64,000 bases of DNA, from positions 64,001 through 128,000 of the IMG/VR virus record IMGVR_UViG_3300005681_000033; one strand, given 5' to 3'. The notes beneath the pieces were generated by a model. That model made no database searches. It worked only from the letters and a program-made list of their open reading frames with translations, and had not been told where the DNA came from. The stretch comes from a virus. The position numbers and the translations under genes are program-made. How positions within the stretch are numbered: the stretch's first letter is position 1; each line of letters starts with the position of its first letter. Positions 1 to 64,000 of this stretch are shown here, in pieces.

Positions 1-786
1 TTTGTTTGCAGGTGCAGAATCATCAGGACTATTTAAAGCTTCTTCGTTGTCGTCGGACACATCATCCTCATTTCCAATTGGAGCTTCATCAGAATCATCA
101 GAATCTGAATCAGCATCTTGTGCGTTAGGGTCAGCTGCTGGTGGTGTAGCAGGTGCAGGTTTATTCATAGCTTTGTTTTTTGGCATAGCTTTGTTATCTT
201 GAATATTTGTATTTGCTTCAGCCTCTGCACCTTCTTCAGCAGGAGCTTTTGGAACAATACTGTCTTCCTCAGCACCTTCTTCTGGTGCTACTTCTTCAGC
301 TTGTGATTCGTTATCTTCCATAGCTTGATCTTCTAGATCACCTTCAGCTGGAATTTCTGGAGCTTGGTCAATATCTTGTGATGGATCTTCATCACTAGAT
401 TCGTCTGAAAGATAATCTTCCATATTAGGATCATAGTGAATCGTTTGATTTTTACCATTCATTTTGCCATAGATTAGGGCTTTAGAAGCCTGTGACATAG
501 AAGCGCCCACACCAACAGTTAAACCATGACCAGACGATTCTTGATAATCTTGTCTGATGGAATCCATTTGCGCAAGAGCGTCGTCTGGAACTAAATAAAT
601 AGCTTCATCTCCAGAGCCAGTGATTTTTTTACCACCAATTCCCTCTGCCCATTCATCGATCTTTTTGTGTGCTTGATCAATAGTAGAACTTGCGTTCGCT
701 AAATCCTGGTGATCATCATTGGCAATTGCGTTACCAATTCTAGTACCAACATCATCTCCGTTCACCGCCAAGTAGACATTACCCAT
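1..786 (-). CDS. mCpol (minimal CRISPR polymerase / GGDEF-Cas10 palm-like) domain protein with acidic low-complexity tail; runs off the window edge
   Basis: Not in the ORF track. Translated by hand from ATG 786 after RBS TAAGGAG: MGNVYLAVNGDDVGTRIGNAIANDD...GGKKITGSGDEAIYLV...LTVGVGASMSQASKALIYGKMNGKN, then D/E/P/A-rich and open to position 1. Confidence 0.7.
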   Translation of the reverse strand, partial: MGNVYLAVNGDDVGTRIGNAIANDDHQDLANASSTIDQAHKKIDEWAEGIGGKKITGSGDEAIYLVPDDALAQMDSIRQDYQESSGHGLTVGVGASMSQASKALIYGKMNGKNQTIHYDPNMEDYLSDESSDEDPSQDIDQAPEIPAEGDLEDQAMEDNESQAEEVAPEEGAEEDSIVPKAPAEEGAEAEANTNIQDNKAMPKNKAMNKPAPATPPAADPNAQDADSDSDDSDEAPIGNEDDVSDDNEEALNSPDDSAPANK

Positions 787-1324
787 TTTGCAACTCCTTA
801 ATTTTATTACTTTTCTTTAAATTTTCTGAAGCTGGCAAATACTGCAAATTCCAAGGAACATGCAATCCACAAACATCTGGATGATTTAAAGGAATGATAT
901 GATCGACATGAAATCCTTTTGGACAATTGTTGTAAATATCTTTAATTTCATTCATTACATTTGTAAAAGTAGCTTTTTGAACTTTAGCTCTTCTAATACT
1001 TGCTTTATAAGCAATTTTACTTTTGTTATTTGAAGCCCATTGTTTTTCTCTAGCTCTATACTTTTCTTTATTTGCTAAATAATAGTTTTTACGATACTCA
1101 AGTATTTCTGGCTTGATTGCAATCAATCTTGAATATTCTTTCATTTTTGAAATACCATAGTCACTTGATCTATATTTTTTATCTGCTTTGGATTGCCAAG
1201 ATTTTACCTTATCTTTATTCCTTGCTCTATATTGTTTTTGATAAGTATAATGACAAGTTTTACACCATCTCTGTGTAAACTCTGTTAGATTTTTCTCTAC
1301 TTTGCATTTCGTACATTTTTTCAT
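779..1324 (-). CDS. HNH homing endonuclease
   Basis: N-terminal CxxC pairs; HVDHIIPL...CGLHVPWNLQYL...N. Confidence 0.9.
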   Translation of the reverse strand: MKKCTKCKVEKNLTEFTQRWCKTCHYTYQKQYRARNKDKVKSWQSKADKKYRSSDYGISKMKEYSRLIAIKPEILEYRKNYYLANKEKYRAREKQWASNNKSKIAYKASIRRAKVQKATFTNVMNEIKDIYNNCPKGFHVDHIIPLNHPDVCGLHVPWNLQYLPASENLKKSNKIKELQNG

Positions 1325-2214
1325 TTTTTAGCTCTCAAAGCCTCTAAAAGCATTTCTACATTTTCAATATCAAAATTTTTAGGAAATTTGATTTTTACGG
1401 TACCATCTACATTTTTCATAATTTTGATAGACTTGGCCATAAATTCACCGTAGCAAATACACGGAATAATTTCTTCTGATTCTTTTTTATGAATTGTGGT
1501 TTTACAATCTGGACATTTAACATCTTCACTCTTGTCCATTTCTACAGACTCTTGACGCTTTTTTTCTAAATTGTCAAGGAATTGTCGCAACTTACTCTTT
1601 TTATTATCTTCCATTGGCGTTTCTTCCTTTGGTTCAGGCTTTTCTTGTACAGATTCAAAATGACTATGTAATCTTGCCTGAATCATCTTTTGAATAGCCT
1701 CTCGTTCAGAGATACGCTTATCAACCACATCCTTAATCATGTTGTGCATCATTAAACGTTGATCGATCAGGTCTTGTAGTTTATCGATTTTTTGTTGTTC
1801 TGGTTCAGAAGGTTCTTTTTTAAGATCTTCGATTTTATCTAAATCATAAAGCTCAAATACACTTAATAAAATTAAGCCAATTGAAGGAAGAGATCTATGA
1901 TAGAATTCATATTTGACCTTACCTTCTTGTGTAATATTACCACTGTAGTTGTCAGCACCAAGTTTGTTAACATGAAGTTTTGCACCAAGTGCCCATGGAA
2001 TATCTAAGTCAGCAATGTCATTAGCCGATAAATGCTTAAGATTAAAGAATAGAAACGACAAAACTGCTCGTGGAACAATCTCCAGAGCTACTCTGATTTC
2101 TTCGGGTTGTAGAGCCGTCTTAGTTTCTGGTTTATAAATCGCTGATTTTTTCAATTCATCGAATATATCTTTACCTAGAATACTTTTGACGATTTTGACG
2201 TCTTTAAGTTTCAT
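1321..2214 (-). CDS. Hypothetical protein with Cys-rich C-terminus; candidate internal head protein
   Basis: CPDC...CIC; IVKS, LKKS, MDKS, MAKS motifs; in the late operon. Confidence 0.45.
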   Translation of the reverse strand: MKLKDVKIVKSILGKDIFDELKKSAIYKPETKTALQPEEIRVALEIVPRAVLSFLFFNLKHLSANDIADLDIPWALGAKLHVNKLGADNYSGNITQEGKVKYEFYHRSLPSIGLILLSVFELYDLDKIEDLKKEPSEPEQQKIDKLQDLIDQRLMMHNMIKDVVDKRISEREAIQKMIQARLHSHFESVQEKPEPKEETPMEDNKKSKLRQFLDNLEKKRQESVEMDKSEDVKCPDCKTTIHKKESEEIIPCICYGEFMAKSIKIMKNVDGTVKIKFPKNFDIENVEMLLEALRAKK

Positions 2215-2216
2215 TT

Positions 2217-2687
2217 TTAATCTCTAATGCGTGTATACTCAATACTTGAATCGTCATCGATTAAAAAACCAGCAACAGAAATAGCATTGTGCCATCGACC
2301 AGTGGAAACAACAGAATTAGCAGGACATGGAATTGCTGCAATAACATCAGGCGCTACATTTTTCCATTTTGCAGAATCAAAAGTGCCAGTGATTGCATCT
2401 TGCATGGCTAAGTATACAAAACCACCTTGAGTAACAACGTCGCCTTGTTGATAGGTTCTAGCCGAATCATACGCCTTACCAAGCATTGAAAGAGTGTAAG
2501 GACCAGCAGCAATTAGAATTAATTTACCAGCTCCAACAGGCTCGTTTGCTGAATAAGCACGCGCAGGTGTAGGTTGAACCACAATAACTTTGTCAGCTCC
2601 AACAGCGTCGTTGTATTTAATAGCATCAATAGCACCTAAGTCTTGGTTTGTATTGACACTTCTATTTGGTTTCTTTGCCATGTTCAA
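2217..2687 (-). CDS. Putative virion protein with carbohydrate-binding-module-like (CBM5/12) segment
   Basis: AYDSARTYQQGDVVTQGGFVYLA...W; late motif upstream. Confidence 0.5.
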   Translation of the reverse strand: MNMAKKPNRSVNTNQDLGAIDAIKYNDAVGADKVIVVQPTPARAYSANEPVGAGKLILIAAGPYTLSMLGKAYDSARTYQQGDVVTQGGFVYLAMQDAITGTFDSAKWKNVAPDVIAAIPCPANSVVSTGRWHNAISVAGFLIDDDSSIEYTRIRD

Positions 2688-2725
2688 ATCTCCTAATTAT
2701 ACCTTAAAGATTGTCATTTAGATGG

Positions 2726-3604
2726 TTAATCTTCAAAATCCCTAACATCTACGCGGATTTGGTAGTCGTTAGGCTCTATATTTTCTACCGGTTCGTCCTG
2801 AGTTCTTGGGGTTTCCGTCTTAACATTTGTTTCTTTTTTGTCACCACGTGGTTTGTTGTGGTAAACGTATTCTCTTTGAATAATCGCATGATAGGGCAGT
2901 CTAGCCGGTGCATTTGCATCACTGGTATTTGTAATCCTAACCTCATTAATAAGGCGCTGGACATACCAAAAAGCCACATACATATATCTAACACCGTATA
3001 AGCGACCTTTTCCGGTCGATGGGTCAATTCCAGGGTTTCTTTTGCCGTCAATCCATTGAATGTCACCATCGGAATTTACAATAAAATCAACACCTTCGTT
3101 ATATTGGACGTTGTTTGAATCTCTCAAAATTTGAACGCATTTGGCTGGAAACTGTAGCGTATCCGATGCTTTAGGTCTGTATTCAACCTCTTGATAATTT
3201 GGCACCCTAACTTCAATTTTTTTAGGGTAGATTCTGTCACCTGGAAGTAAGGCAATTTCTTTTCCACCACCGCAATCTTCATTGTAGAACTTTGGCAACA
3301 CCAATCTCGCTTCTGAGGTATCCATAATACCACCTTCAGAGTGATTGTGCTTTTTGCTATTACCAATAATGGTTCCAACGAATTCGCCTACTTTTGTGTA
3401 AATATATCCGTTTTCAGCAATTGTATCCAACGCTTCAGGTCTACGCAAATCACCACGATCAATCTTTCCAACTGTAGATGGAATAGCAGCAAAATGCTCA
3501 AAAACAACACCCTTGTCTTTGCCAAATTGTTCTTGAGATTCCAAATTGAATTTTATATCAGGTATAATGTCAGGTAATGCCTTGATATCTTCACCAGTGG
3601 CCAT
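2726..3604 (-). CDS. Putative neck / head-closure protein
   Basis: Size, beta-rich YNEGVDF..WIDG..Y.VRY pattern, late-cluster context. Confidence 0.5.
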   Translation of the reverse strand: MATGEDIKALPDIIPDIKFNLESQEQFGKDKGVVFEHFAAIPSTVGKIDRGDLRRPEALDTIAENGYIYTKVGEFVGTIIGNSKKHNHSEGGIMDTSEARLVLPKFYNEDCGGGKEIALLPGDRIYPKKIEVRVPNYQEVEYRPKASDTLQFPAKCVQILRDSNNVQYNEGVDFIVNSDGDIQWIDGKRNPGIDPSTGKGRLYGVRYMYVAFWYVQRLINEVRITNTSDANAPARLPYHAIIQREYVYHNKPRGDKKETNVKTETPRTQDEPVENIEPNDYQIRVDVRDFED

Positions 3605-4137
3605 TAGTATCCCTTTTTAATGCCTTTAAGATTTAACTCGTGTACTTTTTCTTTTAGGGCTCTTGCAATGCCTTTAGCTGTTCCTACGTTTTTGTCGACA
3701 ACTTCTTTGTAATCAAAACCACCGTTTTTTAAAACTAATGTTTGATCTTCAATTTCGCTAGAATATTGACCTAGTGTAAGTCCGTGTTTATAAAGAACAA
3801 AATCAATTTTATTGCCCTTAGAAAGGATGTACAATTCAACACCTTTTGCGATCATTTCGCTAGGTAAATATTCTGTTCTTGCTTCAACTTTCTCTAGTTG
3901 ATCTTGCTCTGATTTAAAAATTGCTGGTTCGAAATCAGCACCGTATTCTTTTGTTAATTGATGTGCAACTAGGGCTTGGTGAGAACCTGCAGCCAAGGCT
4001 TCAGCTTGAGAAGAAGATTTCTTCTTTTTGCCTACAGCTACATAAAAACCACCGTGGGTTTTAACGACCTTGACGTCATCTCCGTGTAAATTTCCAATAA
4101 CCTTAATTGATTCAACCTCTGATGGAAGTATATTCAT
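3604..4137 (-). CDS. Hypothetical late protein, candidate internal head protein
   Basis: RBS GAGG; own late motif; IFKSE motif mid-protein. Confidence 0.5.
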   Translation of the reverse strand: MNILPSEVESIKVIGNLHGDDVKVVKTHGGFYVAVGKKKKSSSQAEALAAGSHQALVAHQLTKEYGADFEPAIFKSEQDQLEKVEARTEYLPSEMIAKGVELYILSKGNKIDFVLYKHGLTLGQYSSEIEDQTLVLKNGGFDYKEVVDKNVGTAKGIARALKEKVHELNLKGIKKGY

Positions 4138-4200
4138 TTTTTACCTCTGTATTACTTATCTATATAAAAGATTGTGATTATTGATGAAAATAACAGATAA

Positions 4201-4845
4201 CTAATTGATTTTATTGCTTTTCTTTAAATTATCAACCATCCAAAGAGGTTGTAAATTCGTATAATGACACGCCTTAATGATTTCTTCTCTGTCCGTTAGA
4301 TTAAAACTTGACAATGGCTTGATGTGATCGATATGCCAACCAAATTTACCGTAGTTATTCCAAGACATATTTTTCTCAAATTTTGTTTCTATGTATTTTT
4401 TAAAAAAATCTAGAGTACAACCTAGATCTTTTATAGCAGAACCAGGTTTATTTCTATTGATTGCGTTATTTAGCCTAGTTCTTAGATTACAAGCAATGCG
4501 AAATTGTAAATCTTCTTTTTTTCTCTTTTTGTGATTAGTAACGCTTTTTTTAATTAAAATATTTCTATTAGCTTCGTAATATGCCTTGCTTTTTGCTTTA
4601 ATTTTATCTGGATTTTTCAGGCTATAGTTTTTATAAATAGTTTTCATTTTTTCTACATTGTTTTTTCTATAAAAACCATTTTTAGCCAATTCTTTTGTTT
4701 TGTTTTTGTTGTAATACACTTGTCTGTATTGTTTTTGACAAATTTTACAAATATCTCGAAAACCTGTTTTTGAAGAACAATGTTTGTTAAACTCAGTTAT
4801 TTCTTTAATATTTTGGCATTTTTTGCAAAAATGTGTTGTGTTCAT
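4201..4845 (-). CDS. HNH homing endonuclease
   Basis: CxxC pairs; WHIDHIKPLSSF...CHYTNLQPLW..DN. Confidence 0.88.
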   Translation of the reverse strand: MNTTHFCKKCQNIKEITEFNKHCSSKTGFRDICKICQKQYRQVYYNKNKTKELAKNGFYRKNNVEKMKTIYKNYSLKNPDKIKAKSKAYYEANRNILIKKSVTNHKKRKKEDLQFRIACNLRTRLNNAINRNKPGSAIKDLGCTLDFFKKYIETKFEKNMSWNNYGKFGWHIDHIKPLSSFNLTDREEIIKACHYTNLQPLWMVDNLKKSNKIN

Positions 4846-7800
4846 TTTTCTTGTTTTTTAATGTTTTTTACCGGTGGGTGTAGCTGATTCATAAGCTTTT
4901 GGACATAATGATGATCTTTAAATTGTCTACCATTTTTGATTGCTTTTTTCGTACCTGCAATCCCATTTAACCATGCGTAACCAATATGCATTGGGTTTTC
5001 ACCTAGTGCTTTTACGATATGGTCATAATGCTTAGAAGCAATTAAATGCTCAAGTTTTGGGTTTTTGTCCATATAATCATGAAACTCTTGACCTGTTAAA
5101 CCTAAAGCAGCTGAGTGAGCTTGCATTAAATTTGGAATTCTTTTAATTGTCTCTCGAATAACAACCGGCATTAATCCATAACTTCCGTAGGCTTTGTCAC
5201 CCTTAAAGAGTCCAGATTTCATTTCTGCATGGTCTGTGTTTTTACCATTAGATGATTCGATAAATTTAATTCCGCTCAACACCCGATCTTTTTTTGTAGG
5301 AGTAGTTGGCTTGTTTTCGACAACTTTTGGTTGGGTTGGCTGTGGTACCTGAGTTTGTTTAGAAGTATCCATCGGAGCCATAGTTCCAGCGGCAATTGCT
5401 AGTCCTGCAATCCCTGATTTGATCTTGTTTGAAATATCACCTTTTTGTAATGGTTGTAACACGATTGCCTCTCGCTTTCCAAACTTTTTACGTTTGAATT
5501 CTTCAGCTCTTTGTTGACGCTGTACCATTCTTTTATGGTCGTCTTGCCAAGCATTTGGTAATTCTTTTTCAGAAGCTTTTGCCTGTGCAGTTAGGTTAAT
5601 TTTTTGATTGAGATCTTTTCTAGGTTCCTTTGCTAATTCTACAATTTTAGGGTTTGCGTGTGCTATTTTACCTTTGTGGTTTACAATAACTTCGTGTTCT
5701 GTTCTAAACTGAGTGTTTTCGTCTGGAATTAATGTAGCATTTGGTACGTTATGAATGTGTGATTCTGGAATCCAAGCCGATACCACACGTGGGCTTTTGC
5801 CAAGATTTTCAAGGTGGTCACTAGCAAAACCACTAGCTACTTTGTAACTTGGTGTCCAAGATGTAAAAGAATTTGGAGGATAGTTGGCAACGCCATTGAT
5901 ATGATTTGTTTGAAATTCAGATTCCGCCATACCTCGATGTAACAAGAACATTCTCTCGCCTGTTTTTGGATGACGTCTAACCTGTGTTTTTCCTGTTAAT
6001 TTATGTAGGGCTCTGATTTTCGCATTGGCGTGAATTTCAGGGACGTTTTGACGAGCATCTTGATCATCACCTTCTTTAGTCCAGTTTTCAGTAGCCTTGT
6101 GATCTTCAGGATTTAAGTTTTTATCAGGATTAAAAGGTGCGAGTCTGTTCATTGCACCCTTCATCATGATAATTTCACGTTTCTTTAATTGCATTTGACT
6201 GTAAACAGATTGTACGCTATTTTTAGTAGTATTTTTTTCTGGTTGATGTGTGTTTAATTTATGCGGATTAACTATAACCTCATGTTCATTTTTTAAATTT
6301 TCCCTTAAAGAATGATCTTGTTGATTTTGATTTTTAATAGAAAACATTGGAATGCTATGTATGTGTTTTACAGGAATCCAAGAAGACATGGTTTTTGGAC
6401 CAGACATATCAATCTTTTTTCCATATGTTGATTCTTGTTCTTGAATATCATTTGGATTTTCCATGGCATTTCTAAAATAATCTTGAGCGAAGTTATGTGC
6501 TGTATTGTAATTAGGCGTCCAAGAAGTTTTATCATATGTATGATTATTATTTTCTATTGTATTGTGATGTTCTATTGGATGCATTCCTCTATGTAATAAA
6601 ACCTCAAGCTCTCCACTATTTGGATTTTTTCTTGTTTGTGTTTTTTTATAAAGATTAAGCAATGCTCTTTGTCTAGCATTTCCCACTACAGAAGGAACAT
6701 TATCCCTATTAAAAGATGAAGCATTTACCCATTGTTTTGTATTGTTGTGATTCTGATCGGTTATATCTGCATTAGGGTTAAACGGAAATAATCTTTGTTT
6801 AGCACCTTTCATCATAATGATTTCACGTTTCTTTAAACCACCAAGCTGTTTGTAAATAGAGTTGTGCTCGCTGTCCATGGCCCAATCTGGCAATACAGTA
6901 GCTTTTTGATCTGCATAAATTGTATTTGCAGGATTTTTTCTATTGTTCTCTCCATGGGGTCCAAAATTAACCCATGAATTTTGACCGCGAGTTTCTGCCG
7001 TCAATGCTTTCTGAGCCATTGGAGAATACATTTGCATATGGTTTTTCCATGCATTCTCTTCACCTTCAGCACCAAATCCATGGCCTTCTTTAGCATGGCC
7101 AAAATAATCATGTACAATTCTAAACACATCGTTGGCAACCATTGGTTGACCTTCATGCATGTGTTCAGTTGGTTGTAACATTGGATGTGCAGAATCCGCC
7201 TGATTGGGGTCGGAGCCATATCCACTTTCCGTTGGGAAATACCAAATATGATTATTATTGTGAATGTCGTGAAACAGGTCTTTAGAAGTTTTATATGGAT
7301 TTTCTTGTCCAGGTTTGATTTTAGAAATCTTTAAACCTGAATTTAAAATATGTTTAAACTGATCGTTAGTTTCTTTAACTAGAGCCTGATAAGCTTGTTG
7401 GACGTGTTGGGCTTGAGGTTCGTGATTTGCTTGATGATAGGCATCAGCAATACGCTTCGCACGCGTCGGGTCAACTTTGACAGCTGGCATCTTGTGTTGT
7501 AATCTCATTCCTTTAGAAGCTGCATACCGATCAGCAACACCTCTAATTTTATCACTACCTTTGTCAGTAGGTTTAGGCTTATTCATCCATGGAAAATCGG
7601 TTGGTAATGCACCACCAATACCCTTGGCTGCGTTTTCTTCATTTTGAGCACGTATTTTTTCTTGCTTAGAAGCACCGGCTACCATTTTATTGGCAACGTT
7701 GGTTTGTCGTTCATTTATGGCATGGCCAACTTCTTCTTCAGAGTATTCCTTACCACCAGCACCAATATGGTTGTCAGACTTGATCTGTTTAAGTCGATCT

Positions 7801-8786
7801 AAACCAATATGCTTTGATGGTGACTGAATACCCTTTTGAATGTTATTTAAGGACTCTTCTGACTCCACAGGAGTTTCATGGTACAAACCAACAACACCAC
7901 GCATATCTTCACGCTCATGTTGAGAGTTATAAAAACCATGAAACCCTCGCTTTTTTAGCTCTCCGTGTAATTCGTCACGGGTAACGATCCCTGGATTAAG
8001 GGTTTGACCTGATTGCTTCAGGTGTTGACTGACCTTGTCTTTGTCTAGACCAAGATCGTATAATTTAGCTTCTTGTGTTTTAACATGATATTTAGAATTC
8101 GAACCTTGAGTAACCAAATCTTCTGTTGGAGAATCCTGTCTATAGAAAAAAGACACAGGATGTTCTGGACGACCGTATTTAGAAGATGAATCTTTGATTC
8201 GATTGCCCTGATGAATTGGGTTGATTGACTTCAAACCTTGAGTTGGTGAATAATGAATCAAGGTTAATTCATCTTCGCTCTTTTTAACATAACCTTCTGG
8301 TTTCAATTTAGACATTTCTGGTTCATGGAAATTTTCCATGTCAAAAGAATGGGTAAAGGTAGTACCGTCTTTTAAGGTCGAAAAATAATCTTCAGGTGGT
8401 CGTTTATGGAAGTTTGTGCCTTGACCTTTTAAATGTTGGCCTGCGTGTTCACCGTGGTGGAAATGCATCTCATGATTGTAACCGTCTGAGTAAATACTCG
8501 ATTCTTGACCAAGTCCTTCAGCAAGCTTTTGTAAATATCTAACTGCGTGTTTATTTGGATTGTGAACCAAAATGGAGTTTTCTGGACTACCATAATGACC
8601 TTGTATTACATCGAAACGATAGCCTTTTTTAGTAAGCAAGTCTTGCACACCTTGATGATCAAGATTGTATTTAACTGGATAACGTGGATTTTCTGCAGAA
8701 AAGATAAAATGAGGCTTTCGAGCGTTGACAGAATCAACCTCGGTTGTTAATGGATTTTTAACTGATTGCAGTGTCTTTTTATACAT
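4842..8786 (-). CDS. Multidomain polyvalent/polyprotein: SAM-lyase-like, ART-like, HDxxGH metallopeptidase-like, 2x R-S-E ADP-ribosyltransferase, lytic transglycosylase
   Basis: FSAENP..GHYGSPENS..LA..GQES; LIHYS..FFY..LYDL..GFHG; VHDYFGH..GEENAW; LLHRG..SWTP..EHEVIV twice; IESSNG..AYGSYGLMP..AWLNG. Confidence 0.7.
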   Translation of the reverse strand: MYKKTLQSVKNPLTTEVDSVNARKPHFIFSAENPRYPVKYNLDHQGVQDLLTKKGYRFDVIQGHYGSPENSILVHNPNKHAVRYLQKLAEGLGQESSIYSDGYNHEMHFHHGEHAGQHLKGQGTNFHKRPPEDYFSTLKDGTTFTHSFDMENFHEPEMSKLKPEGYVKKSEDELTLIHYSPTQGLKSINPIHQGNRIKDSSSKYGRPEHPVSFFYRQDSPTEDLVTQGSNSKYHVKTQEAKLYDLGLDKDKVSQHLKQSGQTLNPGIVTRDELHGELKKRGFHGFYNSQHEREDMRGVVGLYHETPVESEESLNNIQKGIQSPSKHIGLDRLKQIKSDNHIGAGGKEYSEEEVGHAINERQTNVANKMVAGASKQEKIRAQNEENAAKGIGGALPTDFPWMNKPKPTDKGSDKIRGVADRYAASKGMRLQHKMPAVKVDPTRAKRIADAYHQANHEPQAQHVQQAYQALVKETNDQFKHILNSGLKISKIKPGQENPYKTSKDLFHDIHNNNHIWYFPTESGYGSDPNQADSAHPMLQPTEHMHEGQPMVANDVFRIVHDYFGHAKEGHGFGAEGEENAWKNHMQMYSPMAQKALTAETRGQNSWVNFGPHGENNRKNPANTIYADQKATVLPDWAMDSEHNSIYKQLGGLKKREIIMMKGAKQRLFPFNPNADITDQNHNNTKQWVNASSFNRDNVPSVVGNARQRALLNLYKKTQTRKNPNSGELEVLLHRGMHPIEHHNTIENNNHTYDKTSWTPNYNTAHNFAQDYFRNAMENPNDIQEQESTYGKKIDMSGPKTMSSWIPVKHIHSIPMFSIKNQNQQDHSLRENLKNEHEVIVNPHKLNTHQPEKNTTKNSVQSVYSQMQLKKREIIMMKGAMNRLAPFNPDKNLNPEDHKATENWTKEGDDQDARQNVPEIHANAKIRALHKLTGKTQVRRHPKTGERMFLLHRGMAESEFQTNHINGVANYPPNSFTSWTPSYKVASGFASDHLENLGKSPRVVSAWIPESHIHNVPNATLIPDENTQFRTEHEVIVNHKGKIAHANPKIVELAKEPRKDLNQKINLTAQAKASEKELPNAWQDDHKRMVQRQQRAEEFKRKKFGKREAIVLQPLQKGDISNKIKSGIAGLAIAAGTMAPMDTSKQTQVPQPTQPKVVENKPTTPTKKDRVLSGIKFIESSNGKNTDHAEMKSGLFKGDKAYGSYGLMPVVIRETIKRIPNLMQAHSAALGLTGQEFHDYMDKNPKLEHLIASKHYDHIVKALGENPMHIGYAWLNGIAGTKKAIKNGRQFKDHHYVQKLMNQLHPPVKNIKKQEK
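6154..6188 (-). repeat. 35-bp junction repeat, copy preceding ART domain 2 (encodes LKKREIIMMKGA)
   Basis: 32/35 identical to 6802-6836; mismatches synonymous. Confidence 0.9.
6802..6836 (-). repeat. 35-bp junction repeat, copy preceding ART domain 1
   Basis: 32/35 identical to 6154-6188. Confidence 0.9.
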
Positions 8787-8809
8787 ACGCCTCTAGTGTA
8801 ACATAAAAG

Positions 8810-9637
8810 CTAAATATTTGAAAGAAAGTATTTATTTGAGAAAATAGCCTTAAGCTTTGATACAGCTAAATCTCGTTTTTTCTCAAGATCTTCAATACGT
8901 TGGGCGTAAATTTTAGGTCCAGCAGAAGAAGCAGATTGAGAAATCCCATCCTGAGAAATACTGGTTGAATTGTATTTGTTGGCCGATTGCAAGTCGCTTA
9001 AAATCTCAATAGCAGCAATCATGCCAACAATCGCATTTACTGGAATTGGAACTTGACCTTCAGTGTTGCTTAAACCATAGGTATACTTGATTGTGAAAAA
9101 AGCAGGCAACCATTGAAAATTATTAATTGCTTGTAAGAAAATGAGACCTGCGTTTGAAGCTCGACCGTCTTGTAAACCAGCAGCTCCAAAAATACTCAAA
9201 ATAGGAATTAAATTTAATTGACGTTGATGTGCCAATCCCACTTCAATCCAATCGGGTGGAAGGTGGTAAATGTTTTCGCCATTAGAACTCATAATGTCGA
9301 TGCTTTCGATAGACATGATAGGCCCATGCTTAGTTTTCATAAACACAAAGGATTTGTAAAGATCTCTGTCAAAAGGAATTCTTTCCATGTCTTGGACCGC
9401 AGTAATTCTAAGACCCGTCATGGTTTCAAATTCATTCATAGCCAAATTGATTTGATCTTGCAATTCAGCAGTTGAGTACTTTGCTCTGATTTCTTTTTCT
9501 TGGCTTTTAAGGTAACGAGAAATTAAAAGATCTGGTGTTAACAATTCTTCTGTTCTTGCCATCAAGTCAGACGTTGCGAACGCCTGGACTGGATAAACCT
9601 TAGTACCAAACGATTTGGATTTACTGTAATCGGCCAT
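8810..9637 (-). CDS. Putative head-tail adaptor / neck protein
   Basis: IKYTYG, SISQDGISQS and C-terminal helix typical of SPO1/Twort-like adaptors; ATG at 9637. Confidence 0.6.
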   Translation of the reverse strand: MADYSKSKSFGTKVYPVQAFATSDLMARTEELLTPDLLISRYLKSQEKEIRAKYSTAELQDQINLAMNEFETMTGLRITAVQDMERIPFDRDLYKSFVFMKTKHGPIMSIESIDIMSSNGENIYHLPPDWIEVGLAHQRQLNLIPILSIFGAAGLQDGRASNAGLIFLQAINNFQWLPAFFTIKYTYGLSNTEGQVPIPVNAIVGMIAAIEILSDLQSANKYNSTSISQDGISQSASSAGPKIYAQRIEDLEKKRDLAVSKLKAIFSNKYFLSNI

Positions 9638-10059
9638 TAGCAAGACCCCACGTTAAGAAGGCTTGCCGAAACCCCACCCTTAACAAGGATGTTTTTTTCA
9701 TTAGCATCTTCAGTTAGTTTGATTTTAAAGTTTCCAGATTTAGGCAATTGAGCATCTGTTAAATCAAATTTCCAAATACTTTTGTCATCTGCAAATGGTT
9801 GCGTTCCAATAATAACCAAAACATCTGCATCGTCAATCGATGGGAATGTTGCTTCCGCACCAATAGTGGTTCCTTGAGGGATGTATCTCATAGGATGTTC
9901 AGGCAGTGCAACAGATTTATCTGGTCCAGGGACTTTGTCCAAATCAACCAATTGGACGTAAATTTCGTTAGCTTGGCCTTCTTGGACAGATGCAGAGTTT
10001 GCATACTCCCAATTGTTTACATTGGCTACATTTTTAAGAACTTTGGCACTTAATCGCAT
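9637..10059 (-). CDS. Putative virion structural protein
   Basis: Real start probably ATG 10059 (RBS AAGGAG); late motif upstream. Confidence 0.55.
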   Translation of the reverse strand: MRLSAKVLKNVANVNNWEYANSASVQEGQANEIYVQLVDLDKVPGPDKSVALPEHPMRYIPQGTTIGAEATFPSIDDADVLVIIGTQPFADDKSIWKFDLTDAQLPKSGNFKIKLTEDANEKNILVKGGVSASLLNVGSC

Positions 10060-10087
10060 AAAATTTAGGCTCCTTTGAGGTCTTCTA

Positions 10088-10123
10088 TAAAGATTGCAAT
10101 TTTTGTGGTAATATAGGGTATGG
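10088..10123. promoter_or_regulatory. Back-to-back late (minus, GCAATCTTTA) and middle (plus, TGTGG-TAATAT) promoters
   Basis: 34/36 identical to 32441-32476; both lie between divergent genes. Confidence 0.75.
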
Positions 10124-10737
10124 CAAGACCACTCAAAATTATCAGTATTGACGGTACTAAAGGTTCTGGAAAGACCAGTCAAATCGGCATGTTAGCTCGT
10201 TTATTTAAGGACAATTCCATCCCTTGTTTAGTTGTTCAAGCCGGTAGGGATATTGCCACTGGACAGGTTTCTATACAAAAAATTCGTACTTTTGTCTCTG
10301 AAAACCCCAATGGAGTCGCTATTTTAGATGGTTCTATTGCTAGAATGATGGTTGCCGATCTCATGATTGGAAAGGCCAAAGAGAAGGTGATCGACGAATA
10401 TAAGTATCTAACTCATGATTATGAAAGGCTAGATCATGAATTTGGAATTGCTTCATTTTTGATGATTATGGACGATCTAAAAGAGGGCGAACGTCGACTT
10501 GTCAAAAGAAAGGCTTTGCTCGGAATTGAGGCTGAAGAGTACGACCCAGGATATGAGGCTGATATTGTAAATGGTATGCGTTTTTTTAACAATCACGTGG
10601 CTTCCAAAAACATGACGTTTCGTATCATTGATATTGAAAATGAAGACACAATGATGCAAATTCACAAAAAAATTATGGATTCATTGTCTAACAACTATGA
10701 GTTGCCAGAGCTTAAAAAGGATAAAAACGATTGGTAG
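10120..10737 (+). CDS. Thymidylate/dNMP kinase-like P-loop protein
   Basis: ISIDGTKGSGKTSQ Walker A at the N-terminus. Confidence 0.7.
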   Translation: MARPLKIISIDGTKGSGKTSQIGMLARLFKDNSIPCLVVQAGRDIATGQVSIQKIRTFVSENPNGVAILDGSIARMMVADLMIGKAKEKVIDEYKYLTHDYERLDHEFGIASFLMIMDDLKEGERRLVKRKALLGIEAEEYDPGYEADIVNGMRFFNNHVASKNMTFRIIDIENEDTMMQIHKKIMDSLSNNYELPELKKDKNDW

Positions 10738-11318
10738 AGTTGTCACAAGATACTATTTTTAAGCTTGGAGTTATGCTGGACAATGAAGTCTTACGTGATG
10801 AAATTGTTTCTCGCCTTACTTGTTTTGGTGAGCCAATTAGAACAATGGAACAAGCCAATGCCATTGGTGAAACGACCTTTGCACAGTTTGATGATAAGAT
10901 CACTCAGGTATTTAAAACTAAAATGGCTAATTATGACCATGGTGAGTGTGGCCTAGAAATCGCCAAGGGATTGAATGGCTGTCTTAAAGTTCTTGAACAG
11001 GCCAAGGCCGGACAAACACCTAATATCCAAGAGTTAATGGGTGAAAAAATGGATAAGGTGGCATTTGAAGCCTTAATCCTTGCCCTAGCTAGTAATCAGG
11101 CTGCTAAAGAATTTAGAAAAGCTTATGATAAAATGTTTGATAGTCTTGTAAATATCAATCTTATTTCTACAACCAAAGCTTTATCACCCGAATATGACTA
11201 TATTCCACCTCATATTTTAGTGAACGCTAAAACTGACAAAATTCACAAAGAGACCTCTAAACCACGACCTGTGGACCCAAAACGTATCAAAAGAATACGC
11301 TTAAAAAAAGATAATTGA
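10731..11318 (+). CDS. Hypothetical protein
   Basis: Long ORF coupled to the upstream gene. Confidence 0.6.
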   Translation: MVELSQDTIFKLGVMLDNEVLRDEIVSRLTCFGEPIRTMEQANAIGETTFAQFDDKITQVFKTKMANYDHGECGLEIAKGLNGCLKVLEQAKAGQTPNIQELMGEKMDKVAFEALILALASNQAAKEFRKAYDKMFDSLVNINLISTTKALSPEYDYIPPHILVNAKTDKIHKETSKPRPVDPKRIKRIRLKKDN

Positions 11319-11348
11319 TTTTTCTATCAGATCTGTTATTATTATCCT

Positions 11349-11537
11349 ATGGAAACAAATGTAACTTATATCAATAGTAAAAAACCGCTGACGCGTGATG
11401 ATATGGCTAAATTATTGCGTATTTTAAGAGAAAGAGAGCAATCAACACCAAATCCTTTACTTAAGGATTGGTTTGTAATTCGTAATCAAATTAGACAATT
11501 AGAAAAAGAAATCAACAAAACAAGGAGATCTTTATGA
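11349..11537 (+). CDS. Hypothetical protein
   Basis: TTGATT-N16-TATTAT just upstream; overlaps next start. Confidence 0.55.
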   Translation: METNVTYINSKKPLTRDDMAKLLRILREREQSTPNPLLKDWFVIRNQIRQLEKEINKTRRSL

Positions 11538-11815
11538 CAGACACACAACAAAAATTTTTAGAAATCTCAAAGCGATATGAAGCTCTTAAAGAAGAAATGA
11601 AGGCTTTAAAACCTACTCTTCAAGAGTTGATGACTGAATTAAAAGTTGGAACTCATTTTCAAGACCCAGAAACACAACTTGTTTATCGCATTGAAGTTCC
11701 GACTGGAACTTATGTGTCTTTTGACCCTATCACTTACACTCGTACTAAAAAGGTTGGCGAGGATAAAGGTTCTTTGGCTAAGAGTGAAGCTCAAAAGCTT
11801 GGATATAATATCTAA
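11534..11815 (+). CDS. Hypothetical protein
   Basis: RBS AAGGAG. Confidence 0.65.
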   Translation: MTDTQQKFLEISKRYEALKEEMKALKPTLQELMTELKVGTHFQDPETQLVYRIEVPTGTYVSFDPITYTRTKKVGEDKGSLAKSEAQKLGYNI

Positions 11816-12207
11816 TTATTCATCCAGTATTTTAATGCAATGTTGTGTTGGATAGGCACGTGCAAATCTGACACAACATAATTTGGATTCATATAGTGCC
11901 ATGAATCTACCTCTTTGTCCGGGTCTTTCGATGCATCTAACATTTGCTTTGGGTCTGGGGTCACATGGAACAAATACAATAAAAGATTTTGTTCTTTATC
12001 CCAATGCGAAGCAACAAGCTTGATATCTTCTACATCCAAACCTGTTTCTTCTTTTAGTTCTCTAATAGCACCTTCATATGGATCTTCGCCCTCATTCAAG
12101 TGTCCACCCGGAACTGTCCATTTTTTATTGTCGTTGCGAACGCCCATTAAGATATTATCGCTATGATCTGTTAATAGACAAATTGCAACTCTTCGCGAAT
12201 TAGCCAT
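11812..12207 (-). CDS. Nudix hydrolase
   Basis: Nudix box GGHLNEGEDPYEGAIRELKEETGL. Confidence 0.95.
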   Translation of the reverse strand: MANSRRVAICLLTDHSDNILMGVRNDNKKWTVPGGHLNEGEDPYEGAIRELKEETGLDVEDIKLVASHWDKEQNLLLYLFHVTPDPKQMLDASKDPDKEVDSWHYMNPNYVVSDLHVPIQHNIALKYWMNN

Positions 12208-12212
12208 TTATC

Positions 12213-14333
12213 CTACTTCTTTTTTTCGTTTTTGTAAAGAAATTCAGATTTGGCAATTTTCATTTTTGGCTGTGCCTGTGGCATTTCTGGTTGAGCAGGC
12301 ATTGGAGCTGGTTGATTTTGAGCTACCGGTTGTTGTGTAGGCATTGGAGCTGGACGCGGTTTCATTCGCACTACATTTGGAGGCAATTCTTGCTGCATTT
12401 GTGGTTGAACGGCTTGTTTTTTAGCTTGTCTATCCAACACAGCACCTGGCTGCCTATTTGTAATAGCAGCGTCTAAGGTTCTGTCTGCCTTAGACCATCC
12501 TTTATCTGGGTGAAATTTCATTTGACCACTAAAAATAGCATGTAATCGTGCTTTGTTTTCAGGAGAAAGGTTTCTCGCTTGACGAATTAAATCGACATAC
12601 TTTTCCTTTTTGCCTGGAACCTTAACACGAGTGGCAATCACCTTATTTGGATCTTCAACGGAAGTTCTCTGAGGTGCATTTTTATCCTTTACTGGAATTG
12701 ACACCTGACTTGCTGGCATCCCAAGAAAACGACGAATCAACTGCTCTGCAGCCATTGGTTGCACTTCACCTTGAGATCGTTTTTGTTGCATATATCCATA
12801 TTGCTTTTGAACATCCGAATATTGCTTATCCATTAAACGCTGTCCATCTTCAAGACTAACACCTTCAGGCATTAACATTAAATGTGCAATTTCATGAACA
12901 ATTGCTTCAGGATTCCATTGAGCTTCGAATTTACCTGAACGCCAATCTGGTTTATCCACACCAATTTCATTGTCTGCTTTTCTACGCTCACCTGTCTTGT
13001 CGTTTACCTTACCACCTGATGGTTGCAAATCAAGACCTAAAAACTTATCAACGAATTTTTTGATATGATTGATGTGCTTATCACGCATTGCAGATTTCGC
13101 TGCAGGTTGAGAATTGGTTCCAAATACCTTTTTACGTTGTTCGCGTACATTTTTAGAGGCTTTGTTAATATCTGAGTGTCCAAGCTTACGAACAATAACA
13201 AATTCAGATTTAACAACATCGACTTCAGACTTAGGAAGGTTTGGTTTTGGCATATCTTTCAATTCTTTCAATTTTCTAGAATGCATTTGACGTGCAACTT
13301 GTTTTTGTCTTTCTTTTCCACCAGATTTAATAGGTGTTTTTTTATTACTTCCTGCGATAGCCATGACACCAGCTCTACTATGAGTTCCAGTCCCAACATC
13401 CGACGTATGAACTCCCTTTAAATCTTTTGCCAATGCGTCACCCTGTACTTTTTCAGATGAAACTCCAGCACCACAAGACGCAACAAGAGCTTTACGAACA
13501 TTTGAATCGTATTTACTAAGCTGTTTTTTCTCGTTCTTTTGCCATGCTGGTTTCATTTTTGGCATTTTACCGTAAATTTGAGTGCCAGTTTTGGCTTTTG
13601 GTTCAGCTGCATAATTGATTTTATCACCAACGTGCATAGTGCTCGGAGCATTTTTTGGACTGAAGATGCGTTTAGGGATACGACCACTTCCAGGAGGAGA
13701 ATTCAAATCTGCTTTGTAAATGAAAGGAATCTCACCTTTCATGATTTGACACGAAGCTTCGTCTGCTTTAGACATAACATCTTGAATAAATGCAAATTTA
13801 CCAGAATCTGACTGTTTTTGGGCTTTGTCGTCTACTTTCAATTCGTAAGCTTCACAAACTTTATTGCAAGGAGTCAAAGTAACAGATACTTTTCTTGCAA
13901 TACATTTTGTAATAATAGCACCTTGTTTTTCAACACGAGAGCCTTCGATAGAAAAATTGATTAGTTTTTTGGCTTCTTTGTTAAGAGGTGTCATTTGGTC
14001 GTACTTGAGCATTGCAGCTACTTCACTAGCAGCTTTGTGACCAACCGAATCAAATAATTCACCAGCAACATAAATAAAAGGCATTTTAAGCTTATCCCAA
14101 AATTCCTTTTGATGTTCATTTTCGCAATCAGAGCGTTTTAAGATTTTCTTGGCTTCCCAAATCTTACCTACAATAGAAGAAGGGCTTTTAGAGTCATGTT
14201 CGTAGTTAAAAGTTCCATCTTTTGTAAGACTTGTAATATCTACGCCTTCAATTTGAATACGTTCGCCAGAACTATCTAAGTGTTCTGAGGCAGCGATGCC
14301 ATGAATGAAAGTTCCACGTTTTTGATCAGACAT
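12213..14333 (-). CDS. Prohead (capsid maturation) protease with long C-terminal extension containing an HExxH domain
   Basis: GIAASEHLDSSGE..NYEH..IVGKI..GELF..FSIEG..VTLTPCN; HEIAH at 12882-12896. Confidence 0.8.
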   Translation of the reverse strand: MSDQKRGTFIHGIAASEHLDSSGERIQIEGVDITSLTKDGTFNYEHDSKSPSSIVGKIWEAKKILKRSDCENEHQKEFWDKLKMPFIYVAGELFDSVGHKAASEVAAMLKYDQMTPLNKEAKKLINFSIEGSRVEKQGAIITKCIARKVSVTLTPCNKVCEAYELKVDDKAQKQSDSGKFAFIQDVMSKADEASCQIMKGEIPFIYKADLNSPPGSGRIPKRIFSPKNAPSTMHVGDKINYAAEPKAKTGTQIYGKMPKMKPAWQKNEKKQLSKYDSNVRKALVASCGAGVSSEKVQGDALAKDLKGVHTSDVGTGTHSRAGVMAIAGSNKKTPIKSGGKERQKQVARQMHSRKLKELKDMPKPNLPKSEVDVVKSEFVIVRKLGHSDINKASKNVREQRKKVFGTNSQPAAKSAMRDKHINHIKKFVDKFLGLDLQPSGGKVNDKTGERRKADNEIGVDKPDWRSGKFEAQWNPEAIVHEIAHLMLMPEGVSLEDGQRLMDKQYSDVQKQYGYMQQKRSQGEVQPMAAEQLIRRFLGMPASQVSIPVKDKNAPQRTSVEDPNKVIATRVKVPGKKEKYVDLIRQARNLSPENKARLHAIFSGQMKFHPDKGWSKADRTLDAAITNRQPGAVLDRQAKKQAVQPQMQQELPPNVVRMKPRPAPMPTQQPVAQNQPAPMPAQPEMPQAQPKMKIAKSEFLYKNEKKK

Positions 14334-14368
14334 TTTAGACCTTTGTGATAGAAAGTGATTTTACATCT

Positions 14369-14378
14369 TAAAGATTGT
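14369..14378 (-). promoter_or_regulatory. Late promoter motif ACAATCTTTA
   Basis: Same motif at 2705, 4166, 10088, 23968 and 32441, upstream of structural/lysis genes. Confidence 0.65.
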
Positions 14379-14574
14379 GTTTTAGTCAACAAATCACCCT
14401 AAATACTTAAAAACACTAGGTTTTGGTTTTTTATTTTGGGAAGATTTGGTTTTCCAAAACTGAATAAAATCAATAGGTTAGACCTATAAAAGGTCAAAAA
14501 TACTAATCATTTACCTTGTATTGACGATTCAAAACGTCTAGGGCATAAATCAACCAATTTTTGGAGGAAAAACT

Positions 14575-14970
14575 ATGAAATCACTTGCAAAAGCTGATGC
14601 ATTGGCTCGTGGCTTAAAAGAACGTCTTCAATTCCGTGGCTATTCAGTCGCTGAATCAAGAGACGCTGAAGGCTGGCCAAAGCTAACACTTAACACTAAC
14701 GAAGCTTCATTGAAGATCGTTGCTGCTGACGCAGTTTCTAAAGATATTTTTGGAAACAGTCTAGTTGCTTTCGCACCACACAAAGTTGAATTCGCTTCTC
14801 GTGACGATGCTATGAGCACGTTAAAAGTAGCTCAAATTCAAACTGAACTTGTTAAATGTGGAATCGAAAAGCAAATCGTAAAAACCCACGCTACTGTTTT
14901 GGCTACTGCCGAAGCTGCTGCTGGAACTGAAATCAATTTTGATGTTCAATGGCCTACTAAGGGCGTTTAA
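14575..14970 (+). CDS. Putative head-associated protein
   Basis: Strong RBS GGAGG; first gene of the scaffold/capsid operon. Confidence 0.6.
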   Translation: MKSLAKADALARGLKERLQFRGYSVAESRDAEGWPKLTLNTNEASLKIVAADAVSKDIFGNSLVAFAPHKVEFASRDDAMSTLKVAQIQTELVKCGIEKQIVKTHATVLATAEAAAGTEINFDVQWPTKGV

Positions 14971-14995
14971 TTAACACTGGAAGGAGTGCATATTT

Positions 14996-15709
14996 ATGAA
15001 GAAAAAATATTCTGATAAAGATATGGCCGCTCTGATTGGTGAAATTGAAACTCATTTCAACACTGTGTTGAAGTCACAAACTGAACCAACAGATCTTAAA
15101 AAATCTGAAGAAGCAAATGAAGTAAAAGTTGAGGAAACTCAAGTAGCTACACCTGCTCCTACTGAATTTGGTTACGACGAAAAAGACATTCAAGAAATGA
15201 ACGAAATGTATTCATCTATGACAAAATCTGAAGCTAAAGCTCACTTTGAAGCTCTGAAAGCTGCCCACTTTCAAGAAACTCAAGAAGCTCCTGCTAAAGA
15301 AGAGGTTATTGCTAAGTCTGAAATCAAAGAAGTTCAAGCTTCTGAAAACGACGAAACAAAACTTTTAAAGTCAGAAATTGAAACACTGAAATCAGAAAAA
15401 GAAAAACTGGAAAAATCATTTAACGATCTAACTGCAAAATTGATTGCGTTTGTTAAAGGCTCTAAAGCTCCAAAGCAAAAAGCCGTTACTCAATTGCAAT
15501 ATGTAGCAAAATCTGAAGATGAGGTTAAGGTTGAAGAGAAAAAAGAAGATGTGTCTAAATTAGACAAAACTGAAATTTCTCGAAGACTTACTGCTCAAAT
15601 CCGTTCTGGAAAACTAGAAAAAAGCGAGCGCGAAAAAATCAACAATTTCTACCAATCAGGTAGTAAAAATATTGAGTCTATTAGACATCTATTAACAGGA
15701 GGAAACTAA
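14996..15709 (+). CDS. Capsid scaffold protein
   Basis: Acidic coiled coil directly upstream of the capsid gene; about nine hydrophobic-x-KS motifs. Confidence 0.75.
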   Translation: MKKKYSDKDMAALIGEIETHFNTVLKSQTEPTDLKKSEEANEVKVEETQVATPAPTEFGYDEKDIQEMNEMYSSMTKSEAKAHFEALKAAHFQETQEAPAKEEVIAKSEIKEVQASENDETKLLKSEIETLKSEKEKLEKSFNDLTAKLIAFVKGSKAPKQKAVTQLQYVAKSEDEVKVEEKKEDVSKLDKTEISRRLTAQIRSGKLEKSEREKINNFYQSGSKNIESIRHLLTGGN

Positions 15710-15710
15710 A

Positions 15711-17105
15711 ATGGTCGAACAACTAAACGATCTATTAAAAGCCCTTGAAGCAGGTTCATACAACGCTGCTCCAGGTCAGCTTGTACAAGGAGCTGCGTTG
15801 CAGGTGGAAGATCTTTCTCCTGTGATGGAAAACGTCACTTTTGACGACAGCCACATCAAACTTCAGAAGATGCTTAGCATTAAAGATGCAAAAAGCACTC
15901 TGATCCAATTCAACCGTCAGCTTGACTACGGTATTTTCGGCGGATCTGCTCAGTATGAAGGCGGAATCGGTGAAGAAGATACATCGAACTACGTTCGTGC
16001 TATCGTTCCAATGGCTTACTACAGCACAACTCGACGAGTTTCTGTTGCAGCTAACCTAATTGGTGCAGTAGATGGTAAAAAAGCGGAAGATAGATCAGCT
16101 TCTGATGCTGCTATGAAACTTTCTGCGGATATCGAATTCGATTCTTTCCGTGGACAAGCAGATTTCAGCAATGCTGGTATTTTCGATGGTAACCCAAATG
16201 CTATCGCTGATATCCCTAACATGGTTGGTGTTGATGCTCAAATCCGTATGTCTGACAGCTTGTCAAACACACAAGATTTGATGTTTGCTGAATACGGTTC
16301 AGATCAAACAGTTATCGTTTCTGTAAACGGAACTTTGACTCAAACTTCAATCGAAGATATGTCAGTTAAATCTGCAATGCAACATGGTTCTGCAGATAAA
16401 TTAATTCTTGACCCAATTTCTTTAAGTGCTTACAACAAAATTGCTTTTGCAAAAGAGCGTATCATGTTGTCAGGTTCACCTCAAGAAGCTACTGGTGCTG
16501 AGTTGAGAAAACAATGGACAAGCTCTGCTCTTGTTTCATTAGAGCCTTCTCGTTTCCTTTCTGGAAAAACTCGCCCTGCACGTTCTCGCGCTGGTTCTCC
16601 TGCGGCTCCTGCTACTTTAACAAGTGCTGCTGCTGCTAACCCTGCTTCTAACTTGGCTGCTGGTACATACGTGTACAAAGCAACTGCAGTTAATGAGCGT
16701 GGTGAGTCAGTTGAGAAAGTTGATGATGGTGGAGCACAAGCTGTTGCCGCTGGTGAAGCTGTTACTTTAACTATCGCTCCTGTTTCTGGTGCTAAATACT
16801 TTAACGTATATCGTTCTGAAGACGGTGGAAGCGCAGCTTCTGCAAAATTCATCGGTAAAGTTAAGGCTGCTGGTTCTGGTAATACTTCTTTCATCGACCT
16901 TGGCAATCGCCGACCTGGTTCTGTTACTGGATTCTTAATCCAAGCTAACACAATGGGTATGCACCAATTGTCTCCATATAGCCGATTGAAATTAGCTCTT
17001 AGTGACTTGTCACTTCCAGAAGCTCACTTCCGATTCCTTTGCTTGGCTGCTTACCAACCACGCAAAAACGTATTGGCTGAGAACATCGAAGGTCAGTTAT
17101 CTTAA
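15711..17105 (+). CDS. Major capsid protein (SPO1/Twort-like)
   Basis: LLKALEAG..GAALQVEDLS; Ig/FN3-like insert (YVYKATAVN..GES..YFNVYRS); biased codon use; terminator follows. Confidence 0.9.
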   Translation: MVEQLNDLLKALEAGSYNAAPGQLVQGAALQVEDLSPVMENVTFDDSHIKLQKMLSIKDAKSTLIQFNRQLDYGIFGGSAQYEGGIGEEDTSNYVRAIVPMAYYSTTRRVSVAANLIGAVDGKKAEDRSASDAAMKLSADIEFDSFRGQADFSNAGIFDGNPNAIADIPNMVGVDAQIRMSDSLSNTQDLMFAEYGSDQTVIVSVNGTLTQTSIEDMSVKSAMQHGSADKLILDPISLSAYNKIAFAKERIMLSGSPQEATGAELRKQWTSSALVSLEPSRFLSGKTRPARSRAGSPAAPATLTSAAAANPASNLAAGTYVYKATAVNERGESVEKVDDGGAQAVAAGEAVTLTIAPVSGAKYFNVYRSEDGGSAASAKFIGKVKAAGSGNTSFIDLGNRRPGSVTGFLIQANTMGMHQLSPYSRLKLALSDLSLPEAHFRFLCLAAYQPRKNVLAENIEGQLS

Positions 17106-17131
17106 TTGATAACGACTAAATATTAGTCCTT

Positions 17132-17168
17132 AAAAAGGGTTGTAGTTTTTGCTACAACCCTTTTTTTT
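17132..17168 (+). terminator. Rho-independent terminator
   Basis: AAAAGGGTTGTAG...CTACAACCCTTTT followed by a T run. Confidence 0.9.
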
Positions 17169-17176
17169 GCCTTTTT

Positions 17177-17187
17177 TGTGGTATTAT
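17177..17187 (+). promoter_or_regulatory. Extended -10 promoter TGTGG-TATTAT, leaderless start at 17194
   Basis: Motif recurs at more than ten gene starts. Confidence 0.7.
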
Positions 17188-17193
17188 CACTAT

Positions 17194-17565
17194 ATGGAAA
17201 GGCGAAAATGCATCTATACAGGCCAAGAAGCCAATTATACAGATTCTGTGATTCCCAAAAGGAATGACGAAGCTCGCCATAATTGGGCAAATAAAGTGCC
17301 TGCCAATTCTAATTATCAAAAGAGCAATCGCTTACCCACAGACCTTGAAATGGAAGCCAGCCGACTATTTTATATGTTGGAAATGGCCAAAAATGAGGTC
17401 AATTACCTGGAATTGAAGCTTCAGGAAGTGCAAGAAAAAATTACCGGTAAAAAAGCCGAAGAAATTGAAAAAGCCTATCATATTAAAGATTTAACCGAGT
17501 CTTTTGAAGAACAGGTAAGGCAATCGGAAGATACAGCTAAAAAAAATATTTGGGATGAATTTTAA
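17194..17565 (+). CDS. Hypothetical protein
   Basis: ATG 6 nt after the -10 element. Confidence 0.6.
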   Translation: MERRKCIYTGQEANYTDSVIPKRNDEARHNWANKVPANSNYQKSNRLPTDLEMEASRLFYMLEMAKNEVNYLELKLQEVQEKITGKKAEEIEKAYHIKDLTESFEEQVRQSEDTAKKNIWDEF

Positions 17566-17924
17566 TGTCAATTTTAAGAAAAAAACGTTATTCAGGTTCG
17601 GATTCTGATGGAACCAACATTGTCAATCTTAAGGATAAGATTCATGGTAGTTGTGAATTTAGACTAAACAAGAAAAAAACATTTTTTACAAATGACTACA
17701 CATATTTGTATGCAAATGAAGTTGACGATGATGGCGATTATGTGTATGATGGTGAAATAGGTGTCAATAAGGCTAAATACAAAGCCCATGACAATAGTTG
17801 GTTTGATGAATTAAAAGACCAACCCTTCTTTCGTCGAGAAGATATTGAATCTATTGGTGATATTGATGTTGGTGAATTATTGGATATTTTAGAAGAAATG
17901 GAAATTAACGAGGAGAATTCATGA
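17565..17924 (+). CDS. Hypothetical acidic protein
   Basis: Translationally coupled ORF. Confidence 0.6.
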   Translation: MSILRKKRYSGSDSDGTNIVNLKDKIHGSCEFRLNKKKTFFTNDYTYLYANEVDDDGDYVYDGEIGVNKAKYKAHDNSWFDELKDQPFFRREDIESIGDIDVGELLDILEEMEINEENS

Positions 17925-18925
17925 GCGAAGAACAAAAAGATAAGTCTGGTTTTTTTAAGGTTAAAAGCATTACAGATGTAAAAGATCTTAAAAAAGATTC
18001 CAAGATTCCAGAATCAGACTTGACCATTCAAGAAAATGGTAAAATTTATCAGTTTGAGCACGTAGAGCCAGAAGAAGAAAGACCAGCAGAGTTAATCAAG
18101 CCCGGTTCTTTTACACTTGAGGATACTTCGTTTGGAATTAAACTCAAGAAAATGCCTCTTAGAAACTACAATTTATTGAAGTCTATTGACAACACCAAGG
18201 CAATTTTAGCAGAAGCTAATAAATTTTTCAGCAAGCTTGATGTTTATAAAGAATTGAAACGTGATCCTAAGCGTGCAGTACTTCTTTGCTCTCCTCCAGG
18301 AGTTGGTAAAACAGCAGCTATTACAGATGTTTGTCAACATTTCTTGAAAGATAAAAATACAAGTGTTGTGACTTGGGATACTTCTGCAACAAGATCATCT
18401 TCTATTAATCGTTTCTTTTTGCAATACAGTCAATTTCACAAGAAAACAGAGCGTTTTATCTTCGTAATGGAAGATATTGGTGGTGGGACTGTTGAAGAAA
18501 ACCACGGACCTCGTGGAACTGATTCTTCATTGTTAAATTTGCTTGATGGTATCGGAAATCCTTTTAAAGGAGTTCCAACTTTTATTATTGCTACAACTAA
18601 CAATCCTGAGCAATCTGTAGGTGCGTTGATTGATAGACCTGGTCGTTTTGATAAGGTTATTGAGCTTAAAACACCAAATGAAAAAGAATGTCTTGATTTG
18701 CTTGCATTTATTGCAGGTAAAAAATTGACAGAAGAAGATGAAGATGCAGCTAGATTAGCCGCTAAAAACAAATTTTCCATTGCCCATTTACAAGAAGTTG
18801 TTGTTAGATCGCGCCTTGATGATGTGTCTATGTTAGCCGTTGTTGAACAATTGGTAGCGCACAAAGCAAGAGTAAAAAGCGCATTTCAAGACACTCGATT
18901 GTTAGGAATCGGCAGACAAGATTAG
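17921..18925 (+). CDS. AAA+ ATPase
   Basis: SPPGVGKT, FVMEDI, LLNLLDG, TTN, DRPGRFD. Confidence 0.92.
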   Translation: MSEEQKDKSGFFKVKSITDVKDLKKDSKIPESDLTIQENGKIYQFEHVEPEEERPAELIKPGSFTLEDTSFGIKLKKMPLRNYNLLKSIDNTKAILAEANKFFSKLDVYKELKRDPKRAVLLCSPPGVGKTAAITDVCQHFLKDKNTSVVTWDTSATRSSSINRFFLQYSQFHKKTERFIFVMEDIGGGTVEENHGPRGTDSSLLNLLDGIGNPFKGVPTFIIATTNNPEQSVGALIDRPGRFDKVIELKTPNEKECLDLLAFIAGKKLTEEDEDAARLAAKNKFSIAHLQEVVVRSRLDDVSMLAVVEQLVAHKARVKSAFQDTRLLGIGRQD

Positions 18926-18927
18926 TT

Positions 18928-19650
18928 ATGATTACAATCACTACAATTTCCGACACCCATGGTCAACATGATAAGATTGATGTGGGGTCGGGAGACCTTA
19001 TTTTACATGCTGGGGATTGCACGTCTCGCGGTGACATGGACGCCATTGAAAATTTTCTTCGATGGTATGGTGATTTAGACTTTGAAATGAAAGTTTTAAT
19101 TGCTGGAAACCATGATTTTGGATTTGAAAGCACTCCTAAGTTTTGTGAAGAATTGTGTAAAAACTACGGAGTTGTTTTACTTAACGACTCTGGTGTTAAA
19201 TTTAAAGGTTTGAATATTTGGGGTTCGCCTGTTCAACCTTGGTTTTTCAATTGGGCGTTCAATCGCCATAGAACGGAAGCTGCGGCCACTGCAAAACACC
19301 CGTTCATTGGTACTCATTGGGATATGATTCCTAAAAATACAGATATTTTGCTTACCCATGGGCCAGCTGGTGGTATTTTAGACAAAACAGCCGATCGATA
19401 TGATCGACTTGGTGAACATGTAGGTTGTGGATTATTGCGCAAAAAAATTGAAGAGATTAGACCGGTACTTCACGTAGCAGGTCATATTCACGAGGACCGT
19501 GGTGTTAAAGTTGAATTTGACCCACTACACGGCCCAATTACTTATTGCAATGCATCGTCGCTAGACCTTAGATATAAGCCGTATCCAGAAAAACCGTTTA
19601 GATTTGACTGGGACCGTCTTATTATTGGCCAAAGCCACGGGGCAGATTAG
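18928..19650 (+). CDS. Metallophosphoesterase (calcineurin-like, MPPED2-type)
   Basis: SDTHG, HAGD, GNHD, THGP, GHIHE. Confidence 0.92.
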   Translation: MITITTISDTHGQHDKIDVGSGDLILHAGDCTSRGDMDAIENFLRWYGDLDFEMKVLIAGNHDFGFESTPKFCEELCKNYGVVLLNDSGVKFKGLNIWGSPVQPWFFNWAFNRHRTEAAATAKHPFIGTHWDMIPKNTDILLTHGPAGGILDKTADRYDRLGEHVGCGLLRKKIEEIRPVLHVAGHIHEDRGVKVEFDPLHGPITYCNASSLDLRYKPYPEKPFRFDWDRLIIGQSHGAD

Positions 19651-19786
19651 GAAGATCGTTGCCATTTTCATCTTTTGTCTTTAAAAAAGCCTCAAAAAGA
19701 TCGAAAAGTGCCGTTTGGTCTGGAGTTGCTATTGATTCTTCGTCCATTACTTCCTTTAAAGCTAAATTTTGTTGTTCTTGAGTCAT
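19622..19786 (-). CDS. Small 54-aa hypothetical protein
   Basis: ATG 19786 with RBS AGGGAGGA; fills the gap upstream of GroEL. Confidence 0.5.
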   Translation of the reverse strand: MTQEQQNLALKEVMDEESIATPDQTALFDLFEAFLKTKDENGNDLPNLPRGFGQ

Positions 19787-19865
19787 AAAATTCCTCCCTT
19801 TTATGGTAATATAACAAGGTAGAGATAATTTTTCAAGCGTTGGTATCAAAAGGAGACGTATATTC

Positions 19866-21623
19866 ATGAAAAAAGTTAAAACACCTGCTAAAATGTTTAA
19901 CAGCAATTTAGTCGAGTTAGAAAATATCGTAGTGAGAACTATCGATAAAATTGACCGCATTGTAGGCTCTTCACTGGGTCCAGGTGGACGCAATGTGATT
20001 ATTGAGTCCGAATTACCCGGCATTCCGAATAAGAACACTAAGGACGGAGTGACGATCTTTAAATCATTAGGGTCAAATGACGCATATGAACATCTCATTA
20101 TCGAACAGACTCGTGATGTGGCTATTCGAACGGTAAACGAAGCTGGTGATGGAACTACCACAGCCACAGTTGTAGCCTCAGCTTTTATTAAGAATCTTTT
20201 TCGTTATTGCGCAGAAAATAGAAAAAACAGCCCTCAAAAAGTTACACGTGAAATCCAAAAGATTGTTGAGGGTAAGCTAATCCCACAAATTCGAGAATCT
20301 GCAATTAAAGTAACTCCTAAAAACCAAGATCTATTAGAAAAAGTAGCCACTGTATCTGCAAACGGCGATAAGGAAATGGCCAAGGCTGTGATGGAAGCCT
20401 TTGAAAAGGTTGGCTTTGGAAGTAATTCACATGTTACTATTCAAGAGCTTTCTGGCCCTTCTGGATATGAAACAGAATTGATTCGTGGCTTTCCTATCGA
20501 AAAAGGATATGAAGAATCAATTGGTAAATTTCATGCTAGTTTTATTAACGACCAGGGACACCAAAGATGCGTTCTTGACAATCCTCTATTTATTTTATTT
20601 GATGGAAATATCAATGATTTAGTACAGGTACATGAAATTTTAACACATATTGGTCAAGAATATGTATCTGGAAATGCTGATTTTAAAAACGTAGTCGTTG
20701 TTGCTCATAAATTCCAAGATCAAGTTTTAACCAACTGGGCATGGAATTTTAGTAATCCCAACACCATTAATGTTGTTCCTCTGCAAACACCTATGGTACC
20801 TATGGTTAACGGTCAAATGCAATTCTTAATGGATCTATCAGCGTTCACGGGCGCAAAAATTTTTGATATGAACAATCCTTTGATCGAGGCTACTCCTGAC
20901 GATCTTGGTAAAAACATGAGTAAGATCGAAATTAGTCGTTTTCGCACTACTATTGTTGGAGAATCAGACGCTACAAATGTAGAAGTGAGAGCTGAAGAAA
21001 TTCAAACAATGATTAAAAATGCAGCCTCTAAACTTGAAAAGAATATTTTAGAAGAGCGTCTTGGTAAATTAACCAGTGGCATTGCACAGTTAAAGATTTA
21101 TGGTGCCTCTAATGGTGAATTAAAAGAGAAATCAGATCGAGCAGAAGATGCTGTTTGTGCAGTTCGAGCTGCCATTAACCATGGTTGTTTACCTGGTGGA
21201 TGTCGAACACTGATTAATTTAGCAATGAGTTTGTCAGAAGAAACAGACCCTATGGTTCATTCTGTCATCATCCCTTCTTTATTTGCACCGTTTCATAGAT
21301 TACTTGAAAATGCTGGATATAGTCCTGAAGAGATCGAGAAGCTTATTGTTAAAATGATCGAAAAGCCAAATCATGTTTATGATGTTGAAAATGCTACTTT
21401 TGGAGATTTCAAAAAAATGGGAGTGTATGATGCTGCCATGGCCGTTGAACAGGCTCTAAAAAATGCAGTTTCTATTTCATCGGTTATGGGAACTCTAGGT
21501 GGTATTGTTGCTTTCCCTAGAGACAATCAATTAGAAAATCAAGAACATAAAGAAGCTATGAATTTCCAAAGAACTATTGACAATGCACAGTCTTTGGCAA
21601 ACGAAGCAAATGAGAGGCCATAA
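19866..21623 (+). CDS. groEL: Phage-encoded GroEL-like chaperonin
   Basis: SLGPGGRNV, TKDGVT, AGDGTTTATV, ERLGKLTSGIA, PGG. Confidence 0.95.
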   Translation: MKKVKTPAKMFNSNLVELENIVVRTIDKIDRIVGSSLGPGGRNVIIESELPGIPNKNTKDGVTIFKSLGSNDAYEHLIIEQTRDVAIRTVNEAGDGTTTATVVASAFIKNLFRYCAENRKNSPQKVTREIQKIVEGKLIPQIRESAIKVTPKNQDLLEKVATVSANGDKEMAKAVMEAFEKVGFGSNSHVTIQELSGPSGYETELIRGFPIEKGYEESIGKFHASFINDQGHQRCVLDNPLFILFDGNINDLVQVHEILTHIGQEYVSGNADFKNVVVVAHKFQDQVLTNWAWNFSNPNTINVVPLQTPMVPMVNGQMQFLMDLSAFTGAKIFDMNNPLIEATPDDLGKNMSKIEISRFRTTIVGESDATNVEVRAEEIQTMIKNAASKLEKNILEERLGKLTSGIAQLKIYGASNGELKEKSDRAEDAVCAVRAAINHGCLPGGCRTLINLAMSLSEETDPMVHSVIIPSLFAPFHRLLENAGYSPEEIEKLIVKMIEKPNHVYDVENATFGDFKKMGVYDAAMAVEQALKNAVSISSVMGTLGGIVAFPRDNQLENQEHKEAMNFQRTIDNAQSLANEANERP

Positions 21624-22048
21624 TGACAGCTATTAAAATTGACCCAGAATTGGTAAAACAATACGCTCGCGTAAAAAACATTTCTGAAGAAGAGGCACAT
21701 AAGCGTCTTGAAGAAAATATGGTTAAGGAAGCTGTCGAAGTTGATTTGCGTCAGCAATATCAGGTTTTAATTAATGCTTTTAGAAAAATGCAACCACAAC
21801 TTCAAGGTGTGGTTTTACGTGAAAGTGACACAAATTTAAAGCTAATGGACCTTGACAATAGAATGAAAGAATTGATTGCTAAACTTGAATTTGAGCGTGA
21901 AACATACGCCAAATCAATGAAAATTCTTAATGATATTGTTAAGGTAGATCATGAAACAATGGAACGTATTAAAAAATTAGAAGATGCTCTGAATACATCT
22001 TTCTACCAAAAGGTTTTAAACAAAATTAAATGGATGCTCAAGCGTTAA
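21623..22048 (+). CDS. Hypothetical coiled-coil protein
   Basis: Coupled ORF before terminase. Confidence 0.6.
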   Translation: MTAIKIDPELVKQYARVKNISEEEAHKRLEENMVKEAVEVDLRQQYQVLINAFRKMQPQLQGVVLRESDTNLKLMDLDNRMKELIAKLEFERETYAKSMKILNDIVKVDHETMERIKKLEDALNTSFYQKVLNKIKWMLKR

Positions 22049-23913
22049 GTCTATACTCTCCTCAGGAACTTGAAGAGATCAAGAAAAAACTGGTACTCAA
22101 GCCTCTCAACAACGTACAAGAGTTGAGAGCTTGGATGTATTTGTTTTTTAATATTGACTTTCCATCGGGTGTTGTATATCCAACATCCACACATGGTCCA
22201 GCCGATGCTATGTGGCGTATTTATGAATTAATGAAAACAGGTCAGTCTCAAGACACGCCACAGGTGACCATGCTTTCAAGTCGAGACTCCTTTAAAACCT
22301 TAAGTGCTGCTGCACTTGAGGTGTTGTGCTTTATCCATTTCAAAATCAGTATTGCACACGCTGCAGCTGTGGTTGATCAATCTGACAAAGCTGTTCAATA
22401 TGCCAATGGATTTTTCCGTGAATTGAGACCATATCTTGAATATCACGGTTGGCAACGTGCTACTGATAATAAAAAGAAAATTGAGTGGATTACCGATACA
22501 GGTGAATCCATTTATCTACGAATTCTAGTAATGAGCATTCGTGGTATGAACTCTGAACATTTACCTATGCTTTTTATCGATGAGGTTGACATTGTACAAG
22601 ACGTGCGAGCCCTTAAAGAAGCAAAGATGGTTCCTTCGCTTTATAAAGAATACTTTCCCTTAACTGTTTATCTTTCCACTCGTAAATTTGCCGGTGGATT
22701 GATGGAAAAAACACTAAAGGAAACTTTAGCCGCTGGTGGAGAGGTTCTGCGTTGGAACATCTTGGATGTAACAGAAAGAATTACCAGGGAAGAGGCTAGG
22801 GCTGATGAGCCGAAGGTTGTTCGCTACCTTTCGCGTCAACTTCCAATGGAAAATCTTTCTCCTGAGGACTGGAATAAGCTTCAGGATGAAAAAAAGAACG
22901 ATTATGAAAGATTTGAAGCTTATGCTGGAATTGCTCTACACCCAATGCTTCCAGTTATGCATAATTATTTGGTTGATAGACCGGGTGACGATGTTGGTGG
23001 GCTTTATAAAAAGGTAGCTGCGGTTAGAAATAACTTTAAACAAGTACCTGCAGATATGGGTGAAGCACAGCTTTTGTGTAATAAACCTTCATCTAGTGGC
23101 TTGGTGTATCCACGCTTTGATAATCAAAAGAACGTCTTAAGTGTCAAAGAAGCAATTCAAAGACTTTTAGGTGAAGATGTCAATATTGATAGTTTTGAAT
23201 ACCTAAAAGACCATTTAAAATCCCTTGGTGTTACGATTATTGGTGGTGGTGACTGGGGATATACGGATTACACGGTTTTGGTTGTTATTGCTTTAATGCC
23301 TGGTGGTGAAGCTTGGCTGTTAGATACCTTTATCCAACAACATTTGGAACTTGACGATATTGTGAAATATGGCAGTGAGCTGCAAAATACATGGAATGTC
23401 GACCGTTGGTTTGTCGACCAAAACTACCCTGCTTATTTAAAGACTTTAAAGCGTAAGGCTGGAATGAAGTGTCCTTCTTTTGACAAAGTGGTCGAAGATG
23501 GCATTACTGGTCTACAGGGTAAAATTGTTGATTCTATGAATGTTCGTCGTTTTTTTGTTGTTGACACCCCAAACAATAAAATTGTAATCGACTCTTTTGG
23601 TGAGTATAAATGGCAATTAGACGGCAAGGGTGAAATCATTGAGGGTAAGCCATACCATGATAAGGATGGCGTTGCCGATGTTATGGATGCCATTAGATAC
23701 CCAGCTCAAAATATGTTTATTAAGGGCAAAAAAGTCATCCATACCTCAACTGGTAATCCAAAAGACATGAAACCAGTACAAACTATTGAAAAGAATAAGG
23801 AAATCGTAACACAAGTAAACAACAATATCATGAAGAATAAAATTCAAGAGCTTACGCAAGGTGCGAACCCAGCAGCCAATGTTAGGCGAAAAGGGCGTAT
23901 ATATTGGGGTTGA
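22030..23913 (+). CDS. Terminase large subunit
   Basis: SSRDSFKT Walker A, LFIDEVD Walker B, GGDWGY and DVMDAIRY nuclease motifs. Confidence 0.9.
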   Translation: MDAQALSLYSPQELEEIKKKLVLKPLNNVQELRAWMYLFFNIDFPSGVVYPTSTHGPADAMWRIYELMKTGQSQDTPQVTMLSSRDSFKTLSAAALEVLCFIHFKISIAHAAAVVDQSDKAVQYANGFFRELRPYLEYHGWQRATDNKKKIEWITDTGESIYLRILVMSIRGMNSEHLPMLFIDEVDIVQDVRALKEAKMVPSLYKEYFPLTVYLSTRKFAGGLMEKTLKETLAAGGEVLRWNILDVTERITREEARADEPKVVRYLSRQLPMENLSPEDWNKLQDEKKNDYERFEAYAGIALHPMLPVMHNYLVDRPGDDVGGLYKKVAAVRNNFKQVPADMGEAQLLCNKPSSSGLVYPRFDNQKNVLSVKEAIQRLLGEDVNIDSFEYLKDHLKSLGVTIIGGGDWGYTDYTVLVVIALMPGGEAWLLDTFIQQHLELDDIVKYGSELQNTWNVDRWFVDQNYPAYLKTLKRKAGMKCPSFDKVVEDGITGLQGKIVDSMNVRRFFVVDTPNNKIVIDSFGEYKWQLDGKGEIIEGKPYHDKDGVADVMDAIRYPAQNMFIKGKKVIHTSTGNPKDMKPVQTIEKNKEIVTQVNNNIMKNKIQELTQGANPAANVRRKGRIYWG

Positions 23914-23967
23914 TTTTCATTTTTTTGCGCAAAAACAGCCATTTGGGTCTAAAAATTCGCAAAAAAT

Positions 23968-23977
23968 ACAATCTTTA
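23968..23977 (+). promoter_or_regulatory. Late promoter motif ACAATCTTTA
   Basis: 30 nt upstream of the portal operon. Confidence 0.65.
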
Positions 23978-24006
23978 TATAAAAGCTCATAGATTTTGGA
24001 GAAAAA

Positions 24007-24966
24007 ATGTCTAAGTTGAACCTTTTAATTCACGTTAACGCATATGAGGACTCAAATCCTACTAATAACCCGTCTCGCAACAATTTTAAGTGGAATAGGG
24101 ATCAACAAGGGATTGATATTTCTGAGCCAACTTCTCAGTCTTTATCCTTACCTGCAGGTCAAAGCATGACCTTATTTTCAGGTACTGTGTCAAACGCTTC
24201 TGACAACACTACCACATGGGATATTGCTTTAAAAGCCGGTACAAGCAATACTTATAAAATTTCTAAAAATGCAGGTACTTCACCGGCTTTTAGAACAGCA
24301 AGGGGAAGCTCTGCCGACGCCACAACTGAAATTACAATTACTAAGAATGCCAGTTTATTGACAATTGCTTCGACTGGTGGAACAGCCCTAAATCTTATTG
24401 TTGGTGGTGTCATTGTTGGAGATGAAATTAGATTAGGTAGTTTGTTTAGCCCAGTAAATCGTGGAAAATACAAAATTCTTTCTCGAACAGCTACGAGTGT
24501 TACAATTGAAAATAATTCTGGACAAGCTGAAGGACCTATTACATTAGGTGTTGGTTTTGCTGATCAATTAAGTATTTTTAGCGCAGCTGGTGTTCAGGTA
24601 GGCGACAAGGTTGACTTGGTAGCTGGGTTTAGCTCCGTCAGTTTTGGTACTTATGAAATTACCGATGTTTCTCCTGATTATATTGAATTTTATAGCAGCG
24701 ATGCCTTGCCGGTAGAGTCGGCTGTTTCAAACAACCCTGCAGCATTAATGGTATATCGAGATGCAAAGCAATTTGTTTATATCGAATCGAATAAAAAATT
24801 AGAAGTTAAGATTAACAACTCTGCAACTCCCAATACAATCGAACCAATGCAAGCAGGTAGTTCAAATGCTCCTGGAATGTTTATGTCAAGTTCTTCAATG
24901 AAGAGCTTGGAAATTACAAACTTGTCAATGGAAACTGCCAATATTTTTTACGTGACGGCGGAATAG
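24007..24966 (+). CDS. Putative virion structural protein
   Basis: S/T/A/G-rich beta protein in the portal operon. Confidence 0.55.
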   Translation: MSKLNLLIHVNAYEDSNPTNNPSRNNFKWNRDQQGIDISEPTSQSLSLPAGQSMTLFSGTVSNASDNTTTWDIALKAGTSNTYKISKNAGTSPAFRTARGSSADATTEITITKNASLLTIASTGGTALNLIVGGVIVGDEIRLGSLFSPVNRGKYKILSRTATSVTIENNSGQAEGPITLGVGFADQLSIFSAAGVQVGDKVDLVAGFSSVSFGTYEITDVSPDYIEFYSSDALPVESAVSNNPAALMVYRDAKQFVYIESNKKLEVKINNSATPNTIEPMQAGSSNAPGMFMSSSSMKSLEITNLSMETANIFYVTAE

Positions 24967-24974
24967 GATAATCT

Positions 24975-26771
24975 ATGAGTGAAGATAAAAAGAAGATTAT
25001 CATGGAAGCTGCTGGCTCCGCACAAGAACAGCAAGATCAATTTAATCAAGCTATGGTTATGAATGCAAGTCGGGGTGATATTAATTCTGACATGATGAAA
25101 TCCCTATTGCGCCATGCAACTGGTGCAGTAGGCAAAAAAGGTAAAATCCCACGTTTAGCTTTTGCTGAAGACCCAACACTTCATGATAACTATGCAGGGT
25201 TGTACAAATTACGTCGAGGCTTATTACCTCCAAACGTTATTAAAAACATTCGTACTCAAAATTTCTTAATCGCCGGTATCCTTCGCGCTCGTGGTAATAC
25301 ACTATCAATGATGGGTCATATCCGCAAAGATCGATTTGACGTCGGTATTGAAGTGGATATCAAACCAGAATTTAAAGATCATATCGAACCAGAACAAATG
25401 GTTAAAATTCAAGAGAGAATTGACCGTTTCGTTAAACTTCTTATCAATTGCGGTCGAACAGACGGCTTAGATGAAGAAGATAAAATGACCCTTCCAGAAT
25501 TTTTGGATTTGCAAACTAGAAATGGTTTGGCTTTTGGTTGGTTTGCTACTGAAATCATCTACAAAGGTGACAATGACGACGAATTCCATAGATTCCGTCC
25601 AGTCGACGCTGGAACTATTTTTCACTCTGTTAAGAAAGGTGAGGCTGCAGAATCTGTACGCAGAAGTTCATTAAAAGCATTGCAGTATTTGACTGGTGTT
25701 GAAATCGATCAGTCAATGTTAGAAAAAGACGAATATGCATGGATTCAAGCTATCAATGGTATGCCAAAACAAGCGTTCACTTCTAAGGAAATGATTGTTT
25801 ACAATCTTTATCCTTCATCTGACGTTGAACACAATGGCTATCCAGTTACTCCACTAGATACTGCAATGACATCTGTGACAACACATATGTCGATTGAGAT
25901 CTACAATAAATTATACTTCCAAAATGGTCGCGCTGCCAAGGGTATGCTTGTTATCAGTTCTGATGACATTGATCAAGCAGCGGTTGAGGACATTAAGCAA
26001 CAATTCAATGCTTCTATCAACAATGTAAGTAATTCTTTTAGAACCCCTATTTTTGGTGTTGCTAAGGGTGATACTGTTGAATGGATGCAAACAACACCTA
26101 ATAAAAAAGATGGTGAGTTTGAATTCTTATTTGATCAAACGACTCGCAATATTTTATCAGCATTCAACATGTCTCCTGATGAATTACCTGGTTTTTCACA
26201 CTTGTCAAAAGGTACAAACCAACAAGGTTTATCAGAAGCTAATAACGAATTTAAGTTAATCGCTGCTCGCGATACTGGTATCCGTCCATTGTTACTTAAA
26301 ATTCAAGATTTCTTGAATGAGAAATTATTCCCTCTTATTGATTCTGAGCTTTCACAACTTTGCAATATCGTATTGGCTGGTTTTGACGCAGAAACAAAAG
26401 AACAAGAGTCAAATCGTCTATTAAGAGATATGCCTATTCATTACGCTTATGATGAGGTAATGGAAGAGGTAGATAAAGAACAAGTTGGACAGCACATGAT
26501 GGGAAATATCCCATTCAATGAGCACTATCGACAAGCTTTAGATGCTTACTCAAGCGTCAATGACATCGTAGGTTTCTTTGCGGATTCACCCGCTGCAATT
26601 GTTGATCCAATGTTAAAATATAAACGTGATCAATTTTTCTTCCAATGGTTAGAAGTACTTTCTAATGCAAATCCAGAGGCTGCTGCAGCTTTCTTTGCGT
26701 CTAGAGACGATTCTTTAGACATTTTAAAAATGTACTTGGATGATTATTTAACTGAAGAAGAATTAGGATAA
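24975..26771 (+). CDS. Portal protein
   Basis: FRPVDAGTI, GYPVTPL, YNKLYFQNG..KG, SAFNMSPDELP, GIRPLL. Confidence 0.9.
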   Translation: MSEDKKKIIMEAAGSAQEQQDQFNQAMVMNASRGDINSDMMKSLLRHATGAVGKKGKIPRLAFAEDPTLHDNYAGLYKLRRGLLPPNVIKNIRTQNFLIAGILRARGNTLSMMGHIRKDRFDVGIEVDIKPEFKDHIEPEQMVKIQERIDRFVKLLINCGRTDGLDEEDKMTLPEFLDLQTRNGLAFGWFATEIIYKGDNDDEFHRFRPVDAGTIFHSVKKGEAAESVRRSSLKALQYLTGVEIDQSMLEKDEYAWIQAINGMPKQAFTSKEMIVYNLYPSSDVEHNGYPVTPLDTAMTSVTTHMSIEIYNKLYFQNGRAAKGMLVISSDDIDQAAVEDIKQQFNASINNVSNSFRTPIFGVAKGDTVEWMQTTPNKKDGEFEFLFDQTTRNILSAFNMSPDELPGFSHLSKGTNQQGLSEANNEFKLIAARDTGIRPLLLKIQDFLNEKLFPLIDSELSQLCNIVLAGFDAETKEQESNRLLRDMPIHYAYDEVMEEVDKEQVGQHMMGNIPFNEHYRQALDAYSSVNDIVGFFADSPAAIVDPMLKYKRDQFFFQWLEVLSNANPEAAAAFFASRDDSLDILKMYLDDYLTEEELG

Positions 26772-26783
26772 TAGGAGTTTAAA

Positions 26784-27398
26784 ATGGCTGCAGACTGGAA
26801 AATGAAGTACCAAGAAATTCGTGGAAAGCTTAAAGAAGCTACCGACGTCGCATGGCGTTTAGGCTATGAACGTGGCATGAAAGATGGAACTCAACAAGCG
26901 CAAATGCAACAAATGGCTCAGATGCAGCAACAACAAGCTGCAATGATGGGTGGTGGGCAACCTGGACAACCCGGTGCTCCTGGACAAGACCCAATGGCTG
27001 GTGGTGACCCAATGGCACAAGGTGCAGCTGGTGGTATGCCTCCAGGTGCAGAAGAGGGTGGTGACGATGCACAAATGGGCATGGGTGCTCCCGATGAAGC
27101 TGGTGGGGAAGAAGCTGGTGGTGGTTCTGAACTAGACAACCATATCAACGAACTTCAATCGTTGGTTTCTAAAGGACAAAAACCATCAGTTGTTGATATT
27201 CGTAAGGTAGTGGATAATTTGGCTGGAATTAGAAAACATCAAAAAGATTCTTGGGCTAAAAAAGTCAATAAAATTGTACCTGCACAAAAGAAAGTGGTTG
27301 ATTCGATTTTAAAGAAATGGGAAACAGAAAGTAAACGACCATCGTCTGAAATTGAAGCTATTATTAAAGAACATGGATTGAAGATTGACACAGAATAA
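26784..27398 (+). CDS. Hypothetical protein with Q/M/G/P-rich disordered centre
   Basis: RBS AGGAG; between portal and MuF. Confidence 0.65.
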   Translation: MAADWKMKYQEIRGKLKEATDVAWRLGYERGMKDGTQQAQMQQMAQMQQQQAAMMGGGQPGQPGAPGQDPMAGGDPMAQGAAGGMPPGAEEGGDDAQMGMGAPDEAGGEEAGGGSELDNHINELQSLVSKGQKPSVVDIRKVVDNLAGIRKHQKDSWAKKVNKIVPAQKKVVDSILKKWETESKRPSSEIEAIIKEHGLKIDTE

Positions 27399-27900
27399 GA
27401 CCTGCATTGTATGTCATTTAGATAAATCAACAGATTGTTTTCCAAAAAGAAAATATAAAAAATGTGTTGGTTTTAGAAATGAATGCAAGGCTTGTGTATC
27501 TGTTTTTCAAAAACAATATCGTTCAAAAAATAAAACACGAATTGCTGCTCAAAAAAAAGAATGGACTTTAAATCATTTAGATCAAAAAAGAGATAGTAAT
27601 TACAATTGGTTTTTAAAAAACAAAGAAAAAGCCCAGCAAAGTGTTCGCAATCACAGAATTAACAATTTGCCTTATTATCGTTTTAAAAGAGCTGCTAGAA
27701 GAGCACAGATTGCAAACGCAACTCCAAAATGGGCAGATTTGGAAAAGATCAAAGAGATTTATAAAAATTGCCCTGTTGGATATCATGTTGATCACATCAT
27801 TCCATTAACTAACGATCTAGTGTGTGGCTTACATGTTCCTGATAATTTGCAATACTTACCAGCTTCAGAGAATTTGAAAAAGGGAAATAAAATTTTATGA
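27385..27900 (+). CDS. HNH homing endonuclease (paralogue of 779..1324)
   Basis: CPVGYHVDHIIPL..VCGLHVPDNLQYLPASENLKK. Confidence 0.9.
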   Translation: MTQNKTCIVCHLDKSTDCFPKRKYKKCVGFRNECKACVSVFQKQYRSKNKTRIAAQKKEWTLNHLDQKRDSNYNWFLKNKEKAQQSVRNHRINNLPYYRFKRAARRAQIANATPKWADLEKIKEIYKNCPVGYHVDHIIPLTNDLVCGLHVPDNLQYLPASENLKKGNKIL

Positions 27901-28679
27901 GGGGATTGTCGTTAAAAGCTTTTGAGGCTATTGAGAGGATGATTAAGAATCGCTTTGATTCTATTTCTATGAAATTTCTAGGTATGGTTCCAAAACCCTC
28001 TAGAAGTAAGCAAATCACCTTCAGCACTTCAAACGAAGACAATATGATTGGTTTGTTCTTAAAGGCATTGGGTAGTCAAAACCCTAATGAGCTAGAGGAA
28101 CAAACCCTAAAGACTATGCTACGTGTAACCGGTGGTTATATGGATGGCTTGCGTGATCGTACAGCCGCTCGAATCATGCATGATATCGATAGTTATGTAC
28201 AAACTCAAAGTCTTAAAAAAGAAGTGCCATCTTCCAAACAGATTGAAAAAATCATTAATAAAGAAATGTCAAAAGCTGGAAACAATTTAAAACTTATCGT
28301 GAATAGTGAATCAAACAAAGCTGCCAACACAGGCACAGCTTTACAGATCTCTAAACTCGCTGAGCAAAAGGGTATTGACGACCCTACAGTTTTCTTTGTT
28401 GTGACCGTGGACGATGTGACAGGACCTGAAGAGTTCGTTCTTCACTTACTGCCAGATCGAAAAACACCACGTGTTTGGAAGCTATCGGAACTGGGTGCTG
28501 AATACCATAAGGTAGGCGACCCAAATCCAAAACTACCTGGCTTACATCCAAATTGTCGTTGCAAATTGACCTACCTTGCAAAAGGATGGGGTTTTAGTTC
28601 TGAGGGTAAGGTAAAATTTATCAGTTTGGAACATGATGAATTTGAAAATCAACGAGAAAAGTACGGCAAACCGCGTTAA
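27897..28679 (+). CDS. MuF / SPP1 gp7-like head morphogenesis protein
   Basis: SESNKAAN.G and C-terminal LHPNCRC; follows portal. Confidence 0.8.
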   Translation: MRGLSLKAFEAIERMIKNRFDSISMKFLGMVPKPSRSKQITFSTSNEDNMIGLFLKALGSQNPNELEEQTLKTMLRVTGGYMDGLRDRTAARIMHDIDSYVQTQSLKKEVPSSKQIEKIINKEMSKAGNNLKLIVNSESNKAANTGTALQISKLAEQKGIDDPTVFFVVTVDDVTGPEEFVLHLLPDRKTPRVWKLSELGAEYHKVGDPNPKLPGLHPNCRCKLTYLAKGWGFSSEGKVKFISLEHDEFENQREKYGKPR

Positions 28680-28680
28680 T

Positions 28681-28800
28681 TATACGTATGTTTAAACATA
28701 ATGCGTATAAAACGCATATGCATTCTTAATAAAATCAACTATTTACAGTCTTATACGTATTTATGCGCAAAAGCGTCTATGAATATTCATTTTATGCGTT
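28681..28800. repeat. Palindrome-rich array of WATRCGYW motifs (candidate origin or operator array)
   Basis: Six motif copies, perfect 14- and 12-bp palindromes, IHF-like site. Confidence 0.6.
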
Positions 28801-28870
28801 TATTGTATTTTAATGATGCATTTTATAGAATTATGTTGCTATAACTTGTATTGTTGTTTATACTAAGAGC

Positions 28871-29920
28871 ATGAAAACAAATTATTCATATCAACAAAAA
28901 GCCGCTACAAAGATAATAGAAATGATGTTTAGTCACAAGCATGTTGCAACAGTTCTTGCTGCCTGTCCTGGTGCTGGCAAAACTACCATTTCACAAATGG
29001 TTATCAATAGTTATACCACCATGTCATCAAATGCTAAGGTAGTTGTTCTGACTGAAGGTCAAAACACTCTTAAAACTCAGTATCTTCAAGAATTAGAAAA
29101 ATCCCACATCAAATTAAACTTCACTTTCGGTGACTTTACAACCGAAGCTCAAGTGCGTGTTGGTCTTCCCCAATCAATCAGTCAATTAAAAGGTGGATTT
29201 GACCTTTTAATCGTTGACGAAGCGCACCGTTTCTATAAAGCTGAAATGGTTCAAGATATCATTAAAAAATATAACCCAAAACATATCTTTCTGATGACTG
29301 GCTCTCCCACTGATTTTAATGGTAAAGATGAATATGGTATTTATTATATCTCAGCGGAAGAATTACAAGAAATGGGTGTTTTCAGTGCTGTGAATATGGA
29401 TGTGGTTAAAGTTGGTGATAAAAAATCTCCACGCACAACTACATCTCAAGCCTTGACCATGGCCAAATGGAAAGGTGACGATTTAAGCAAAATCATGATT
29501 GCCTGCCCTAATATTGAGTATGCTTTAGAGGTAAACGCTGTTTTAAAAATCTTTGGTTATGATACGGCACTTTCAACTTCTAAGAACGATCAAGACGATT
29601 CTGAAATTGCTCGTTTCACTTCAGGTAAAGCAAATGCTTTAATCGTTGTTGGTAAGGGCATCTTGGGCTTTAATGACCCAAATATCACAGCTTTGTTTGA
29701 CTTTAAATCATCAGAAAATCTTGACAACTCATATCAATTGTTTGCACGGGTCTTGCGCAAACACCCAAAAGGTGTGGTAAAAACGTACTATAGAATTGCA
29801 GATAAAGATTTTAATAAACAGGTATTGACTTTACACAAAATGCTTGCTCTAATGAAGAAAAACATATTTACCCAATATACGGGTAAAAATTTAAAACTGG
29901 AAATTTCCAGAGGAGGATAA
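28871..29920 (+). CDS. Superfamily 2 helicase (DEAH)
   Basis: PGAGKT, IVDEAH, MTGS, QLFARVLR. Confidence 0.85.
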   Translation: MKTNYSYQQKAATKIIEMMFSHKHVATVLAACPGAGKTTISQMVINSYTTMSSNAKVVVLTEGQNTLKTQYLQELEKSHIKLNFTFGDFTTEAQVRVGLPQSISQLKGGFDLLIVDEAHRFYKAEMVQDIIKKYNPKHIFLMTGSPTDFNGKDEYGIYYISAEELQEMGVFSAVNMDVVKVGDKKSPRTTTSQALTMAKWKGDDLSKIMIACPNIEYALEVNAVLKIFGYDTALSTSKNDQDDSEIARFTSGKANALIVVGKGILGFNDPNITALFDFKSSENLDNSYQLFARVLRKHPKGVVKTYYRIADKDFNKQVLTLHKMLALMKKNIFTQYTGKNLKLEISRGG

Positions 29921-29922
29921 GG

Positions 29923-30243
29923 ATGTTACGAGGTTTAATTAAAAAGATTGTTGGTGAAGAACTGACCAAACAATCAGGAAAGGCAGACGATTCAGCTCGT
30001 TTGGTTGAACTTGAGTCAGAAAATGCAAAATTAAAGGAACAATTGGCTAATTCTGGAGCTACTAAGCGTTTGACTAGATTGAAAGAGCTTGCAGCTCAAA
30101 TTCCAGATGGCGCTCAAGGAATGGGCATGATTGCAGTTATCGAAGATGGAACTATTAAGAATATTACTTTAAAATCTAAAGCTGACCTTCTTGAAGTTGT
30201 ATCACGTGCAGAAAAAGGTGAATTGGAAGTGTTTTCATCATGA
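29923..30243 (+). CDS. Hypothetical protein
   Basis: RBS upstream, coupled to next gene. Confidence 0.6.
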   Translation: MLRGLIKKIVGEELTKQSGKADDSARLVELESENAKLKEQLANSGATKRLTRLKELAAQIPDGAQGMGMIAVIEDGTIKNITLKSKADLLEVVSRAEKGELEVFSS

Positions 30244-31985
30244 TTTTTAACTACCTAACAAAAACATTTAAAGACGATTTTCGAAATGATCGCTTAACAA
30301 TCGAAGGTATTGCTATGTTAGAAATGTCAAGCGAGCCGGTTTCTTTTGCAATGAGAGAAGATACCTCTCCAGAAGAAGCTTCAATTACGAAAATTGAAAA
30401 TCCTATCCTTCTTTTTGAAAATGGAATTTTAAAGTTTTTTTCGGGTGGTGAAAGAATTAGATCTATTAGCAGCTTATTTTTCTTAATGAATGAATCTGAG
30501 GTTGCAGCTGCACAGCGCAACCTTTATCAGCGCGGTTATGAAAGTGCTGGAGAGGCAATTTCCAAAAAAGTTGTTTTAACAGATGTTGAAAAAAAGACAC
30601 TTCAAAAAGCAATCGACGATCTTGCATTAGCAAATGGAATTAAACTCCCTGAAAATATGGGGTATTTCAACGATCGTTTGATTTTGTACATGTATCCTTT
30701 TATTCGCTCAATGGCCAACAGTGAAACAAATTTCCATAAAGTGTTGGAAGATTTAAAACATTTTACAGATGTTAACGAAGGTAAATATAAATTTCCGATG
30801 GAACTGTTAGACCATGACAATCTCAATGATGTTCTTAAGGGCTATTTAGGAACTGGTTCTAAGGAAATCACTAAGTTTATTGCAAATAGATTAGTTGTAA
30901 AAACAGACTTGGTTAAAAGTTTAAGTCCAGAGCTTCTTAAACTACTCATTGGTAATAGCAGTAAAATCTTTGGTATCAGCACAGAGACAAAAATTTTAAC
31001 TTCTTATGAAGATATCTTTTTTGAAGTCATTACCTATGTTAAATATGTCATGGATGTTTTTGATAATAATGTGGATTACACACAAAAATACCTAAATTCA
31101 AAAGAAAAACATGTATTTACGGAACCTACCTTAAAAATTATGCGTTTTTTAAACAGTCAATTTTCACCCCAAAAGCGCATGAAACTAATGACTGATTCCG
31201 AAGTGCTTGATTATCAATTACGGGACGTTGCTGATCAAATTAGCAAGTATGATACGGTTGATAAAATTCCTTATAAGTTAAGATTTGAATATCCAGAAGG
31301 ACTTCGTGTTCCTAAAAACTGGAAAACTCTGAAAGAACTACACGACAAGGTTTCTGCTGATTTTAATATCATCAAGGCTGAAGACAACAACAAAACAATT
31401 CCTTATACAGCCGATGAATGGGCCATCCATGGCATGACCAAGGATAACGTAGAACTTGTTTTACCAAGTGAAGGAAAAACCCTTGTGGCTTGGGGTGCAG
31501 ATCAACAGCATTGTGTTGCTTCTTATGCAGACAAGGCAGCCAATAAAGAATGTATTATTATGGGCGTGAAGGTAAATGGAATTCACACTTATACAGTTGA
31601 ACTTCGATTAACCTATAAAGAGGTTTTGGTAGCATCTAAACAAATGGTAGTTGATAAGCTTGAAGAACTACCTGGTTTGCAACCGCCTGAAAGAAAAAAA
31701 CACTATTCATTTAATATTGTGCAGTTTTATGCCAAAAACAATAGACGCCCTGAAGATTTAGGCGATACCAAAACACGAGGTATTGTAAGAGAATTGCTGA
31801 GAGAGGCATTACAGATCGATGGTAATGCAGCTTTTGAGGAAGATGGTACTTACTCTTATCGAATGGAATTTGTAGCTGGCAACCAAGAGAACGATGCTTT
31901 TGATGCTATGCGATATGAAAATATCGCAGTGGGCGATCTTGGAAATGCTCCAGTGGTCATTAACGATGTTGCCCTAGGTGAATAA
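30240..31985 (+). CDS. PcfJ-like domain protein
   Basis: LKELHD...LP..GK.L..WG..QQHCVASYA...YTVEL. Confidence 0.65.
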   Translation: MIFNYLTKTFKDDFRNDRLTIEGIAMLEMSSEPVSFAMREDTSPEEASITKIENPILLFENGILKFFSGGERIRSISSLFFLMNESEVAAAQRNLYQRGYESAGEAISKKVVLTDVEKKTLQKAIDDLALANGIKLPENMGYFNDRLILYMYPFIRSMANSETNFHKVLEDLKHFTDVNEGKYKFPMELLDHDNLNDVLKGYLGTGSKEITKFIANRLVVKTDLVKSLSPELLKLLIGNSSKIFGISTETKILTSYEDIFFEVITYVKYVMDVFDNNVDYTQKYLNSKEKHVFTEPTLKIMRFLNSQFSPQKRMKLMTDSEVLDYQLRDVADQISKYDTVDKIPYKLRFEYPEGLRVPKNWKTLKELHDKVSADFNIIKAEDNNKTIPYTADEWAIHGMTKDNVELVLPSEGKTLVAWGADQQHCVASYADKAANKECIIMGVKVNGIHTYTVELRLTYKEVLVASKQMVVDKLEELPGLQPPERKKHYSFNIVQFYAKNNRRPEDLGDTKTRGIVRELLREALQIDGNAAFEEDGTYSYRMEFVAGNQENDAFDAMRYENIAVGDLGNAPVVINDVALGE

Positions 31986-31986
31986 A

Positions 31987-32424
31987 CTAGGGCTTAAACC
32001 AACGTTTTCCTGATGCAGGTGGATAGATTTGAAAATGAACGCGAGCTTGGTCGTCTTTTTCTTCCATCCATAAGCCAATTTCTTCTAGCTTATCTTCGTT
32101 GTCGTGACACCACTGATCTAATTCACCTTTAGGGTCTGAAATATCAACAGCAGCTCCCTTTAAATGGGCTGAACCCCAAGGAATGTCTGATTCCTTAAAT
32201 TCTTTTTTTCTCTTAACCGCTAATTCTTTGTAGATTCTAATTTGATCTTCTTTAGAACGATAGCCTGAGGTTGGAGACATAGGCTTGTTGTATGCATATC
32301 GAACTTTATTAATCTTTTCCAAAAGCTCATCCAGATTCTTTTGATGATCTTCTGGCATATTTTCACGCTTGTAATTTTTAAGCAATTCTTTTTCGGTGAT
32401 TAGGTACGGTTTTTTTTCGTCCAT
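31987..32424 (-). CDS. Peptidase M15 (endolysin-like)
   Basis: SGYRS, SAHLKGAAVD, RVHFQ. Confidence 0.85.
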   Translation of the reverse strand: MDEKKPYLITEKELLKNYKRENMPEDHQKNLDELLEKINKVRYAYNKPMSPTSGYRSKEDQIRIYKELAVKRKKEFKESDIPWGSAHLKGAAVDISDPKGELDQWCHDNEDKLEEIGLWMEEKDDQARVHFQIYPPASGKRWFKP

Positions 32425-32440
32425 GGCCTCTCCTATACAC

Positions 32441-32476
32441 TAAAGATTGTATTTTTTGTGGTAATATAGGGTATGG
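32441..32476. promoter_or_regulatory. Back-to-back late/middle promoter cassette
   Basis: 34/36 identical to 10088-10123. Confidence 0.75.
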
Positions 32477-33960
32477 ATGTAAAAGTAATCAGTCCAACCA
32501 AAGCCATTGTTACTAGAATTGACGAGGGTGAGGTTGTAGCCTTAACAAAAAAATTAACTTATACCAACACTAGTGTGGCTTTTCAATTGAATAAACACTA
32601 TAAAAATCGATGGTTTAAGCAAAAAGATCCCATTGGATGGCAAGAACTACATGATGCTTTACAACCAAAAGTGAAAAATTGCCTACTTGAGTACGAAAAT
32701 GGCGAATATTGGCTTAGACCCGGCTCCATTCCTTCGGTTGGGGAGTATGTTGACAAATATGAAAATCAAATCGAATATCCAGCACTTAAACCCTTAAAAT
32801 GGGCTGTTAAGCCTGACTTTGAACCATACTCTTATCAAACCACTGCGGTTGAGCGTTTAATCAATATTAAGCATGGAAATATCAGCTTACCCACAGGATG
32901 TGGTAAAAGCTACATTCTGCTTTTATTGGCACAGCAAATGGGATTAGATGTGGTTGTTGTAACCCCAAGTCAATCTATCTTTACGGAGCTTTTGGAAGAG
33001 TTTCAATTACGTCTGGGTGAAAATATGGTGGGTGGTTATGGTGATGGTTATAAGGATATTAAGAAAAAAATTACAATTGCTATTGGTAAGTCATTGACTA
33101 TGTTAGAGCCTGATACACCAGCCTACAATTTCTTTAAAAACAAAAAAGTAATGCTGGTGGACGAATCTCACACTTTTGCAGCCGAGCAGCTTAATGATGT
33201 ATGTCATGGTGTTTTAAAAGACACTCCTTATCGAATGTTTGTTTCTGCTACCCAAACTCGTAATGATGGGACTGAGAAACTTTTAAATGCCATTATTGGT
33301 AAGAATGTGTTGGATATGAGTTTAGAAGAGGCAATTTCTGATGGATATTTGTGTCCATTAAATTTTACAGTCATCGAAACATTTTCCCCAGATACCAGAA
33401 AAATTGCAGATCCCACTAAATGTAAACGAGTTCATTTCTTATACAATAGAAACATTGCTTCGATCGTTTCTAAAATTGCCAATGCGAATTGGACAATGAA
33501 GCAACACTCCACCCTTATCTTGGTGGAGGAACTTGAACAAATCGAAATGTTAGCTTCCCTCCTAACCGTTCCCTTTACTTATGTTCATTCTGCTGATAAA
33601 AAGAAAGCTCAAGAGTTTAAACTTAATAAAGTGTCTTCAAAGGAAGAAGTTGCTAGGTTTAATAAGGGTGAGGTTAAAATTCTTATTGGAACTAAAGCTA
33701 TTGCCACTGGAACCAATATCTACCCTACACATGCCACAATCAATTGGATGGGTGGAGCTTCGGAGATTACTACAAAGCAAGGTGCAATGGGTAGATCTAC
33801 GAGAAAACTAGAGATTTCAAAATTTAAACACTTACACCAACCTAAACCATATACAATGGTGTACGATTTTAGAGTTAAGAATGTACCAGACCTTGACAAG
33901 TCATTGGCTAAACGATGTGGTTACTACAAAGAAGCTGGTGGTAAGCTTCATTATGTTTAA
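32473..33960 (+). CDS. UvsW-like SF2 DNA helicase
   Basis: PTGCGKS, VDESH, SAT, QGAMGRSTR, VYDF. Confidence 0.88.
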   Translation: MDVKVISPTKAIVTRIDEGEVVALTKKLTYTNTSVAFQLNKHYKNRWFKQKDPIGWQELHDALQPKVKNCLLEYENGEYWLRPGSIPSVGEYVDKYENQIEYPALKPLKWAVKPDFEPYSYQTTAVERLINIKHGNISLPTGCGKSYILLLLAQQMGLDVVVVTPSQSIFTELLEEFQLRLGENMVGGYGDGYKDIKKKITIAIGKSLTMLEPDTPAYNFFKNKKVMLVDESHTFAAEQLNDVCHGVLKDTPYRMFVSATQTRNDGTEKLLNAIIGKNVLDMSLEEAISDGYLCPLNFTVIETFSPDTRKIADPTKCKRVHFLYNRNIASIVSKIANANWTMKQHSTLILVEELEQIEMLASLLTVPFTYVHSADKKKAQEFKLNKVSSKEEVARFNKGEVKILIGTKAIATGTNIYPTHATINWMGGASEITTKQGAMGRSTRKLEISKFKHLHQPKPYTMVYDFRVKNVPDLDKSLAKRCGYYKEAGGKLHYV

Positions 33961-33979
33961 AGTGTGGTAATATATATAC

Positions 33980-35053
33980 ATGAAAAAAAATCCTAACAAT
34001 TTTACAGATAGAGAGTTCCAAGAGTTGGCAGCACTTGTCAATTCTACTATTGTTAAAAATGATGGATTGGTTGGCAATCAAGAAGACCAGGTAGAGCTTG
34101 TGGTCGAATTGGAAAAGAAGTTCAAATATCATATCTCAAAATATCAGCAAACTGTTGAAATCTATAGAAAATTTATCAAAAAATTTAATAATGATGACGA
34201 TGAAGAACAGCAGCAAGAAAATTCGGAGCTAGAAAACATTTTAAGTGCCCAGCCGTATTTTCGTGAGAAGAATGAGGTTTTTAGTAAGATCTCTAAGGCT
34301 ATTAAAGAAAACGACCCAGTTGCTTTAATGCAATATAACATTAACTTTCAAATGATTGATTTTATTGTTAAAAATTGGCGTGGAAATGTACCTGAGAGAG
34401 CCCGAAGATATTATGAAGATTTTTTGGATGCTAGACGCGTATTGATTGAAAACAATCTACCACTAGCGATCAATCGAGCAAAATTATTTTATCGCAAAAC
34501 CCCCAAGTCACACCTAACTCTATTGGATTTGATTGATATTTGTACTTACGGACTGATTGCCGGTATTGATAAATATGAAGGCGAATATACTAAGGTTTGG
34601 CGTTCCGTATGTATTGGTCGTATGGTTGGTTTTATGATTGAGGAGTATTCCAAGACATTCTTGAGAATGTACCCTAGTGATAAGAAAATTCTCTATAGAG
34701 CTAACGCATTGAAATATAGATTAAAATTAGAAGATATTGGTGAGCTTACAAAGGCCGTTAATGAATCTTTTAAACAAGACAAAGAAGAAGGCAAAAGCGC
34801 ACCTAAATTACCCATTTCTGAATTACACATTAGAACATTAATGAATAGTTCTAGTTATGTATCTGCAGATCCTAGTGCAAATGAAGAAGAGGAAGAAAGT
34901 GCGTTGAGTGTTTATGATTTAGCGCACGACAATACAGAAAGTGCGGAAGACCGCTTGATTCATGACGATTTAATGGATAGAATCAAAGAAGGTTCTAAAA
35001 TTTTGACAAACATTGAAAGAAAAATTATTAGACTAAAAGGAGTTAATCTATGA
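33980..35053 (+). CDS. Sigma70-family RNA polymerase sigma factor
   Basis: LIENNLPLAINRAK..LLDLI....GLIAGIDKY; C-terminal LTNIERKIIRL. Confidence 0.8.
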   Translation: MKKNPNNFTDREFQELAALVNSTIVKNDGLVGNQEDQVELVVELEKKFKYHISKYQQTVEIYRKFIKKFNNDDDEEQQQENSELENILSAQPYFREKNEVFSKISKAIKENDPVALMQYNINFQMIDFIVKNWRGNVPERARRYYEDFLDARRVLIENNLPLAINRAKLFYRKTPKSHLTLLDLIDICTYGLIAGIDKYEGEYTKVWRSVCIGRMVGFMIEEYSKTFLRMYPSDKKILYRANALKYRLKLEDIGELTKAVNESFKQDKEEGKSAPKLPISELHIRTLMNSSSYVSADPSANEEEEESALSVYDLAHDNTESAEDRLIHDDLMDRIKEGSKILTNIERKIIRLKGVNL

Positions 35054-35355
35054 TCACTGTAAACGGAAAGCTAATGTTAGAGCCTTATAAAGGGAGTGGG
35101 AAAATTGAGGCAAGTAATAAAAATGCTGGCTACGCTACCATTAAGCAAAAAGACACGTTAGTTGGATTAAAAGCTTTAGCTGATGGTCGTGTAAATATTG
35201 GTAAGGATACTATCGACGTGAAGAAGGGACAAACTGTGTATTTTCCAGAAGATGTTCTTGCAACTTTCGAATGGTCTAAAAAAACACTTCATTTAGAAGG
35301 CAATGAGCAACGTTTTATTCTTGCAGATGCTGTTCATGCTGTAGCGGTAGTATGA
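35050..35355 (+). CDS. GroES-like co-chaperonin
   Basis: 101 aa; NGKLMLEP...DGR...DVKKGQTVYF...FIL...AVAVV follows the GroES pattern. Confidence 0.6.
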   Translation: MITVNGKLMLEPYKGSGKIEASNKNAGYATIKQKDTLVGLKALADGRVNIGKDTIDVKKGQTVYFPEDVLATFEWSKKTLHLEGNEQRFILADAVHAVAVV

Positions 35356-35810
35356 TTAAACAAAAGCATTTGGATAGTTATTATAAACAAGCCTTGGCGA
35401 TTGCAGAACAATCTCCAGACGAACAGACGAAAGTCGCTTCGTTACTTATCCATTCCGAAACCAGAGCGGTTCTTGGAAATGGATTTAATGGTTTTGTTCG
35501 TGGTGCTCCAGATGCTAAACTGCCCAAGACTCGCCCTGAAAAGTACGACTACATTGTTCATGCTGAAACCAACATGATTTACAATTCAGCTAGACATGGG
35601 GTAAGCACAGACAAATGCTTTGTATTTTGTACCCTTTCCCCTTGTGTTAATTGTTGTCGTGCGATGTACCAGGCTGGTATTAAGGTGGTTTATTTTAAAG
35701 AAAAATACAGAGATTTTGATAAACAAACTGAAATGTTAGATTTGAATTTGACACTTGAATCTGTTTATAATTGTGAGTATTATAAGCTGACTATTTCGCC
35801 AAAGGAATAA
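35352..35810 (+). CDS. dCMP deaminase
   Basis: GFNG, HAETN, SPCVNC. Confidence 0.92.
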   Translation: MIKQKHLDSYYKQALAIAEQSPDEQTKVASLLIHSETRAVLGNGFNGFVRGAPDAKLPKTRPEKYDYIVHAETNMIYNSARHGVSTDKCFVFCTLSPCVNCCRAMYQAGIKVVYFKEKYRDFDKQTEMLDLNLTLESVYNCEYYKLTISPKE

Positions 35811-35811
35811 T

Positions 35812-36777
35812 ATGCGAATTTTAAGGGTGGGAGACCCCCACGTCACTGTAAGAAATTTAGAAGACTCTGAAAAACTAATGGCTTTTATTTTGAAAAAAGC
35901 TGAAGAATTTAATGTACACAAGATCGAATTTCTTGGCGATCTAATGCACACTCACGCTGTTATTCGTGTTGAAGTCCTTGATTTTTGGCAAAGACACTTC
36001 AAAAAACTTTCTCAGGGATACTTTGTTATTGCTCTGGTGGGAAATCACGACCAACCTGGTAGTAAAGAAAAAGAACAGTTGATGAATGCTTTAAATGCAT
36101 TTAAGGGTATTGAAGACGTTACAATTGTCAGCAAACCAGTGGTAATTGATAATATTGGTTATATTCCATACCACAGCGATGAGGGTGAATTTCTTAAAGC
36201 TGCTTCTGATCTACACTACAATGGCGCTGTAAAAACATTGGTTGCTCATCAAAATTTTACCGTACCTTTGTACTCAGATATGTTCAACCCAGAACTGGTG
36301 CCTCAAGAACACATCATTACTGGCCACATTCACGAACAAAAGCAAATGGGAAAGGTTTTTCAGGTTGGAACTCCTAAGTGGGATACCCTAACAGATGCAA
36401 ATGAATCTAAAGGAGTTTGGATTTATGACCATAATGAAGACGGTTCTGTAAAAGCCAAGCAATTTATTTCTACCAAAGAAGTGGTTACTGTAATTGAAAA
36501 ACATACCATTAAAGAAGGCGACCCAGAACCAGAATTAATCCCAGGTGCCAAGAATTATGTAGAGCTGGTTGGTTCCACCGCTTGGATTAATGAAATGAAA
36601 AAGAAATATAAGGGTTTGGCTTCTATTAAAGCCAGACCTTCTGATCGTAAGACATCCAGTGCGAATAAAGAAAAAGCACAGTCTGTTTATGAATTTCTTA
36701 ATTCTGCTTTTCAGCCGATTGATGGTGTAAAAAAGCAAGATATTGAACAATATTTAAAAGAGGTGATTCGTGTCTGA
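35812..36777 (+). CDS. SbcD/Mre11/gp47-like nuclease
   Basis: GDPH, GD, GNHD, GHIH; SbcC-like gene nearby. Confidence 0.85.
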   Translation: MRILRVGDPHVTVRNLEDSEKLMAFILKKAEEFNVHKIEFLGDLMHTHAVIRVEVLDFWQRHFKKLSQGYFVIALVGNHDQPGSKEKEQLMNALNAFKGIEDVTIVSKPVVIDNIGYIPYHSDEGEFLKAASDLHYNGAVKTLVAHQNFTVPLYSDMFNPELVPQEHIITGHIHEQKQMGKVFQVGTPKWDTLTDANESKGVWIYDHNEDGSVKAKQFISTKEVVTVIEKHTIKEGDPEPELIPGAKNYVELVGSTAWINEMKKKYKGLASIKARPSDRKTSSANKEKAQSVYEFLNSAFQPIDGVKKQDIEQYLKEVIRV

Positions 36778-37132
36778 AGAAGTAAAAAAAGAAGAGCAGT
36801 CTATTGTAGATGAACATAGAAAAATGGTAATTATGACTGGCAATCTTTCTGATTTTCAACTTGAAAACCTTAAAAATTGGGCTTTTTTGATCTTTGACAA
36901 AGAAGTGCTGGTAAACGCCAAAATTACTTATGATTTTACCAAGCTTGTTGCAGAAGAAGAATCTTTATCGCCCGGTGCAGTTCAGTATGATTTTTATTTT
37001 AAACCAGGAACCAAGTTAAATCGAGCTGACGTTAAAAAAAGAATAGAACACCTGAGAATGTGGGTAAAATTTATGTTTTGGAAAGAAACTGAAGTTAGAA
37101 TTCTCAAAGAAGGTAAAAAGTGGCAGATTTAA
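36770..37132 (+). CDS. Hypothetical protein
   Basis: RBS GAGG, GTG start. Confidence 0.6.
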   Translation: MSEEVKKEEQSIVDEHRKMVIMTGNLSDFQLENLKNWAFLIFDKEVLVNAKITYDFTKLVAEEESLSPGAVQYDFYFKPGTKLNRADVKKRIEHLRMWVKFMFWKETEVRILKEGKKWQI

Positions 37133-37767
37133 TTCTACCTGATTTACCTCAAGACATGACCAAGGAAGAAAAAGAAGCCGTTCAGGAATTTATCAACAAC
37201 GGTTGTCCTGGTATTGTTCGTGTGCAAGATGGCGATATTTTTAAGTTTTTTCAACTCTACATGTCTGGAAAAACATACGCTGAAATTGCAACTATCACAA
37301 AAGCTCCTAAGGATTTGATCATGTATCTAGCCTATCGCTCTAGATGGATGGAGCATCGTTTTAAACACTATGAAAACATCTCCTTAAACATTCTAGATAA
37401 GATTAAGCAGGTAAAGCTTGATAGTGCCAATAACCTGGTGACAATTGTAAAAGCTCTTGGTCAATATTGTGAGATGAAATACAATAGCTTTCTATCTACT
37501 AAAAACCAAGAAGTAATCGAAAAAATTGACAGTAAGATTGTAACCCAATACTTCAAAGCAATTGAATTGTTGGATAAGGTATTAAGTGAAGAGCCTGGTG
37601 ATGAAGAAACCAAGCCAAAAGGACCGCTGGTGAATGTCAATGTTGGTTTAGGTGCTTCGGCAACTATTAAACAAACAGACGCCAAAACTCTAGAAATTAC
37701 CGATGAAACAGCCGGTGATCTGGTAAAAGCCCTTGCTAGTATGAAAAAACAAGCAGAGCGTCGCTAA
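37120..37767 (+). CDS. HTH-containing protein (possible terminase small subunit)
   Basis: LYMSGKTYAEIA..W HTH-like segment, helical core, VNVNV tail. Confidence 0.4.
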   Translation: MADLILPDLPQDMTKEEKEAVQEFINNGCPGIVRVQDGDIFKFFQLYMSGKTYAEIATITKAPKDLIMYLAYRSRWMEHRFKHYENISLNILDKIKQVKLDSANNLVTIVKALGQYCEMKYNSFLSTKNQEVIEKIDSKIVTQYFKAIELLDKVLSEEPGDEETKPKGPLVNVNVGLGASATIKQTDAKTLEITDETAGDLVKALASMKKQAERR

Positions 37768-37811
37768 TTTTGTGGTATTATACATATAAGCCCATTGAGG
37801 CAGAGGTGAAA

Positions 37812-38831
37812 ATGAAAAACGTTATCGCAATTATGCTGAGTTTACTCATGGTGAGTACCCTGGCATTGGCGTCAGCCCAAAATGAGGCCGACAAGAAAAA
37901 AGAAGCTGCTGGGAAGCCAGCGTCCGAACAACCCATTATCTTGACAAAAGATAATACCATCACGCTTAATAATGCGTTTTATGGTGATACCGTGGCTAAT
38001 TTAGCTAAAGAAGCTAAAGAGTTAGATTCTAGAACAGAATCAACAGATCCAATCTATTTAGTTCTAAATAGTCCAGGTGGTTCCATTGATGCAGGTTTAG
38101 AGTTGATTGAAATTTTATCAAGTCTTAAACGACCGGTTAAAACAATCAGTATTTTTTCAGCTAGTATGGGTTTTCAAACCGTACAAGGTCTAGGAGAACG
38201 CTTGGTTGTAAGAGATGGTACTCTTATGTCACATAAAGCTCGCGGCGGATTCTATGGTGAATTCCCAGGGCAACTTGATAGTCGATATAGCTATTATTTA
38301 AAGCGTGTAAATCGAATGAATGAGCAAGCGGTTGCTCGTACAAACGGTAAACACACAATGAAGAGCTATGCAGATTTAATCGAAAATGAATTTTGGTGCG
38401 ATGGTAAAGATTGTGTTGCAGAAGGATTTGCGGATAGAGTAGTAACAGCTCAATGTGATAAGTCTTTATCTGGAACTAAAACCGTTAGTGAAGCTAAATT
38501 TATTTACATGGGTCATGTTATTGAATTTACTTCTGATTATGACTTATGCCCGGTAAATACAAACTATCTAGCTTGGCATATTTTGATTGATGGTGAGCCA
38601 TTATTCAAAGATAACACGAAAAAAGATGATAAGAAAGCACAAGATACAACGGCTGGGTCTTCAGGCCCTAGTATGTGGTCTTCATATTTCGGTGGATATG
38701 GATCTTCGTATTCTTCATCTTCAGAAGAAAAGAAACCAGCTTTAACTGCAGAGCAATTGTTTGAAATCCAACAAAAAGCTAAAAAACAACAGGAAGATAA
38801 GCAAAATCGACAAGTAATTAAAGGTTACTAA
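37812..38831 (+). CDS. ClpP/crotonase-like serine protease with signal peptide
   Basis: MKNVIAIMLSLLMVSTLALA signal; LNSPGGS, ASMG, MSH. Confidence 0.8.
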   Translation: MKNVIAIMLSLLMVSTLALASAQNEADKKKEAAGKPASEQPIILTKDNTITLNNAFYGDTVANLAKEAKELDSRTESTDPIYLVLNSPGGSIDAGLELIEILSSLKRPVKTISIFSASMGFQTVQGLGERLVVRDGTLMSHKARGGFYGEFPGQLDSRYSYYLKRVNRMNEQAVARTNGKHTMKSYADLIENEFWCDGKDCVAEGFADRVVTAQCDKSLSGTKTVSEAKFIYMGHVIEFTSDYDLCPVNTNYLAWHILIDGEPLFKDNTKKDDKKAQDTTAGSSGPSMWSSYFGGYGSSYSSSSEEKKPALTAEQLFEIQQKAKKQQEDKQNRQVIKGY

Positions 38832-38855
38832 TCAATACTTTAAAAAATATTTTTC

Positions 38856-38882
38856 AAAAGGCTCCGCAAGGGGCCTTTTTTT
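38856..38882 (+). terminator. Rho-independent terminator fused to the next promoter
   Basis: AAAAGGCTCC-GCAA-GGGGCCTTTTTTT then TATGG-TATGAT. Confidence 0.85.
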
Positions 38883-38908
38883 ATGGTATGATGCTTCAGA
38901 GGTGAATT

Positions 38909-39160
38909 ATGCCAATGATTAAATTTCAGTGCAACAATCCAGATTGTGAGAACCATATCACTAAACTTTTTACTGATGTTAAATCAATCCCACCATTTCT
39001 AAATTGCGGAGAGTGTGGTACTGGTAAACTAGAAAGACAATTAGGTGCTCCAAGCTCTAAGTCTACCCAAATCTTGGACGATGGTTTGCAGACAAAAAGA
39101 TTAGAGATTATGAACGACGTTGTTGAAAAAGAACGTGAACGCCTACAAACAGAGGAATAA
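38909..39160 (+). CDS. FmdB-like zinc-ribbon protein
   Basis: MPMIKFQC..C...C.ECG..LERQLGAP. Confidence 0.7.
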   Translation: MPMIKFQCNNPDCENHITKLFTDVKSIPPFLNCGECGTGKLERQLGAPSSKSTQILDDGLQTKRLEIMNDVVEKERERLQTEE

Positions 39161-41158
39161 ATGATTCAATTATTAGCCCTTCGTTTTGGACAAATTAGAT
39201 CTTTTGTGGATGATCAAGAAATTGTATTTGCCAATCGTGAAAAGCTCATTCAGATTGATGGTAAAAATCTAAATACCGGTGGGTCATCTGGTTCTGGTAA
39301 AAGTACAGTGTTGATGGTATTGGATTATCTTTTGGGATTAAACGATGTTCCAGCAACATTGTTGCAATCTCGTCTTACTAAAAGTGGGATGTGGGCTGAG
39401 GGTGATTTTGTTATTGATGGGCAACCTGTGACGATCTCTCGTAGTAAAAAAGATGGTCTTTCAATCACTATGGGTGATAATAAGGTTTCTGGAAATTCAG
39501 ATCAAGCTGAAGAAAAATTACAAGAATTAATCGGTCTTCCGATGCCCATTTTTAAGAAAATGATTCATAAGCGTCAAAAAGAAGGTGGGTTTTTTCTTGG
39601 CCTGGGCGCTTCTAAAACCTACAAATTTCTTGTTTCTGTATTAGGTTTGGAAAAACATATTACTGATATCGATGCCATTGTCGCTGATATTAAAAGATGG
39701 GACGAAGAGGCCACAGCCGCACAACGGACTTTAGATTTAGATCGCAGTTCTTTATTAGATCTAGAAAGAATTTTGTCAGAAAAACAAAAACCAGTTCAAA
39801 ACTATTCCGATGAGCAAATTGAGCAAATGAACAAGGACGTTCAGGGTCTTCAGATTACCCTTCGTGCTCTAAAAATGCAAGTAAAAGAGGATGTGGCTGA
39901 GGTGCCAGTTGTTGTGGACAAAACTATCGACGCTACAGAATTGAATCAAAAAATTTCAGCTTTGGTACCACGACGAAATGAATTGAATGGGTTTATTAAA
40001 GATTTAGAGAATGTTAAGGTTAACCTGCAAGCTGAAATCAATAAAATTCCTTTTTATCTTGCTGATGCTCAAAAGGCTGGAAAAAGAATTTCTGATCTTA
40101 GGGCTGAAATGGCCCATATAGAACAATCACAATGTCCTAAATGTATGCAAAACTGGGTCGGTGACTCCGCAAAAGCTTCTATTGAATCTATTAAGGGTGA
40201 AATTGATCAAAAAATTAGCGAAGCTCTTGCCTTAAAAAGTAAGATTGACACAAAGCCTGATCTAGAAAGTAAACTTTTGACTGTCATTAATGAAATTGCT
40301 ACGCATAATCAAGAACTTATCCAATTACAGGAACAACGTGCCGGTTATGATGCAACTAAATATGCCATGATGGAAGCTGTTGGTAGTGAAAATGCGATTG
40401 CTAGACAGAAATATAACGAAAAAATCAAAACTATTGAAGTGAATTCTCAAAAAAACATCGATGCAATCAACCAGAAGCTCAAGGATGCTGAAATTGCCTT
40501 AAATGGTGAAGAAATCAAGCGTAACAGCTATTTGATCGCCATGAGGTCTTATGAGAAGGATGTAGAGGCTTTACAAGGCTCAATTACCAGAAAACAAAAC
40601 GAGATTCAAAACTCAACCACCAAATTAAACGATTTGGGTAAAAAGCTGGTAGTGGCCAAAGAATCTCAAAGATTAATCAAGGCTTATGTTTTACAGACCT
40701 TCCAAGATACATTAGATGCTATCGGAGAAACAGCGACTAATATTTTGTCAGCCATTCCAAATATGAACACCTCAACGATCTATTTTGAGAATTGCAAGGA
40801 AACCAAAACTGGCTCAATTAAAGACGAAATTACCGCCATTATCAATATAGACGGTAATAATGACATTCCCATCAATTCCCTATCGGGTGGTGAGAAGACA
40901 GCTGTCGATTTAGCAGTCGATTTAGCAGTTATCGATGTCATTGAACAAAAAGTAGCGAAGGGTGCCAATTTCTTTTTTATGGACGAACCTTTTGATGGTT
41001 TGGACTCTGTATGTAAGGAAAATTGCTTAGAAATCTTAAAACAAGTGGATACTAACAAAAAAATTATTATGGTAGATCATAGTTCTGAGTTGAAAGAAAT
41101 GGTCTCGGATGTTATTCTGGTTGTAAAAAATGGTGAATCAAGCTCAATTGCGAGCTAG
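39161..41158 (+). CDS. SbcC/Rad50/gp46-like ATPase
   Basis: GSGKS, CPKC zinc hook, LSGGE, FMDEPFDGLD, H. Confidence 0.92.
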   Translation: MIQLLALRFGQIRSFVDDQEIVFANREKLIQIDGKNLNTGGSSGSGKSTVLMVLDYLLGLNDVPATLLQSRLTKSGMWAEGDFVIDGQPVTISRSKKDGLSITMGDNKVSGNSDQAEEKLQELIGLPMPIFKKMIHKRQKEGGFFLGLGASKTYKFLVSVLGLEKHITDIDAIVADIKRWDEEATAAQRTLDLDRSSLLDLERILSEKQKPVQNYSDEQIEQMNKDVQGLQITLRALKMQVKEDVAEVPVVVDKTIDATELNQKISALVPRRNELNGFIKDLENVKVNLQAEINKIPFYLADAQKAGKRISDLRAEMAHIEQSQCPKCMQNWVGDSAKASIESIKGEIDQKISEALALKSKIDTKPDLESKLLTVINEIATHNQELIQLQEQRAGYDATKYAMMEAVGSENAIARQKYNEKIKTIEVNSQKNIDAINQKLKDAEIALNGEEIKRNSYLIAMRSYEKDVEALQGSITRKQNEIQNSTTKLNDLGKKLVVAKESQRLIKAYVLQTFQDTLDAIGETATNILSAIPNMNTSTIYFENCKETKTGSIKDEITAIINIDGNNDIPINSLSGGEKTAVDLAVDLAVIDVIEQKVAKGANFFFMDEPFDGLDSVCKENCLEILKQVDTNKKIIMVDHSSELKEMVSDVILVVKNGESSSIAS

Positions 41159-41188
41159 ATTTGTGGTATTATTACTAAGGAGAGACAA

Positions 41189-41530
41189 ATGAGCATTAAC
41201 GATAGACTTGAAGCAGATATGATTGAGTTTTTTGAAAATATCGAAAAACAACTACCTGAAGCACGAAAGAAAACACTGAAATTGTTGATTGATAAATATG
41301 CTCATTTACTGTCAACACCAGTTATGCTTGATAAGCATGATTACGAGCTAATTAGGGATTCAGCACAAAGATTCTTCGTGAATTCTGCCTTTCCTAAGTA
41401 TTTGGGTGAAAAGAAGCGTATGGTTGATTCATACGAAGCAAATGTACTTTCTATTATTGAAGGTACAATTACAGTTTTAAATAGTAAGGATTGTTTTAAA
41501 AAACTTCCTAAATTTGATTACAGAGATTAG
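41189..41530 (+). CDS. Hypothetical protein
   Basis: Promoter at 41162 and RBS AAGGAG. Confidence 0.65.
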   Translation: MSINDRLEADMIEFFENIEKQLPEARKKTLKLLIDKYAHLLSTPVMLDKHDYELIRDSAQRFFVNSAFPKYLGEKKRMVDSYEANVLSIIEGTITVLNSKDCFKKLPKFDYRD

Positions 41531-41531
41531 T

Positions 41532-41783
41532 ATGGTTGTGGTATTATTACTAGGTGAGAACGATGAGTATCTTGGTTATAAAGAGTTTAAATACTCCCAC
41601 CAAGCCGAGTTGTTTATTGGCCAATTACACAATTTAATGCTTGCTAATATTGAAAAAACACTGCCTTTGAAGGAACGTCTTCAGTTAGCACCTGAATATT
41701 TTCCCTTTGCTGGTAGATTACAAAATGTAGAATTAATACAACTTTCCAAAACGGAGGGAGAGAACAATGAGCGAAGTGGATAA
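41532..41783 (+). CDS. Hypothetical protein
   Basis: Fills the gap in the operon. Confidence 0.5.
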   Translation: MVVVLLLGENDEYLGYKEFKYSHQAELFIGQLHNLMLANIEKTLPLKERLQLAPEYFPFAGRLQNVELIQLSKTEGENNERSG

Positions 41784-42078
41784 AGAAGAAGTACTAAAAA
41801 CAAAAGTACGCAATGAATTTCCTGAATTTATTGAAAGCGTAGACAATTTACCTGTAGAAAAATTGAATGAAAATTTACTACGATATGCTGTTTATCGCGA
41901 AGAAACAGAGATGGCTAAATCAACCGACAAGGGTTTAATTAAAGCCAAAAACGATGTTAAAGAATATCAAGCTCCTTATAATGAAACACTAAAGGCCCTT
42001 AAGCTTAAAATGGCTTACCTGCACCTTTTAATTGTTGAGAAAAAAGGCGGCAGTGATGAGAAGGCTAAAGCCGAATAA
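41767..42078 (+). CDS. Hypothetical protein
   Basis: RBS GGAGG. Confidence 0.65.
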   Translation: MSEVDKEEVLKTKVRNEFPEFIESVDNLPVEKLNENLLRYAVYREETEMAKSTDKGLIKAKNDVKEYQAPYNETLKALKLKMAYLHLLIVEKKGGSDEKAKAE

Positions 42079-42646
42079 GTCAGCCTACGATGCCAATGGA
42101 CGTTGGGTAGAGGAGCGTGGACAAATTAAAGGTGCGATTCGTCGTGTCTTTAGGTTGTCCCCTCAAATGCAAGAAGTCCTTAAAGCTGCTAGGGTTGAAC
42201 TTCCACCTAAAACAAAAAAAGACGGCGAACCTGGCAAAAAAAATCAGGTTCGTTACACTTGTGCTATTTGTCAAAAGCTATACCAGCAGGCAAATGTACA
42301 GGTTGATCATATTGACCCCGTAGTTCCATTGTGGAAAGCCGAGTCTACTATGACATATGATGAGATTGTTAGACGTGTATTTTGTCACATCAGCAATCTC
42401 CAAGTGATTTGCTCAACCCCCATGAAGAAAAATAATGGTGAACCGAGCTGTCACAAAATAAAAACGGATAGAGAGAATTTCATCCGTGATGAATTGAAAA
42501 AAGTTATGAATATTCTTGATCATACTGGTGAAGAGATTGACGAGTTGATCAAAAATGCTTCAGCTAAATATGATGTGTATTTTGCTGAAAAAGAAGAAAA
42601 AAGGAAAGCTAAGCTTGCGAGAAAAAAACGACTCCAAAATCTCTAA
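42056..42646 (+). CDS. HNH endonuclease
   Basis: CAIC..VQVDHIDPV..NLQVIC..CHKIKT. Confidence 0.85.
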   Translation: MRRLKPNKSAYDANGRWVEERGQIKGAIRRVFRLSPQMQEVLKAARVELPPKTKKDGEPGKKNQVRYTCAICQKLYQQANVQVDHIDPVVPLWKAESTMTYDEIVRRVFCHISNLQVICSTPMKKNNGEPSCHKIKTDRENFIRDELKKVMNILDHTGEEIDELIKNASAKYDVYFAEKEEKRKAKLARKKRLQNL

Positions 42647-43439
42647 CGGACAGGAAATCGCCAACCAAATCAATGCGATGCGAGCTGAATATGAGCTTCG
42701 CTCTGAGGATGTGGTTAACGAAGAAATGTCTTTTTTGGACAGGTTGAATAGACTTGTTCAATTGATTTTGGATGATGATTCTGCAAGCATCTATCCTGCT
42801 CTAAACCAAGATTCCCTAAAAGAATGGAAAAAAGGAAGATTTAAACGATGGCTTAAAAAGACCATCACTTCTAATTATAAAAATACATTCTATTTTGCTT
42901 TCTTGGTGTCTATTACAGCATTTCTAGTGAGTGAAGCTGTTACGTTCTATGCTGATGGACAAACACCTGATACAAAAACATATATTAAAGCTATTCTTAC
43001 AGAAGTAGCTTTTATTTTTTTAAGTGGCTATAAAACCGAAGGCTGGAAAAATAAAGTCTGGGTCAATACCCTTAGAGCTGGTGTGTTTTCATTAATGCTA
43101 TTTGTAATTTCTTCACAAACATTGTTATCTGGAACTAAGTTTCAAGGTAACACAACTGCAGTTACTGAACAGGTTAAGTTCCTGGAAGAGCAAATTGCAG
43201 AAAAACAAAAAACCATCCAATTTTATCTTGATAAAGGATGGGGAAACAGTGTGCGTAAGCAAACCGAAGAAAAAAACAAACTTGTCGAAAAACTTTTGGA
43301 ACTTAAAGAACAACAAGCTCAGGGCTCCAACGAAGCTGTGTCTAACCAGGTTATGTATCGTAGCTATGGCCAGGCATTCTTTCGAATTATCCTATTGTTT
43401 ATTTCAGTGTTAATTACGCGCCGTATTTTCATTTTCTAG
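42615..43439 (+). CDS. Multi-pass membrane protein with coiled coil
   Basis: About four hydrophobic segments; start uncertain. Confidence 0.6.
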   Translation: MREKNDSKISNGQEIANQINAMRAEYELRSEDVVNEEMSFLDRLNRLVQLILDDDSASIYPALNQDSLKEWKKGRFKRWLKKTITSNYKNTFYFAFLVSITAFLVSEAVTFYADGQTPDTKTYIKAILTEVAFIFLSGYKTEGWKNKVWVNTLRAGVFSLMLFVISSQTLLSGTKFQGNTTAVTEQVKFLEEQIAEKQKTIQFYLDKGWGNSVRKQTEEKNKLVEKLLELKEQQAQGSNEAVSNQVMYRSYGQAFFRIILLFISVLITRRIFIF

Positions 43440-43449
43440 AGGAGTTTCA

Positions 43450-44433
43450 ATGAGTTTACTGGTACCTCGTGCCACTTACGCTCCCTTTGAGTATGAACAA
43501 GCATACAAATTTTGGGAGCTTCAACAACAAAGCCACTGGCTACATACAGAAATAGCCATGGCGTCAGACATCAATGACTGGAAGATGGTTTTAACAGATG
43601 CCGAGCGCAATGTTATTGGTCACATCCTCAAGGGTTTTACCCAATCAGAAGTGTTTATTCAAGAATATTGGTCACAAATGATCGCCAAATGGTTTAAAAA
43701 GCCCGAAATTCAAATGATGTCAGCGGCTTTTGCGAGTATGGAGTCTGTACACGCCGTATCCTATGCATATTTGAATCAATCCCTGGGCCTAGAGGATTTC
43801 TCTGCATTCTTGCATGAACCTACAGCCAAAGCCAAAATTGATCGTTTAATCGAAACTAAAGGTAAAACAAAGGAAGAAATTGCCAGATCTATTGCTATCT
43901 TCTCTGGATTCAACGAGGGTGTAAACCTATTCAGCTCCTTTGCGGTTTTATTGAACTTCAGTCGCTTCAACAAAATGAAGGGCTTAGGTCAAATCATTGC
44001 CTTTAGTATTAAGGATGAATCCTTACACTCAGAAGCTGGATGTTGGCTTTTTAGGACTCTTATTAAGGAATTTCCAGCTATTTGGACGGATGAGCTTAAA
44101 AAAGACATTTATGACGCAGCTCGTTTAACTGTGCAATTAGAAGACGAATTTATCGACAAAGCGTTTGAACTCGGCCCTATCGAAGGATTAGACCCTGTTG
44201 ATCTTAAAGCTTTTATTAGACATAGAGCTAATACCAAGCTAACAGACTTGGATTTAAAGATTAATTGGAAAAATATCGACAAAGACTCACTTACACGCAT
44301 GGAATGGTTTGATGTAATGAGTGCCGGTGTAAACCATTCAGACTTCTTTGCTTCTAGGGTTTCTGATTACTCTAAAGGTACAATTGATTTTTCTAAAATT
44401 TGGGATGAAGAAAATGACACTACAAGAACTTAA
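43450..44433 (+). CDS. nrdB: Ribonucleotide reductase class Ia beta subunit
   Basis: ESVHAVSY, EGVNLFSSF, DESLH, DFF..Y. Confidence 0.95.
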   Translation: MSLLVPRATYAPFEYEQAYKFWELQQQSHWLHTEIAMASDINDWKMVLTDAERNVIGHILKGFTQSEVFIQEYWSQMIAKWFKKPEIQMMSAAFASMESVHAVSYAYLNQSLGLEDFSAFLHEPTAKAKIDRLIETKGKTKEEIARSIAIFSGFNEGVNLFSSFAVLLNFSRFNKMKGLGQIIAFSIKDESLHSEAGCWLFRTLIKEFPAIWTDELKKDIYDAARLTVQLEDEFIDKAFELGPIEGLDPVDLKAFIRHRANTKLTDLDLKINWKNIDKDSLTRMEWFDVMSAGVNHSDFFASRVSDYSKGTIDFSKIWDEENDTTRT

Positions 44434-46108
44434 AGATATTAAGGCAGCTCCAGAATGGATGACAGAAGAAGGTTACAAAACACTTAGCGGTGGATATCTT
44501 CTTCCAAACGAAACCCCATTGGAAATGTACACTAGGGTAGCCAATGCTGCTGGGAGTTATTATGAAGAAAGTTCAAAATGGTCTAAGAAGTTTTTTAACG
44601 CGATGTGGAAAAACTGGCTCTGTCCTGCTTCGCCGGTATTGTCAAATATGGGAACAAGTCGCGGTTTACCCATCTCTTGCAATTCAATTCACGTGGGTGA
44701 TTCTGTCGATTCTATATTCGGCAAATCTCATGAGCTTGCAATGCTTTCAAAAAATGGTGCAGGTGTTGGTATCTATCTCGGTGATATACGTGGTCGTGGC
44801 ACTGCCATTCGTGGCAATGGTCGTTCAGAAGGCATTATTCCGTGGGCAAAAGTCTACGACACCACCACGGTAAGTGTTTCGCAAGGCTCTACTCGTCGAG
44901 GTGCCTCAGCTGTTTATCTACCTGCAGATCACTCAGACATTGAAGAGTTTATTAATATGCGTCGTCCCACTGGTGATGTTAATCGTCGCTGTATGAACCT
45001 GAACCATGGTGTTTGTGTTACCAATGACTGGATGAATGCTTTACTTGCTGGTGATAAAAAGAAGCGCGAGTTATGGCAAGAAATCCTTAAGGCACGTGTG
45101 GAAACTGGTGAGCCATACCTTTTCTTCACAGATAATGTAAATGAACAAAACCCTGAGTGCTACAAAGGAAACAAACTAGATGTAAAAACATCTAATATTT
45201 GTACTGAGATTTTTCTTTATACTGACCCAGATCATAGCTTTGTATGTTGTTTGTCTTCACTTAATTTGGTGAAATGGGAAGAATGGAAAGATACTGATGT
45301 TGTTCAAACCTCAGTTCGTTTTCTTGATGCAGTGTTGGAAGAATACATTGTTAAGTCAAAGATGGTGCCTGGTCTAGAAGCCTCTAGAAGAGCTGCCATT
45401 AAAGGTCGAGCCATTGGAATTGGTGTTCTTGGATGGCATACGCTATTACAAAAGAATATGTTTCCGTTCGATAGTTTTGAAGCTATGATGCTTAATGCAC
45501 AAGTCTTTAGAACCATTAGGACAAATGCCGAAAAAGAAACTGCAGCATTGGCTATTGAAAAAGGCGAGCCAGAATGGTGTAGAGGTTATAATAGAAGAAA
45601 CACCCATTTAATCGCTATTGCACCAACAGTAAGCAACAGTTTAATTAGCGGCGGACATTCTGCTGGTATTGAACCCATTCCTGCAGCTATTTATTCACAA
45701 AAGTCAGCAAAAGGAACTTTTATTCGCAGAAATCCTGTGTTTGAAGATCTGTTAAAGTCAAAAGGCAAGGATACGCCGGAAATCTGGAAGTCTATTATTG
45801 AAAACAATAACTCTGTTAACCATTTAAAATTCTTAACAGATTTAGAAAAACAAGTGTTTATGAGTGCAATGGAAATCAATCAATTTGCTATCATTAAACA
45901 AGCTGCACAAAGACAAAAATGGATTGATCAAGGTCAATCTATCAATGTATTCTTTGGTGCCAATTCAGACCCCAAGTATATCCATGAAGTGCATATGGAA
46001 GCTTGGAAGACTGGCATTAAATCATTGTATTATTGCAGAAGTGAGGGTGTTATTCGTGGAGATCTTGCATCTCGTAGCAAAGAAGAGTGTGCGGCCTGCG
46101 AAGGTTGA
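44414..46108 (+). CDS. nrdA: Ribonucleotide reductase class Ia alpha subunit
   Basis: PISC, RRGA, TGEPY, SNICTEI, APT, DQGQS, KSLYY, C-terminal CAACEG. Confidence 0.95.
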   Translation: MTLQELKDIKAAPEWMTEEGYKTLSGGYLLPNETPLEMYTRVANAAGSYYEESSKWSKKFFNAMWKNWLCPASPVLSNMGTSRGLPISCNSIHVGDSVDSIFGKSHELAMLSKNGAGVGIYLGDIRGRGTAIRGNGRSEGIIPWAKVYDTTTVSVSQGSTRRGASAVYLPADHSDIEEFINMRRPTGDVNRRCMNLNHGVCVTNDWMNALLAGDKKKRELWQEILKARVETGEPYLFFTDNVNEQNPECYKGNKLDVKTSNICTEIFLYTDPDHSFVCCLSSLNLVKWEEWKDTDVVQTSVRFLDAVLEEYIVKSKMVPGLEASRRAAIKGRAIGIGVLGWHTLLQKNMFPFDSFEAMMLNAQVFRTIRTNAEKETAALAIEKGEPEWCRGYNRRNTHLIAIAPTVSNSLISGGHSAGIEPIPAAIYSQKSAKGTFIRRNPVFEDLLKSKGKDTPEIWKSIIENNNSVNHLKFLTDLEKQVFMSAMEINQFAIIKQAAQRQKWIDQGQSINVFFGANSDPKYIHEVHMEAWKTGIKSLYYCRSEGVIRGDLASRSKEECAACEG

Positions 46109-46143
46109 TATTTTTGTGGTATAATAACACTTGAGAGGTAATT

Positions 46144-47172
46144 ATGGCAAATATGTGGGATAAAGAAGAATCGGTGTCAGAATACCAACTGATGGCCGAA
46201 GATGCGCAGCAAGCAGAAGAGCTTGCGGAGCAATACGCTTCTAGCCCAGGGTTGGTAGAGGCAAACGAAGAGGTTTTGGAAGAAATCTCCGATGAGGCTG
46301 CTTTTGAATTAACCAATACAGAATCTAATGTAATCTATAACGCTAGATTACGATTAGAACAAGCCAAACTTTATGAATTACTCATTAATCACAATCTTTT
46401 TGAAGGAGTGGATGCAAGTCCACAGGCAATTAAAAATGTTCAAAACGAACTTAAATTTTACATTGTTAAAAGACTTGAGATTTTACTTGGTTTGCGTGAA
46501 CCTACAGCTGCTAAAGTTAATACAGCACCTGCAGAATCACAGTTTAATGATGTTGAAGTAGAGTTTTTAAAACAACTAGCTTATAAAGGCACTTTAGGTA
46601 AGTCAATTGGGCAACCGATTGTTGCAAATCCACAACAGGTCGTTAAGCCATTAACAAGTACTCCTAGCTCTGGTTTAAAGCCATTGGCTAAAATTAAAAA
46701 AACAGAACCCCCTACTGAGGTGAAACAAACAGTTGAACAACCACCAACTAAGCCAGTTCAAAAGAAAGTTGTAGTTCAACCACAACAAAAAACACAAGCG
46801 GCACCGCCATCTCAGCCAAAACCACAACCCAAAAAAACTGTTAAGGTAAGACCTTCTGGACTTGGCAGGGATTTAACTCAAGATGAAATTATGGCCATTG
46901 CACAAGAAGATCTTAAAACAGCTTCTAACAAACCATTTCATGAAATGACCCCTAAAGAGAAAGCGGAAAGAATTCGCCAAGCAAATGAAAGAAATGCTAG
47001 AAATAAGGCTCCAGTTGCTAAAATGCCAATGCCATCAGCAGCTGAATTAGAAATGAAATATGCGACCCAGCAACAATCTGGTTCGATGTCAAAAAGTTCA
47101 ACAGATCAATTTAATGTAGCGATTGCACAGGCTATCGCTGCCAAGAAAAATAGAGGAGATGACAATGAGTAA
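46144..47172 (+). CDS. Hypothetical protein with P/Q/K-rich linker
   Basis: Promoter at 46115, RBS GAGG. Confidence 0.65.
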   Translation: MANMWDKEESVSEYQLMAEDAQQAEELAEQYASSPGLVEANEEVLEEISDEAAFELTNTESNVIYNARLRLEQAKLYELLINHNLFEGVDASPQAIKNVQNELKFYIVKRLEILLGLREPTAAKVNTAPAESQFNDVEVEFLKQLAYKGTLGKSIGQPIVANPQQVVKPLTSTPSSGLKPLAKIKKTEPPTEVKQTVEQPPTKPVQKKVVVQPQQKTQAAPPSQPKPQPKKTVKVRPSGLGRDLTQDEIMAIAQEDLKTASNKPFHEMTPKEKAERIRQANERNARNKAPVAKMPMPSAAELEMKYATQQQSGSMSKSSTDQFNVAIAQAIAAKKNRGDDNE

Positions 47173-47755
47173 CGAAGCTAAGCCAGCAGCCCAACCAGCA
47201 AAGTTGAATGCAGCTCAAAAGATCGAGGCCCTTGAAAACAAGGTGATTAACCTGCAGGCTCAAATTAATGAGTTAGTTGCAATTCTCGAAGAAAAGGTGA
47301 ACATTCTTGCCGATGAAATCGACAAAACACGTCAAATTGGAGTTGCGCTTAATAAGCGTTTAAACGCCTCAATTAAAGCTGCAGAAGATGGTGGTTTAAA
47401 CACAGATTCTGTTAATAAAATCATTTTGGATGAAAACCAAAAAGAACTTGCAGGTCGTATTAAATATCTATTAGATATGGGTGCATTGGTTGGTGACAAC
47501 GAAGGTGAAGTTAGCGACAAATCTTTCTTGGTTGGAAGAACTGTTGACGCACAAGGAAATGTCGTTAATCCACGAGTTCAGTTTGCAGTTGGTACTGTAG
47601 ACCCAGAACTGAAAAAAGCTCTTATTGGTAAAAAACTGGGTGAAGTTGTAGGTTATAGTGAAGAAGAAGATCCATTCGAAATTACAGAGATCTATCAAAT
47701 TGCTGACCCCAAGACTAAAAAAAATTATGAGGAAAATCAACAGCCTGCACAATAG
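47165..47755 (+). CDS. Coiled coil plus GreA/GreB-like C-terminal domain
   Basis: LKKALIGKKLGEVV...FEITEI resembles the GreA C-terminus. Confidence 0.4.
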   Translation: MSNEAKPAAQPAKLNAAQKIEALENKVINLQAQINELVAILEEKVNILADEIDKTRQIGVALNKRLNASIKAAEDGGLNTDSVNKIILDENQKELAGRIKYLLDMGALVGDNEGEVSDKSFLVGRTVDAQGNVVNPRVQFAVGTVDPELKKALIGKKLGEVVGYSEEEDPFEITEIYQIADPKTKKNYEENQQPAQ

Positions 47756-47765
47756 GCTGTTTTTT
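47739..47765 (+). terminator. Rho-independent terminator
   Basis: AACAGCCT...AGGCTGTT followed by a T run. Confidence 0.7.
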
Positions 47766-47781
47766 AAAGCGAGGCTATCAA

Positions 47782-48981
47782 ATGGTTGAAAAATGGTCTG
47801 ATAATGAGATAGCTTACATTATCAACTTAAAAGATACGACAGATCTTACTTGGGTAGAAATTACCGATAAGTATAATAAAAAGTTCAGAACTGATCGTAA
47901 CTTTGAAAGCATTAAAAAGTGTTATCAGAGGTATGCAAATTATCTTGACACTGCTGACATTCATGTCAAGACACTTAAGCAAATCCATCGAACTAAAAAG
48001 AACAGTGGATATACAGCGAAAGAAAATAAGTCTATTATTGAACAGTGGAATGAACGTGACGATTTAATCGAGACGATTCAAAACACTGTCAAGAAAATGT
48101 CACTTACAAAGTATAAAGTACCCAAGCAAGCTGCAAAGTCCAAAGCCAAAAAGAACATGACGTTAGAGTTGCTATTCTCTGACGTTCATTACGGCAAATA
48201 CATTGACAATATTGATGGAAACTTCGTTGATATAAAAGTAATCCGTGAGCGCGTTCGCAAGATTTCCGATTCTGTGGTGAAAGAAATCATCCGTGAGGGA
48301 AAGTCTTTTAATGTCGAACGTGTTGTTCTTGCCTTAATTGGTGATATTATTGAGAATGCAGACTTCCACGGACAAGAATCTGAAAAAGGCTGTGAATTCA
48401 GCACTTCACGTCAGGTTCAAGAAGCAATTAATTCTATGTTCTACGACTTGATTTTGCCAATTGCAAACACAGGGATTAAGATTGACGTTCCTTGCGTAAC
48501 TGGTAATCACGATCGTATTGGTCACAACAAAACTTACCAAAAACCAGGTGAGGATAATCTTACTTTTATTATTTACAGCACCCTAGAAATGCTTTGCAAA
48601 GCTTCTGGACTTACAAATGTTCATTTCCAAATTTCTAAGAGTTTGTACACTGCCATTTCAATCTATGGAAACACAGTTGTTTATGAGCACGGAGACGAAC
48701 TTAAGAATCTGAATCGAGATACTATGGCCAATCAAATGGCCAAGAGACAGGTACAACTTGGTCGAGTAGTTCATTTCTTTCGAGTTGGTCACTGGCACGA
48801 GCCGGTTCAGTACGGACAAGGTCGAATGATGGTAAATGGTTCTGTACCTGGCCAAGATGATTATGCTGATTCAAAAGCTTTTTGTTCTGAGGCAGTTCAA
48901 ATTATGAACTACTATGTTGAAACTGAAAAGCGAAACACTTGTTTCTTCCGTAGTTTTCCAATTTACGTTCAAAAGAAATAA
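47782..48981 (+). CDS. Metallophosphoesterase with N-terminal Myb/HTH-like domain
   Basis: SDVHYG, GDIIE, GNHD, HGD, GHWH. Confidence 0.85.
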   Translation: MVEKWSDNEIAYIINLKDTTDLTWVEITDKYNKKFRTDRNFESIKKCYQRYANYLDTADIHVKTLKQIHRTKKNSGYTAKENKSIIEQWNERDDLIETIQNTVKKMSLTKYKVPKQAAKSKAKKNMTLELLFSDVHYGKYIDNIDGNFVDIKVIRERVRKISDSVVKEIIREGKSFNVERVVLALIGDIIENADFHGQESEKGCEFSTSRQVQEAINSMFYDLILPIANTGIKIDVPCVTGNHDRIGHNKTYQKPGEDNLTFIIYSTLEMLCKASGLTNVHFQISKSLYTAISIYGNTVVYEHGDELKNLNRDTMANQMAKRQVQLGRVVHFFRVGHWHEPVQYGQGRMMVNGSVPGQDDYADSKAFCSEAVQIMNYYVETEKRNTCFFRSFPIYVQKK

Positions 48982-49010
48982 CATTAAAAATAAAAATATT
49001 GTTTTTTAAG

Positions 49011-49033
49011 AGGCTCCGAAAGGAGCCTTTTTT
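49011..49033 (+). terminator. Rho-independent terminator fused to the next promoter
   Basis: AGGCTCC-GAAA-GGAGCCT-TTTTT then TATGG-TAATAT. Confidence 0.88.
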
Positions 49034-49063
49034 ATGGTAATATAACAATATGAGAGGTGCAAC

Positions 49064-49408
49064 ATGGGTAGAAAAAAACATACCGAAAAACCTCACAATA
49101 ATGAAGAAAAACTTGAAAAAGTGATTGTGCGATTAGAAAGAGATATTAATAAATTGAAATCTAGAAATAAATCTCTAGAAGAAGATTTAAAAGCCACAGC
49201 AGAATACTTGATGCAGATTTCCAGAGACAAAACTCTAGATTTTATTCAACAAGAAATTCAAGATAAAACAGAAGTTAAAACTGACAAAGTTTGTCCACGC
49301 TGTAGCTCCACAAACATGAGAAGGGTCAATCTGGGTGTTGTGACAATCATCGCCTGTGGTGATTGTGAATATAGGAATAGAATTAATGAGTCAGGACAAA
49401 AAACTTAA
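49064..49408 (+). CDS. Coiled-coil / zinc-ribbon protein
   Basis: CPRC...CGDC. Confidence 0.6.
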   Translation: MGRKKHTEKPHNNEEKLEKVIVRLERDINKLKSRNKSLEEDLKATAEYLMQISRDKTLDFIQQEIQDKTEVKTDKVCPRCSSTNMRRVNLGVVTIIACGDCEYRNRINESGQKT

Positions 49409-49775
49409 ACAGCTCAAGGATCATATCGTGGGACTTGTTATGAAATTGACGGTTATTGAAAGTGATCTAAAGGCTGTTGAAGGTGATTTGGTGTTTCTAG
49501 AGTCCATGAAACTCAATATGGAAGAAAACATTAAGATTCTAAAAAAAGATGGAATTGTAACGATTGCTGCTGAATATAAAAAGATTATGGCTGAAAAGGC
49601 CACGCTTGACAAAAACCTAACCTTTTACATTAACGTTAAAAATAAGTTATTAAGAGACCAGAGTAAGTACGAGAAGTTGAAAGATGACTCTATGAATGAG
49701 TTTGAGCGTTTAAGTAAAAATGAAGAAAATCAACAAGTTATAGTTCAGTTTGATCCATCTAAAAGGAAAAAATGA
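49386..49775 (+). CDS. Hypothetical coiled-coil protein
   Basis: ORF within the operon. Confidence 0.55.
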   Translation: MSQDKKLKQLKDHIVGLVMKLTVIESDLKAVEGDLVFLESMKLNMEENIKILKKDGIVTIAAEYKKIMAEKATLDKNLTFYINVKNKLLRDQSKYEKLKDDSMNEFERLSKNEENQQVIVQFDPSKRKK

Positions 49776-49984
49776 AGGATAAGAAAGTTTTGAAAAAGAA
49801 AATCATGGAAGACCCCGATTTTATTTATTGTCCTCGACTTGGCAATTCCTTAACAAAATTGGTCAACAAACACCCCGATGGTATTGATGACGAAAGAATT
49901 GAAAAGGTGTTGTTGATGACAAAAAGTGAAATTGAAACAGTTTATCAATCTGCTTTGGAAAAATTACGAGATTTTGTAAAATAA
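49772..49984 (+). CDS. Small sigma-region-4/HTH-like protein
   Basis: DERIEKVLLMTKSEIETVYQSALEKLR. Confidence 0.45.
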   Translation: MKDKKVLKKKIMEDPDFIYCPRLGNSLTKLVNKHPDGIDDERIEKVLLMTKSEIETVYQSALEKLRDFVK

Positions 49985-50007
49985 TTGTGGTATAATAGAG
50001 AGAGGTC

Positions 50008-50643
50008 GTGATGCATTATTTATGGTTTGACACAGAAACAGGTGGAACTAATCCAAAAATCCACTCTTTATTAACTGCTTATTTTGCTTTGTGCGATAAA
50101 GACTTAAATGTTTTTGATGAGCTTTATTTGCAACTAAAACCTTCTGATATCACTAAAATCAATGTGGTTCAAGAGGCTATGGATGTTAATAAAATCAATT
50201 TAGAAGAACACCTAAAAGACCCTGCAACTATTACTTATGAAGAGGGCAAGTTAAAACTTCAAGCATTTTTGAGCAGAAACAAAATTAAGGGTAAGCGAAG
50301 GTCTTTCATGCCAGCTGGACACAACGTAGCTTTTGATAAAGAAATGTTGTGGAATCAAATGATTTCCCAAGAAGAATTTGAAAAAGACGTGCATTATCGC
50401 ACAATTGATACATCTTCTATCACAACGTTTTTAAAAGATGTTGGTATTCTACCTGAGGATTTGGGCAACCTTTCTAGCTTGGTTGAGCACTATGGCGTAC
50501 CTAAGCGTGAAGCTCATACTGCTAAAGATGACGTTCGAATGAATATTGATGTGTATCGCGCCATGAGAAAACAAATCCAAGCTAAAAAACAAGATATGAT
50601 CGGTGGAACCACCAATTCACTTCTAGCAATCGTTGAGGGCTAA
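50008..50643 (+). CDS. DnaQ-like DEDDh 3'-5' exonuclease
   Basis: DTETGG, GHNVAFD, HTAKDD. Confidence 0.9.
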   Translation: MMHYLWFDTETGGTNPKIHSLLTAYFALCDKDLNVFDELYLQLKPSDITKINVVQEAMDVNKINLEEHLKDPATITYEEGKLKLQAFLSRNKIKGKRRSFMPAGHNVAFDKEMLWNQMISQEEFEKDVHYRTIDTSSITTFLKDVGILPEDLGNLSSLVEHYGVPKREAHTAKDDVRMNIDVYRAMRKQIQAKKQDMIGGTTNSLLAIVEG

Positions 50644-53600
50644 TGAATCATATTTCCCCAGTTAATCATCCTGAAAGTTATCTTACCGGCTCTACTGTTG
50701 AGGCAATGATCGACCGTAGTAAAGAGCTGGGTTTGAATTACTTTCCAATTACAGACCTAGGATATTTAACATCTGTACTTAAAGGCTATATCTACGGTGA
50801 AAAAGTCGGCGTGAAAGTTATCGCTGGCGTCGAGTTATTTTTTAAAGACGACGATTGTGAAATTATCAAAAACACACCATCCGAACAAATTAAGTATTTT
50901 AAAATCGTCGTTCATGCTAAGGACCAAGATGCATATCAAAAAATCGTTAAAATGTGCTCAGACACAAAGCGAAAAAGACTTTGGGTCGCTGAGAACTCTT
51001 ATGGACTATTTACCTGGAAAGACCTGGAAGAATTGGCTAAATCCAACGTCACTGTCACAACTTCAAATGTGGAGTGTATGGTCTCTAAACATCTTTTGGT
51101 TGGTCGTGCTGACCTTGGTTTAAAATATTACGAAAAACTTCGCAATCTATTTGGAGCTGAAAACTTCTATCCTAGCATTGTACCTTACAAACAGGATAAA
51201 TATTGGAGTACAGTTGTTAAGGTTCAGTTGGGAGAAAAAGAAGTATTTATCCCAGCTAACGATCGCATTGAAACAGACCAGTACGAAAAAGCTAAGGCTG
51301 TTGAATTAACTCGACGTGGTAATAAACATACAAAAGTTTTGGCTGTATTTATCGATGGTGTTCGTTTTAAAGTTAAAGAAGAGAATCAACTTATCGGAAA
51401 AGCTAAGCTTTTGAACACTTATCAGGATATTCCTGGTGGTGATATTCAAACGAAAGCCAATCAGTTTGTTATGGCTCTTGCACATCGATATGGTGACCAA
51501 GATCGTTTGTTGATCAACAACAATTCTTATTACGCCACAAAGGAAGATAAAGTCGTCCAAGATATGAAGCTTGGCGAGGAAAAGCGCATTTATCAATCTC
51601 AATTTATTGCCACTGTGGATGAGATTAAAGAATATCTCACTGGTGAACTTGCATTGCCTGAGACTTCCATTCAGACTATGGTAAATAATTCTCATGCATG
51701 GGCTGGATTGTTCAAAGAATTCAAGCTTAAATATGACTATCGATTGCCCACCCCTGAAGGCGACCCGCTTGAATTATTGGAAAAACAAATCGCTAAGGTT
51801 GGTCGTATGCCTTGGGATGATGAACGATACGTTAAGCAATACAAAGAAGAGCTAGAATTATTAACTGGCAATGGAGTCATCAATCTTATTCCATACTTCT
51901 TACCCATTGTTGACGTTTACGATTATTATGAAAAAAATGGCTATTTGACAGGTCCTGGTCGAGGTTCTGCAGGTGGTTTTTTAATTTCATATCTATTGGG
52001 GATTACTCACGTTGACCCTATTAAACTAGGATTGTCTTCACCACGTTTCTTAACTATGGACCGTGTTAAACAAGGCAATCTACCCGATATTGACTGTGAC
52101 TTAGAGTCTCGCGTACCTTTGGTGGGTAAAGACGGCTCTTCTGGCTATTTATTTGAAAAATATGGCGACAAAGCCGCTCAAGTCTCTACTAGAACCCTTT
52201 TGCGTATTAAATCAGCTATCTTGGATGCAAATCGATTCTTGAATAAGGGCGTTGTTGCTCAAGAAATCTCTGCTTTGGCCAAAAGTCTTCCTAATACCCC
52301 TCAAGGTGTGGATGATTACGAATATGTTCTAGGGTATGAGGATGACAAGGGCGAATATCACCCAGGATTATTTGATAAGAACGAAGATCTGCAAAAATAC
52401 GCACAGGAACGTCCACAAGAGTGGGATATTGTTAAAAGGGCTCTATCATTAGCCCGACAGAATTCACGCCATGCGTGCGCCTACCTTGTCGCAGATAGGC
52501 CAATTGAAGATATTATCCCTACCTTTGAAGTTGGTGGTGTGAAGCGTATCACCCAACCCACAGCCAAAGAATGCGAATATGCAGGTCTGGTCAAATACGA
52601 TTTCCTTGTGATTTCATCACTTAAAGATATCAACTTGTGTTTAAAATACATTAACCAGCATCATGGTGATAAAAACATGAAAACTGGTTATTTCATGCAT
52701 AAGGGCAAAAACACCTATGTATGGGATTTACCACAGGATAAAGAAATTTACGACATGCTTTCTAGTGGAAAAACAGAAACTGTATTCCAATTGAATTCGG
52801 CAGGTTCCACACCCACTGTCAAAAAAGTTAAACCAACCAATATCGTTGATTTGGCTACGATCACATCTTTAGAGCGTCCGGGTCCAAAAGACTTTAGAGA
52901 CCCTAAAACCGGTCGAAACATGGTGGAAGAATTTATCGAACGTAAAAATGGCAGATCTGTCTCTGACATTCCTATTTTACAAGAATTGATTCCTGAAACC
53001 TATGGTATTTTGGTTTTCCAAGAACAGATCACAAAGATTGCCAAAGAACTTGGTCAAATGAACGTTGAGGATTCAGAGAACGTTCGTATCGGGATGGGTA
53101 AGAAGAAAAAGAAATTACTTGATAGTTTAGGGCCTGTATTTATTGAAGGTGCCTCGAAACGAACTGACCCAGAAACGGCTAAGAAAATCTGGTCTATGAT
53201 GGAAACGTTCGCACGTTACGGATTTAATAAATCTCATGCCGTTGCATACGTTGTGGTTTCATATGCTTGTGCATTTTTTAAGTATTATTACCCCCTTGAA
53301 TGGTGGGCAGCTGTGCTTTCCAATGCCGATCAAAAGGAAATTAACGAAGTATTCTACAAATACGTAAAAGACATGGTTCTTCCACCAGACGTTAATACTT
53401 CAAATGAAGAAATGACTGTGGATTACAATCTAGGTAAAATTCGTAACAAACTATCCATGATTTCTGGTATTGGTACTGCTGCAGCTGAGAAAATCATCTC
53501 TAGACGTCCATACAGCGACATCACAGATTTTGTTCGCAAAAAAGCGTGTGGCTACAACATGACCAAAAAGTTAATTCACGTTGGTGCTTTGGATTCGTTA

Positions 53601-54296
53601 TTTGACAAAAAAGAATCTTTAATTGGTAAGATCTCAAAATATGAAAGAGCGGTTAAGCTTGTTGAGCATGAGCAAAAAATCAAAGATTACGATGCTCGCA
53701 TTGCTAAATTTCAAGCTGAGGGCGACCTTAAAGGAGTCCAAAGAACTGAGAATCTTAAGGCCAAGCTGATTGCTGCCGGACCTGCTGAAGAGCATTGTGA
53801 TGATTTTTATGGTTCTTTAACCTATAAGAAAAAACTAGACTTTCTTGTTAAAAAATCTATCTTTCCTAGCATGACATTGGATTTACAAAGTGTTTTGGAA
53901 AAAGACTCTAAATTACCAATCACTACAGGTGGACACCATAGTACCATTATGGATAAATGGGGTCGGGATACTATTTTAATCTCAGGTGAGCATTTACAAC
54001 AGATTGATTCTACGTTTTTAACTAAAGATGCGAAGTTTTGTGTGCCTGGATATGTCTTAAAATGCGAAACCTTTAAATATGATGGCGGCAACAAAAAAGC
54101 TCTCAAAATGATCATTGACTCATCTGGATACATCTCAGAAAAAGTTTTATGGCCCGATTACAATACAGGCCAATTAATTTATCCACCAGATCTAACAGAA
54201 GGGTGTATTGCATATTTTGTGTATCAAAAGAAGGCAGATAAGCCGTATACGAACATTTTTGAGATTATTGTGGAAGAACCTGCAATTACAGCTTGA
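50643..54296 (+). CDS. dnaE: DNA polymerase III alpha subunit (family C)
   Basis: PHP domain, GPGRGSAGG, PDIDCD, LVKYDFL, FQEQ, YGFNKSHA. Confidence 0.95.
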   Translation: MNHISPVNHPESYLTGSTVEAMIDRSKELGLNYFPITDLGYLTSVLKGYIYGEKVGVKVIAGVELFFKDDDCEIIKNTPSEQIKYFKIVVHAKDQDAYQKIVKMCSDTKRKRLWVAENSYGLFTWKDLEELAKSNVTVTTSNVECMVSKHLLVGRADLGLKYYEKLRNLFGAENFYPSIVPYKQDKYWSTVVKVQLGEKEVFIPANDRIETDQYEKAKAVELTRRGNKHTKVLAVFIDGVRFKVKEENQLIGKAKLLNTYQDIPGGDIQTKANQFVMALAHRYGDQDRLLINNNSYYATKEDKVVQDMKLGEEKRIYQSQFIATVDEIKEYLTGELALPETSIQTMVNNSHAWAGLFKEFKLKYDYRLPTPEGDPLELLEKQIAKVGRMPWDDERYVKQYKEELELLTGNGVINLIPYFLPIVDVYDYYEKNGYLTGPGRGSAGGFLISYLLGITHVDPIKLGLSSPRFLTMDRVKQGNLPDIDCDLESRVPLVGKDGSSGYLFEKYGDKAAQVSTRTLLRIKSAILDANRFLNKGVVAQEISALAKSLPNTPQGVDDYEYVLGYEDDKGEYHPGLFDKNEDLQKYAQERPQEWDIVKRALSLARQNSRHACAYLVADRPIEDIIPTFEVGGVKRITQPTAKECEYAGLVKYDFLVISSLKDINLCLKYINQHHGDKNMKTGYFMHKGKNTYVWDLPQDKEIYDMLSSGKTETVFQLNSAGSTPTVKKVKPTNIVDLATITSLERPGPKDFRDPKTGRNMVEEFIERKNGRSVSDIPILQELIPETYGILVFQEQITKIAKELGQMNVEDSENVRIGMGKKKKKLLDSLGPVFIEGASKRTDPETAKKIWSMMETFARYGFNKSHAVAYVVVSYACAFFKYYYPLEWWAAVLSNADQKEINEVFYKYVKDMVLPPDVNTSNEEMTVDYNLGKIRNKLSMISGIGTAAAEKIISRRPYSDITDFVRKKACGYNMTKKLIHVGALDSLFDKKESLIGKISKYERAVKLVEHEQKIKDYDARIAKFQAEGDLKGVQRTENLKAKLIAAGPAEEHCDDFYGSLTYKKKLDFLVKKSIFPSMTLDLQSVLEKDSKLPITTGGHHSTIMDKWGRDTILISGEHLQQIDSTFLTKDAKFCVPGYVLKCETFKYDGGNKKALKMIIDSSGYISEKVLWPDYNTGQLIYPPDLTEGCIAYFVYQKKADKPYTNIFEIIVEEPAITA

Positions 54297-54321
54297 CACT
54301 TTTTGTAATTTTTGTTATTCT
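54293..54321 (+). promoter_or_regulatory. Host sigma70-type promoter TTGACA-N17-TATTCT
   Basis: Near-consensus with TG extension, followed by RBS AGGAGG. Confidence 0.75.
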
Positions 54322-54340
54322 GTATTTGTTAGGAGGCATT

Positions 54341-54655
54341 ATGATGCTGACAGATTTAAACAAGTTCGATAAACAAAGATTTGACCTTTTGGTTTTTAAA
54401 ATTAAAGCTACTAAGCAAAATTACGTTCAATTTATGAATGAAAATGAACACTTACAAGGTTCTCGTTTTAACGATGACAACCGTATTGCTCGCATGATAT
54501 TGGGTTATTTTTATGGTGAAGCTAAAATGGATTATGTAATAGCTAACCAAAATTTCTTATTGACTGATTCTCAAGCTATTGAAACTTATATCAAAAAAGC
54601 AGTTTTGGAATCTGCTAGTGCAGATCACTGGTATACTAACGAGAAAGCTTGGTAA
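54341..54655 (+). CDS. Hypothetical protein
   Basis: ATG after AGGAGG. Confidence 0.65.
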   Translation: MMLTDLNKFDKQRFDLLVFKIKATKQNYVQFMNENEHLQGSRFNDDNRIARMILGYFYGEAKMDYVIANQNFLLTDSQAIETYIKKAVLESASADHWYTNEKAW

Positions 54656-54657
54656 TT

Positions 54658-55506
54658 ATGAAAATCATCGGGGTGGTTTTATCGATTTTTATATGTTTCA
54701 TGACCGGGGTTTTTGTAATTTCAAAAAGAACTCCTCAGTCTGAACCTGAAATTAAAGTAGAATCTTCTTTGATGTTAAGAGCTGGCAAAAACACAATTAA
54801 AGTTGCAGTTATTGATACTGGTTTTGATTTTAAATCCAATTGGACAAAAGCAGGCTTTACACTCCCAAAAATCTGTGACGAAGGTCATCAGGACTTTACT
54901 GGCTACGGCACACAAGATGTTCATGGGCATGGCACACACATTGCTGGCTTAATCGGTAAGGACATCGATGATGTGGATTATTGTATTGTAGCTTTAAAAT
55001 TCTATCACGATCACAATACTTTATTTTCAGAATCAAATTCGAAGCGTGCTATGAGAAAGGCAATTGAATTGGGTGTTGATGTGATTAATTATTCTGGTGG
55101 TGGAAATGACTTTGACGCCGATGAATGCAAACTAGTAAAATATGCTCTTGACAGTGGTATTCAGGTTGTAGCTGCTGCAGGCAATGAAAGATCCGATATT
55201 AACAAACATCCTTATTATCCAGCGATGTGTGATAAAAGAGTAATTATTGTGCAAAACGTTGATATTAAAGGGAAAAGATTGCCTTCTTCTAATTATTCGT
55301 TAAATCGTAAGGGTGAGACTCATGTTTATTCAGAGTGTGGAGACAAACGTCTATCTCTAGGCTTAAACAATGCCTTAGACCGAATGACCGGTAGCAGCCA
55401 ATCAACAGCTGTTATGACCGGCAAGGTAGTTAGAAAAATCCAAAACACTCGAAATTGGAAACAACATTATTTTAAAGCAATTCCTCAAAAAAACATGGAA
55501 GTGTGA
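54658..55506 (+). CDS. Subtilisin-like S8 protease with N-terminal membrane anchor
   Basis: VAVIDTG, HGHGTHIAG, AAAGN, MTGSSQS. Confidence 0.85.
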   Translation: MKIIGVVLSIFICFMTGVFVISKRTPQSEPEIKVESSLMLRAGKNTIKVAVIDTGFDFKSNWTKAGFTLPKICDEGHQDFTGYGTQDVHGHGTHIAGLIGKDIDDVDYCIVALKFYHDHNTLFSESNSKRAMRKAIELGVDVINYSGGGNDFDADECKLVKYALDSGIQVVAAAGNERSDINKHPYYPAMCDKRVIIVQNVDIKGKRLPSSNYSLNRKGETHVYSECGDKRLSLGLNNALDRMTGSSQSTAVMTGKVVRKIQNTRNWKQHYFKAIPQKNMEV

Positions 55507-55550
55507 TTTTTTGTGGTATTATCACAAATGAAGATGAACAAGGAGCGTAC

Positions 55551-56321
55551 ATGAGTACTTTGAAAGAACTTGCCGAAAAGATCAAACAGCAAAAAGCGAT
55601 TGCTGCTTCAGACCCAGGCAATGACCCACAAACGCGTAGGGTAAGATTGGGAAATATTACCCAAGCCAAAGAACAGCTTAAAGATTTGCGATTATCTTAT
55701 CGAAAATTGCTACTTAAAAGTGCAGCTTTTATTATTGTTACTGGAGATCAAGCTGACAAGTTTGCTAAAACTGCCGAAGAGAAGTACGATTGCTTTGCTG
55801 TAAACGCAGAGGATTTTTACAACGAAATGATCGAAAAAGTACCTGAAGTACTTTACAAAGATAAAATTTCTTCTGGAAATCTCTTTGAGCATATCGGCAA
55901 CGCATTGGAAGACAAGGCTCGCGATCTAGATATCGTGAGTTATCCAGCACTTATCTTTGAATCGAAATATAAAAAACAAATTAAAGATAAAAATGAACTT
56001 TTGTCATTGACAAAGTCGGCTATTAATGAGAAAGTAGGAAGTGAGATTGTTGGAATCGACGCTATGGATAAGATTTCCGATAAAGTTTTGAATTCAGAGC
56101 TTTCAGGAAAGACCATTCCGGTAGTTCTTTACACCTCTGATACAGCAACGGTAGAAGAGTTGTCAAAAGGCTTAAAGCGTTCTCTAACAAGAAACACACA
56201 TATTATTGCAACTGGCGAAGTGGACGATAAAACTAAAAACATTTCACTGGATGTAGTGGACAAAGTAACAACCAAGGCTGTTGAAAAAAGCCTTTTAAAA
56301 ATTAGACAAAGTTTGGTATAA
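55551..56321 (+). CDS. Hypothetical protein
   Basis: Promoter at 55512, RBS AAGGAG. Confidence 0.65.
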   Translation: MSTLKELAEKIKQQKAIAASDPGNDPQTRRVRLGNITQAKEQLKDLRLSYRKLLLKSAAFIIVTGDQADKFAKTAEEKYDCFAVNAEDFYNEMIEKVPEVLYKDKISSGNLFEHIGNALEDKARDLDIVSYPALIFESKYKKQIKDKNELLSLTKSAINEKVGSEIVGIDAMDKISDKVLNSELSGKTIPVVLYTSDTATVEELSKGLKRSLTRNTHIIATGEVDDKTKNISLDVVDKVTTKAVEKSLLKIRQSLV

Positions 56322-56338
56322 CCAACAAGGAGAGAAAG

Positions 56339-57361
56339 ATGGAATTAGGTAAGGCGAAATACGGCTCAGGTAAGACCGTTTTTAAAATTCAGGACGGAGA
56401 TAATGTTTATCGTATTCTTCCTCCTATGGGTAAACTTGCTAAACAAGGCAAGTGGTATGAGTACTATCGTGTTGAGTGGGGATACAAAAACTCCGCTGGC
56501 AAGAATCGTCCATTCCAAGACGTTCGTAAGGTAAACTATCAAAATAAAATGGTTGAGGTTGAATCAGATGCTCACCTTAGACGTGAAGCTTTAAAGGCTG
56601 AAAAAGACGCTCTTGTTAAAACTCTTCGTGCAAATCCACAAGATGCAGCTGCTTTGGCGCGTGCTAAAACAGTAACGGAAGAGCTTAAGCGTTACAATCT
56701 TGATGCTAAGTATTATCTTAATGCCATTGACCTTCAGGGTAAAATTGGATTGTTAAAGATCGGCTCTCGTGCTTTCAAGTTATTGAAAACTCAAATTGAA
56801 GATTTGCGCAAGACTGGAGTTGACCCACTTTCAATTGAAAATGGACGGTTTTTTAACTTTAATCGATCTAATCCAACCGGCAATTTTAACGATACAGCTT
56901 ACCAAGTAACTGTATACCAAGAAAACGTGCAAATTAACGGTAAAACATACAAAGAAGACAAGGTTCATGTGATTGATCAATCTATTATCGATCGTCTTTC
57001 TGATGAAGCCTATGAGCTTTCTGGTATGTATCCAGTGTTGACTGCAATTCAAGTTTCTCAAATCGTTAAAGAAGGTGCAACAGCTGTTGACCGCCTTCTT
57101 GGTGCAGGTAACGAGACTGCTTCAGATGATGATGGTGGAGATGATGAAGAAACAACACAATCTACACCAGTAATTGCTAGTCAGCAAGTACCTACCCAAA
57201 CAATGACTACGCAACCACCAGTTGTACAACAAGCAGTTGCACAAGCGGTACCTACAACAGAAACTCTAGTGGCCACTAAAACTGAGATTCCAGCTGCACC
57301 GCCTAAGGGTGAGGTTTCCGTAGATCAATTTTTAAAATCAATTGGAGCACTTAGCTCATGA
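56339..57361 (+). CDS. ssDNA-binding protein (T4 gp32-like)
   Basis: FKIQDGDNVYRILPP, YYLNAID, GRFFNFNR; near RecA. Confidence 0.65.
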   Translation: MELGKAKYGSGKTVFKIQDGDNVYRILPPMGKLAKQGKWYEYYRVEWGYKNSAGKNRPFQDVRKVNYQNKMVEVESDAHLRREALKAEKDALVKTLRANPQDAAALARAKTVTEELKRYNLDAKYYLNAIDLQGKIGLLKIGSRAFKLLKTQIEDLRKTGVDPLSIENGRFFNFNRSNPTGNFNDTAYQVTVYQENVQINGKTYKEDKVHVIDQSIIDRLSDEAYELSGMYPVLTAIQVSQIVKEGATAVDRLLGAGNETASDDDGGDDEETTQSTPVIASQQVPTQTMTTQPPVVQQAVAQAVPTTETLVATKTEIPAAPPKGEVSVDQFLKSIGALSS

Positions 57362-57864
57362 GTGATTCTAGCCTTCCTGTTAAATTACAAACTGTAGAGC
57401 TGGTAGTGCCAGCTTTTCAGGACCGTCAAGCAGTTACACTGTATTTCGGTAAAATTAAAGAAGGCGAAAGTCGTTTGGTTGAGTCTCAAATTGTTAATCC
57501 GTCCACATATTCAGAATTGTCATATGCTTTTAACGAAGGATATCGTGAAGCCAGAGCCAATATTAGATCTATTGGCTTTGAAATCGTACAAGCTGATAAA
57601 ATGTATCGGAAGAAAAAATCCGAACTCATTCTCGACGAATATCCAGCGTTTTTAAAAACTGTGGATATGAAAGACAATGCAACTCTTAGAGAGGCATTTT
57701 TAGAAAAAAATCAAGAGTTGGAAAAAATTCAAGATCGTATCGATATGCTTAAGGCAATGCATCAATTGATGGAAGATAAGATTAAAGTTTTTGAAAACGC
57801 TTGCAAATACATGAAGGTTCAAATGGACCTAATTAAAGGTAGTTTTAACTCAAACAAATATTAG
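57358..57864 (+). CDS. UvsY-like recombination mediator
   Basis: Helical protein between SSB and RecA; DNATLREAF. Confidence 0.4.
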   Translation: MSDSSLPVKLQTVELVVPAFQDRQAVTLYFGKIKEGESRLVESQIVNPSTYSELSYAFNEGYREARANIRSIGFEIVQADKMYRKKKSELILDEYPAFLKTVDMKDNATLREAFLEKNQELEKIQDRIDMLKAMHQLMEDKIKVFENACKYMKVQMDLIKGSFNSNKY

Positions 57865-57871
57865 AGGGTTT

Positions 57872-58102
57872 ATGCAAATTTACGCTATTAAATTCAGAAA
57901 CAAAGGTGAGAAGGTTTACACTTCTGCATTGTTCACAGCAAGAACACACCAATCTTTCTCTAAGAAACTAAAAAAGTTTCTAGGTACTGATAATGGAATG
58001 GAAGTAGATCGCAGAACCATTTCTTGGTCTGGCGGCTCTATTCCACTTGGCAGCACACAAAAACCTTTATTAATCTACACTGATTTAGACAGTGTAACAT
58101 AG
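57872..58102 (+). CDS. Hypothetical protein
   Basis: RBS GAGG. Confidence 0.5.
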   Translation: MQIYAIKFRNKGEKVYTSALFTARTHQSFSKKLKKFLGTDNGMEVDRRTISWSGGSIPLGSTQKPLLIYTDLDSVT

Positions 58103-58110
58103 GAGATGAT

Positions 58111-58338
58111 ATGAACGGTAAAAAAGCTAAAGAAATTCGTAGAATGGCAAAAGAAGCAGGACACTTTGACACAAAACCAGAGTATCGAGCTAAAATTACT
58201 AAGAAAATGGCATACTATATCAACGATAAAGGCGTGCCACAAGCTCAAGAAGTTCAACGCCAAACAATCATTAATGTTAACAAAATCATTTATCGTCGAA
58301 TGAAACAAGCTTACAAAAACGGCGAATTAGCTGTTTAA
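58111..58338 (+). CDS. Small basic hypothetical protein
   Basis: RBS AGGAG. Confidence 0.6.
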   Translation: MNGKKAKEIRRMAKEAGHFDTKPEYRAKITKKMAYYINDKGVPQAQEVQRQTIINVNKIIYRRMKQAYKNGELAV

Positions 58339-58346
58339 GGTGATTT

Positions 58347-59396
58347 ATGAGTAAAAATAAATGGATGAAAGAATTGAATCGAATGGAAGGTGCGGTTGAC
58401 CGTGAGTACAACCCATACCTTCTAGAAAATACAATTCAGACTGTTTCTCCAAGCTTAAATTGGACTTTCAGCAAGTCTGCTGGACTTTCTTTTATGGAAT
58501 TCCTGCTTCTTTGGGGTCAACCTAAAGCTGGTAAGTCAATTGTGTCAGATGCCTTTGTATCAGCCCTTCACGCGAAGGATAAGGATGCAATGGCTATGAA
58601 GTTTGACACAGAAATGCGTGAAATGGGTCACAAAGAGCCTTTTTGGAATATTGACGAAGAACGCTATCCAGTGTTTAATGCCAATGAACCACAATTGATT
58701 TTTGACCGTTTGACTAAGGATGTATTTCCTATGGTTGAGGAGGGTATGCCTTTAAAATTAGTTATTATTGACTCCCTACAGGGTATTCAGGGTGTTAAGG
58801 CTGCAAATGCCGACTCAGTGACAGATCATCAAATGGGTGACCATGCCATGACAATCCAAAAGGGTTTGATGGCTATCTCTCCATTCCTTCGACGTCACAA
58901 GATCGCTTTGATCGCAACAGCTCATGTCCGAGGCAACTTAGACGCTGGTATGTATGGACCTAAAGAGAAAATGGCCGGTGGATGGCACCAAAAGCATAGT
59001 TTTGAGTATTACATGAAGGTTTCACGTGACAATTCAGCTGATGGTAAAAAAGATGCTCTTGGAAATGCTTTAGAAACAGACACCAAAGATTTTAAAGACA
59101 AAGCAGAGAGAACGGGCCATAAAATCTATGTTGAGATGACAGAATCTTCTCGCGGAGTTGCTGGACGCTCTGGACAGTTCACATTCGACTACAATAAGGG
59201 TATTGTGAACACAGAAGAAGAAATCTTAAAACTTTCTGTTAATATGGGTTTTATTGAACGACCAAATAATGTGACTTACATCATGGGTGATAAAAACTTC
59301 AAGGGCAAGGAAGCCGTTTTAACTGAAATTCGCGATAATAAAGCTTTGCAAAAGAACCTTTTAGAAAGGATTTACGGCCAAGCCAAAGGTGAATAG
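58347..59396 (+). CDS. RecA/UvsX recombinase
   Basis: GQPKAGKS, FDTE, VIIDS, MAGG. Confidence 0.88.
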   Translation: MSKNKWMKELNRMEGAVDREYNPYLLENTIQTVSPSLNWTFSKSAGLSFMEFLLLWGQPKAGKSIVSDAFVSALHAKDKDAMAMKFDTEMREMGHKEPFWNIDEERYPVFNANEPQLIFDRLTKDVFPMVEEGMPLKLVIIDSLQGIQGVKAANADSVTDHQMGDHAMTIQKGLMAISPFLRRHKIALIATAHVRGNLDAGMYGPKEKMAGGWHQKHSFEYYMKVSRDNSADGKKDALGNALETDTKDFKDKAERTGHKIYVEMTESSRGVAGRSGQFTFDYNKGIVNTEEEILKLSVNMGFIERPNNVTYIMGDKNFKGKEAVLTEIRDNKALQKNLLERIYGQAKGE

Positions 59397-59623
59397 TGAA
59401 AGAAGATCTGCAACAGGCCATTCGAGACCTATTCTTTATGATTCTGGTTGAAATGGTCTGCACACCCCTTGGATTGTATACATGGATTATTTTTGGTTTT
59501 CATTTAATCCATGTGGTAATTTTAGTAGCTTATGTGGCAGCCGTGGTACGTTTATTCAGTGCTGCCAATATTATTGTTAAATATGTAAGACTTGTAAATA
59601 GCGAGAAAGACATGAGAAAATAA
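59396..59623 (+). CDS. Small membrane protein
   Basis: Two hydrophobic stretches. Confidence 0.5.
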   Translation: MKEDLQQAIRDLFFMILVEMVCTPLGLYTWIIFGFHLIHVVILVAYVAAVVRLFSAANIIVKYVRLVNSEKDMRK

Positions 59624-59660
59624 CTTAGTTCTCAAAGTGAGATTGTGTTTAAATAATTAT

Positions 59661-59688
59661 TTGACTTCCGGTGAAGTTGTGTTATTCT
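59661..59688 (+). promoter_or_regulatory. Sigma70-type promoter TTGACT-N16-TATTCT
   Basis: Upstream of RBS AGGAGG and the DUF932 gene. Confidence 0.6.
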
Positions 59689-59722
59689 ATTATCACAACA
59701 ACAAATTACCTAGGAGGGTAAG

Positions 59723-60682
59723 ATGGCTCATGAAGTAGAACAAATGTTATTTGTAGGCGAAGCACCTTGGCACAAACTTGGTCGCAGATTTGAAATGCCA
59801 CCTTCATTAGAAGAAGCTTTGGTTGCTGCTGGTCTTGACTGGAAAGTTACAACAGAACCTTTATTTTCAGCTGCTCAAGAAGAAGTTGACGCTCTTTTAA
59901 CACGTCGCTCTTCAGATAATAGTATCCTTGGCGTTGTAGGTCCTAATTACACTCCCCTACAAAACACAGAAGCTTTTGAATTTTTCCGTCCATTCCTTGA
60001 TGAAAAAGCTGCTGCTATCGAAACAGCTGGTTCATTAAGACATGGAAAAAGAGTTTGGATTTTGGCTAAAATTAACCGTGACCCAATGGTTATTAAAGGA
60101 AATGACGTTGTTGATAAATACGTTCTTCTTTCAAATAGCCATGATGGTACACTAGCAGTTCGTGTAGGTTTCACACCTATCCGTGTTGTATGTAACAATA
60201 CACTTTCTATGTCTTTGACTTCTAAAGCTTCTCAATTGATTCGTGTTAAACACACTAAAAATGTGGTTCAGAATCTTGAGAATATCCAAGAAATCATGAA
60301 CATGGCTGATGCTGAGTTCCAAGCAACTGCTGAACAGTATCGTTTTTTAACTTCAAAAGAAATTAACCATAAAGATCTTGAGAAGTATGTTAAGATTGTA
60401 TTCAACACCACTGCTAAGCTTGCTGAAGTCAATGGTGACCTGTCAAGTTTAAGCAACAAAAGAATCCTTGAGTCAGTTATCCCATTGTTCGAAAAAGGAC
60501 GTGGAAATGACATGAAAGAGATTCGTGGTACTTACTGGGCAGCCTATAACGCTGTTAATGAGTATCTTCAATACGAAAGAGGTGAAGAAAACTCTACTCG
60601 TATGGACAGTATGTGGTTTGGCGACAGTGCTGCCAAAAACAAGAAAGCATTAGACACAGCCCTAATCTTGGCGGCTGCTTAA
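59723..60682 (+). CDS. DUF932 family protein
   Basis: PWHKLG, AGLDW, Y.PLQN.EAF, ETAGSL..GKRVW, NSHDG, TPIRVVCNNT. Confidence 0.9.
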   Translation: MAHEVEQMLFVGEAPWHKLGRRFEMPPSLEEALVAAGLDWKVTTEPLFSAAQEEVDALLTRRSSDNSILGVVGPNYTPLQNTEAFEFFRPFLDEKAAAIETAGSLRHGKRVWILAKINRDPMVIKGNDVVDKYVLLSNSHDGTLAVRVGFTPIRVVCNNTLSMSLTSKASQLIRVKHTKNVVQNLENIQEIMNMADAEFQATAEQYRFLTSKEINHKDLEKYVKIVFNTTAKLAEVNGDLSSLSNKRILESVIPLFEKGRGNDMKEIRGTYWAAYNAVNEYLQYERGEENSTRMDSMWFGDSAAKNKKALDTALILAAA

Positions 60683-60695
60683 TTAACCCCCCATG

Positions 60696-60735
60696 GGTCC
60701 GGCTACCCCCCCCTTAAAGCCGGACCCTCCTTTTT
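60696..60735 (+). terminator. Rho-independent terminator
   Basis: GGGTCCGGCT...AGCCGGACCC followed by a T run. Confidence 0.75.
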
Positions 60736-60744
60736 GGAGGATTT

Positions 60745-61014
60745 ATGAAATGGCTTATTTTGACACTCTTATCTCTTCAAGCAAATGCCCAAGCTTCCAT
60801 TCCCAAACAAAACGATCGCCTAATTAAATTTATTAAAACTGAGTGTGATTTTCTCAATACGAGAATTTCATTTGACAAACGTATGGATTGTGTGACAGAC
60901 TATCTTAACTGCGCTATTGTTGGTTCCGGTGATGTAGACCTGGACCAAATGTTAAGCAAAGAATGCTTGAAAGCAGCAGCTAAAAGGAGAGAAAATGCAC
61001 AACTTCAAGACTAA
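60745..61014 (+). CDS. Small secreted hypothetical protein
   Basis: Signal peptide MKWLILTLLSLQANA; four Cys. Confidence 0.6.
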   Translation: MKWLILTLLSLQANAQASIPKQNDRLIKFIKTECDFLNTRISFDKRMDCVTDYLNCAIVGSGDVDLDQMLSKECLKAAAKRRENAQLQD

Positions 61015-61312
61015 AGTAAACTTAGAACTTTACATAGAAAATCTTAACAACTACGACCTTGTAACAAAAGAAGTAGAAGTTAATTGGAATTTGGAATTTG
61101 AAATGCGTGATTCTGGTGTTAAAAGCTTTATCATCACAGTTCCAGAACAAAAAATCAACGTAGATATTAATGTTTGGGGTGAGCAAGAAGATGAACAAAA
61201 AACATTGACTTTCAAACTGGACAATGTTAAGATCGAAAAGAATGAAGGTCGTGAAATGATCATCCCCTCTTCTTTAGAGTTTTTTAAAGAGAAATGGACA
61301 TTGGTGTTTTAA
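60995..61312 (+). CDS. Hypothetical protein
   Basis: RBS AAGGAG. Confidence 0.6.
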   Translation: MHNFKTKVNLELYIENLNNYDLVTKEVEVNWNLEFEMRDSGVKSFIITVPEQKINVDINVWGEQEDEQKTLTFKLDNVKIEKNEGREMIIPSSLEFFKEKWTLVF

Positions 61313-61671
61313 TGAGTGCTGATTTTGAAACCAAATACGCTGAAGTAACCATCAACACTGACGACGCACACAGCGAATACAATGGCTATATCGCTGTCAG
61401 ATTTAATCCAGATGGTGCCAAATATCAATTCTTTGCAGAAGCTTACTATATTTCTATCTCTAACGATATTATTTCCTTGTTAAATCGAGAAGATATGAAT
61501 GAATACCATCCACAAGTTAATTTTCCTAAAACATACAACTCACAAAATGTTAGATTTGATGATTGGACTATCAGTGTTGAATTGGCTAGTATCAAAGATA
61601 CCATCTTTGGCCCTGACATTGTTCAAATTGTTAAGAAATACGAAAAAGAATATGATGCAAAAGTAGGTTGA
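61312..61671 (+). CDS. Hypothetical protein
   Basis: Coupled ORF. Confidence 0.55.
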   Translation: MSADFETKYAEVTINTDDAHSEYNGYIAVRFNPDGAKYQFFAEAYYISISNDIISLLNREDMNEYHPQVNFPKTYNSQNVRFDDWTISVELASIKDTIFGPDIVQIVKKYEKEYDAKVG

Positions 61672-62493
61672 ATGAAAAAAGGTGATTCTCTTGGCGACCG
61701 CATGAAAGAACAGTACGAAAACCGTACTCGTTACAATCTACCGCGTCGAACATATACAATTATTAGAGTTGACGGTAAGGCATTTCATACTTTCACGAAA
61801 GGTTTTGACAAGCCATTTGATAAAGATCTTATGGACGTCATGGATTTGGTTGCAAAGACACTTTGTGAAGAAATCCAAGGTGCAAGAATGGCTTATGTCC
61901 AGTCAGATGAAATCTCGATTTTATTAACCGACTTTGAAACCCCACAGACGGAAGCTTGGTTCAATGGAAATCTTCAAAAAATGGTGTCTATCTCTGCAGC
62001 CATTGCAACGGCTAAATTCAATGACTGTATTGTTGATGAAGTAATGTTTAAAAAGAATGCTAAGTTTCACAAGCCAGATCTTGCCTTGTTTGACTCTCGT
62101 GTTTTCACTATTTCTGACCCTATCGAAGTGGAAAATTATTTTATTTGGCGTCAACAAGACGCTACTAGAAACAGCATCCAGATGGCAGCAAGGGCTTTGT
62201 ACAGCCATAAACAATGTGACAACAAAAACACTTCCGAACTACAAGAAATGTGTTTTCAAAAAGGTGTTAATTGGAATGATTACTCAGCTCGTGAAAAACG
62301 CGGTGGATGGGTAATTAAAAAATCAACTGGTGTTGTGGTCGATACAGACCCACCAATTAAAGTTAGGGGATGGTTAGTGGAAGGATCACCCTTATTTACA
62401 GCAGAACGTAAACTTTTGAGGGCTCAAATCCCTCGAATTCTCACAGAGGAAGTGGAAAATGGCAAATCAGAAGACGAAAAAACCGAATTTTAA
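61672..62493 (+). CDS. tRNA(His) guanylyltransferase Thg1-like protein
   Basis: RVDGKAFHTFT, YVQSDEIS, FDSR, WRQQDA.RNS. Confidence 0.93.
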   Translation: MKKGDSLGDRMKEQYENRTRYNLPRRTYTIIRVDGKAFHTFTKGFDKPFDKDLMDVMDLVAKTLCEEIQGARMAYVQSDEISILLTDFETPQTEAWFNGNLQKMVSISAAIATAKFNDCIVDEVMFKKNAKFHKPDLALFDSRVFTISDPIEVENYFIWRQQDATRNSIQMAARALYSHKQCDNKNTSELQEMCFQKGVNWNDYSAREKRGGWVIKKSTGVVVDTDPPIKVRGWLVEGSPLFTAERKLLRAQIPRILTEEVENGKSEDEKTEF

Positions 62494-63361
62494 GGATGAT
62501 TTTGAACTCCTTTATCTAAGACATGAATACATGGATACCATCAACAAGGCTTCTAAGAAATTAGACCCCAGTATGGTTGCCAAATATGCTGGAATTGTAA
62601 ACACAACAGCTAAAATTATGTATTCGAAGTTCAAACACAACTTTGTACAAGTTGGTTTTGATGTCTATGACGTAATTGCAGTCACAAATCTATACATGCT
62701 TTATTACATGAGCTTATATAGCATGAAAAATAATCCAGAATTCATGGAAAGAATGCTTAGCAAACGAACCAAGGCTACCCCGGAAAGTGAAGTGGAGAGA
62801 ATTGAGAGAAATCATTTAATTAGCTTCCTTAGACAGAGATTGCAACAATTTTCTGTTGTTTGTAGTCGTAAGGCTCGAAATATCACCGTTGATAGCGAAA
62901 AACGTGCCTTTTTTGCAGCCACTGAAAATAGTCGCGATGTTGCCAAAGAGCTTGTATTTGAAAATCCTAAGAAGTATGACTATAGACGCCTAACCACCAA
63001 AGAATTCAAGGAAGCTAGGTTGCGTGCTCGTATGGCTCAAACTACGGAGTTAACTGACCAATATGGTTTTAAAATTATTAAAATGGAAAAAGCCAACCTT
63101 GGAATCAGCGAATATGACTATCAACTTTTAACTGAGGAAAACCAGGGTGAGTTTTATCTAACTCCTGAAAAAAGCCTGGAAAAACAAGAAGATGATGATC
63201 GATTTGAAAACATCAAATTTCAATTTAACAGTTTAAATCAGGATGAAAAGAGACAAGTTCTTTTAAATTTTATCCAAGACGCAGAAAGAGACAAGCATTT
63301 AAAGTCTGAAATTAAGCTTGCAAAACAGATTTTGGAACAAGATTGTGGTATTATGCTATAG
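62459..63361 (+). CDS. Possible divergent sigma-like transcription factor
   Basis: YAGIVNTTAK...GFDVYDV loosely resembles sigma region 2; SLNQDEKRQVL near the C-terminus. Confidence 0.35.
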   Translation: MANQKTKKPNFKDDFELLYLRHEYMDTINKASKKLDPSMVAKYAGIVNTTAKIMYSKFKHNFVQVGFDVYDVIAVTNLYMLYYMSLYSMKNNPEFMERMLSKRTKATPESEVERIERNHLISFLRQRLQQFSVVCSRKARNITVDSEKRAFFAATENSRDVAKELVFENPKKYDYRRLTTKEFKEARLRARMAQTTELTDQYGFKIIKMEKANLGISEYDYQLLTEENQGEFYLTPEKSLEKQEDDDRFENIKFQFNSLNQDEKRQVLLNFIQDAERDKHLKSEIKLAKQILEQDCGIML

Positions 63362-63844
63362 ATGGACTACACTTCAATTCTTCAACAATTTAAGAAAGAC
63401 AGGGTAAGGGCTGGAGAACACATGACCCTCAGTCTATTGCCGTTTTTATTTCTTGAATTGGAGAAAGTCGGATTTACCCAGGAAAGTTTAAATACAGATT
63501 TTTACAAAAATGCTATTTCTATACTTTTTGAAGGCGAATCGGCAAGTGTACATTCGTATGTGTTGGAAGATATGTTTGCGTATGCAGAAAGACTTCCGAT
63601 TAAAAAACAAGAAATCGAACAGAAAAAAGAAGAACCCAGGAAACAGCAACCAACAGCAACATTTACAGGGCAAATTATTACTACAGAACATTTAGTGAAT
63701 AATATTCCAGACGAATCCGAAGAGGACGATGGTCTTTCTACTCCCATTGAAGATGTTATTAATTTAAACCCTGAAGATTTTGCTGATTACGAAATGGATT
63801 GGGATTTTGCTGAATCTGTAGGACTGCAAAGGCCGAAAAAATGA
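63362..63844 (+). CDS. Hypothetical protein with acidic tail
   Basis: ATG 7 nt after TGTGG-TATTAT. Confidence 0.6.
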   Translation: MDYTSILQQFKKDRVRAGEHMTLSLLPFLFLELEKVGFTQESLNTDFYKNAISILFEGESASVHSYVLEDMFAYAERLPIKKQEIEQKKEEPRKQQPTATFTGQIITTEHLVNNIPDESEEDDGLSTPIEDVINLNPEDFADYEMDWDFAESVGLQRPKK

Positions 63845-64000
63845 GTAAACAGGACGTTTCACAGATCTTAGGACCTGAGGTAATCGCAGACCTCAATAAA
63901 AAGAAGTCAGAACTTGAAAAAGCTCGTATTGAAACGCAACACGAACAGCTTCAAGAGCAACGTAGAGAATTGGAAATGCTTTCGTCATTTGACTTAAGCA
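63841..64000 (+). CDS. Partial CDS running off the window
   Basis: ATGA overlap; MSKQDVSQILGPEV... open to the end. Confidence 0.6.
   Translation, partial: MSKQDVSQILGPEVIADLNKKKSELEKARIETQHEQLQEQRRELEMLSSFDLS

Follow-up and report, generated by a model that had tools for sequence, protein, structure and literature searches.

A phage mCpol-family domain heads a conserved protein encoded among virion genes

Introduction

To our knowledge, mCpol enzymes are known only as bacterial guards, in which a constant signal holds a suicide effector in check. The mCpol enzyme of the Panoptes defence system, OptS, uses Asp6 and Asp57 to hold the Mg ions that bind the triphosphate, while its Ser30 and Asn34 face the adenine; the published 'dead' control is a mutant of the hairpin Asp, which is residue Asp58 in the Vibrio protein (PMC12657218). 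GGDEF cyclase domains have been noted in phage polyvalent proteins for which packaging is predicted, and were proposed to interfere with host nucleotide signalling (Iyer et al. 2017, PMC5512222). The Panoptes and mCpol literature that we examined makes no mention of a phage-encoded mCpol, and we found no published description of the protein presented here.

A first-pass annotation of a stretch of viral DNA had proposed an mCpol-like domain on a gene running off its first base. Here we follow up this proposal and find that the domain belongs to the mCpol family, heads a protein encoded among virion genes, and has hundreds of relatives of the same architecture.

Results

The window, by which we mean the whole stretch of DNA that was analysed, is 64,000 nucleotides long and corresponds to bases 64001-128000 of a viral record of 166,783 bp with 37.6% G+C. 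The minus-strand ORF noticed in the first pass, starting at position 786 behind a good ribosome-binding site, is indeed the front of a gene, which in the full record has 479 codons (genome 63347-64786; L001:847-2286:-), and the rest of which was recovered from the bases preceding the window. The parts of the gene are as follows.

Window 794-799, minus strand: ribosome-binding site AAGGAG of the mCpol gene, 7 nt 5′ of the ATG, as read from the sequence
Window 1-786, minus strand: first 262 codons of the mCpol gene, with the ATG at 786-784, running off the window start
Window 433-786, minus strand: mCpol palm domain, residues 1-118 (Pfam PF18182, OptS alignment, predicted fold)
Window 1-423, minus strand: first part of the acidic disordered spacer, which as a whole comprises residues 121-372
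Genome 63347-64000, minus strand: remaining part of the mCpol gene, before the window start

The first ~118 residues had been said to follow the mCpol palm pattern, and this holds by profile search, by comparison with the sequences of solved structures and by predicted fold. Residues 5-117 cover positions 1-113 of the 114 positions of the Pfam mCpol profile (PF18182), with 40.2 bits for the part of the protein encoded in the window, 43 bits for the domain alone and 42.2 bits in a scan of the genome, where it was the single mCpol match; the cutoff of the family is 26.4 bits. When the protein was compared with PDB sequences by phmmer, only Panoptes OptS/mCpol chains matched (9mnr, E 2.6e-7; 9nwn, E 2e-6). 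The AlphaFold2 model, built on 26 relatives, has a pLDDT of 89-95 over residues 1-120, and its top fold matches in the PDB were OptS chains (TM 0.85-0.88, rmsd 1.6-1.8 Å, 27% identity); 9mnr_A superimposed with TM 0.88 and rmsd 1.7 Å over 116 columns, with GGDEF and Cas10 structures far behind. A combined language-model and structure look-up of the domain returned mCpol clusters, and the degenerate GGDEF of GdpP-type proteins was among the look-alikes. PHROGs gave no match for either the whole protein or the mCpol domain.

The alignment with OptS is free of gaps over both catalytic positions, and pairs Asn9 with OptS Asp6 and Asp60 with OptS Asp57. Asn9-Gly-Asp11 lies on strand 1 and Ser58-Gly-Asp60-Glu61 in the hairpin, which bears out the earlier reading that the first Asp of the usual DGD had become Asn and that GGD had become SGD. 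The minimal palm fold is thus present, together with the hairpin acidic residue (Asp60) and the base-contacting Ser (Ser33 for OptS Ser30), while the first metal-binding Asp is absent. We conclude that both the HMM and the fold place the domain in the mCpol family, but that it lacks one defining catalytic feature. The hairpin Asp that was mutated in the published 'dead' control is kept in the phage protein.

A search with the domain alone against 1.8 billion representative sequences (50% identity) gave 709 matches at E≤1e-3, including 481 at E≤1e-10. Of the 150 top-ranking matches, almost all are proteins of 350-960 aa, and each of ten long relatives that were scanned matched mCpol (40-68 bits). 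An above-cutoff family match, a confident fold, hundreds of homologues of the same architecture and strict synteny (see below) refute the idea that the ORF is a chance ORF or a mis-called frame, for which the low-complexity look of the tail is the sole argument and which we consider to have next to no probability.

In 171 aligned matched proteins, ranked by similarity to a motif-bearing query and covering only the best 150 of the 709 domain matches, so that the counts (including the 169/171 below) overstate conservation, Asp11 is present in 171/171, Asp60 in 169/171, Gly59 in 165/171, Lys108 in 168/171, and Lys102 and Lys112 in 162/171 each. Position 9 splits the relatives, with Asn in 90 and Asp in 80, and covaries perfectly with position 58: Asn9 occurs with Ser or Ala58, and Asp9 with Gly58. 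There are, therefore, two active-site variants, Asp...GGDE and Asn...SGDE, the latter defining the clade that includes this phage. The column of OptS Ser30 holds Ser in 79 of the 80 Asp-type proteins and Ser or Thr in 84 of the 90 of the Asn type (Ser/Thr in 163/170 overall). In a tree built with columns 9 and 58 masked, 89 of the 90 Asn-type proteins fell into one clade (support 0.89), with 3 changes. This tree makes Asn9 an old, single and fixed change, accompanied by a paired second change, rather than a sign of decay. Moreover, the near-invariance of Asn9, Asp11, Gly59-Asp60-Glu61, Ser/Thr33 and the three lysines within such a deep clade points to a nucleotide site that is functional. Catalysis in the Asn clade may be altered or slowed and not lost, or, alternatively, Asn at the position of OptS Asp6 may abolish synthesis in the clade of this phage. 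The consensus of the Asp-type alignment A2 contains, after the mCpol domain, three Cys-x-x-Cys pairs, possibly a zinc-binding insert, which is absent from this phage's clade.

The domain is followed by what had been described as a long acidic disordered tail, correctly so: residues 121-372 contain 37% Asp plus Glu and carry a net charge of -85 (that of the whole protein is -105), and the AlphaFold2 pLDDT is below 50 over most of residues 141-372. Among relatives the length and sequence of this spacer vary and its composition is kept. Two islands within it (residues 268-281 and 340-356; genome about 63719-63985), with the sequences Ile-Asp-Gly-Lys-Thr...Asp-Phe-Gly and Asp-Pro-Leu-Ala-x-Met-Ile-His-x-Asp-Met, are conserved in 26 close relatives and are likely to be partner-binding motifs. 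Beyond the spacer, residues 375-448 form four predicted helices (pLDDT about 77-82), and few stretches of the family are as well conserved in sequence. The candidate protease motif K-[S/A/G] (hydrophobic-x-Lys, then Ser, Ala or Gly), which the first-pass annotation had proposed to look for once the whole gene was at hand, occurs three times in the protein, about chance level, as against ten in a 237-aa scaffold candidate of the same phage; none of the three is encoded by the bases preceding the window.

The gene ends with a putative programmed frameshift site. A slippery heptamer, A_AAA_AAG, lies two codons 5′ of the stop (L001 856-850), and a -1 slip on it opens a frame of 109 codons that encodes a basic peptide. 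A heptamer is found 2-10 codons before the stop in 41 of 54 proteins (53 from viral loci plus this one), as A_AAA_AAG in the Asn clade and as C_CCA_AAG or C_CCA_AAA in the Asp clade. The -1 ORFs of relatives are 67-112 codons long, share a motif between both clades, and terminate either right where the next gene starts or no more than about 20 nt away; here the -1 stop overlaps the next start as ATGAGTAA. The same extension domain is fused in frame in two loci, L033 and L039, and in Myxococcus phage Mx1 (match E 0.004). A GC-rich stem of 6 (+2) pairs begins 6 nt 3′ of the heptamer, but the 93-nt fold does not exceed shuffled sequence in stability (z -0.63). The extension had no sequence match in Pfam or the PDB, either alone or as a profile of 34 sequences. 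Taken as it reads, the conserved site probably lets a minority of ribosomes add the basic 109-residue domain by a -1 slip at A_AAA_AAG.

Two scans of viral contigs gave 66 loci, many of them on contigs of 150-177 kb. Gene order is the same in about 60 viral contigs (up to 177 kb): genes for proteins of 177 aa, 292 aa, (156 aa) and 297 aa precede the mCpol gene, and 3′ of it come genes for a 281-aa protein, the tail terminator, small proteins, the sheath and the tube. One or more cargo-like polyproteins precede the 177-aa gene, and in many loci the capsid gene lies just before the block. The order extends to Myxococcus phage Mx1, and in all of the about 60 loci the neighbours of the mCpol gene are virion genes. 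We consider the mCpol gene to be confined to phages and to belong to the core of their late virion operon, where it is placed between candidate head-cargo genes and neck/tail genes. The late/head operon proposed in the first pass thus holds as a late virion operon, though not as a place inside the capsid block. The surroundings of the gene in this phage are as follows.

Window 779-1324, minus strand: HNH endonuclease gene between the 297-aa and mCpol genes, its end overlapping the mCpol start by 8 nt
Window 1321-2214, minus strand: 297-aa gene, identified by synteny, which directly abuts the mCpol gene in most relatives
Window 2705-2714, minus strand: late-promoter-like motif ACAATCTTTA ahead of the 156-aa gene
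Window 4166-4175, minus strand: copy of the motif RCAATCTTWW just upstream of the 177-aa gene
Window 4201-4845, minus strand: second free-standing HNH endonuclease gene, in the virion operon
Genome 62258-63103 (L002:16258-17103), minus strand: 281-aa ORF downstream of the mCpol gene

The 297-aa gene matched neither Pfam nor PHROGs. Most relatives have no gene at the joint between it and the mCpol gene, whereas a homologue of the HNH gene lies just upstream of the mCpol gene in three loci (L037, L038 and L063), in the first two of which it is known to sit between the mCpol and 297-aa genes. These homologues suggest that the HNH gene homes at the conserved 297-aa/mCpol joint. The motif RCAATCTTWW, with 13 copies in the window against 3.8 expected, fits a late promoter, and no terminator-like site was found on the coding strand between the copy at 2705-2714 and the mCpol gene; this copy is likely to mark the start of a transcript that includes the mCpol gene. 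On the other side, the true start of the 281-aa ORF is probably 25 codons later, at genome 63028, in the ATGAGTAA overlap. A wide structural search with the model of the 281-aa protein (pLDDT 88) found the SaPI1 neck chain 9mu2_P with Z 9.9 (next best, 5.8); Foldseek with the same model returned nothing. A 336-aa gene and a 720-aa gene match the tail-terminator and sheath families, respectively. The capsid gene, the 237-aa scaffold candidate (which adjoins the capsid gene and is rich in xxKS motifs) and the prohead protease gene lie 12-17 kb into the window. A GroEL-like chaperonin gene (window 19866-21623, plus strand; PHROG E 1.8e-92) has the capsid block on one side and the large terminase gene on the other.

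Among cultured phages, tblastn found nothing with either the whole protein or an Asp-type relative, megablast of 10 kb found nothing, and the domain search found only Myxococcus phage Mx1 (E 0.01). Mx1 is the nearest cultured phage, its sheath being about 44% identical. Its syntenic orthologue of the mCpol protein, of 468 aa (WNM70340) and annotated as hypothetical, gives only a weak mCpol signal (E 4.6e-4) and no longer has the Gly-Asp-Glu motif of the hairpin or the lysines. Bacterial genomes contained no Asn-type relative, and an Asp-type relative only in one phage-like contig of a metagenome-assembled genome (MAG), a 14-kb contig of a Planctomycetaceae MAG (L071, DBCB01000363.1), with the order polyprotein, 177, 292, 297, mCpol gene, 281. 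This is probably a phage contig binned with the MAG, and as a hint of the host it is weak.

Outright loss of the domain was seen in L033 (9923-11356) and L039 (9932-11365), one on a contig of 170 kb and the other on a 24-kb fragment. Here the syntenic protein lacks the mCpol domain, starts with six Cys-x-Tyr-Cys repeats instead, and keeps the spacer, the helical domain and the in-frame extension. Together with the decay in Mx1, this loss indicates that assembly does not need the mCpol domain. Other relatives have gained modules. In the relative P0117, a module of this phage's own 1314-aa polyprotein (62% identity) stands in front of the mCpol domain, and a linker, KPNLPK-SE, precedes additional modules in 16 of 172 relatives; the possibility that N-terminal extensions of relatives were fusions with the 297-aa neighbour was rejected on comparison. 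The linker is present once in the genome of this phage.

Window 13230-13260, minus strand: linker MPKPNLPK-SE, residues 364-374 of the 706-aa prohead protease, in its tail

In relatives KPNLPK-SE is also found at joints in other genes of the operon, namely in ORFs between the terminator and sheath genes, and it has the look of a cut or joint site that these proteins share. The two marks by which we would recognize a cargo protein, location among virion genes and modules shared with other cargo proteins, are both seen, in the synteny, the P0117 fusion and the KPNLPK-SE linker.

The first-pass annotation had suggested that the protein may supply or bind a signal to defeat Panoptes-type immunity. 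No pairing with the effector gene of a type I or II Panoptes system (2TM-beta or CARF-TM) was seen in any of the about 60 loci, the neighbours being virion genes throughout, and the mCpol gene is not part of a Panoptes system. A search of the genome for Tad2 did not find it. Searches of the genome for the gp49/66 family and for SAVED did not find them either, but these two were run without a positive control and therefore say little.

Discussion

We tentatively favour, at somewhat below an even chance, a reading in which the protein is a conserved, assembly-anchored carrier of a nucleotide-binding and probably nucleotide-synthesising mCpol payload. The ORF in the window would then be the first half of a gene that is expressed late and encodes a protein of three parts. 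The carrier proper would consist of the four-helix C-terminal domain and the basic 109-residue domain added by frameshifting, and would tie the protein to virion assembly, most likely inside the head or at its base; we link it to assembly because it is kept even in relatives without the front domain. The long acidic disordered middle would serve as a flexible tether. The mCpol domain at the front would be an enzyme that is detachable in evolution: under strong selection in most phages, degenerate in Mx1, lost twice, and fused to other cargo modules in some relatives. It would bind ATP and, as an OptS-like oligomer, make a cyclic or short linear oligonucleotide, the synthesis taking place in the infected cell, either at a late stage or once the protein has been delivered along with the DNA. 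In the Asn clade, Asp would have changed to Asn once, with Gly58 changing to Ser or Ala, and both would have been fixed since. Packaging of the protein, its cleavage and its enzyme activity are all presumed on this reading. We prefer a virion-associated carrier because its logic matches that of MuF-type head proteins and of phage polyvalent proteins. Some observations speak against it. A net charge of -105 would be unusual beside DNA, and fits a scaffold or chaperone that leaves the head equally well; and a core gene with a fixed position and a set ratio of frameshifting is what one usually sees for assembly proteins, not for anti-defence enzymes.

The extreme acidity and the frameshift also suit an alternative explanation, in which the protein stays out of the host altogether and works as a chaperone of assembly or in the manner of a scaffold. 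Here mCpol would be a nucleotide-regulated oligomerisation module, the spacer would resemble an acidic scaffold or lambda gpG, and the frameshifted form would bind a second partner in fixed ratio, as in gpG/gpGT. The fixed place of this core gene by the neck and tail genes, the conservation of the -1 frameshift and the strongly acidic, disordered nature of the protein would all suit such a factor, as would the fact that OptS is a tetramer (PMC12657218), so that the fold can oligomerise, and the fact that lineages without the mCpol domain keep the rest of the protein. Pure oligomerisation, however, gives no reason for near-invariant metal, phosphate and base contacts, and the loss of the domain in L033 and L039 and its decay in Mx1 leave it unneeded for assembly. 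The separate 237-aa, xxKS-rich candidate beside the capsid gene also weakens a main scaffold role. A canonical tail chaperone was rejected, the gene being in the wrong position for one; from the genes that follow the tube gene came no family matches of use. On balance we rate an assembly factor of this kind as rather unlikely. Still less likely, in our view, is that the domain of the Asn clade is a pseudo-enzyme, which binds ATP or a cyclic nucleotide, makes nothing, and acts as a sensor or sponge-like binder. It would account for Asn9 in place of an OptS residue that holds Mg, for a change that is old, single, fixed and paired with Gly58→Ser/Ala, and for the retention of the binding residues, and there is a degenerate GdpP-type GGDEF among the look-alikes. 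Yet the carbonyl oxygen of Asn can still bind Mg, Asp60-Glu61 and Asp11 are invariant and not obviously required for pure binding, and mCpol sites take triphosphate substrates across two protomers rather than finished cyclic products. The annotation's alternative of an inactive domain repurposed as a head component splits in two: the near-invariant site argues against inactivity, whereas the carrier does look linked to assembly.

An anti-Panoptes role of the mCpol domain may be possible, though the gene has a fixed place in the operon and is not a variable accessory gene. In the boldest form of this idea, which we judge improbable, the phage would bring in its own mCpol enzyme or make it late, and the product would mimic the 'all is well' nucleotide of Panoptes-type guard systems or block effectors of CBASS or type III systems, so that host signals could be depleted without tripping the guard. 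A virion protein would in that case carry a synthase, encoded by the virus itself, for a decoy signal, and the two active-site variants might make different products.

A large, phage-only mCpol family in a virion operon would mean that viruses, too, use an mCpol enzyme, and whether a phage can feed or fake the guard signal is a question that can be tested at the bench. Asp...GGDE and Asn...SGDE make a natural pair of active-site variants for minimal palm cyclases, and the cultured Myxococcus phage Mx1 provides a natural dead-domain control. More generally, and irrespective of its enzymology, the family illustrates clearly how a morphogenetic carrier and its frameshift can be conserved while the enzyme domain at the head is exchangeable.

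The closest known relatives are the OptS/mCpol proteins of Panoptes from Klebsiella and Vibrio (PDB 9mnr, 9pd0 and 9nwn), which belong to the same Pfam family and have the same fold (TM 0.88, 27% identity). Kept from OptS are the hairpin Asp, the base-contacting Ser and the C-terminal Lys-x-x-Gly-Lys region. OptS, however, is a stand-alone protein of about 120 aa from a two-gene bacterial defence operon with a membrane effector, whereas the phage domain is the head of a 479-aa virion-operon protein with no effector gene nearby and with Asn for Asp6. In its predicted frameshift the gene resembles lambda gpG/gpGT and other phage structural genes with a -1 frameshift, with a slippery heptamer near the end of an acidic protein, a basic domain added, and two forms in fixed ratio. 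Its place, however, is upstream of the neck, terminator and sheath genes, whereas gpG/gpGT lies between the tube and tape-measure genes, and the extension showed no homology to known families, tail chaperones included. MuF and SPP1 gp7 minor head proteins, which carry variable enzyme or toxin domains, follow the same logic of a conserved morphogenetic carrier with an end domain that differs between phages by exchange, loss or degeneration. They are unrelated to it in sequence and fold, however, and in the phage protein the payload is N-terminal and the head location only predicted. As with the GGDEF domains of polyvalent proteins, a palm domain of a nucleotide-synthesising kind is carried by a phage protein encoded among virion genes, and relatives have it fused to polyprotein modules. 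It differs from them in being an mCpol domain with a conserved carrier to itself, which includes an acidic spacer and a putative frameshift; and while the polyvalent GGDEF is a sporadic module, the phage mCpol is a core gene of a whole phage group.

Follow-up and report, generated by a model that had tools for sequence, protein, structure and literature searches.

Exploring a 64,000-nucleotide stretch of DNA (the window) from the 167 kb genome of an uncultured phage related to Myxococcus phage Mx1, we found that the ORF at 4842..8786 (minus strand) encodes a single 1314-aa mosaic protein of seven modules. By sequence comparison, these modules are shuffled among relatives, are joined by a conserved linker motif built around a lysine, and share this motif with the proteins of head assembly. 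Because its joints carry the Lys motif that crowds the scaffold protein, the chain probably goes into the head as cargo, is divided into pieces and is then injected, as sequence and analogy with known phages suggest.

Modules of the mosaic protein

The ORF proposed in an earlier note on this DNA is real, and its start is fixed, since an N-terminal leader beginning M-Y-K-K is kept in 22 relatives. Here the leader reads M-Y-K-K-T-L-Q-S (aa 1-8; 8763..8786; all module and junction coordinates are on the minus strand), and its consensus in most relatives is M-Y-K-K-[ILV]-[LF]-K-[SA], the P1 residue being Gln in our protein and Lys in the relatives. The first module varies while the leader stays. 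The leader may be a capsid-targeting or propeptide tag, and together with the start of a stand-alone ADP-ribosyltransferase (ART), M-K-C-L-Y-K|A, its sequence would fit a portable propeptide. The earlier description of the gene as a chain of modules was borne out by the comparison of cargo across related phages that the note had called for: in 119 mosaic relatives the same modules occur in many orders and copy numbers (architecture table), including A-B-C-D-E-F, D-A-B-E-F, E-E-E-D-B and F-A-D-B-E. The gene sits within a conserved block of structural genes. With at least two disparate activities in one phage polypeptide, domains recombined into many architectures, a position in a structural block and a central domain (D) that also occurs in MuF-fused proteins, matching the expected context of virion genes and MuF or portal fusions, it belongs to the polyvalent proteins of phages and conjugative elements (Iyer, Burroughs, Anand, de Souza and Aravind 2017; PMC5512222).

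The first three modules differ in how far they can be named. Module A (aa ~24-155; 8322..8717) is SAM-lyase-like (PF23780 / DUF3293 family). Searched as a segment alone it matched Pfam PF23780 over profile positions 18-130 of 133 (23.2 bits, E 6.9e-5), and jackhmmer ties it to DUF3293/SAM-lyase regions of the relatives P0029, P0110 and P0117; a profile search found no relative of solved structure. The SAM-lyase-like label previously given to ~8340-8720 has partial support: ortholog P0011 scored 29.4 bits, our own segment falls below the 28-bit gathering cut-off, and three other orthologs scored 23.6-25.5. Module B (aa 172-313; 7848..8273) is unnamed; it occurs at varied positions in 52 relatives, starts with a conserved L-x-H-Y-S, carries a G-x-x-G near its end and has the invariant residues H12, G28, G115 and G118. 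The only functional lead for this module was a protein-language-model match to ART-PolyVal (0.92). We found no Pfam match to ART-PolyVal PF18760 even at E<=10, B-like regions of relatives did not overlap the PF18760 regions of the same proteins, and hhalign against ART-PolyVal gave a probability of 12.8% with a single-sequence profile as the partner, so the 'ART-like' label given earlier to aa 167-313 was not confirmed. The short module C (aa ~319-406; 7569..7832), present in 15 relatives, matched no family.

Module D (aa 410-648; 6843..7559), the central H-D-Y-F-G-H...E domain, is the best conserved of the chain. Its AlphaFold2 model has a pLDDT of 93, and the positions N, D, R, H, D, H, E, H and E are invariant, in agreement with the HDxxGH..E domain noted at ~6880-7550. 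A search returned 4730 cluster representatives at E<=0.001, and no solved structure matched the model (Foldseek best E 0.35, VIA best Z 2.9). Module D, abundant in phages and strongly conserved but matching no known fold, is probably a metal-dependent enzyme. All of its BFVD matches are in polyvalent or MuF-fused proteins of phages. One annotated 'large polyvalent protein' contains the domain, as does a 'structural protein' of phage E3; it also lies between head genes in cluster C mycobacteriophages and next to the muzzle gene in a crAss-like phage.

Two modules of probable ADP-ribosyltransferase fold follow, E1 (aa 661-845; 6252..6806) and E2 (aa 877-1045; 5652..6158), which are 34% identical to each other. 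Both show the motif order of the R-S-E clade (Arg, Ser-x-Ser/Thr, Glu-x-Glu): L-L-H-R-G at 730 (R 733), S-W-T at 755-757 and E-H-E at 834-836 in E1, and L-L-H-R-G at 948 (R 951), S-W-T at 976-978 and E-H-E at 1030-1032 in E2. The Arg, S-W-T and E-H-E motifs are kept in 48 copies of module E across 37 relatives. E2 was folded within a 441-residue construct with a core pLDDT of 80-94, and all structural matches to it (model residues 11-177) belong to the ART superfamily with modest scores: Tpt1 (Z 6.4, rmsd 3.3, 92 aligned), the Vis toxin (Z 5.4, rmsd 3.8, 123 aligned), and Certhrax and cholera A (Foldseek prob 0.3-0.66), with NarE, Scabin and pertussis S1 as atlas leads. The two R-S-E ARTs of the earlier note find support in their motifs, the fold scores being modest (Z 6.4 and below).

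The chain ends in module F (aa ~1160-1308; 4863..5309), a lytic transglycosylase of Family 1 (Slt-type) as judged from its fold together with E-S at 1177-1178, G-L-M-P at 1204 (G-L-M 1204-1206) and A-W-L-N-G at 1271-1275. Alignment A4 shows no variation at E304, S305 and G308, E-S being residues 1177-1178. By VIA the module (model residues 287-435) matches Cj0843, MltC and Slt70 at Z 11.1-11.8 (Cj0843 Z 11.8, rmsd 2.9-3.4, 120-123 aligned; Slt70 Z 11.3), phiKZ gp144 at Z 9.6 and, at Z 8.4, the T7 core protein chain 7eyb_I, the lytic domain of an ejected core protein; Foldseek gave a prob of 1.00. Ahead of it lies a Gly/Ala-rich segment (aa 1122-1138; 5373..5423), which is kept in relatives and whose sequence resembles a SAR-type anchor. 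It is the only hydrophobic stretch in the protein, with a top 17-residue Kyte-Doolittle mean of 1.18. The anchored transglycosylase proposed at ~4845-5412 is accordingly upheld as to its enzyme, and the anchor is weakly hydrophobic.

A lysine motif at the module junctions

Module borders were defined independently of the motif, from the ends of BLAST segments in the 119 shuffled relatives (q167, q313-317, q409-414, q658, q874 and q1110-1113), and they fall on the motifs, which is the coincidence of domain borders with K-[S/G] that the earlier note had asked to be checked. All five motifs quoted there (VKKSE, IQKGI, MMKGA twice and LQKGD) were found in their places. Junction 1 (V-K-K|S-E, aa 167-171; 8274..8288) lies where BLAST segments of module B start (q166-167) and reads φ-x-K|S-E in relatives, φ being hydrophobic. 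Junction 2 (I-Q-K|G-I, aa 316-320; 7827..7841) is φ-x-K|[AG] in orthologs, with a variable P2, and junction 6 (L-Q-K|G-D, aa 1113-1117; 5436..5450) is φ-x-K|[GSN]-[DE]. Junction 3 (T-D-K|G-S, aa 407-411; 7554..7568), missing from the earlier list, is weaker: its P3 is not hydrophobic, the site lies 3 residues ahead of the first helix in the model of domain D, and orthologs P0005-P0008 lack the motif. Because the C/D junction is weak here and without the motif in several orthologs, C and D may stay joined.

Junctions 4 (aa 651-662; 6801..6836) and 5 (aa 867-878; 6153..6188) are identical, L-K-K-R-E-I-I-M-M-K|G-A, and in relatives junction 4 reads K-K-S-E-x-φ-x-K|G-[AS]. The 12 residues of the two copies are encoded with 4 synonymous differences, whereas the ARTs that flank them are only 34% identical, indicating that selection acts on the linker peptide. 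Some sites have decayed in our protein. Three upstream K-S-E have become K-R-E, as in the F-G-K-R-E that stands upstream of junction 6 in place of F-G-K|S-E, the N-terminal K-S-E of relatives is T-T-E, and the leader has lost its Lys to Gln.

The total number of strict motifs in the protein is ordinary, 8 against 6.5 expected from composition, but 5 of the 8 fall in junction windows, which cover 14% of the protein (binomial P = 0.0023). The statistic is stronger in relatives, with the query left out: the motif is ~9x denser in junctions than in module cores (2.6 against 0.29 per 100 aa), and 103 junction segments contain 92 motifs compared with 19.9 +/- 4.3 in composition-preserving shuffles, while reversed and permuted patterns were at or below expectation. 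For K-S-E the count is 180 where 63 would be expected, P3 being hydrophobic in 74%, and φ-x-K|S-E-x-φ-x-K|G joins different pairs of modules in relatives. In the models the junction sites are accessible: LQK|GD lies within a stretch of pLDDT<50 (model residues 230-287), and pLDDT is likewise below 50 over the opening 8 residues of the E2-F model, where the N-terminal MMK|GA lies. Motifs within folded domains, which had been named as evidence against cutting, are depleted in cores, yet they do occur inside modules at aa 995, 1193 and 1257, and an A-S-K-G at aa 423 belongs to a conserved part of domain D. Being short and present inside folded modules, the motif is insufficient alone.

The motif in head-assembly proteins

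The 237-aa scaffold (14996..15709, plus strand) contains 6 copies of φ-x-K-[SAG]-[DE], counted with D/E required after P1' and Ala also allowed at P3, and 7 K-S-E against 0.47 expected, so the repetition of the motif in the scaffold was found as previously described. Scaffold proteins are normally degraded by the head protease. Further scaffolds carry 9 motifs in the relative L002 and 5 in Mx1 (Asn also counted at P1' in both), and 13 in the distantly related, SPO1-like CP-51 (no D/E required after P1'). The polyvalent protein of L002 has 7 motifs at domain-sized spacing and the 1479-aa giant protein of Mx1 has 4.

The major capsid protein (15711..17105, plus strand; phrog_752) is 52% identical to that of Mx1 and begins with a site LLK|ALEAG (K10|A11) that is kept in L002 and Mx1 and aligns with L-N-K|A-L-S-A-G of CP-51 (K26|A27). 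The motif reported at the capsid N-terminus therefore stands as a conserved Lys site, with Ala rather than Ser or Gly at P1'. The head protease gene (12213..14333, minus strand; 706 aa) had no Pfam match. Its prohead serine protease domain spans aa ~1-200, of which residues 2-49 match phrog_1028. By tblastn it is 39% identical to a putative prohead protease of Mx1 (E 4e-29) and 30% identical to SPO1-like prohead serine proteases (E 8e-7), so that its N-terminal ~160-200 residues are, from sequence, homologous to annotated prohead serine proteases. A zincin-like H-E-I-A-H domain follows (aa ~278-635). The gene product contains 7 motifs (Ala also at P3), with motif linkers at aa 187-207, 366-377 and 693-697. 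Within this genome, the scaffold and the protease's own tail are where the motif is concentrated.

By sequence, capsid protein and protease are distant homologues of the SPO1-like ones. SPO1-type prohead proteases probably cut after Lys, as the scaffold pattern also suggests; their Lys specificity was not found in the literature searched. The chain thus carries the motif of presumptive accepted substrates (scaffold, capsid N-terminus and protease), with two sites exposed in the model.

Proposed packaging, cleavage and injection

We favor, with somewhat better than even confidence, the explanation that the effector modules are expressed late as one chain, which enters the prohead, is cut at its linkers and is injected as enzymes. 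The linkers would mimic the recognition site of the prohead serine protease (hydrophobic P3, Lys P1, Ser/Gly/Ala P1'), and the protease that digests the scaffold would also cut the chain at exposed linkers within the prohead. When the phage infects, the freed enzymes would exit together with the DNA; the piece that bears the transglycosylase and its Gly/Ala-rich anchor would act on the cell wall, and the remaining pieces in the cytoplasm. The parts of this idea that can be tested from sequence are all favorable. As for the earlier reading of a capsid-packaged polyprotein, its modules, motif placement and motif sharing stood; packaging, cleavage by the protease of 12213..14333 and injection of free enzymes we infer by analogy. 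Take-over or anti-defence roles are likewise inferred; for anti-defence, the SAM-lyase-like module and the ART-fold ones are the sole grounds.

The conserved linkers could have another purpose. In N4, the virion RNA polymerase is injected as one uncut chain, and we give a minor share of probability to our chain being packaged and injected uncut as well, with linkers that serve as docking tags for the scaffold or protease core or as flexible recombination joints. Module swaps exactly at the linkers would also be explained by recombination or docking; however, the two linker copies differ by synonymous changes, which argues that DNA-level homology for recombination is not the conserved feature. 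Cutting is further favored by a motif that fills scaffolds, normally degraded by the protease, and marks the capsid N-terminal site, and by its depletion in cores, as expected if stray sites are harmful. Against this stand the decay of several sites here with the reading frame retained, and the transfer of some polyvalent proteins as a whole (PMC5512222).

It is improbable that the linkers are cut by another protease, be it the zincin-like HExxH domain or a host protease after injection. Iyer et al. (PMC5512222) proposed metallopeptidase domains as processors of polyvalent proteins, and the H-E-I-A-H domain within the 706-aa protease gene is common to L002 (47% identical), but the Mx1 scaffold and giant protein keep the motif with a protease gene that has no HExxH, and the motif reaches the SPO1-like CP-51, in which the protease (253 aa) lacks a tail of this kind. 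The absence of the zincin tail from the Mx1 protease while the motif persists implicates the serine protease domain. The chances are no better that the protein is a late cytoplasmic or membrane multi-enzyme rather than virion cargo, its anchored transglycosylase serving lysis and its other modules acting late in the producing cell. A Gly/Ala-rich anchor before a lysozyme-fold domain does resemble SAR endolysins, yet here it lies 1120 residues from the N-terminus; the gene is within the conserved structural block, domain D is found together with MuF, portal-context and crAss cargo-region proteins, and little would be gained from a SAM lyase, or from ARTs that modify the host, if they were produced only late.

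The proposed loading, cutting at the linkers and injection has partial precedents. The published polyvalent proteins (PMC5512222) likewise unite many unrelated enzymatic domains, including ART and cell-wall-lytic ones, in extreme mosaicism, are encoded among virion genes and are predicted to be injected with the DNA, and domain D turns up in proteins annotated as polyvalent. Neither the SAM-lyase-like domain nor domain D appears in the terms retrieved from that paper, in which processing by built-in metallopeptidase or C-terminal assemblin-like domains is proposed and no linker code is described; here the joint motif is common to scaffold and capsid, implicating a separate prohead protease. 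The multi-enzyme framework is thus already published, and what sequence comparison adds is a linker code shared with head-protease substrates. Similarly, many internal head proteins of the giant phages SPN3US and phiKZ, among them ejection proteins, are cut by a prohead protease at a simple motif (A-x-E at P3-P1), and the protease cuts itself (PMC10052503). In SPN3US, cutting at 13 of 14 mapped sites removes N-terminal propeptides, and the study describes no chain of several enzymes that is divided at each domain border (PMC10052503).

T7 gp16-type ejected proteins have a lytic transglycosylase domain, matched by F in 7eyb_I as in phiKZ gp144, and by analogy a role of F in local wall digestion at entry is plausible; here, in contrast, the domain is C-terminal, follows a Gly/Ala-rich anchor and is fused to enzymes directed to the cytoplasm. 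In T4, IPI-III and Alt carry a capsid-targeting sequence that the gp21 prohead protease removes. They too are head-packaged, injected effectors, Alt being an R-S-E ART, with a short N-terminal tag whose cleavage motif also occurs in the scaffold and capsid proteins. Unlike the chain, T4 cargo consists of single-enzyme proteins that lose only a propeptide, and the T4 motif is hydrophobic-x-Glu instead of having Lys at P1. Since the sites here lie between enzymes, cleavage would yield several products. RNA-virus polyproteins and the herpesvirus assemblin/scaffold are also divided from one product by a viral protease at short junction motifs. This is an analogy of logic, with homology limited to the assemblin-like fold, which prohead proteases are held to share.

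With confidence just short of even, we propose that phages of the Mx1/SPO1 head lineage process polyproteins with their prohead protease, the portable linker φ-x-K|S-E-x-φ-x-K|G and the short leader forming a 'load and cut here' code. This would set both the cargo and the boundaries of module exchange between phages, and may be a general, hitherto undescribed rule for polyvalent proteins in which the motif follows the protease type in other lineages. Any effector module could then be spliced into the chain, packed, freed in the capsid and injected. Polyvalent proteins are considered the earliest proteins that a phage delivers into the cell. If true, the code would provide a concrete and testable mechanism for loading and activating long enzyme chains, would make cargo and fragment boundaries predictable from sequence alone, and would account for module exchange precisely at the joints. 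Because Mx1 is cultured, the prediction is directly testable, and the code suggests a route by which, in laboratory phage-bacterium systems, phage heads could be filled with enzymes of choice.

Genomic setting and module architecture

The window is part of a single 166,783-bp contig of an uncultured phage (G+C ~37%), and a DNA search of phage records for near-identical sequences returned no match. The closest cultured relative is Myxococcus phage Mx1 (OR576727), whose capsid protein is 52% identical over its full length; SPO1-like Bacillus phages encode distant homologues, at 25-30% identity, of both the capsid protein and the head protease (its N-terminal 160 residues). A polyprotein of 1314 residues is the product of ORF 4842..8786 (minus strand), the start of which is confirmed by an M-Y-K-K leader common to 22 relatives. 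The gene lies inside a minus-strand structural block, with phrog_772 upstream and phrog_1004 downstream, and the order of this block is kept in two metagenomic relatives. The genes of the head protease, scaffold and capsid are located 3.4 to 8 kb upstream of it.

Several other genes of this region were recorded. The same structural block carries at 1-786 (-) an mCpol domain (minimal CRISPR polymerase, PF18182, E 5e-10) followed by a long acidic tail; the position of this gene is kept in the metagenomic relatives L002 and L004, and a 'nucleotide cyclase' is annotated near the head genes of Mx1. At 4201-4845 (-) and 779-1324 (-) lie two ORFs rich in Cys (214 and 181 aa) that end in H-x-D-H-I-x-P-L...N...N and look like HNH homing endonucleases. 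The former overlaps the stop codon of the polyprotein gene, where L002 and L004 have a small ORF of 71-74 aa instead. A GroEL-like chaperonin ORF of 585 aa, at 19866-21623 (+), is separated from the capsid gene by a few kb.

Searching Pfam, NCBIfam and PDB sequences with the whole 1314-aa protein gave no useful match. A search of 5.8 billion proteins retrieved 136 relatives, which are 722-2300 residues long and come from contigs of at most 168 kb. When the polyprotein was aligned locally to these mosaic proteins, it fell into seven modules (A, B, C, D, E1, E2 and F), with segment ends clustering at residues 149-174, 308-318, 405-414, 636-665, 840-877 and 1050-1122, and iterated profile searches within the relative set showed that the same modules recur in many orders and copy numbers. 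Mosaicism of this type is a hallmark of the 'polyvalent proteins' of Iyer et al. (PMC5512222), and the polyprotein is a member of this class. Profile searches of modules D, E, B and A against solved structures found no relative; matches to AcrIF23 (E 0.55) and TolA (E 3.3) were dismissed as noise.

Module A (aa ~24-155) is SAM-lyase-like, scoring 23.2 bits (E 6.9e-5) against the Pfam SAM-lyase family, which is below threshold with nearly the whole profile covered; an orthologue exceeds the threshold at 29.4 bits, and profile links extend to DUF3293/SAM-lyase regions in three more relatives. Module B (aa 172-313) is a widespread, genuine module with an invariant His within its L-x-H-Y-S start. 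The earlier note had called it ART-like, and a language-model search does place it near ART-PolyVal (0.92), but Pfam, profile-profile and PDB searches gave no confirmation, so that we leave it unnamed, as we do the short module C (aa ~319-406). Arg, S-W-T and E-H-E motifs, conserved in 48 copies, are present in both E1 and E2. The sole matches of the E2 model were structures of the ART superfamily, and the scores were modest, with Z 6.4 for Tpt1 and 5.4 for Vis toxin. Module F (aa ~1160-1308) is an Slt-type lytic transglycosylase (Z 11.1-11.8; phiKZ gp144, 9.6; T7 core protein, 8.4) with an invariant catalytic E-S motif, preceded by a Gly/Ala-rich segment (aa 1122-1138) that is the only hydrophobic stretch of the polyprotein.

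Module D (aa 410-648; 6843-7559, minus strand) is the best-conserved part, present in 112 of 119 relatives. Its invariant block N-D-x-F-R-x-V-H-D-x-x-G-H, together with further invariant Glu and His residues, indicates that it is probably a metal enzyme. The predicted model is of high confidence (pLDDT 93), and comparison with the PDB by Foldseek and VIA yielded no credible match. Kinship with aromatic amino-acid hydroxylases, suggested by an H-x4-H...E likeness, was not accepted, as the run of matches reached only E ~1 and TM 0.17; neither was kinship with YbeY or minigluzincins (Z 2.3-2.7). All proteins in which the predicted fold recurs are from phages, some of them fused to MuF and some annotated as polyvalent. 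An exhaustive search with a cut-off of E<=0.001 recovered 4730 cluster representatives, many of them 50-70% identical, and the module was found at any position within proteins of 212-3703 aa, also in giant proteins of cyanophages, actinophages and crAss-like phages. Module D is a very abundant phage domain without a family name. In crAss-like phages, ejected cargo is encoded in the region around the muzzle gene. On a crAss-like contig (L003, 10001-16786), a 2261-aa protein with domain D directly follows the crAss muzzle gene (PF25731), next to a ferritin-like gene and another protein of 1218 aa; its linker before domain D is L-F-S-E and not the Lys motif described below.

Placement and conservation of the junction motif

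The earlier note had reported that module junctions carry a motif of the form φ-x-K↓[S/G], with a hydrophobic residue (φ) at P3, Lys at P1 and a presumed cut after Lys, and the five instances that it quoted were all found where it had placed them. A sixth, weaker one (T-D-K↓G-S) precedes module D. The motif is not enriched in the protein as a whole (8 strict motifs versus 6.5 expected, z 0.6). Five of the eight, however, fall inside junction windows, which cover 14% of its length (P = 0.0023), indicating that in the polyprotein placement and not total number carries the signal. The other three lie inside folded modules. In the predicted model, the L-Q-K↓G-D and leading M-M-K↓G-A sites are in stretches with pLDDT <50.

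The relatives, analyzed with the query polyprotein left out, show the same arrangement. Junctions between many different module pairs read φ-x-K↓S-E-x-φ-x-K↓G-[AS], and motif density is 9-fold higher in junctions than in module cores. The 103 junction segments contain 92 motifs, compared with 19.9 +/- 4.3 expected when each segment is shuffled, while reversed or permuted control patterns in the same segments were at or below expectation. K-S-E is 3-fold over-represented, and P3 is hydrophobic in 74% of cases.

Within the polyprotein, the 12-residue linker before E1 is identical to that before E2, whereas the ART modules themselves share only 34% identity. At the DNA level, four synonymous changes set the two linkers apart, indicating that the peptide and not the DNA is conserved; and given that no DNA-level repeat at the junctions goes beyond 22 nt at 82% identity, the identical linkers are not explained by recent duplication. 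The polyprotein leader has Gln at a position where relatives carry Lys, the N-terminal K-S-E of relatives is T-T-E, and three upstream K-S-E sites are K-R-E, leaving single K↓G sites. Furthermore, the C/D joint is weak, with the motif missing there in several orthologues. These departures suggest that some modules of the polyprotein may remain joined. Co-variation of the junction motif with protease type was sought within the relative set and was not established there; some distant relatives are rich in φ-x-E-[SAG] (z 3-4), with L-F-S-E or F-L-P-E before domain D.

The motif in scaffold, capsid and head protease

Across the 252 ORFs of the genome, the motif with an acidic residue directly after it occurs 48 times, of which six are in the 237-residue scaffold (14996..15709, plus strand) and seven in the protease tail. 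K-S-E alone occurs seven times in the scaffold versus 0.47 expected. In L002, the scaffold has nine motifs and a 1598-residue polyvalent protein has seven at domain-sized spacing; in Mx1, which differs in composition, the scaffold has five and a 1479-residue giant protein four. The capsid proteins of this phage (15711..17105, plus strand), L002 and Mx1 all start with ...L-x-K↓A-[LM]-E-A-G, and by tblastn the Lys of this site aligns with Lys26 in the capsid protein of CP-51, within L-N-K↓A-L-S-A-G. The protein annotated as scaffold in CP-51 contains 13 motifs in 273 residues. This sharing across relatives and CP-51 indicates that the motif follows the capsid-scaffold-protease lineage.

The head protease (12213-14333, minus strand) consists of an N-terminal serine protease domain, Lys-motif linkers, a zincin-like domain with H-E-I-A-H (aa ~278-635) and, at its end, a stretch rich in Q and P. 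Its tail is 47% identical in L002 (885 aa, DUF6321) and is replaced by other modules in Mx1 (1239 aa). Either of the two catalytic domains might read the motif. The zincin-like domain is part of the protease gene in this phage and in L002 and is absent from that of Mx1, which points to the serine protease domain as the probable reader. The literature searched gave no statement on the cleavage specificity of SPO1/Twort-type proteases. In the Mx1 record (L001), the 1239-aa 'prohead protease' is at 13002-16721 and the 1479-aa protein, annotated 'NUDIX hydrolase', at 24404-28843, with φ-x-K↓[SA]-E motifs at residues 129-133, 307-311, 606-610 and 1251-1255.

Single motifs were also seen in three small ORFs of the head block: I-F-K↓S-E (aa 73-77) at 3604-4137 (-), M-D-K↓S-E (aa 226-230) at 1321-2214 (-) and M-K-S-L-A-K↓A-D at the N-terminus of 14575-14970 (+). 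Judged by these motifs, the three proteins may also be protease substrates.

Leader and proposed delivery

The leader (8763-8786, minus strand) reads M-Y-K-K-[ILV]-[LF]-K-[SA] in relatives P0005-P0021, P0047, P0118 and P0119, whichever module comes next, usually with a φ-x-K↓S-E site within 25 residues after it, and a stand-alone ART starts with M-K-C-L-Y-K↓A. In logic, the leader of this clade of polyvalent proteins resembles the capsid-targeting sequence of T4. The T4 head protease trims propeptides off injected proteins. That of SPN3US does likewise, and 13 of its 14 mapped sites remove N-terminal propeptides (PMC10052503). Iyer et al. predicted that polyvalent proteins are injected, and put forward metallopeptidase domains built into them, or assemblin-like domains at their C-termini, as the processing enzymes (PMC5512222); a junction motif such as the polyprotein has is not described there. 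In the literature searched we found no description of protease-site linkers in polyvalent proteins, of an enzyme chain divided at every joint, or of linkers that the scaffold has in common with such a chain.

We infer from these sequence features a route in which the chain would be made late, enter the prohead, perhaps via its conserved N-terminal leader, and have its exposed linkers cleaved by the same protease that clears the scaffold, so that the pieces could exit along with the DNA. The piece with the transglycosylase would then start at G-D-I-S..., with its anchor at this new N-terminus, suiting a wall-digesting entry protein. For the SAM-lyase-like and ART modules, the site of action would be the cytoplasm, ahead of all phage gene expression. 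Mx1, which is cultured and has a motif-bearing giant protein, offers a practical system in which to test the cleavage idea.
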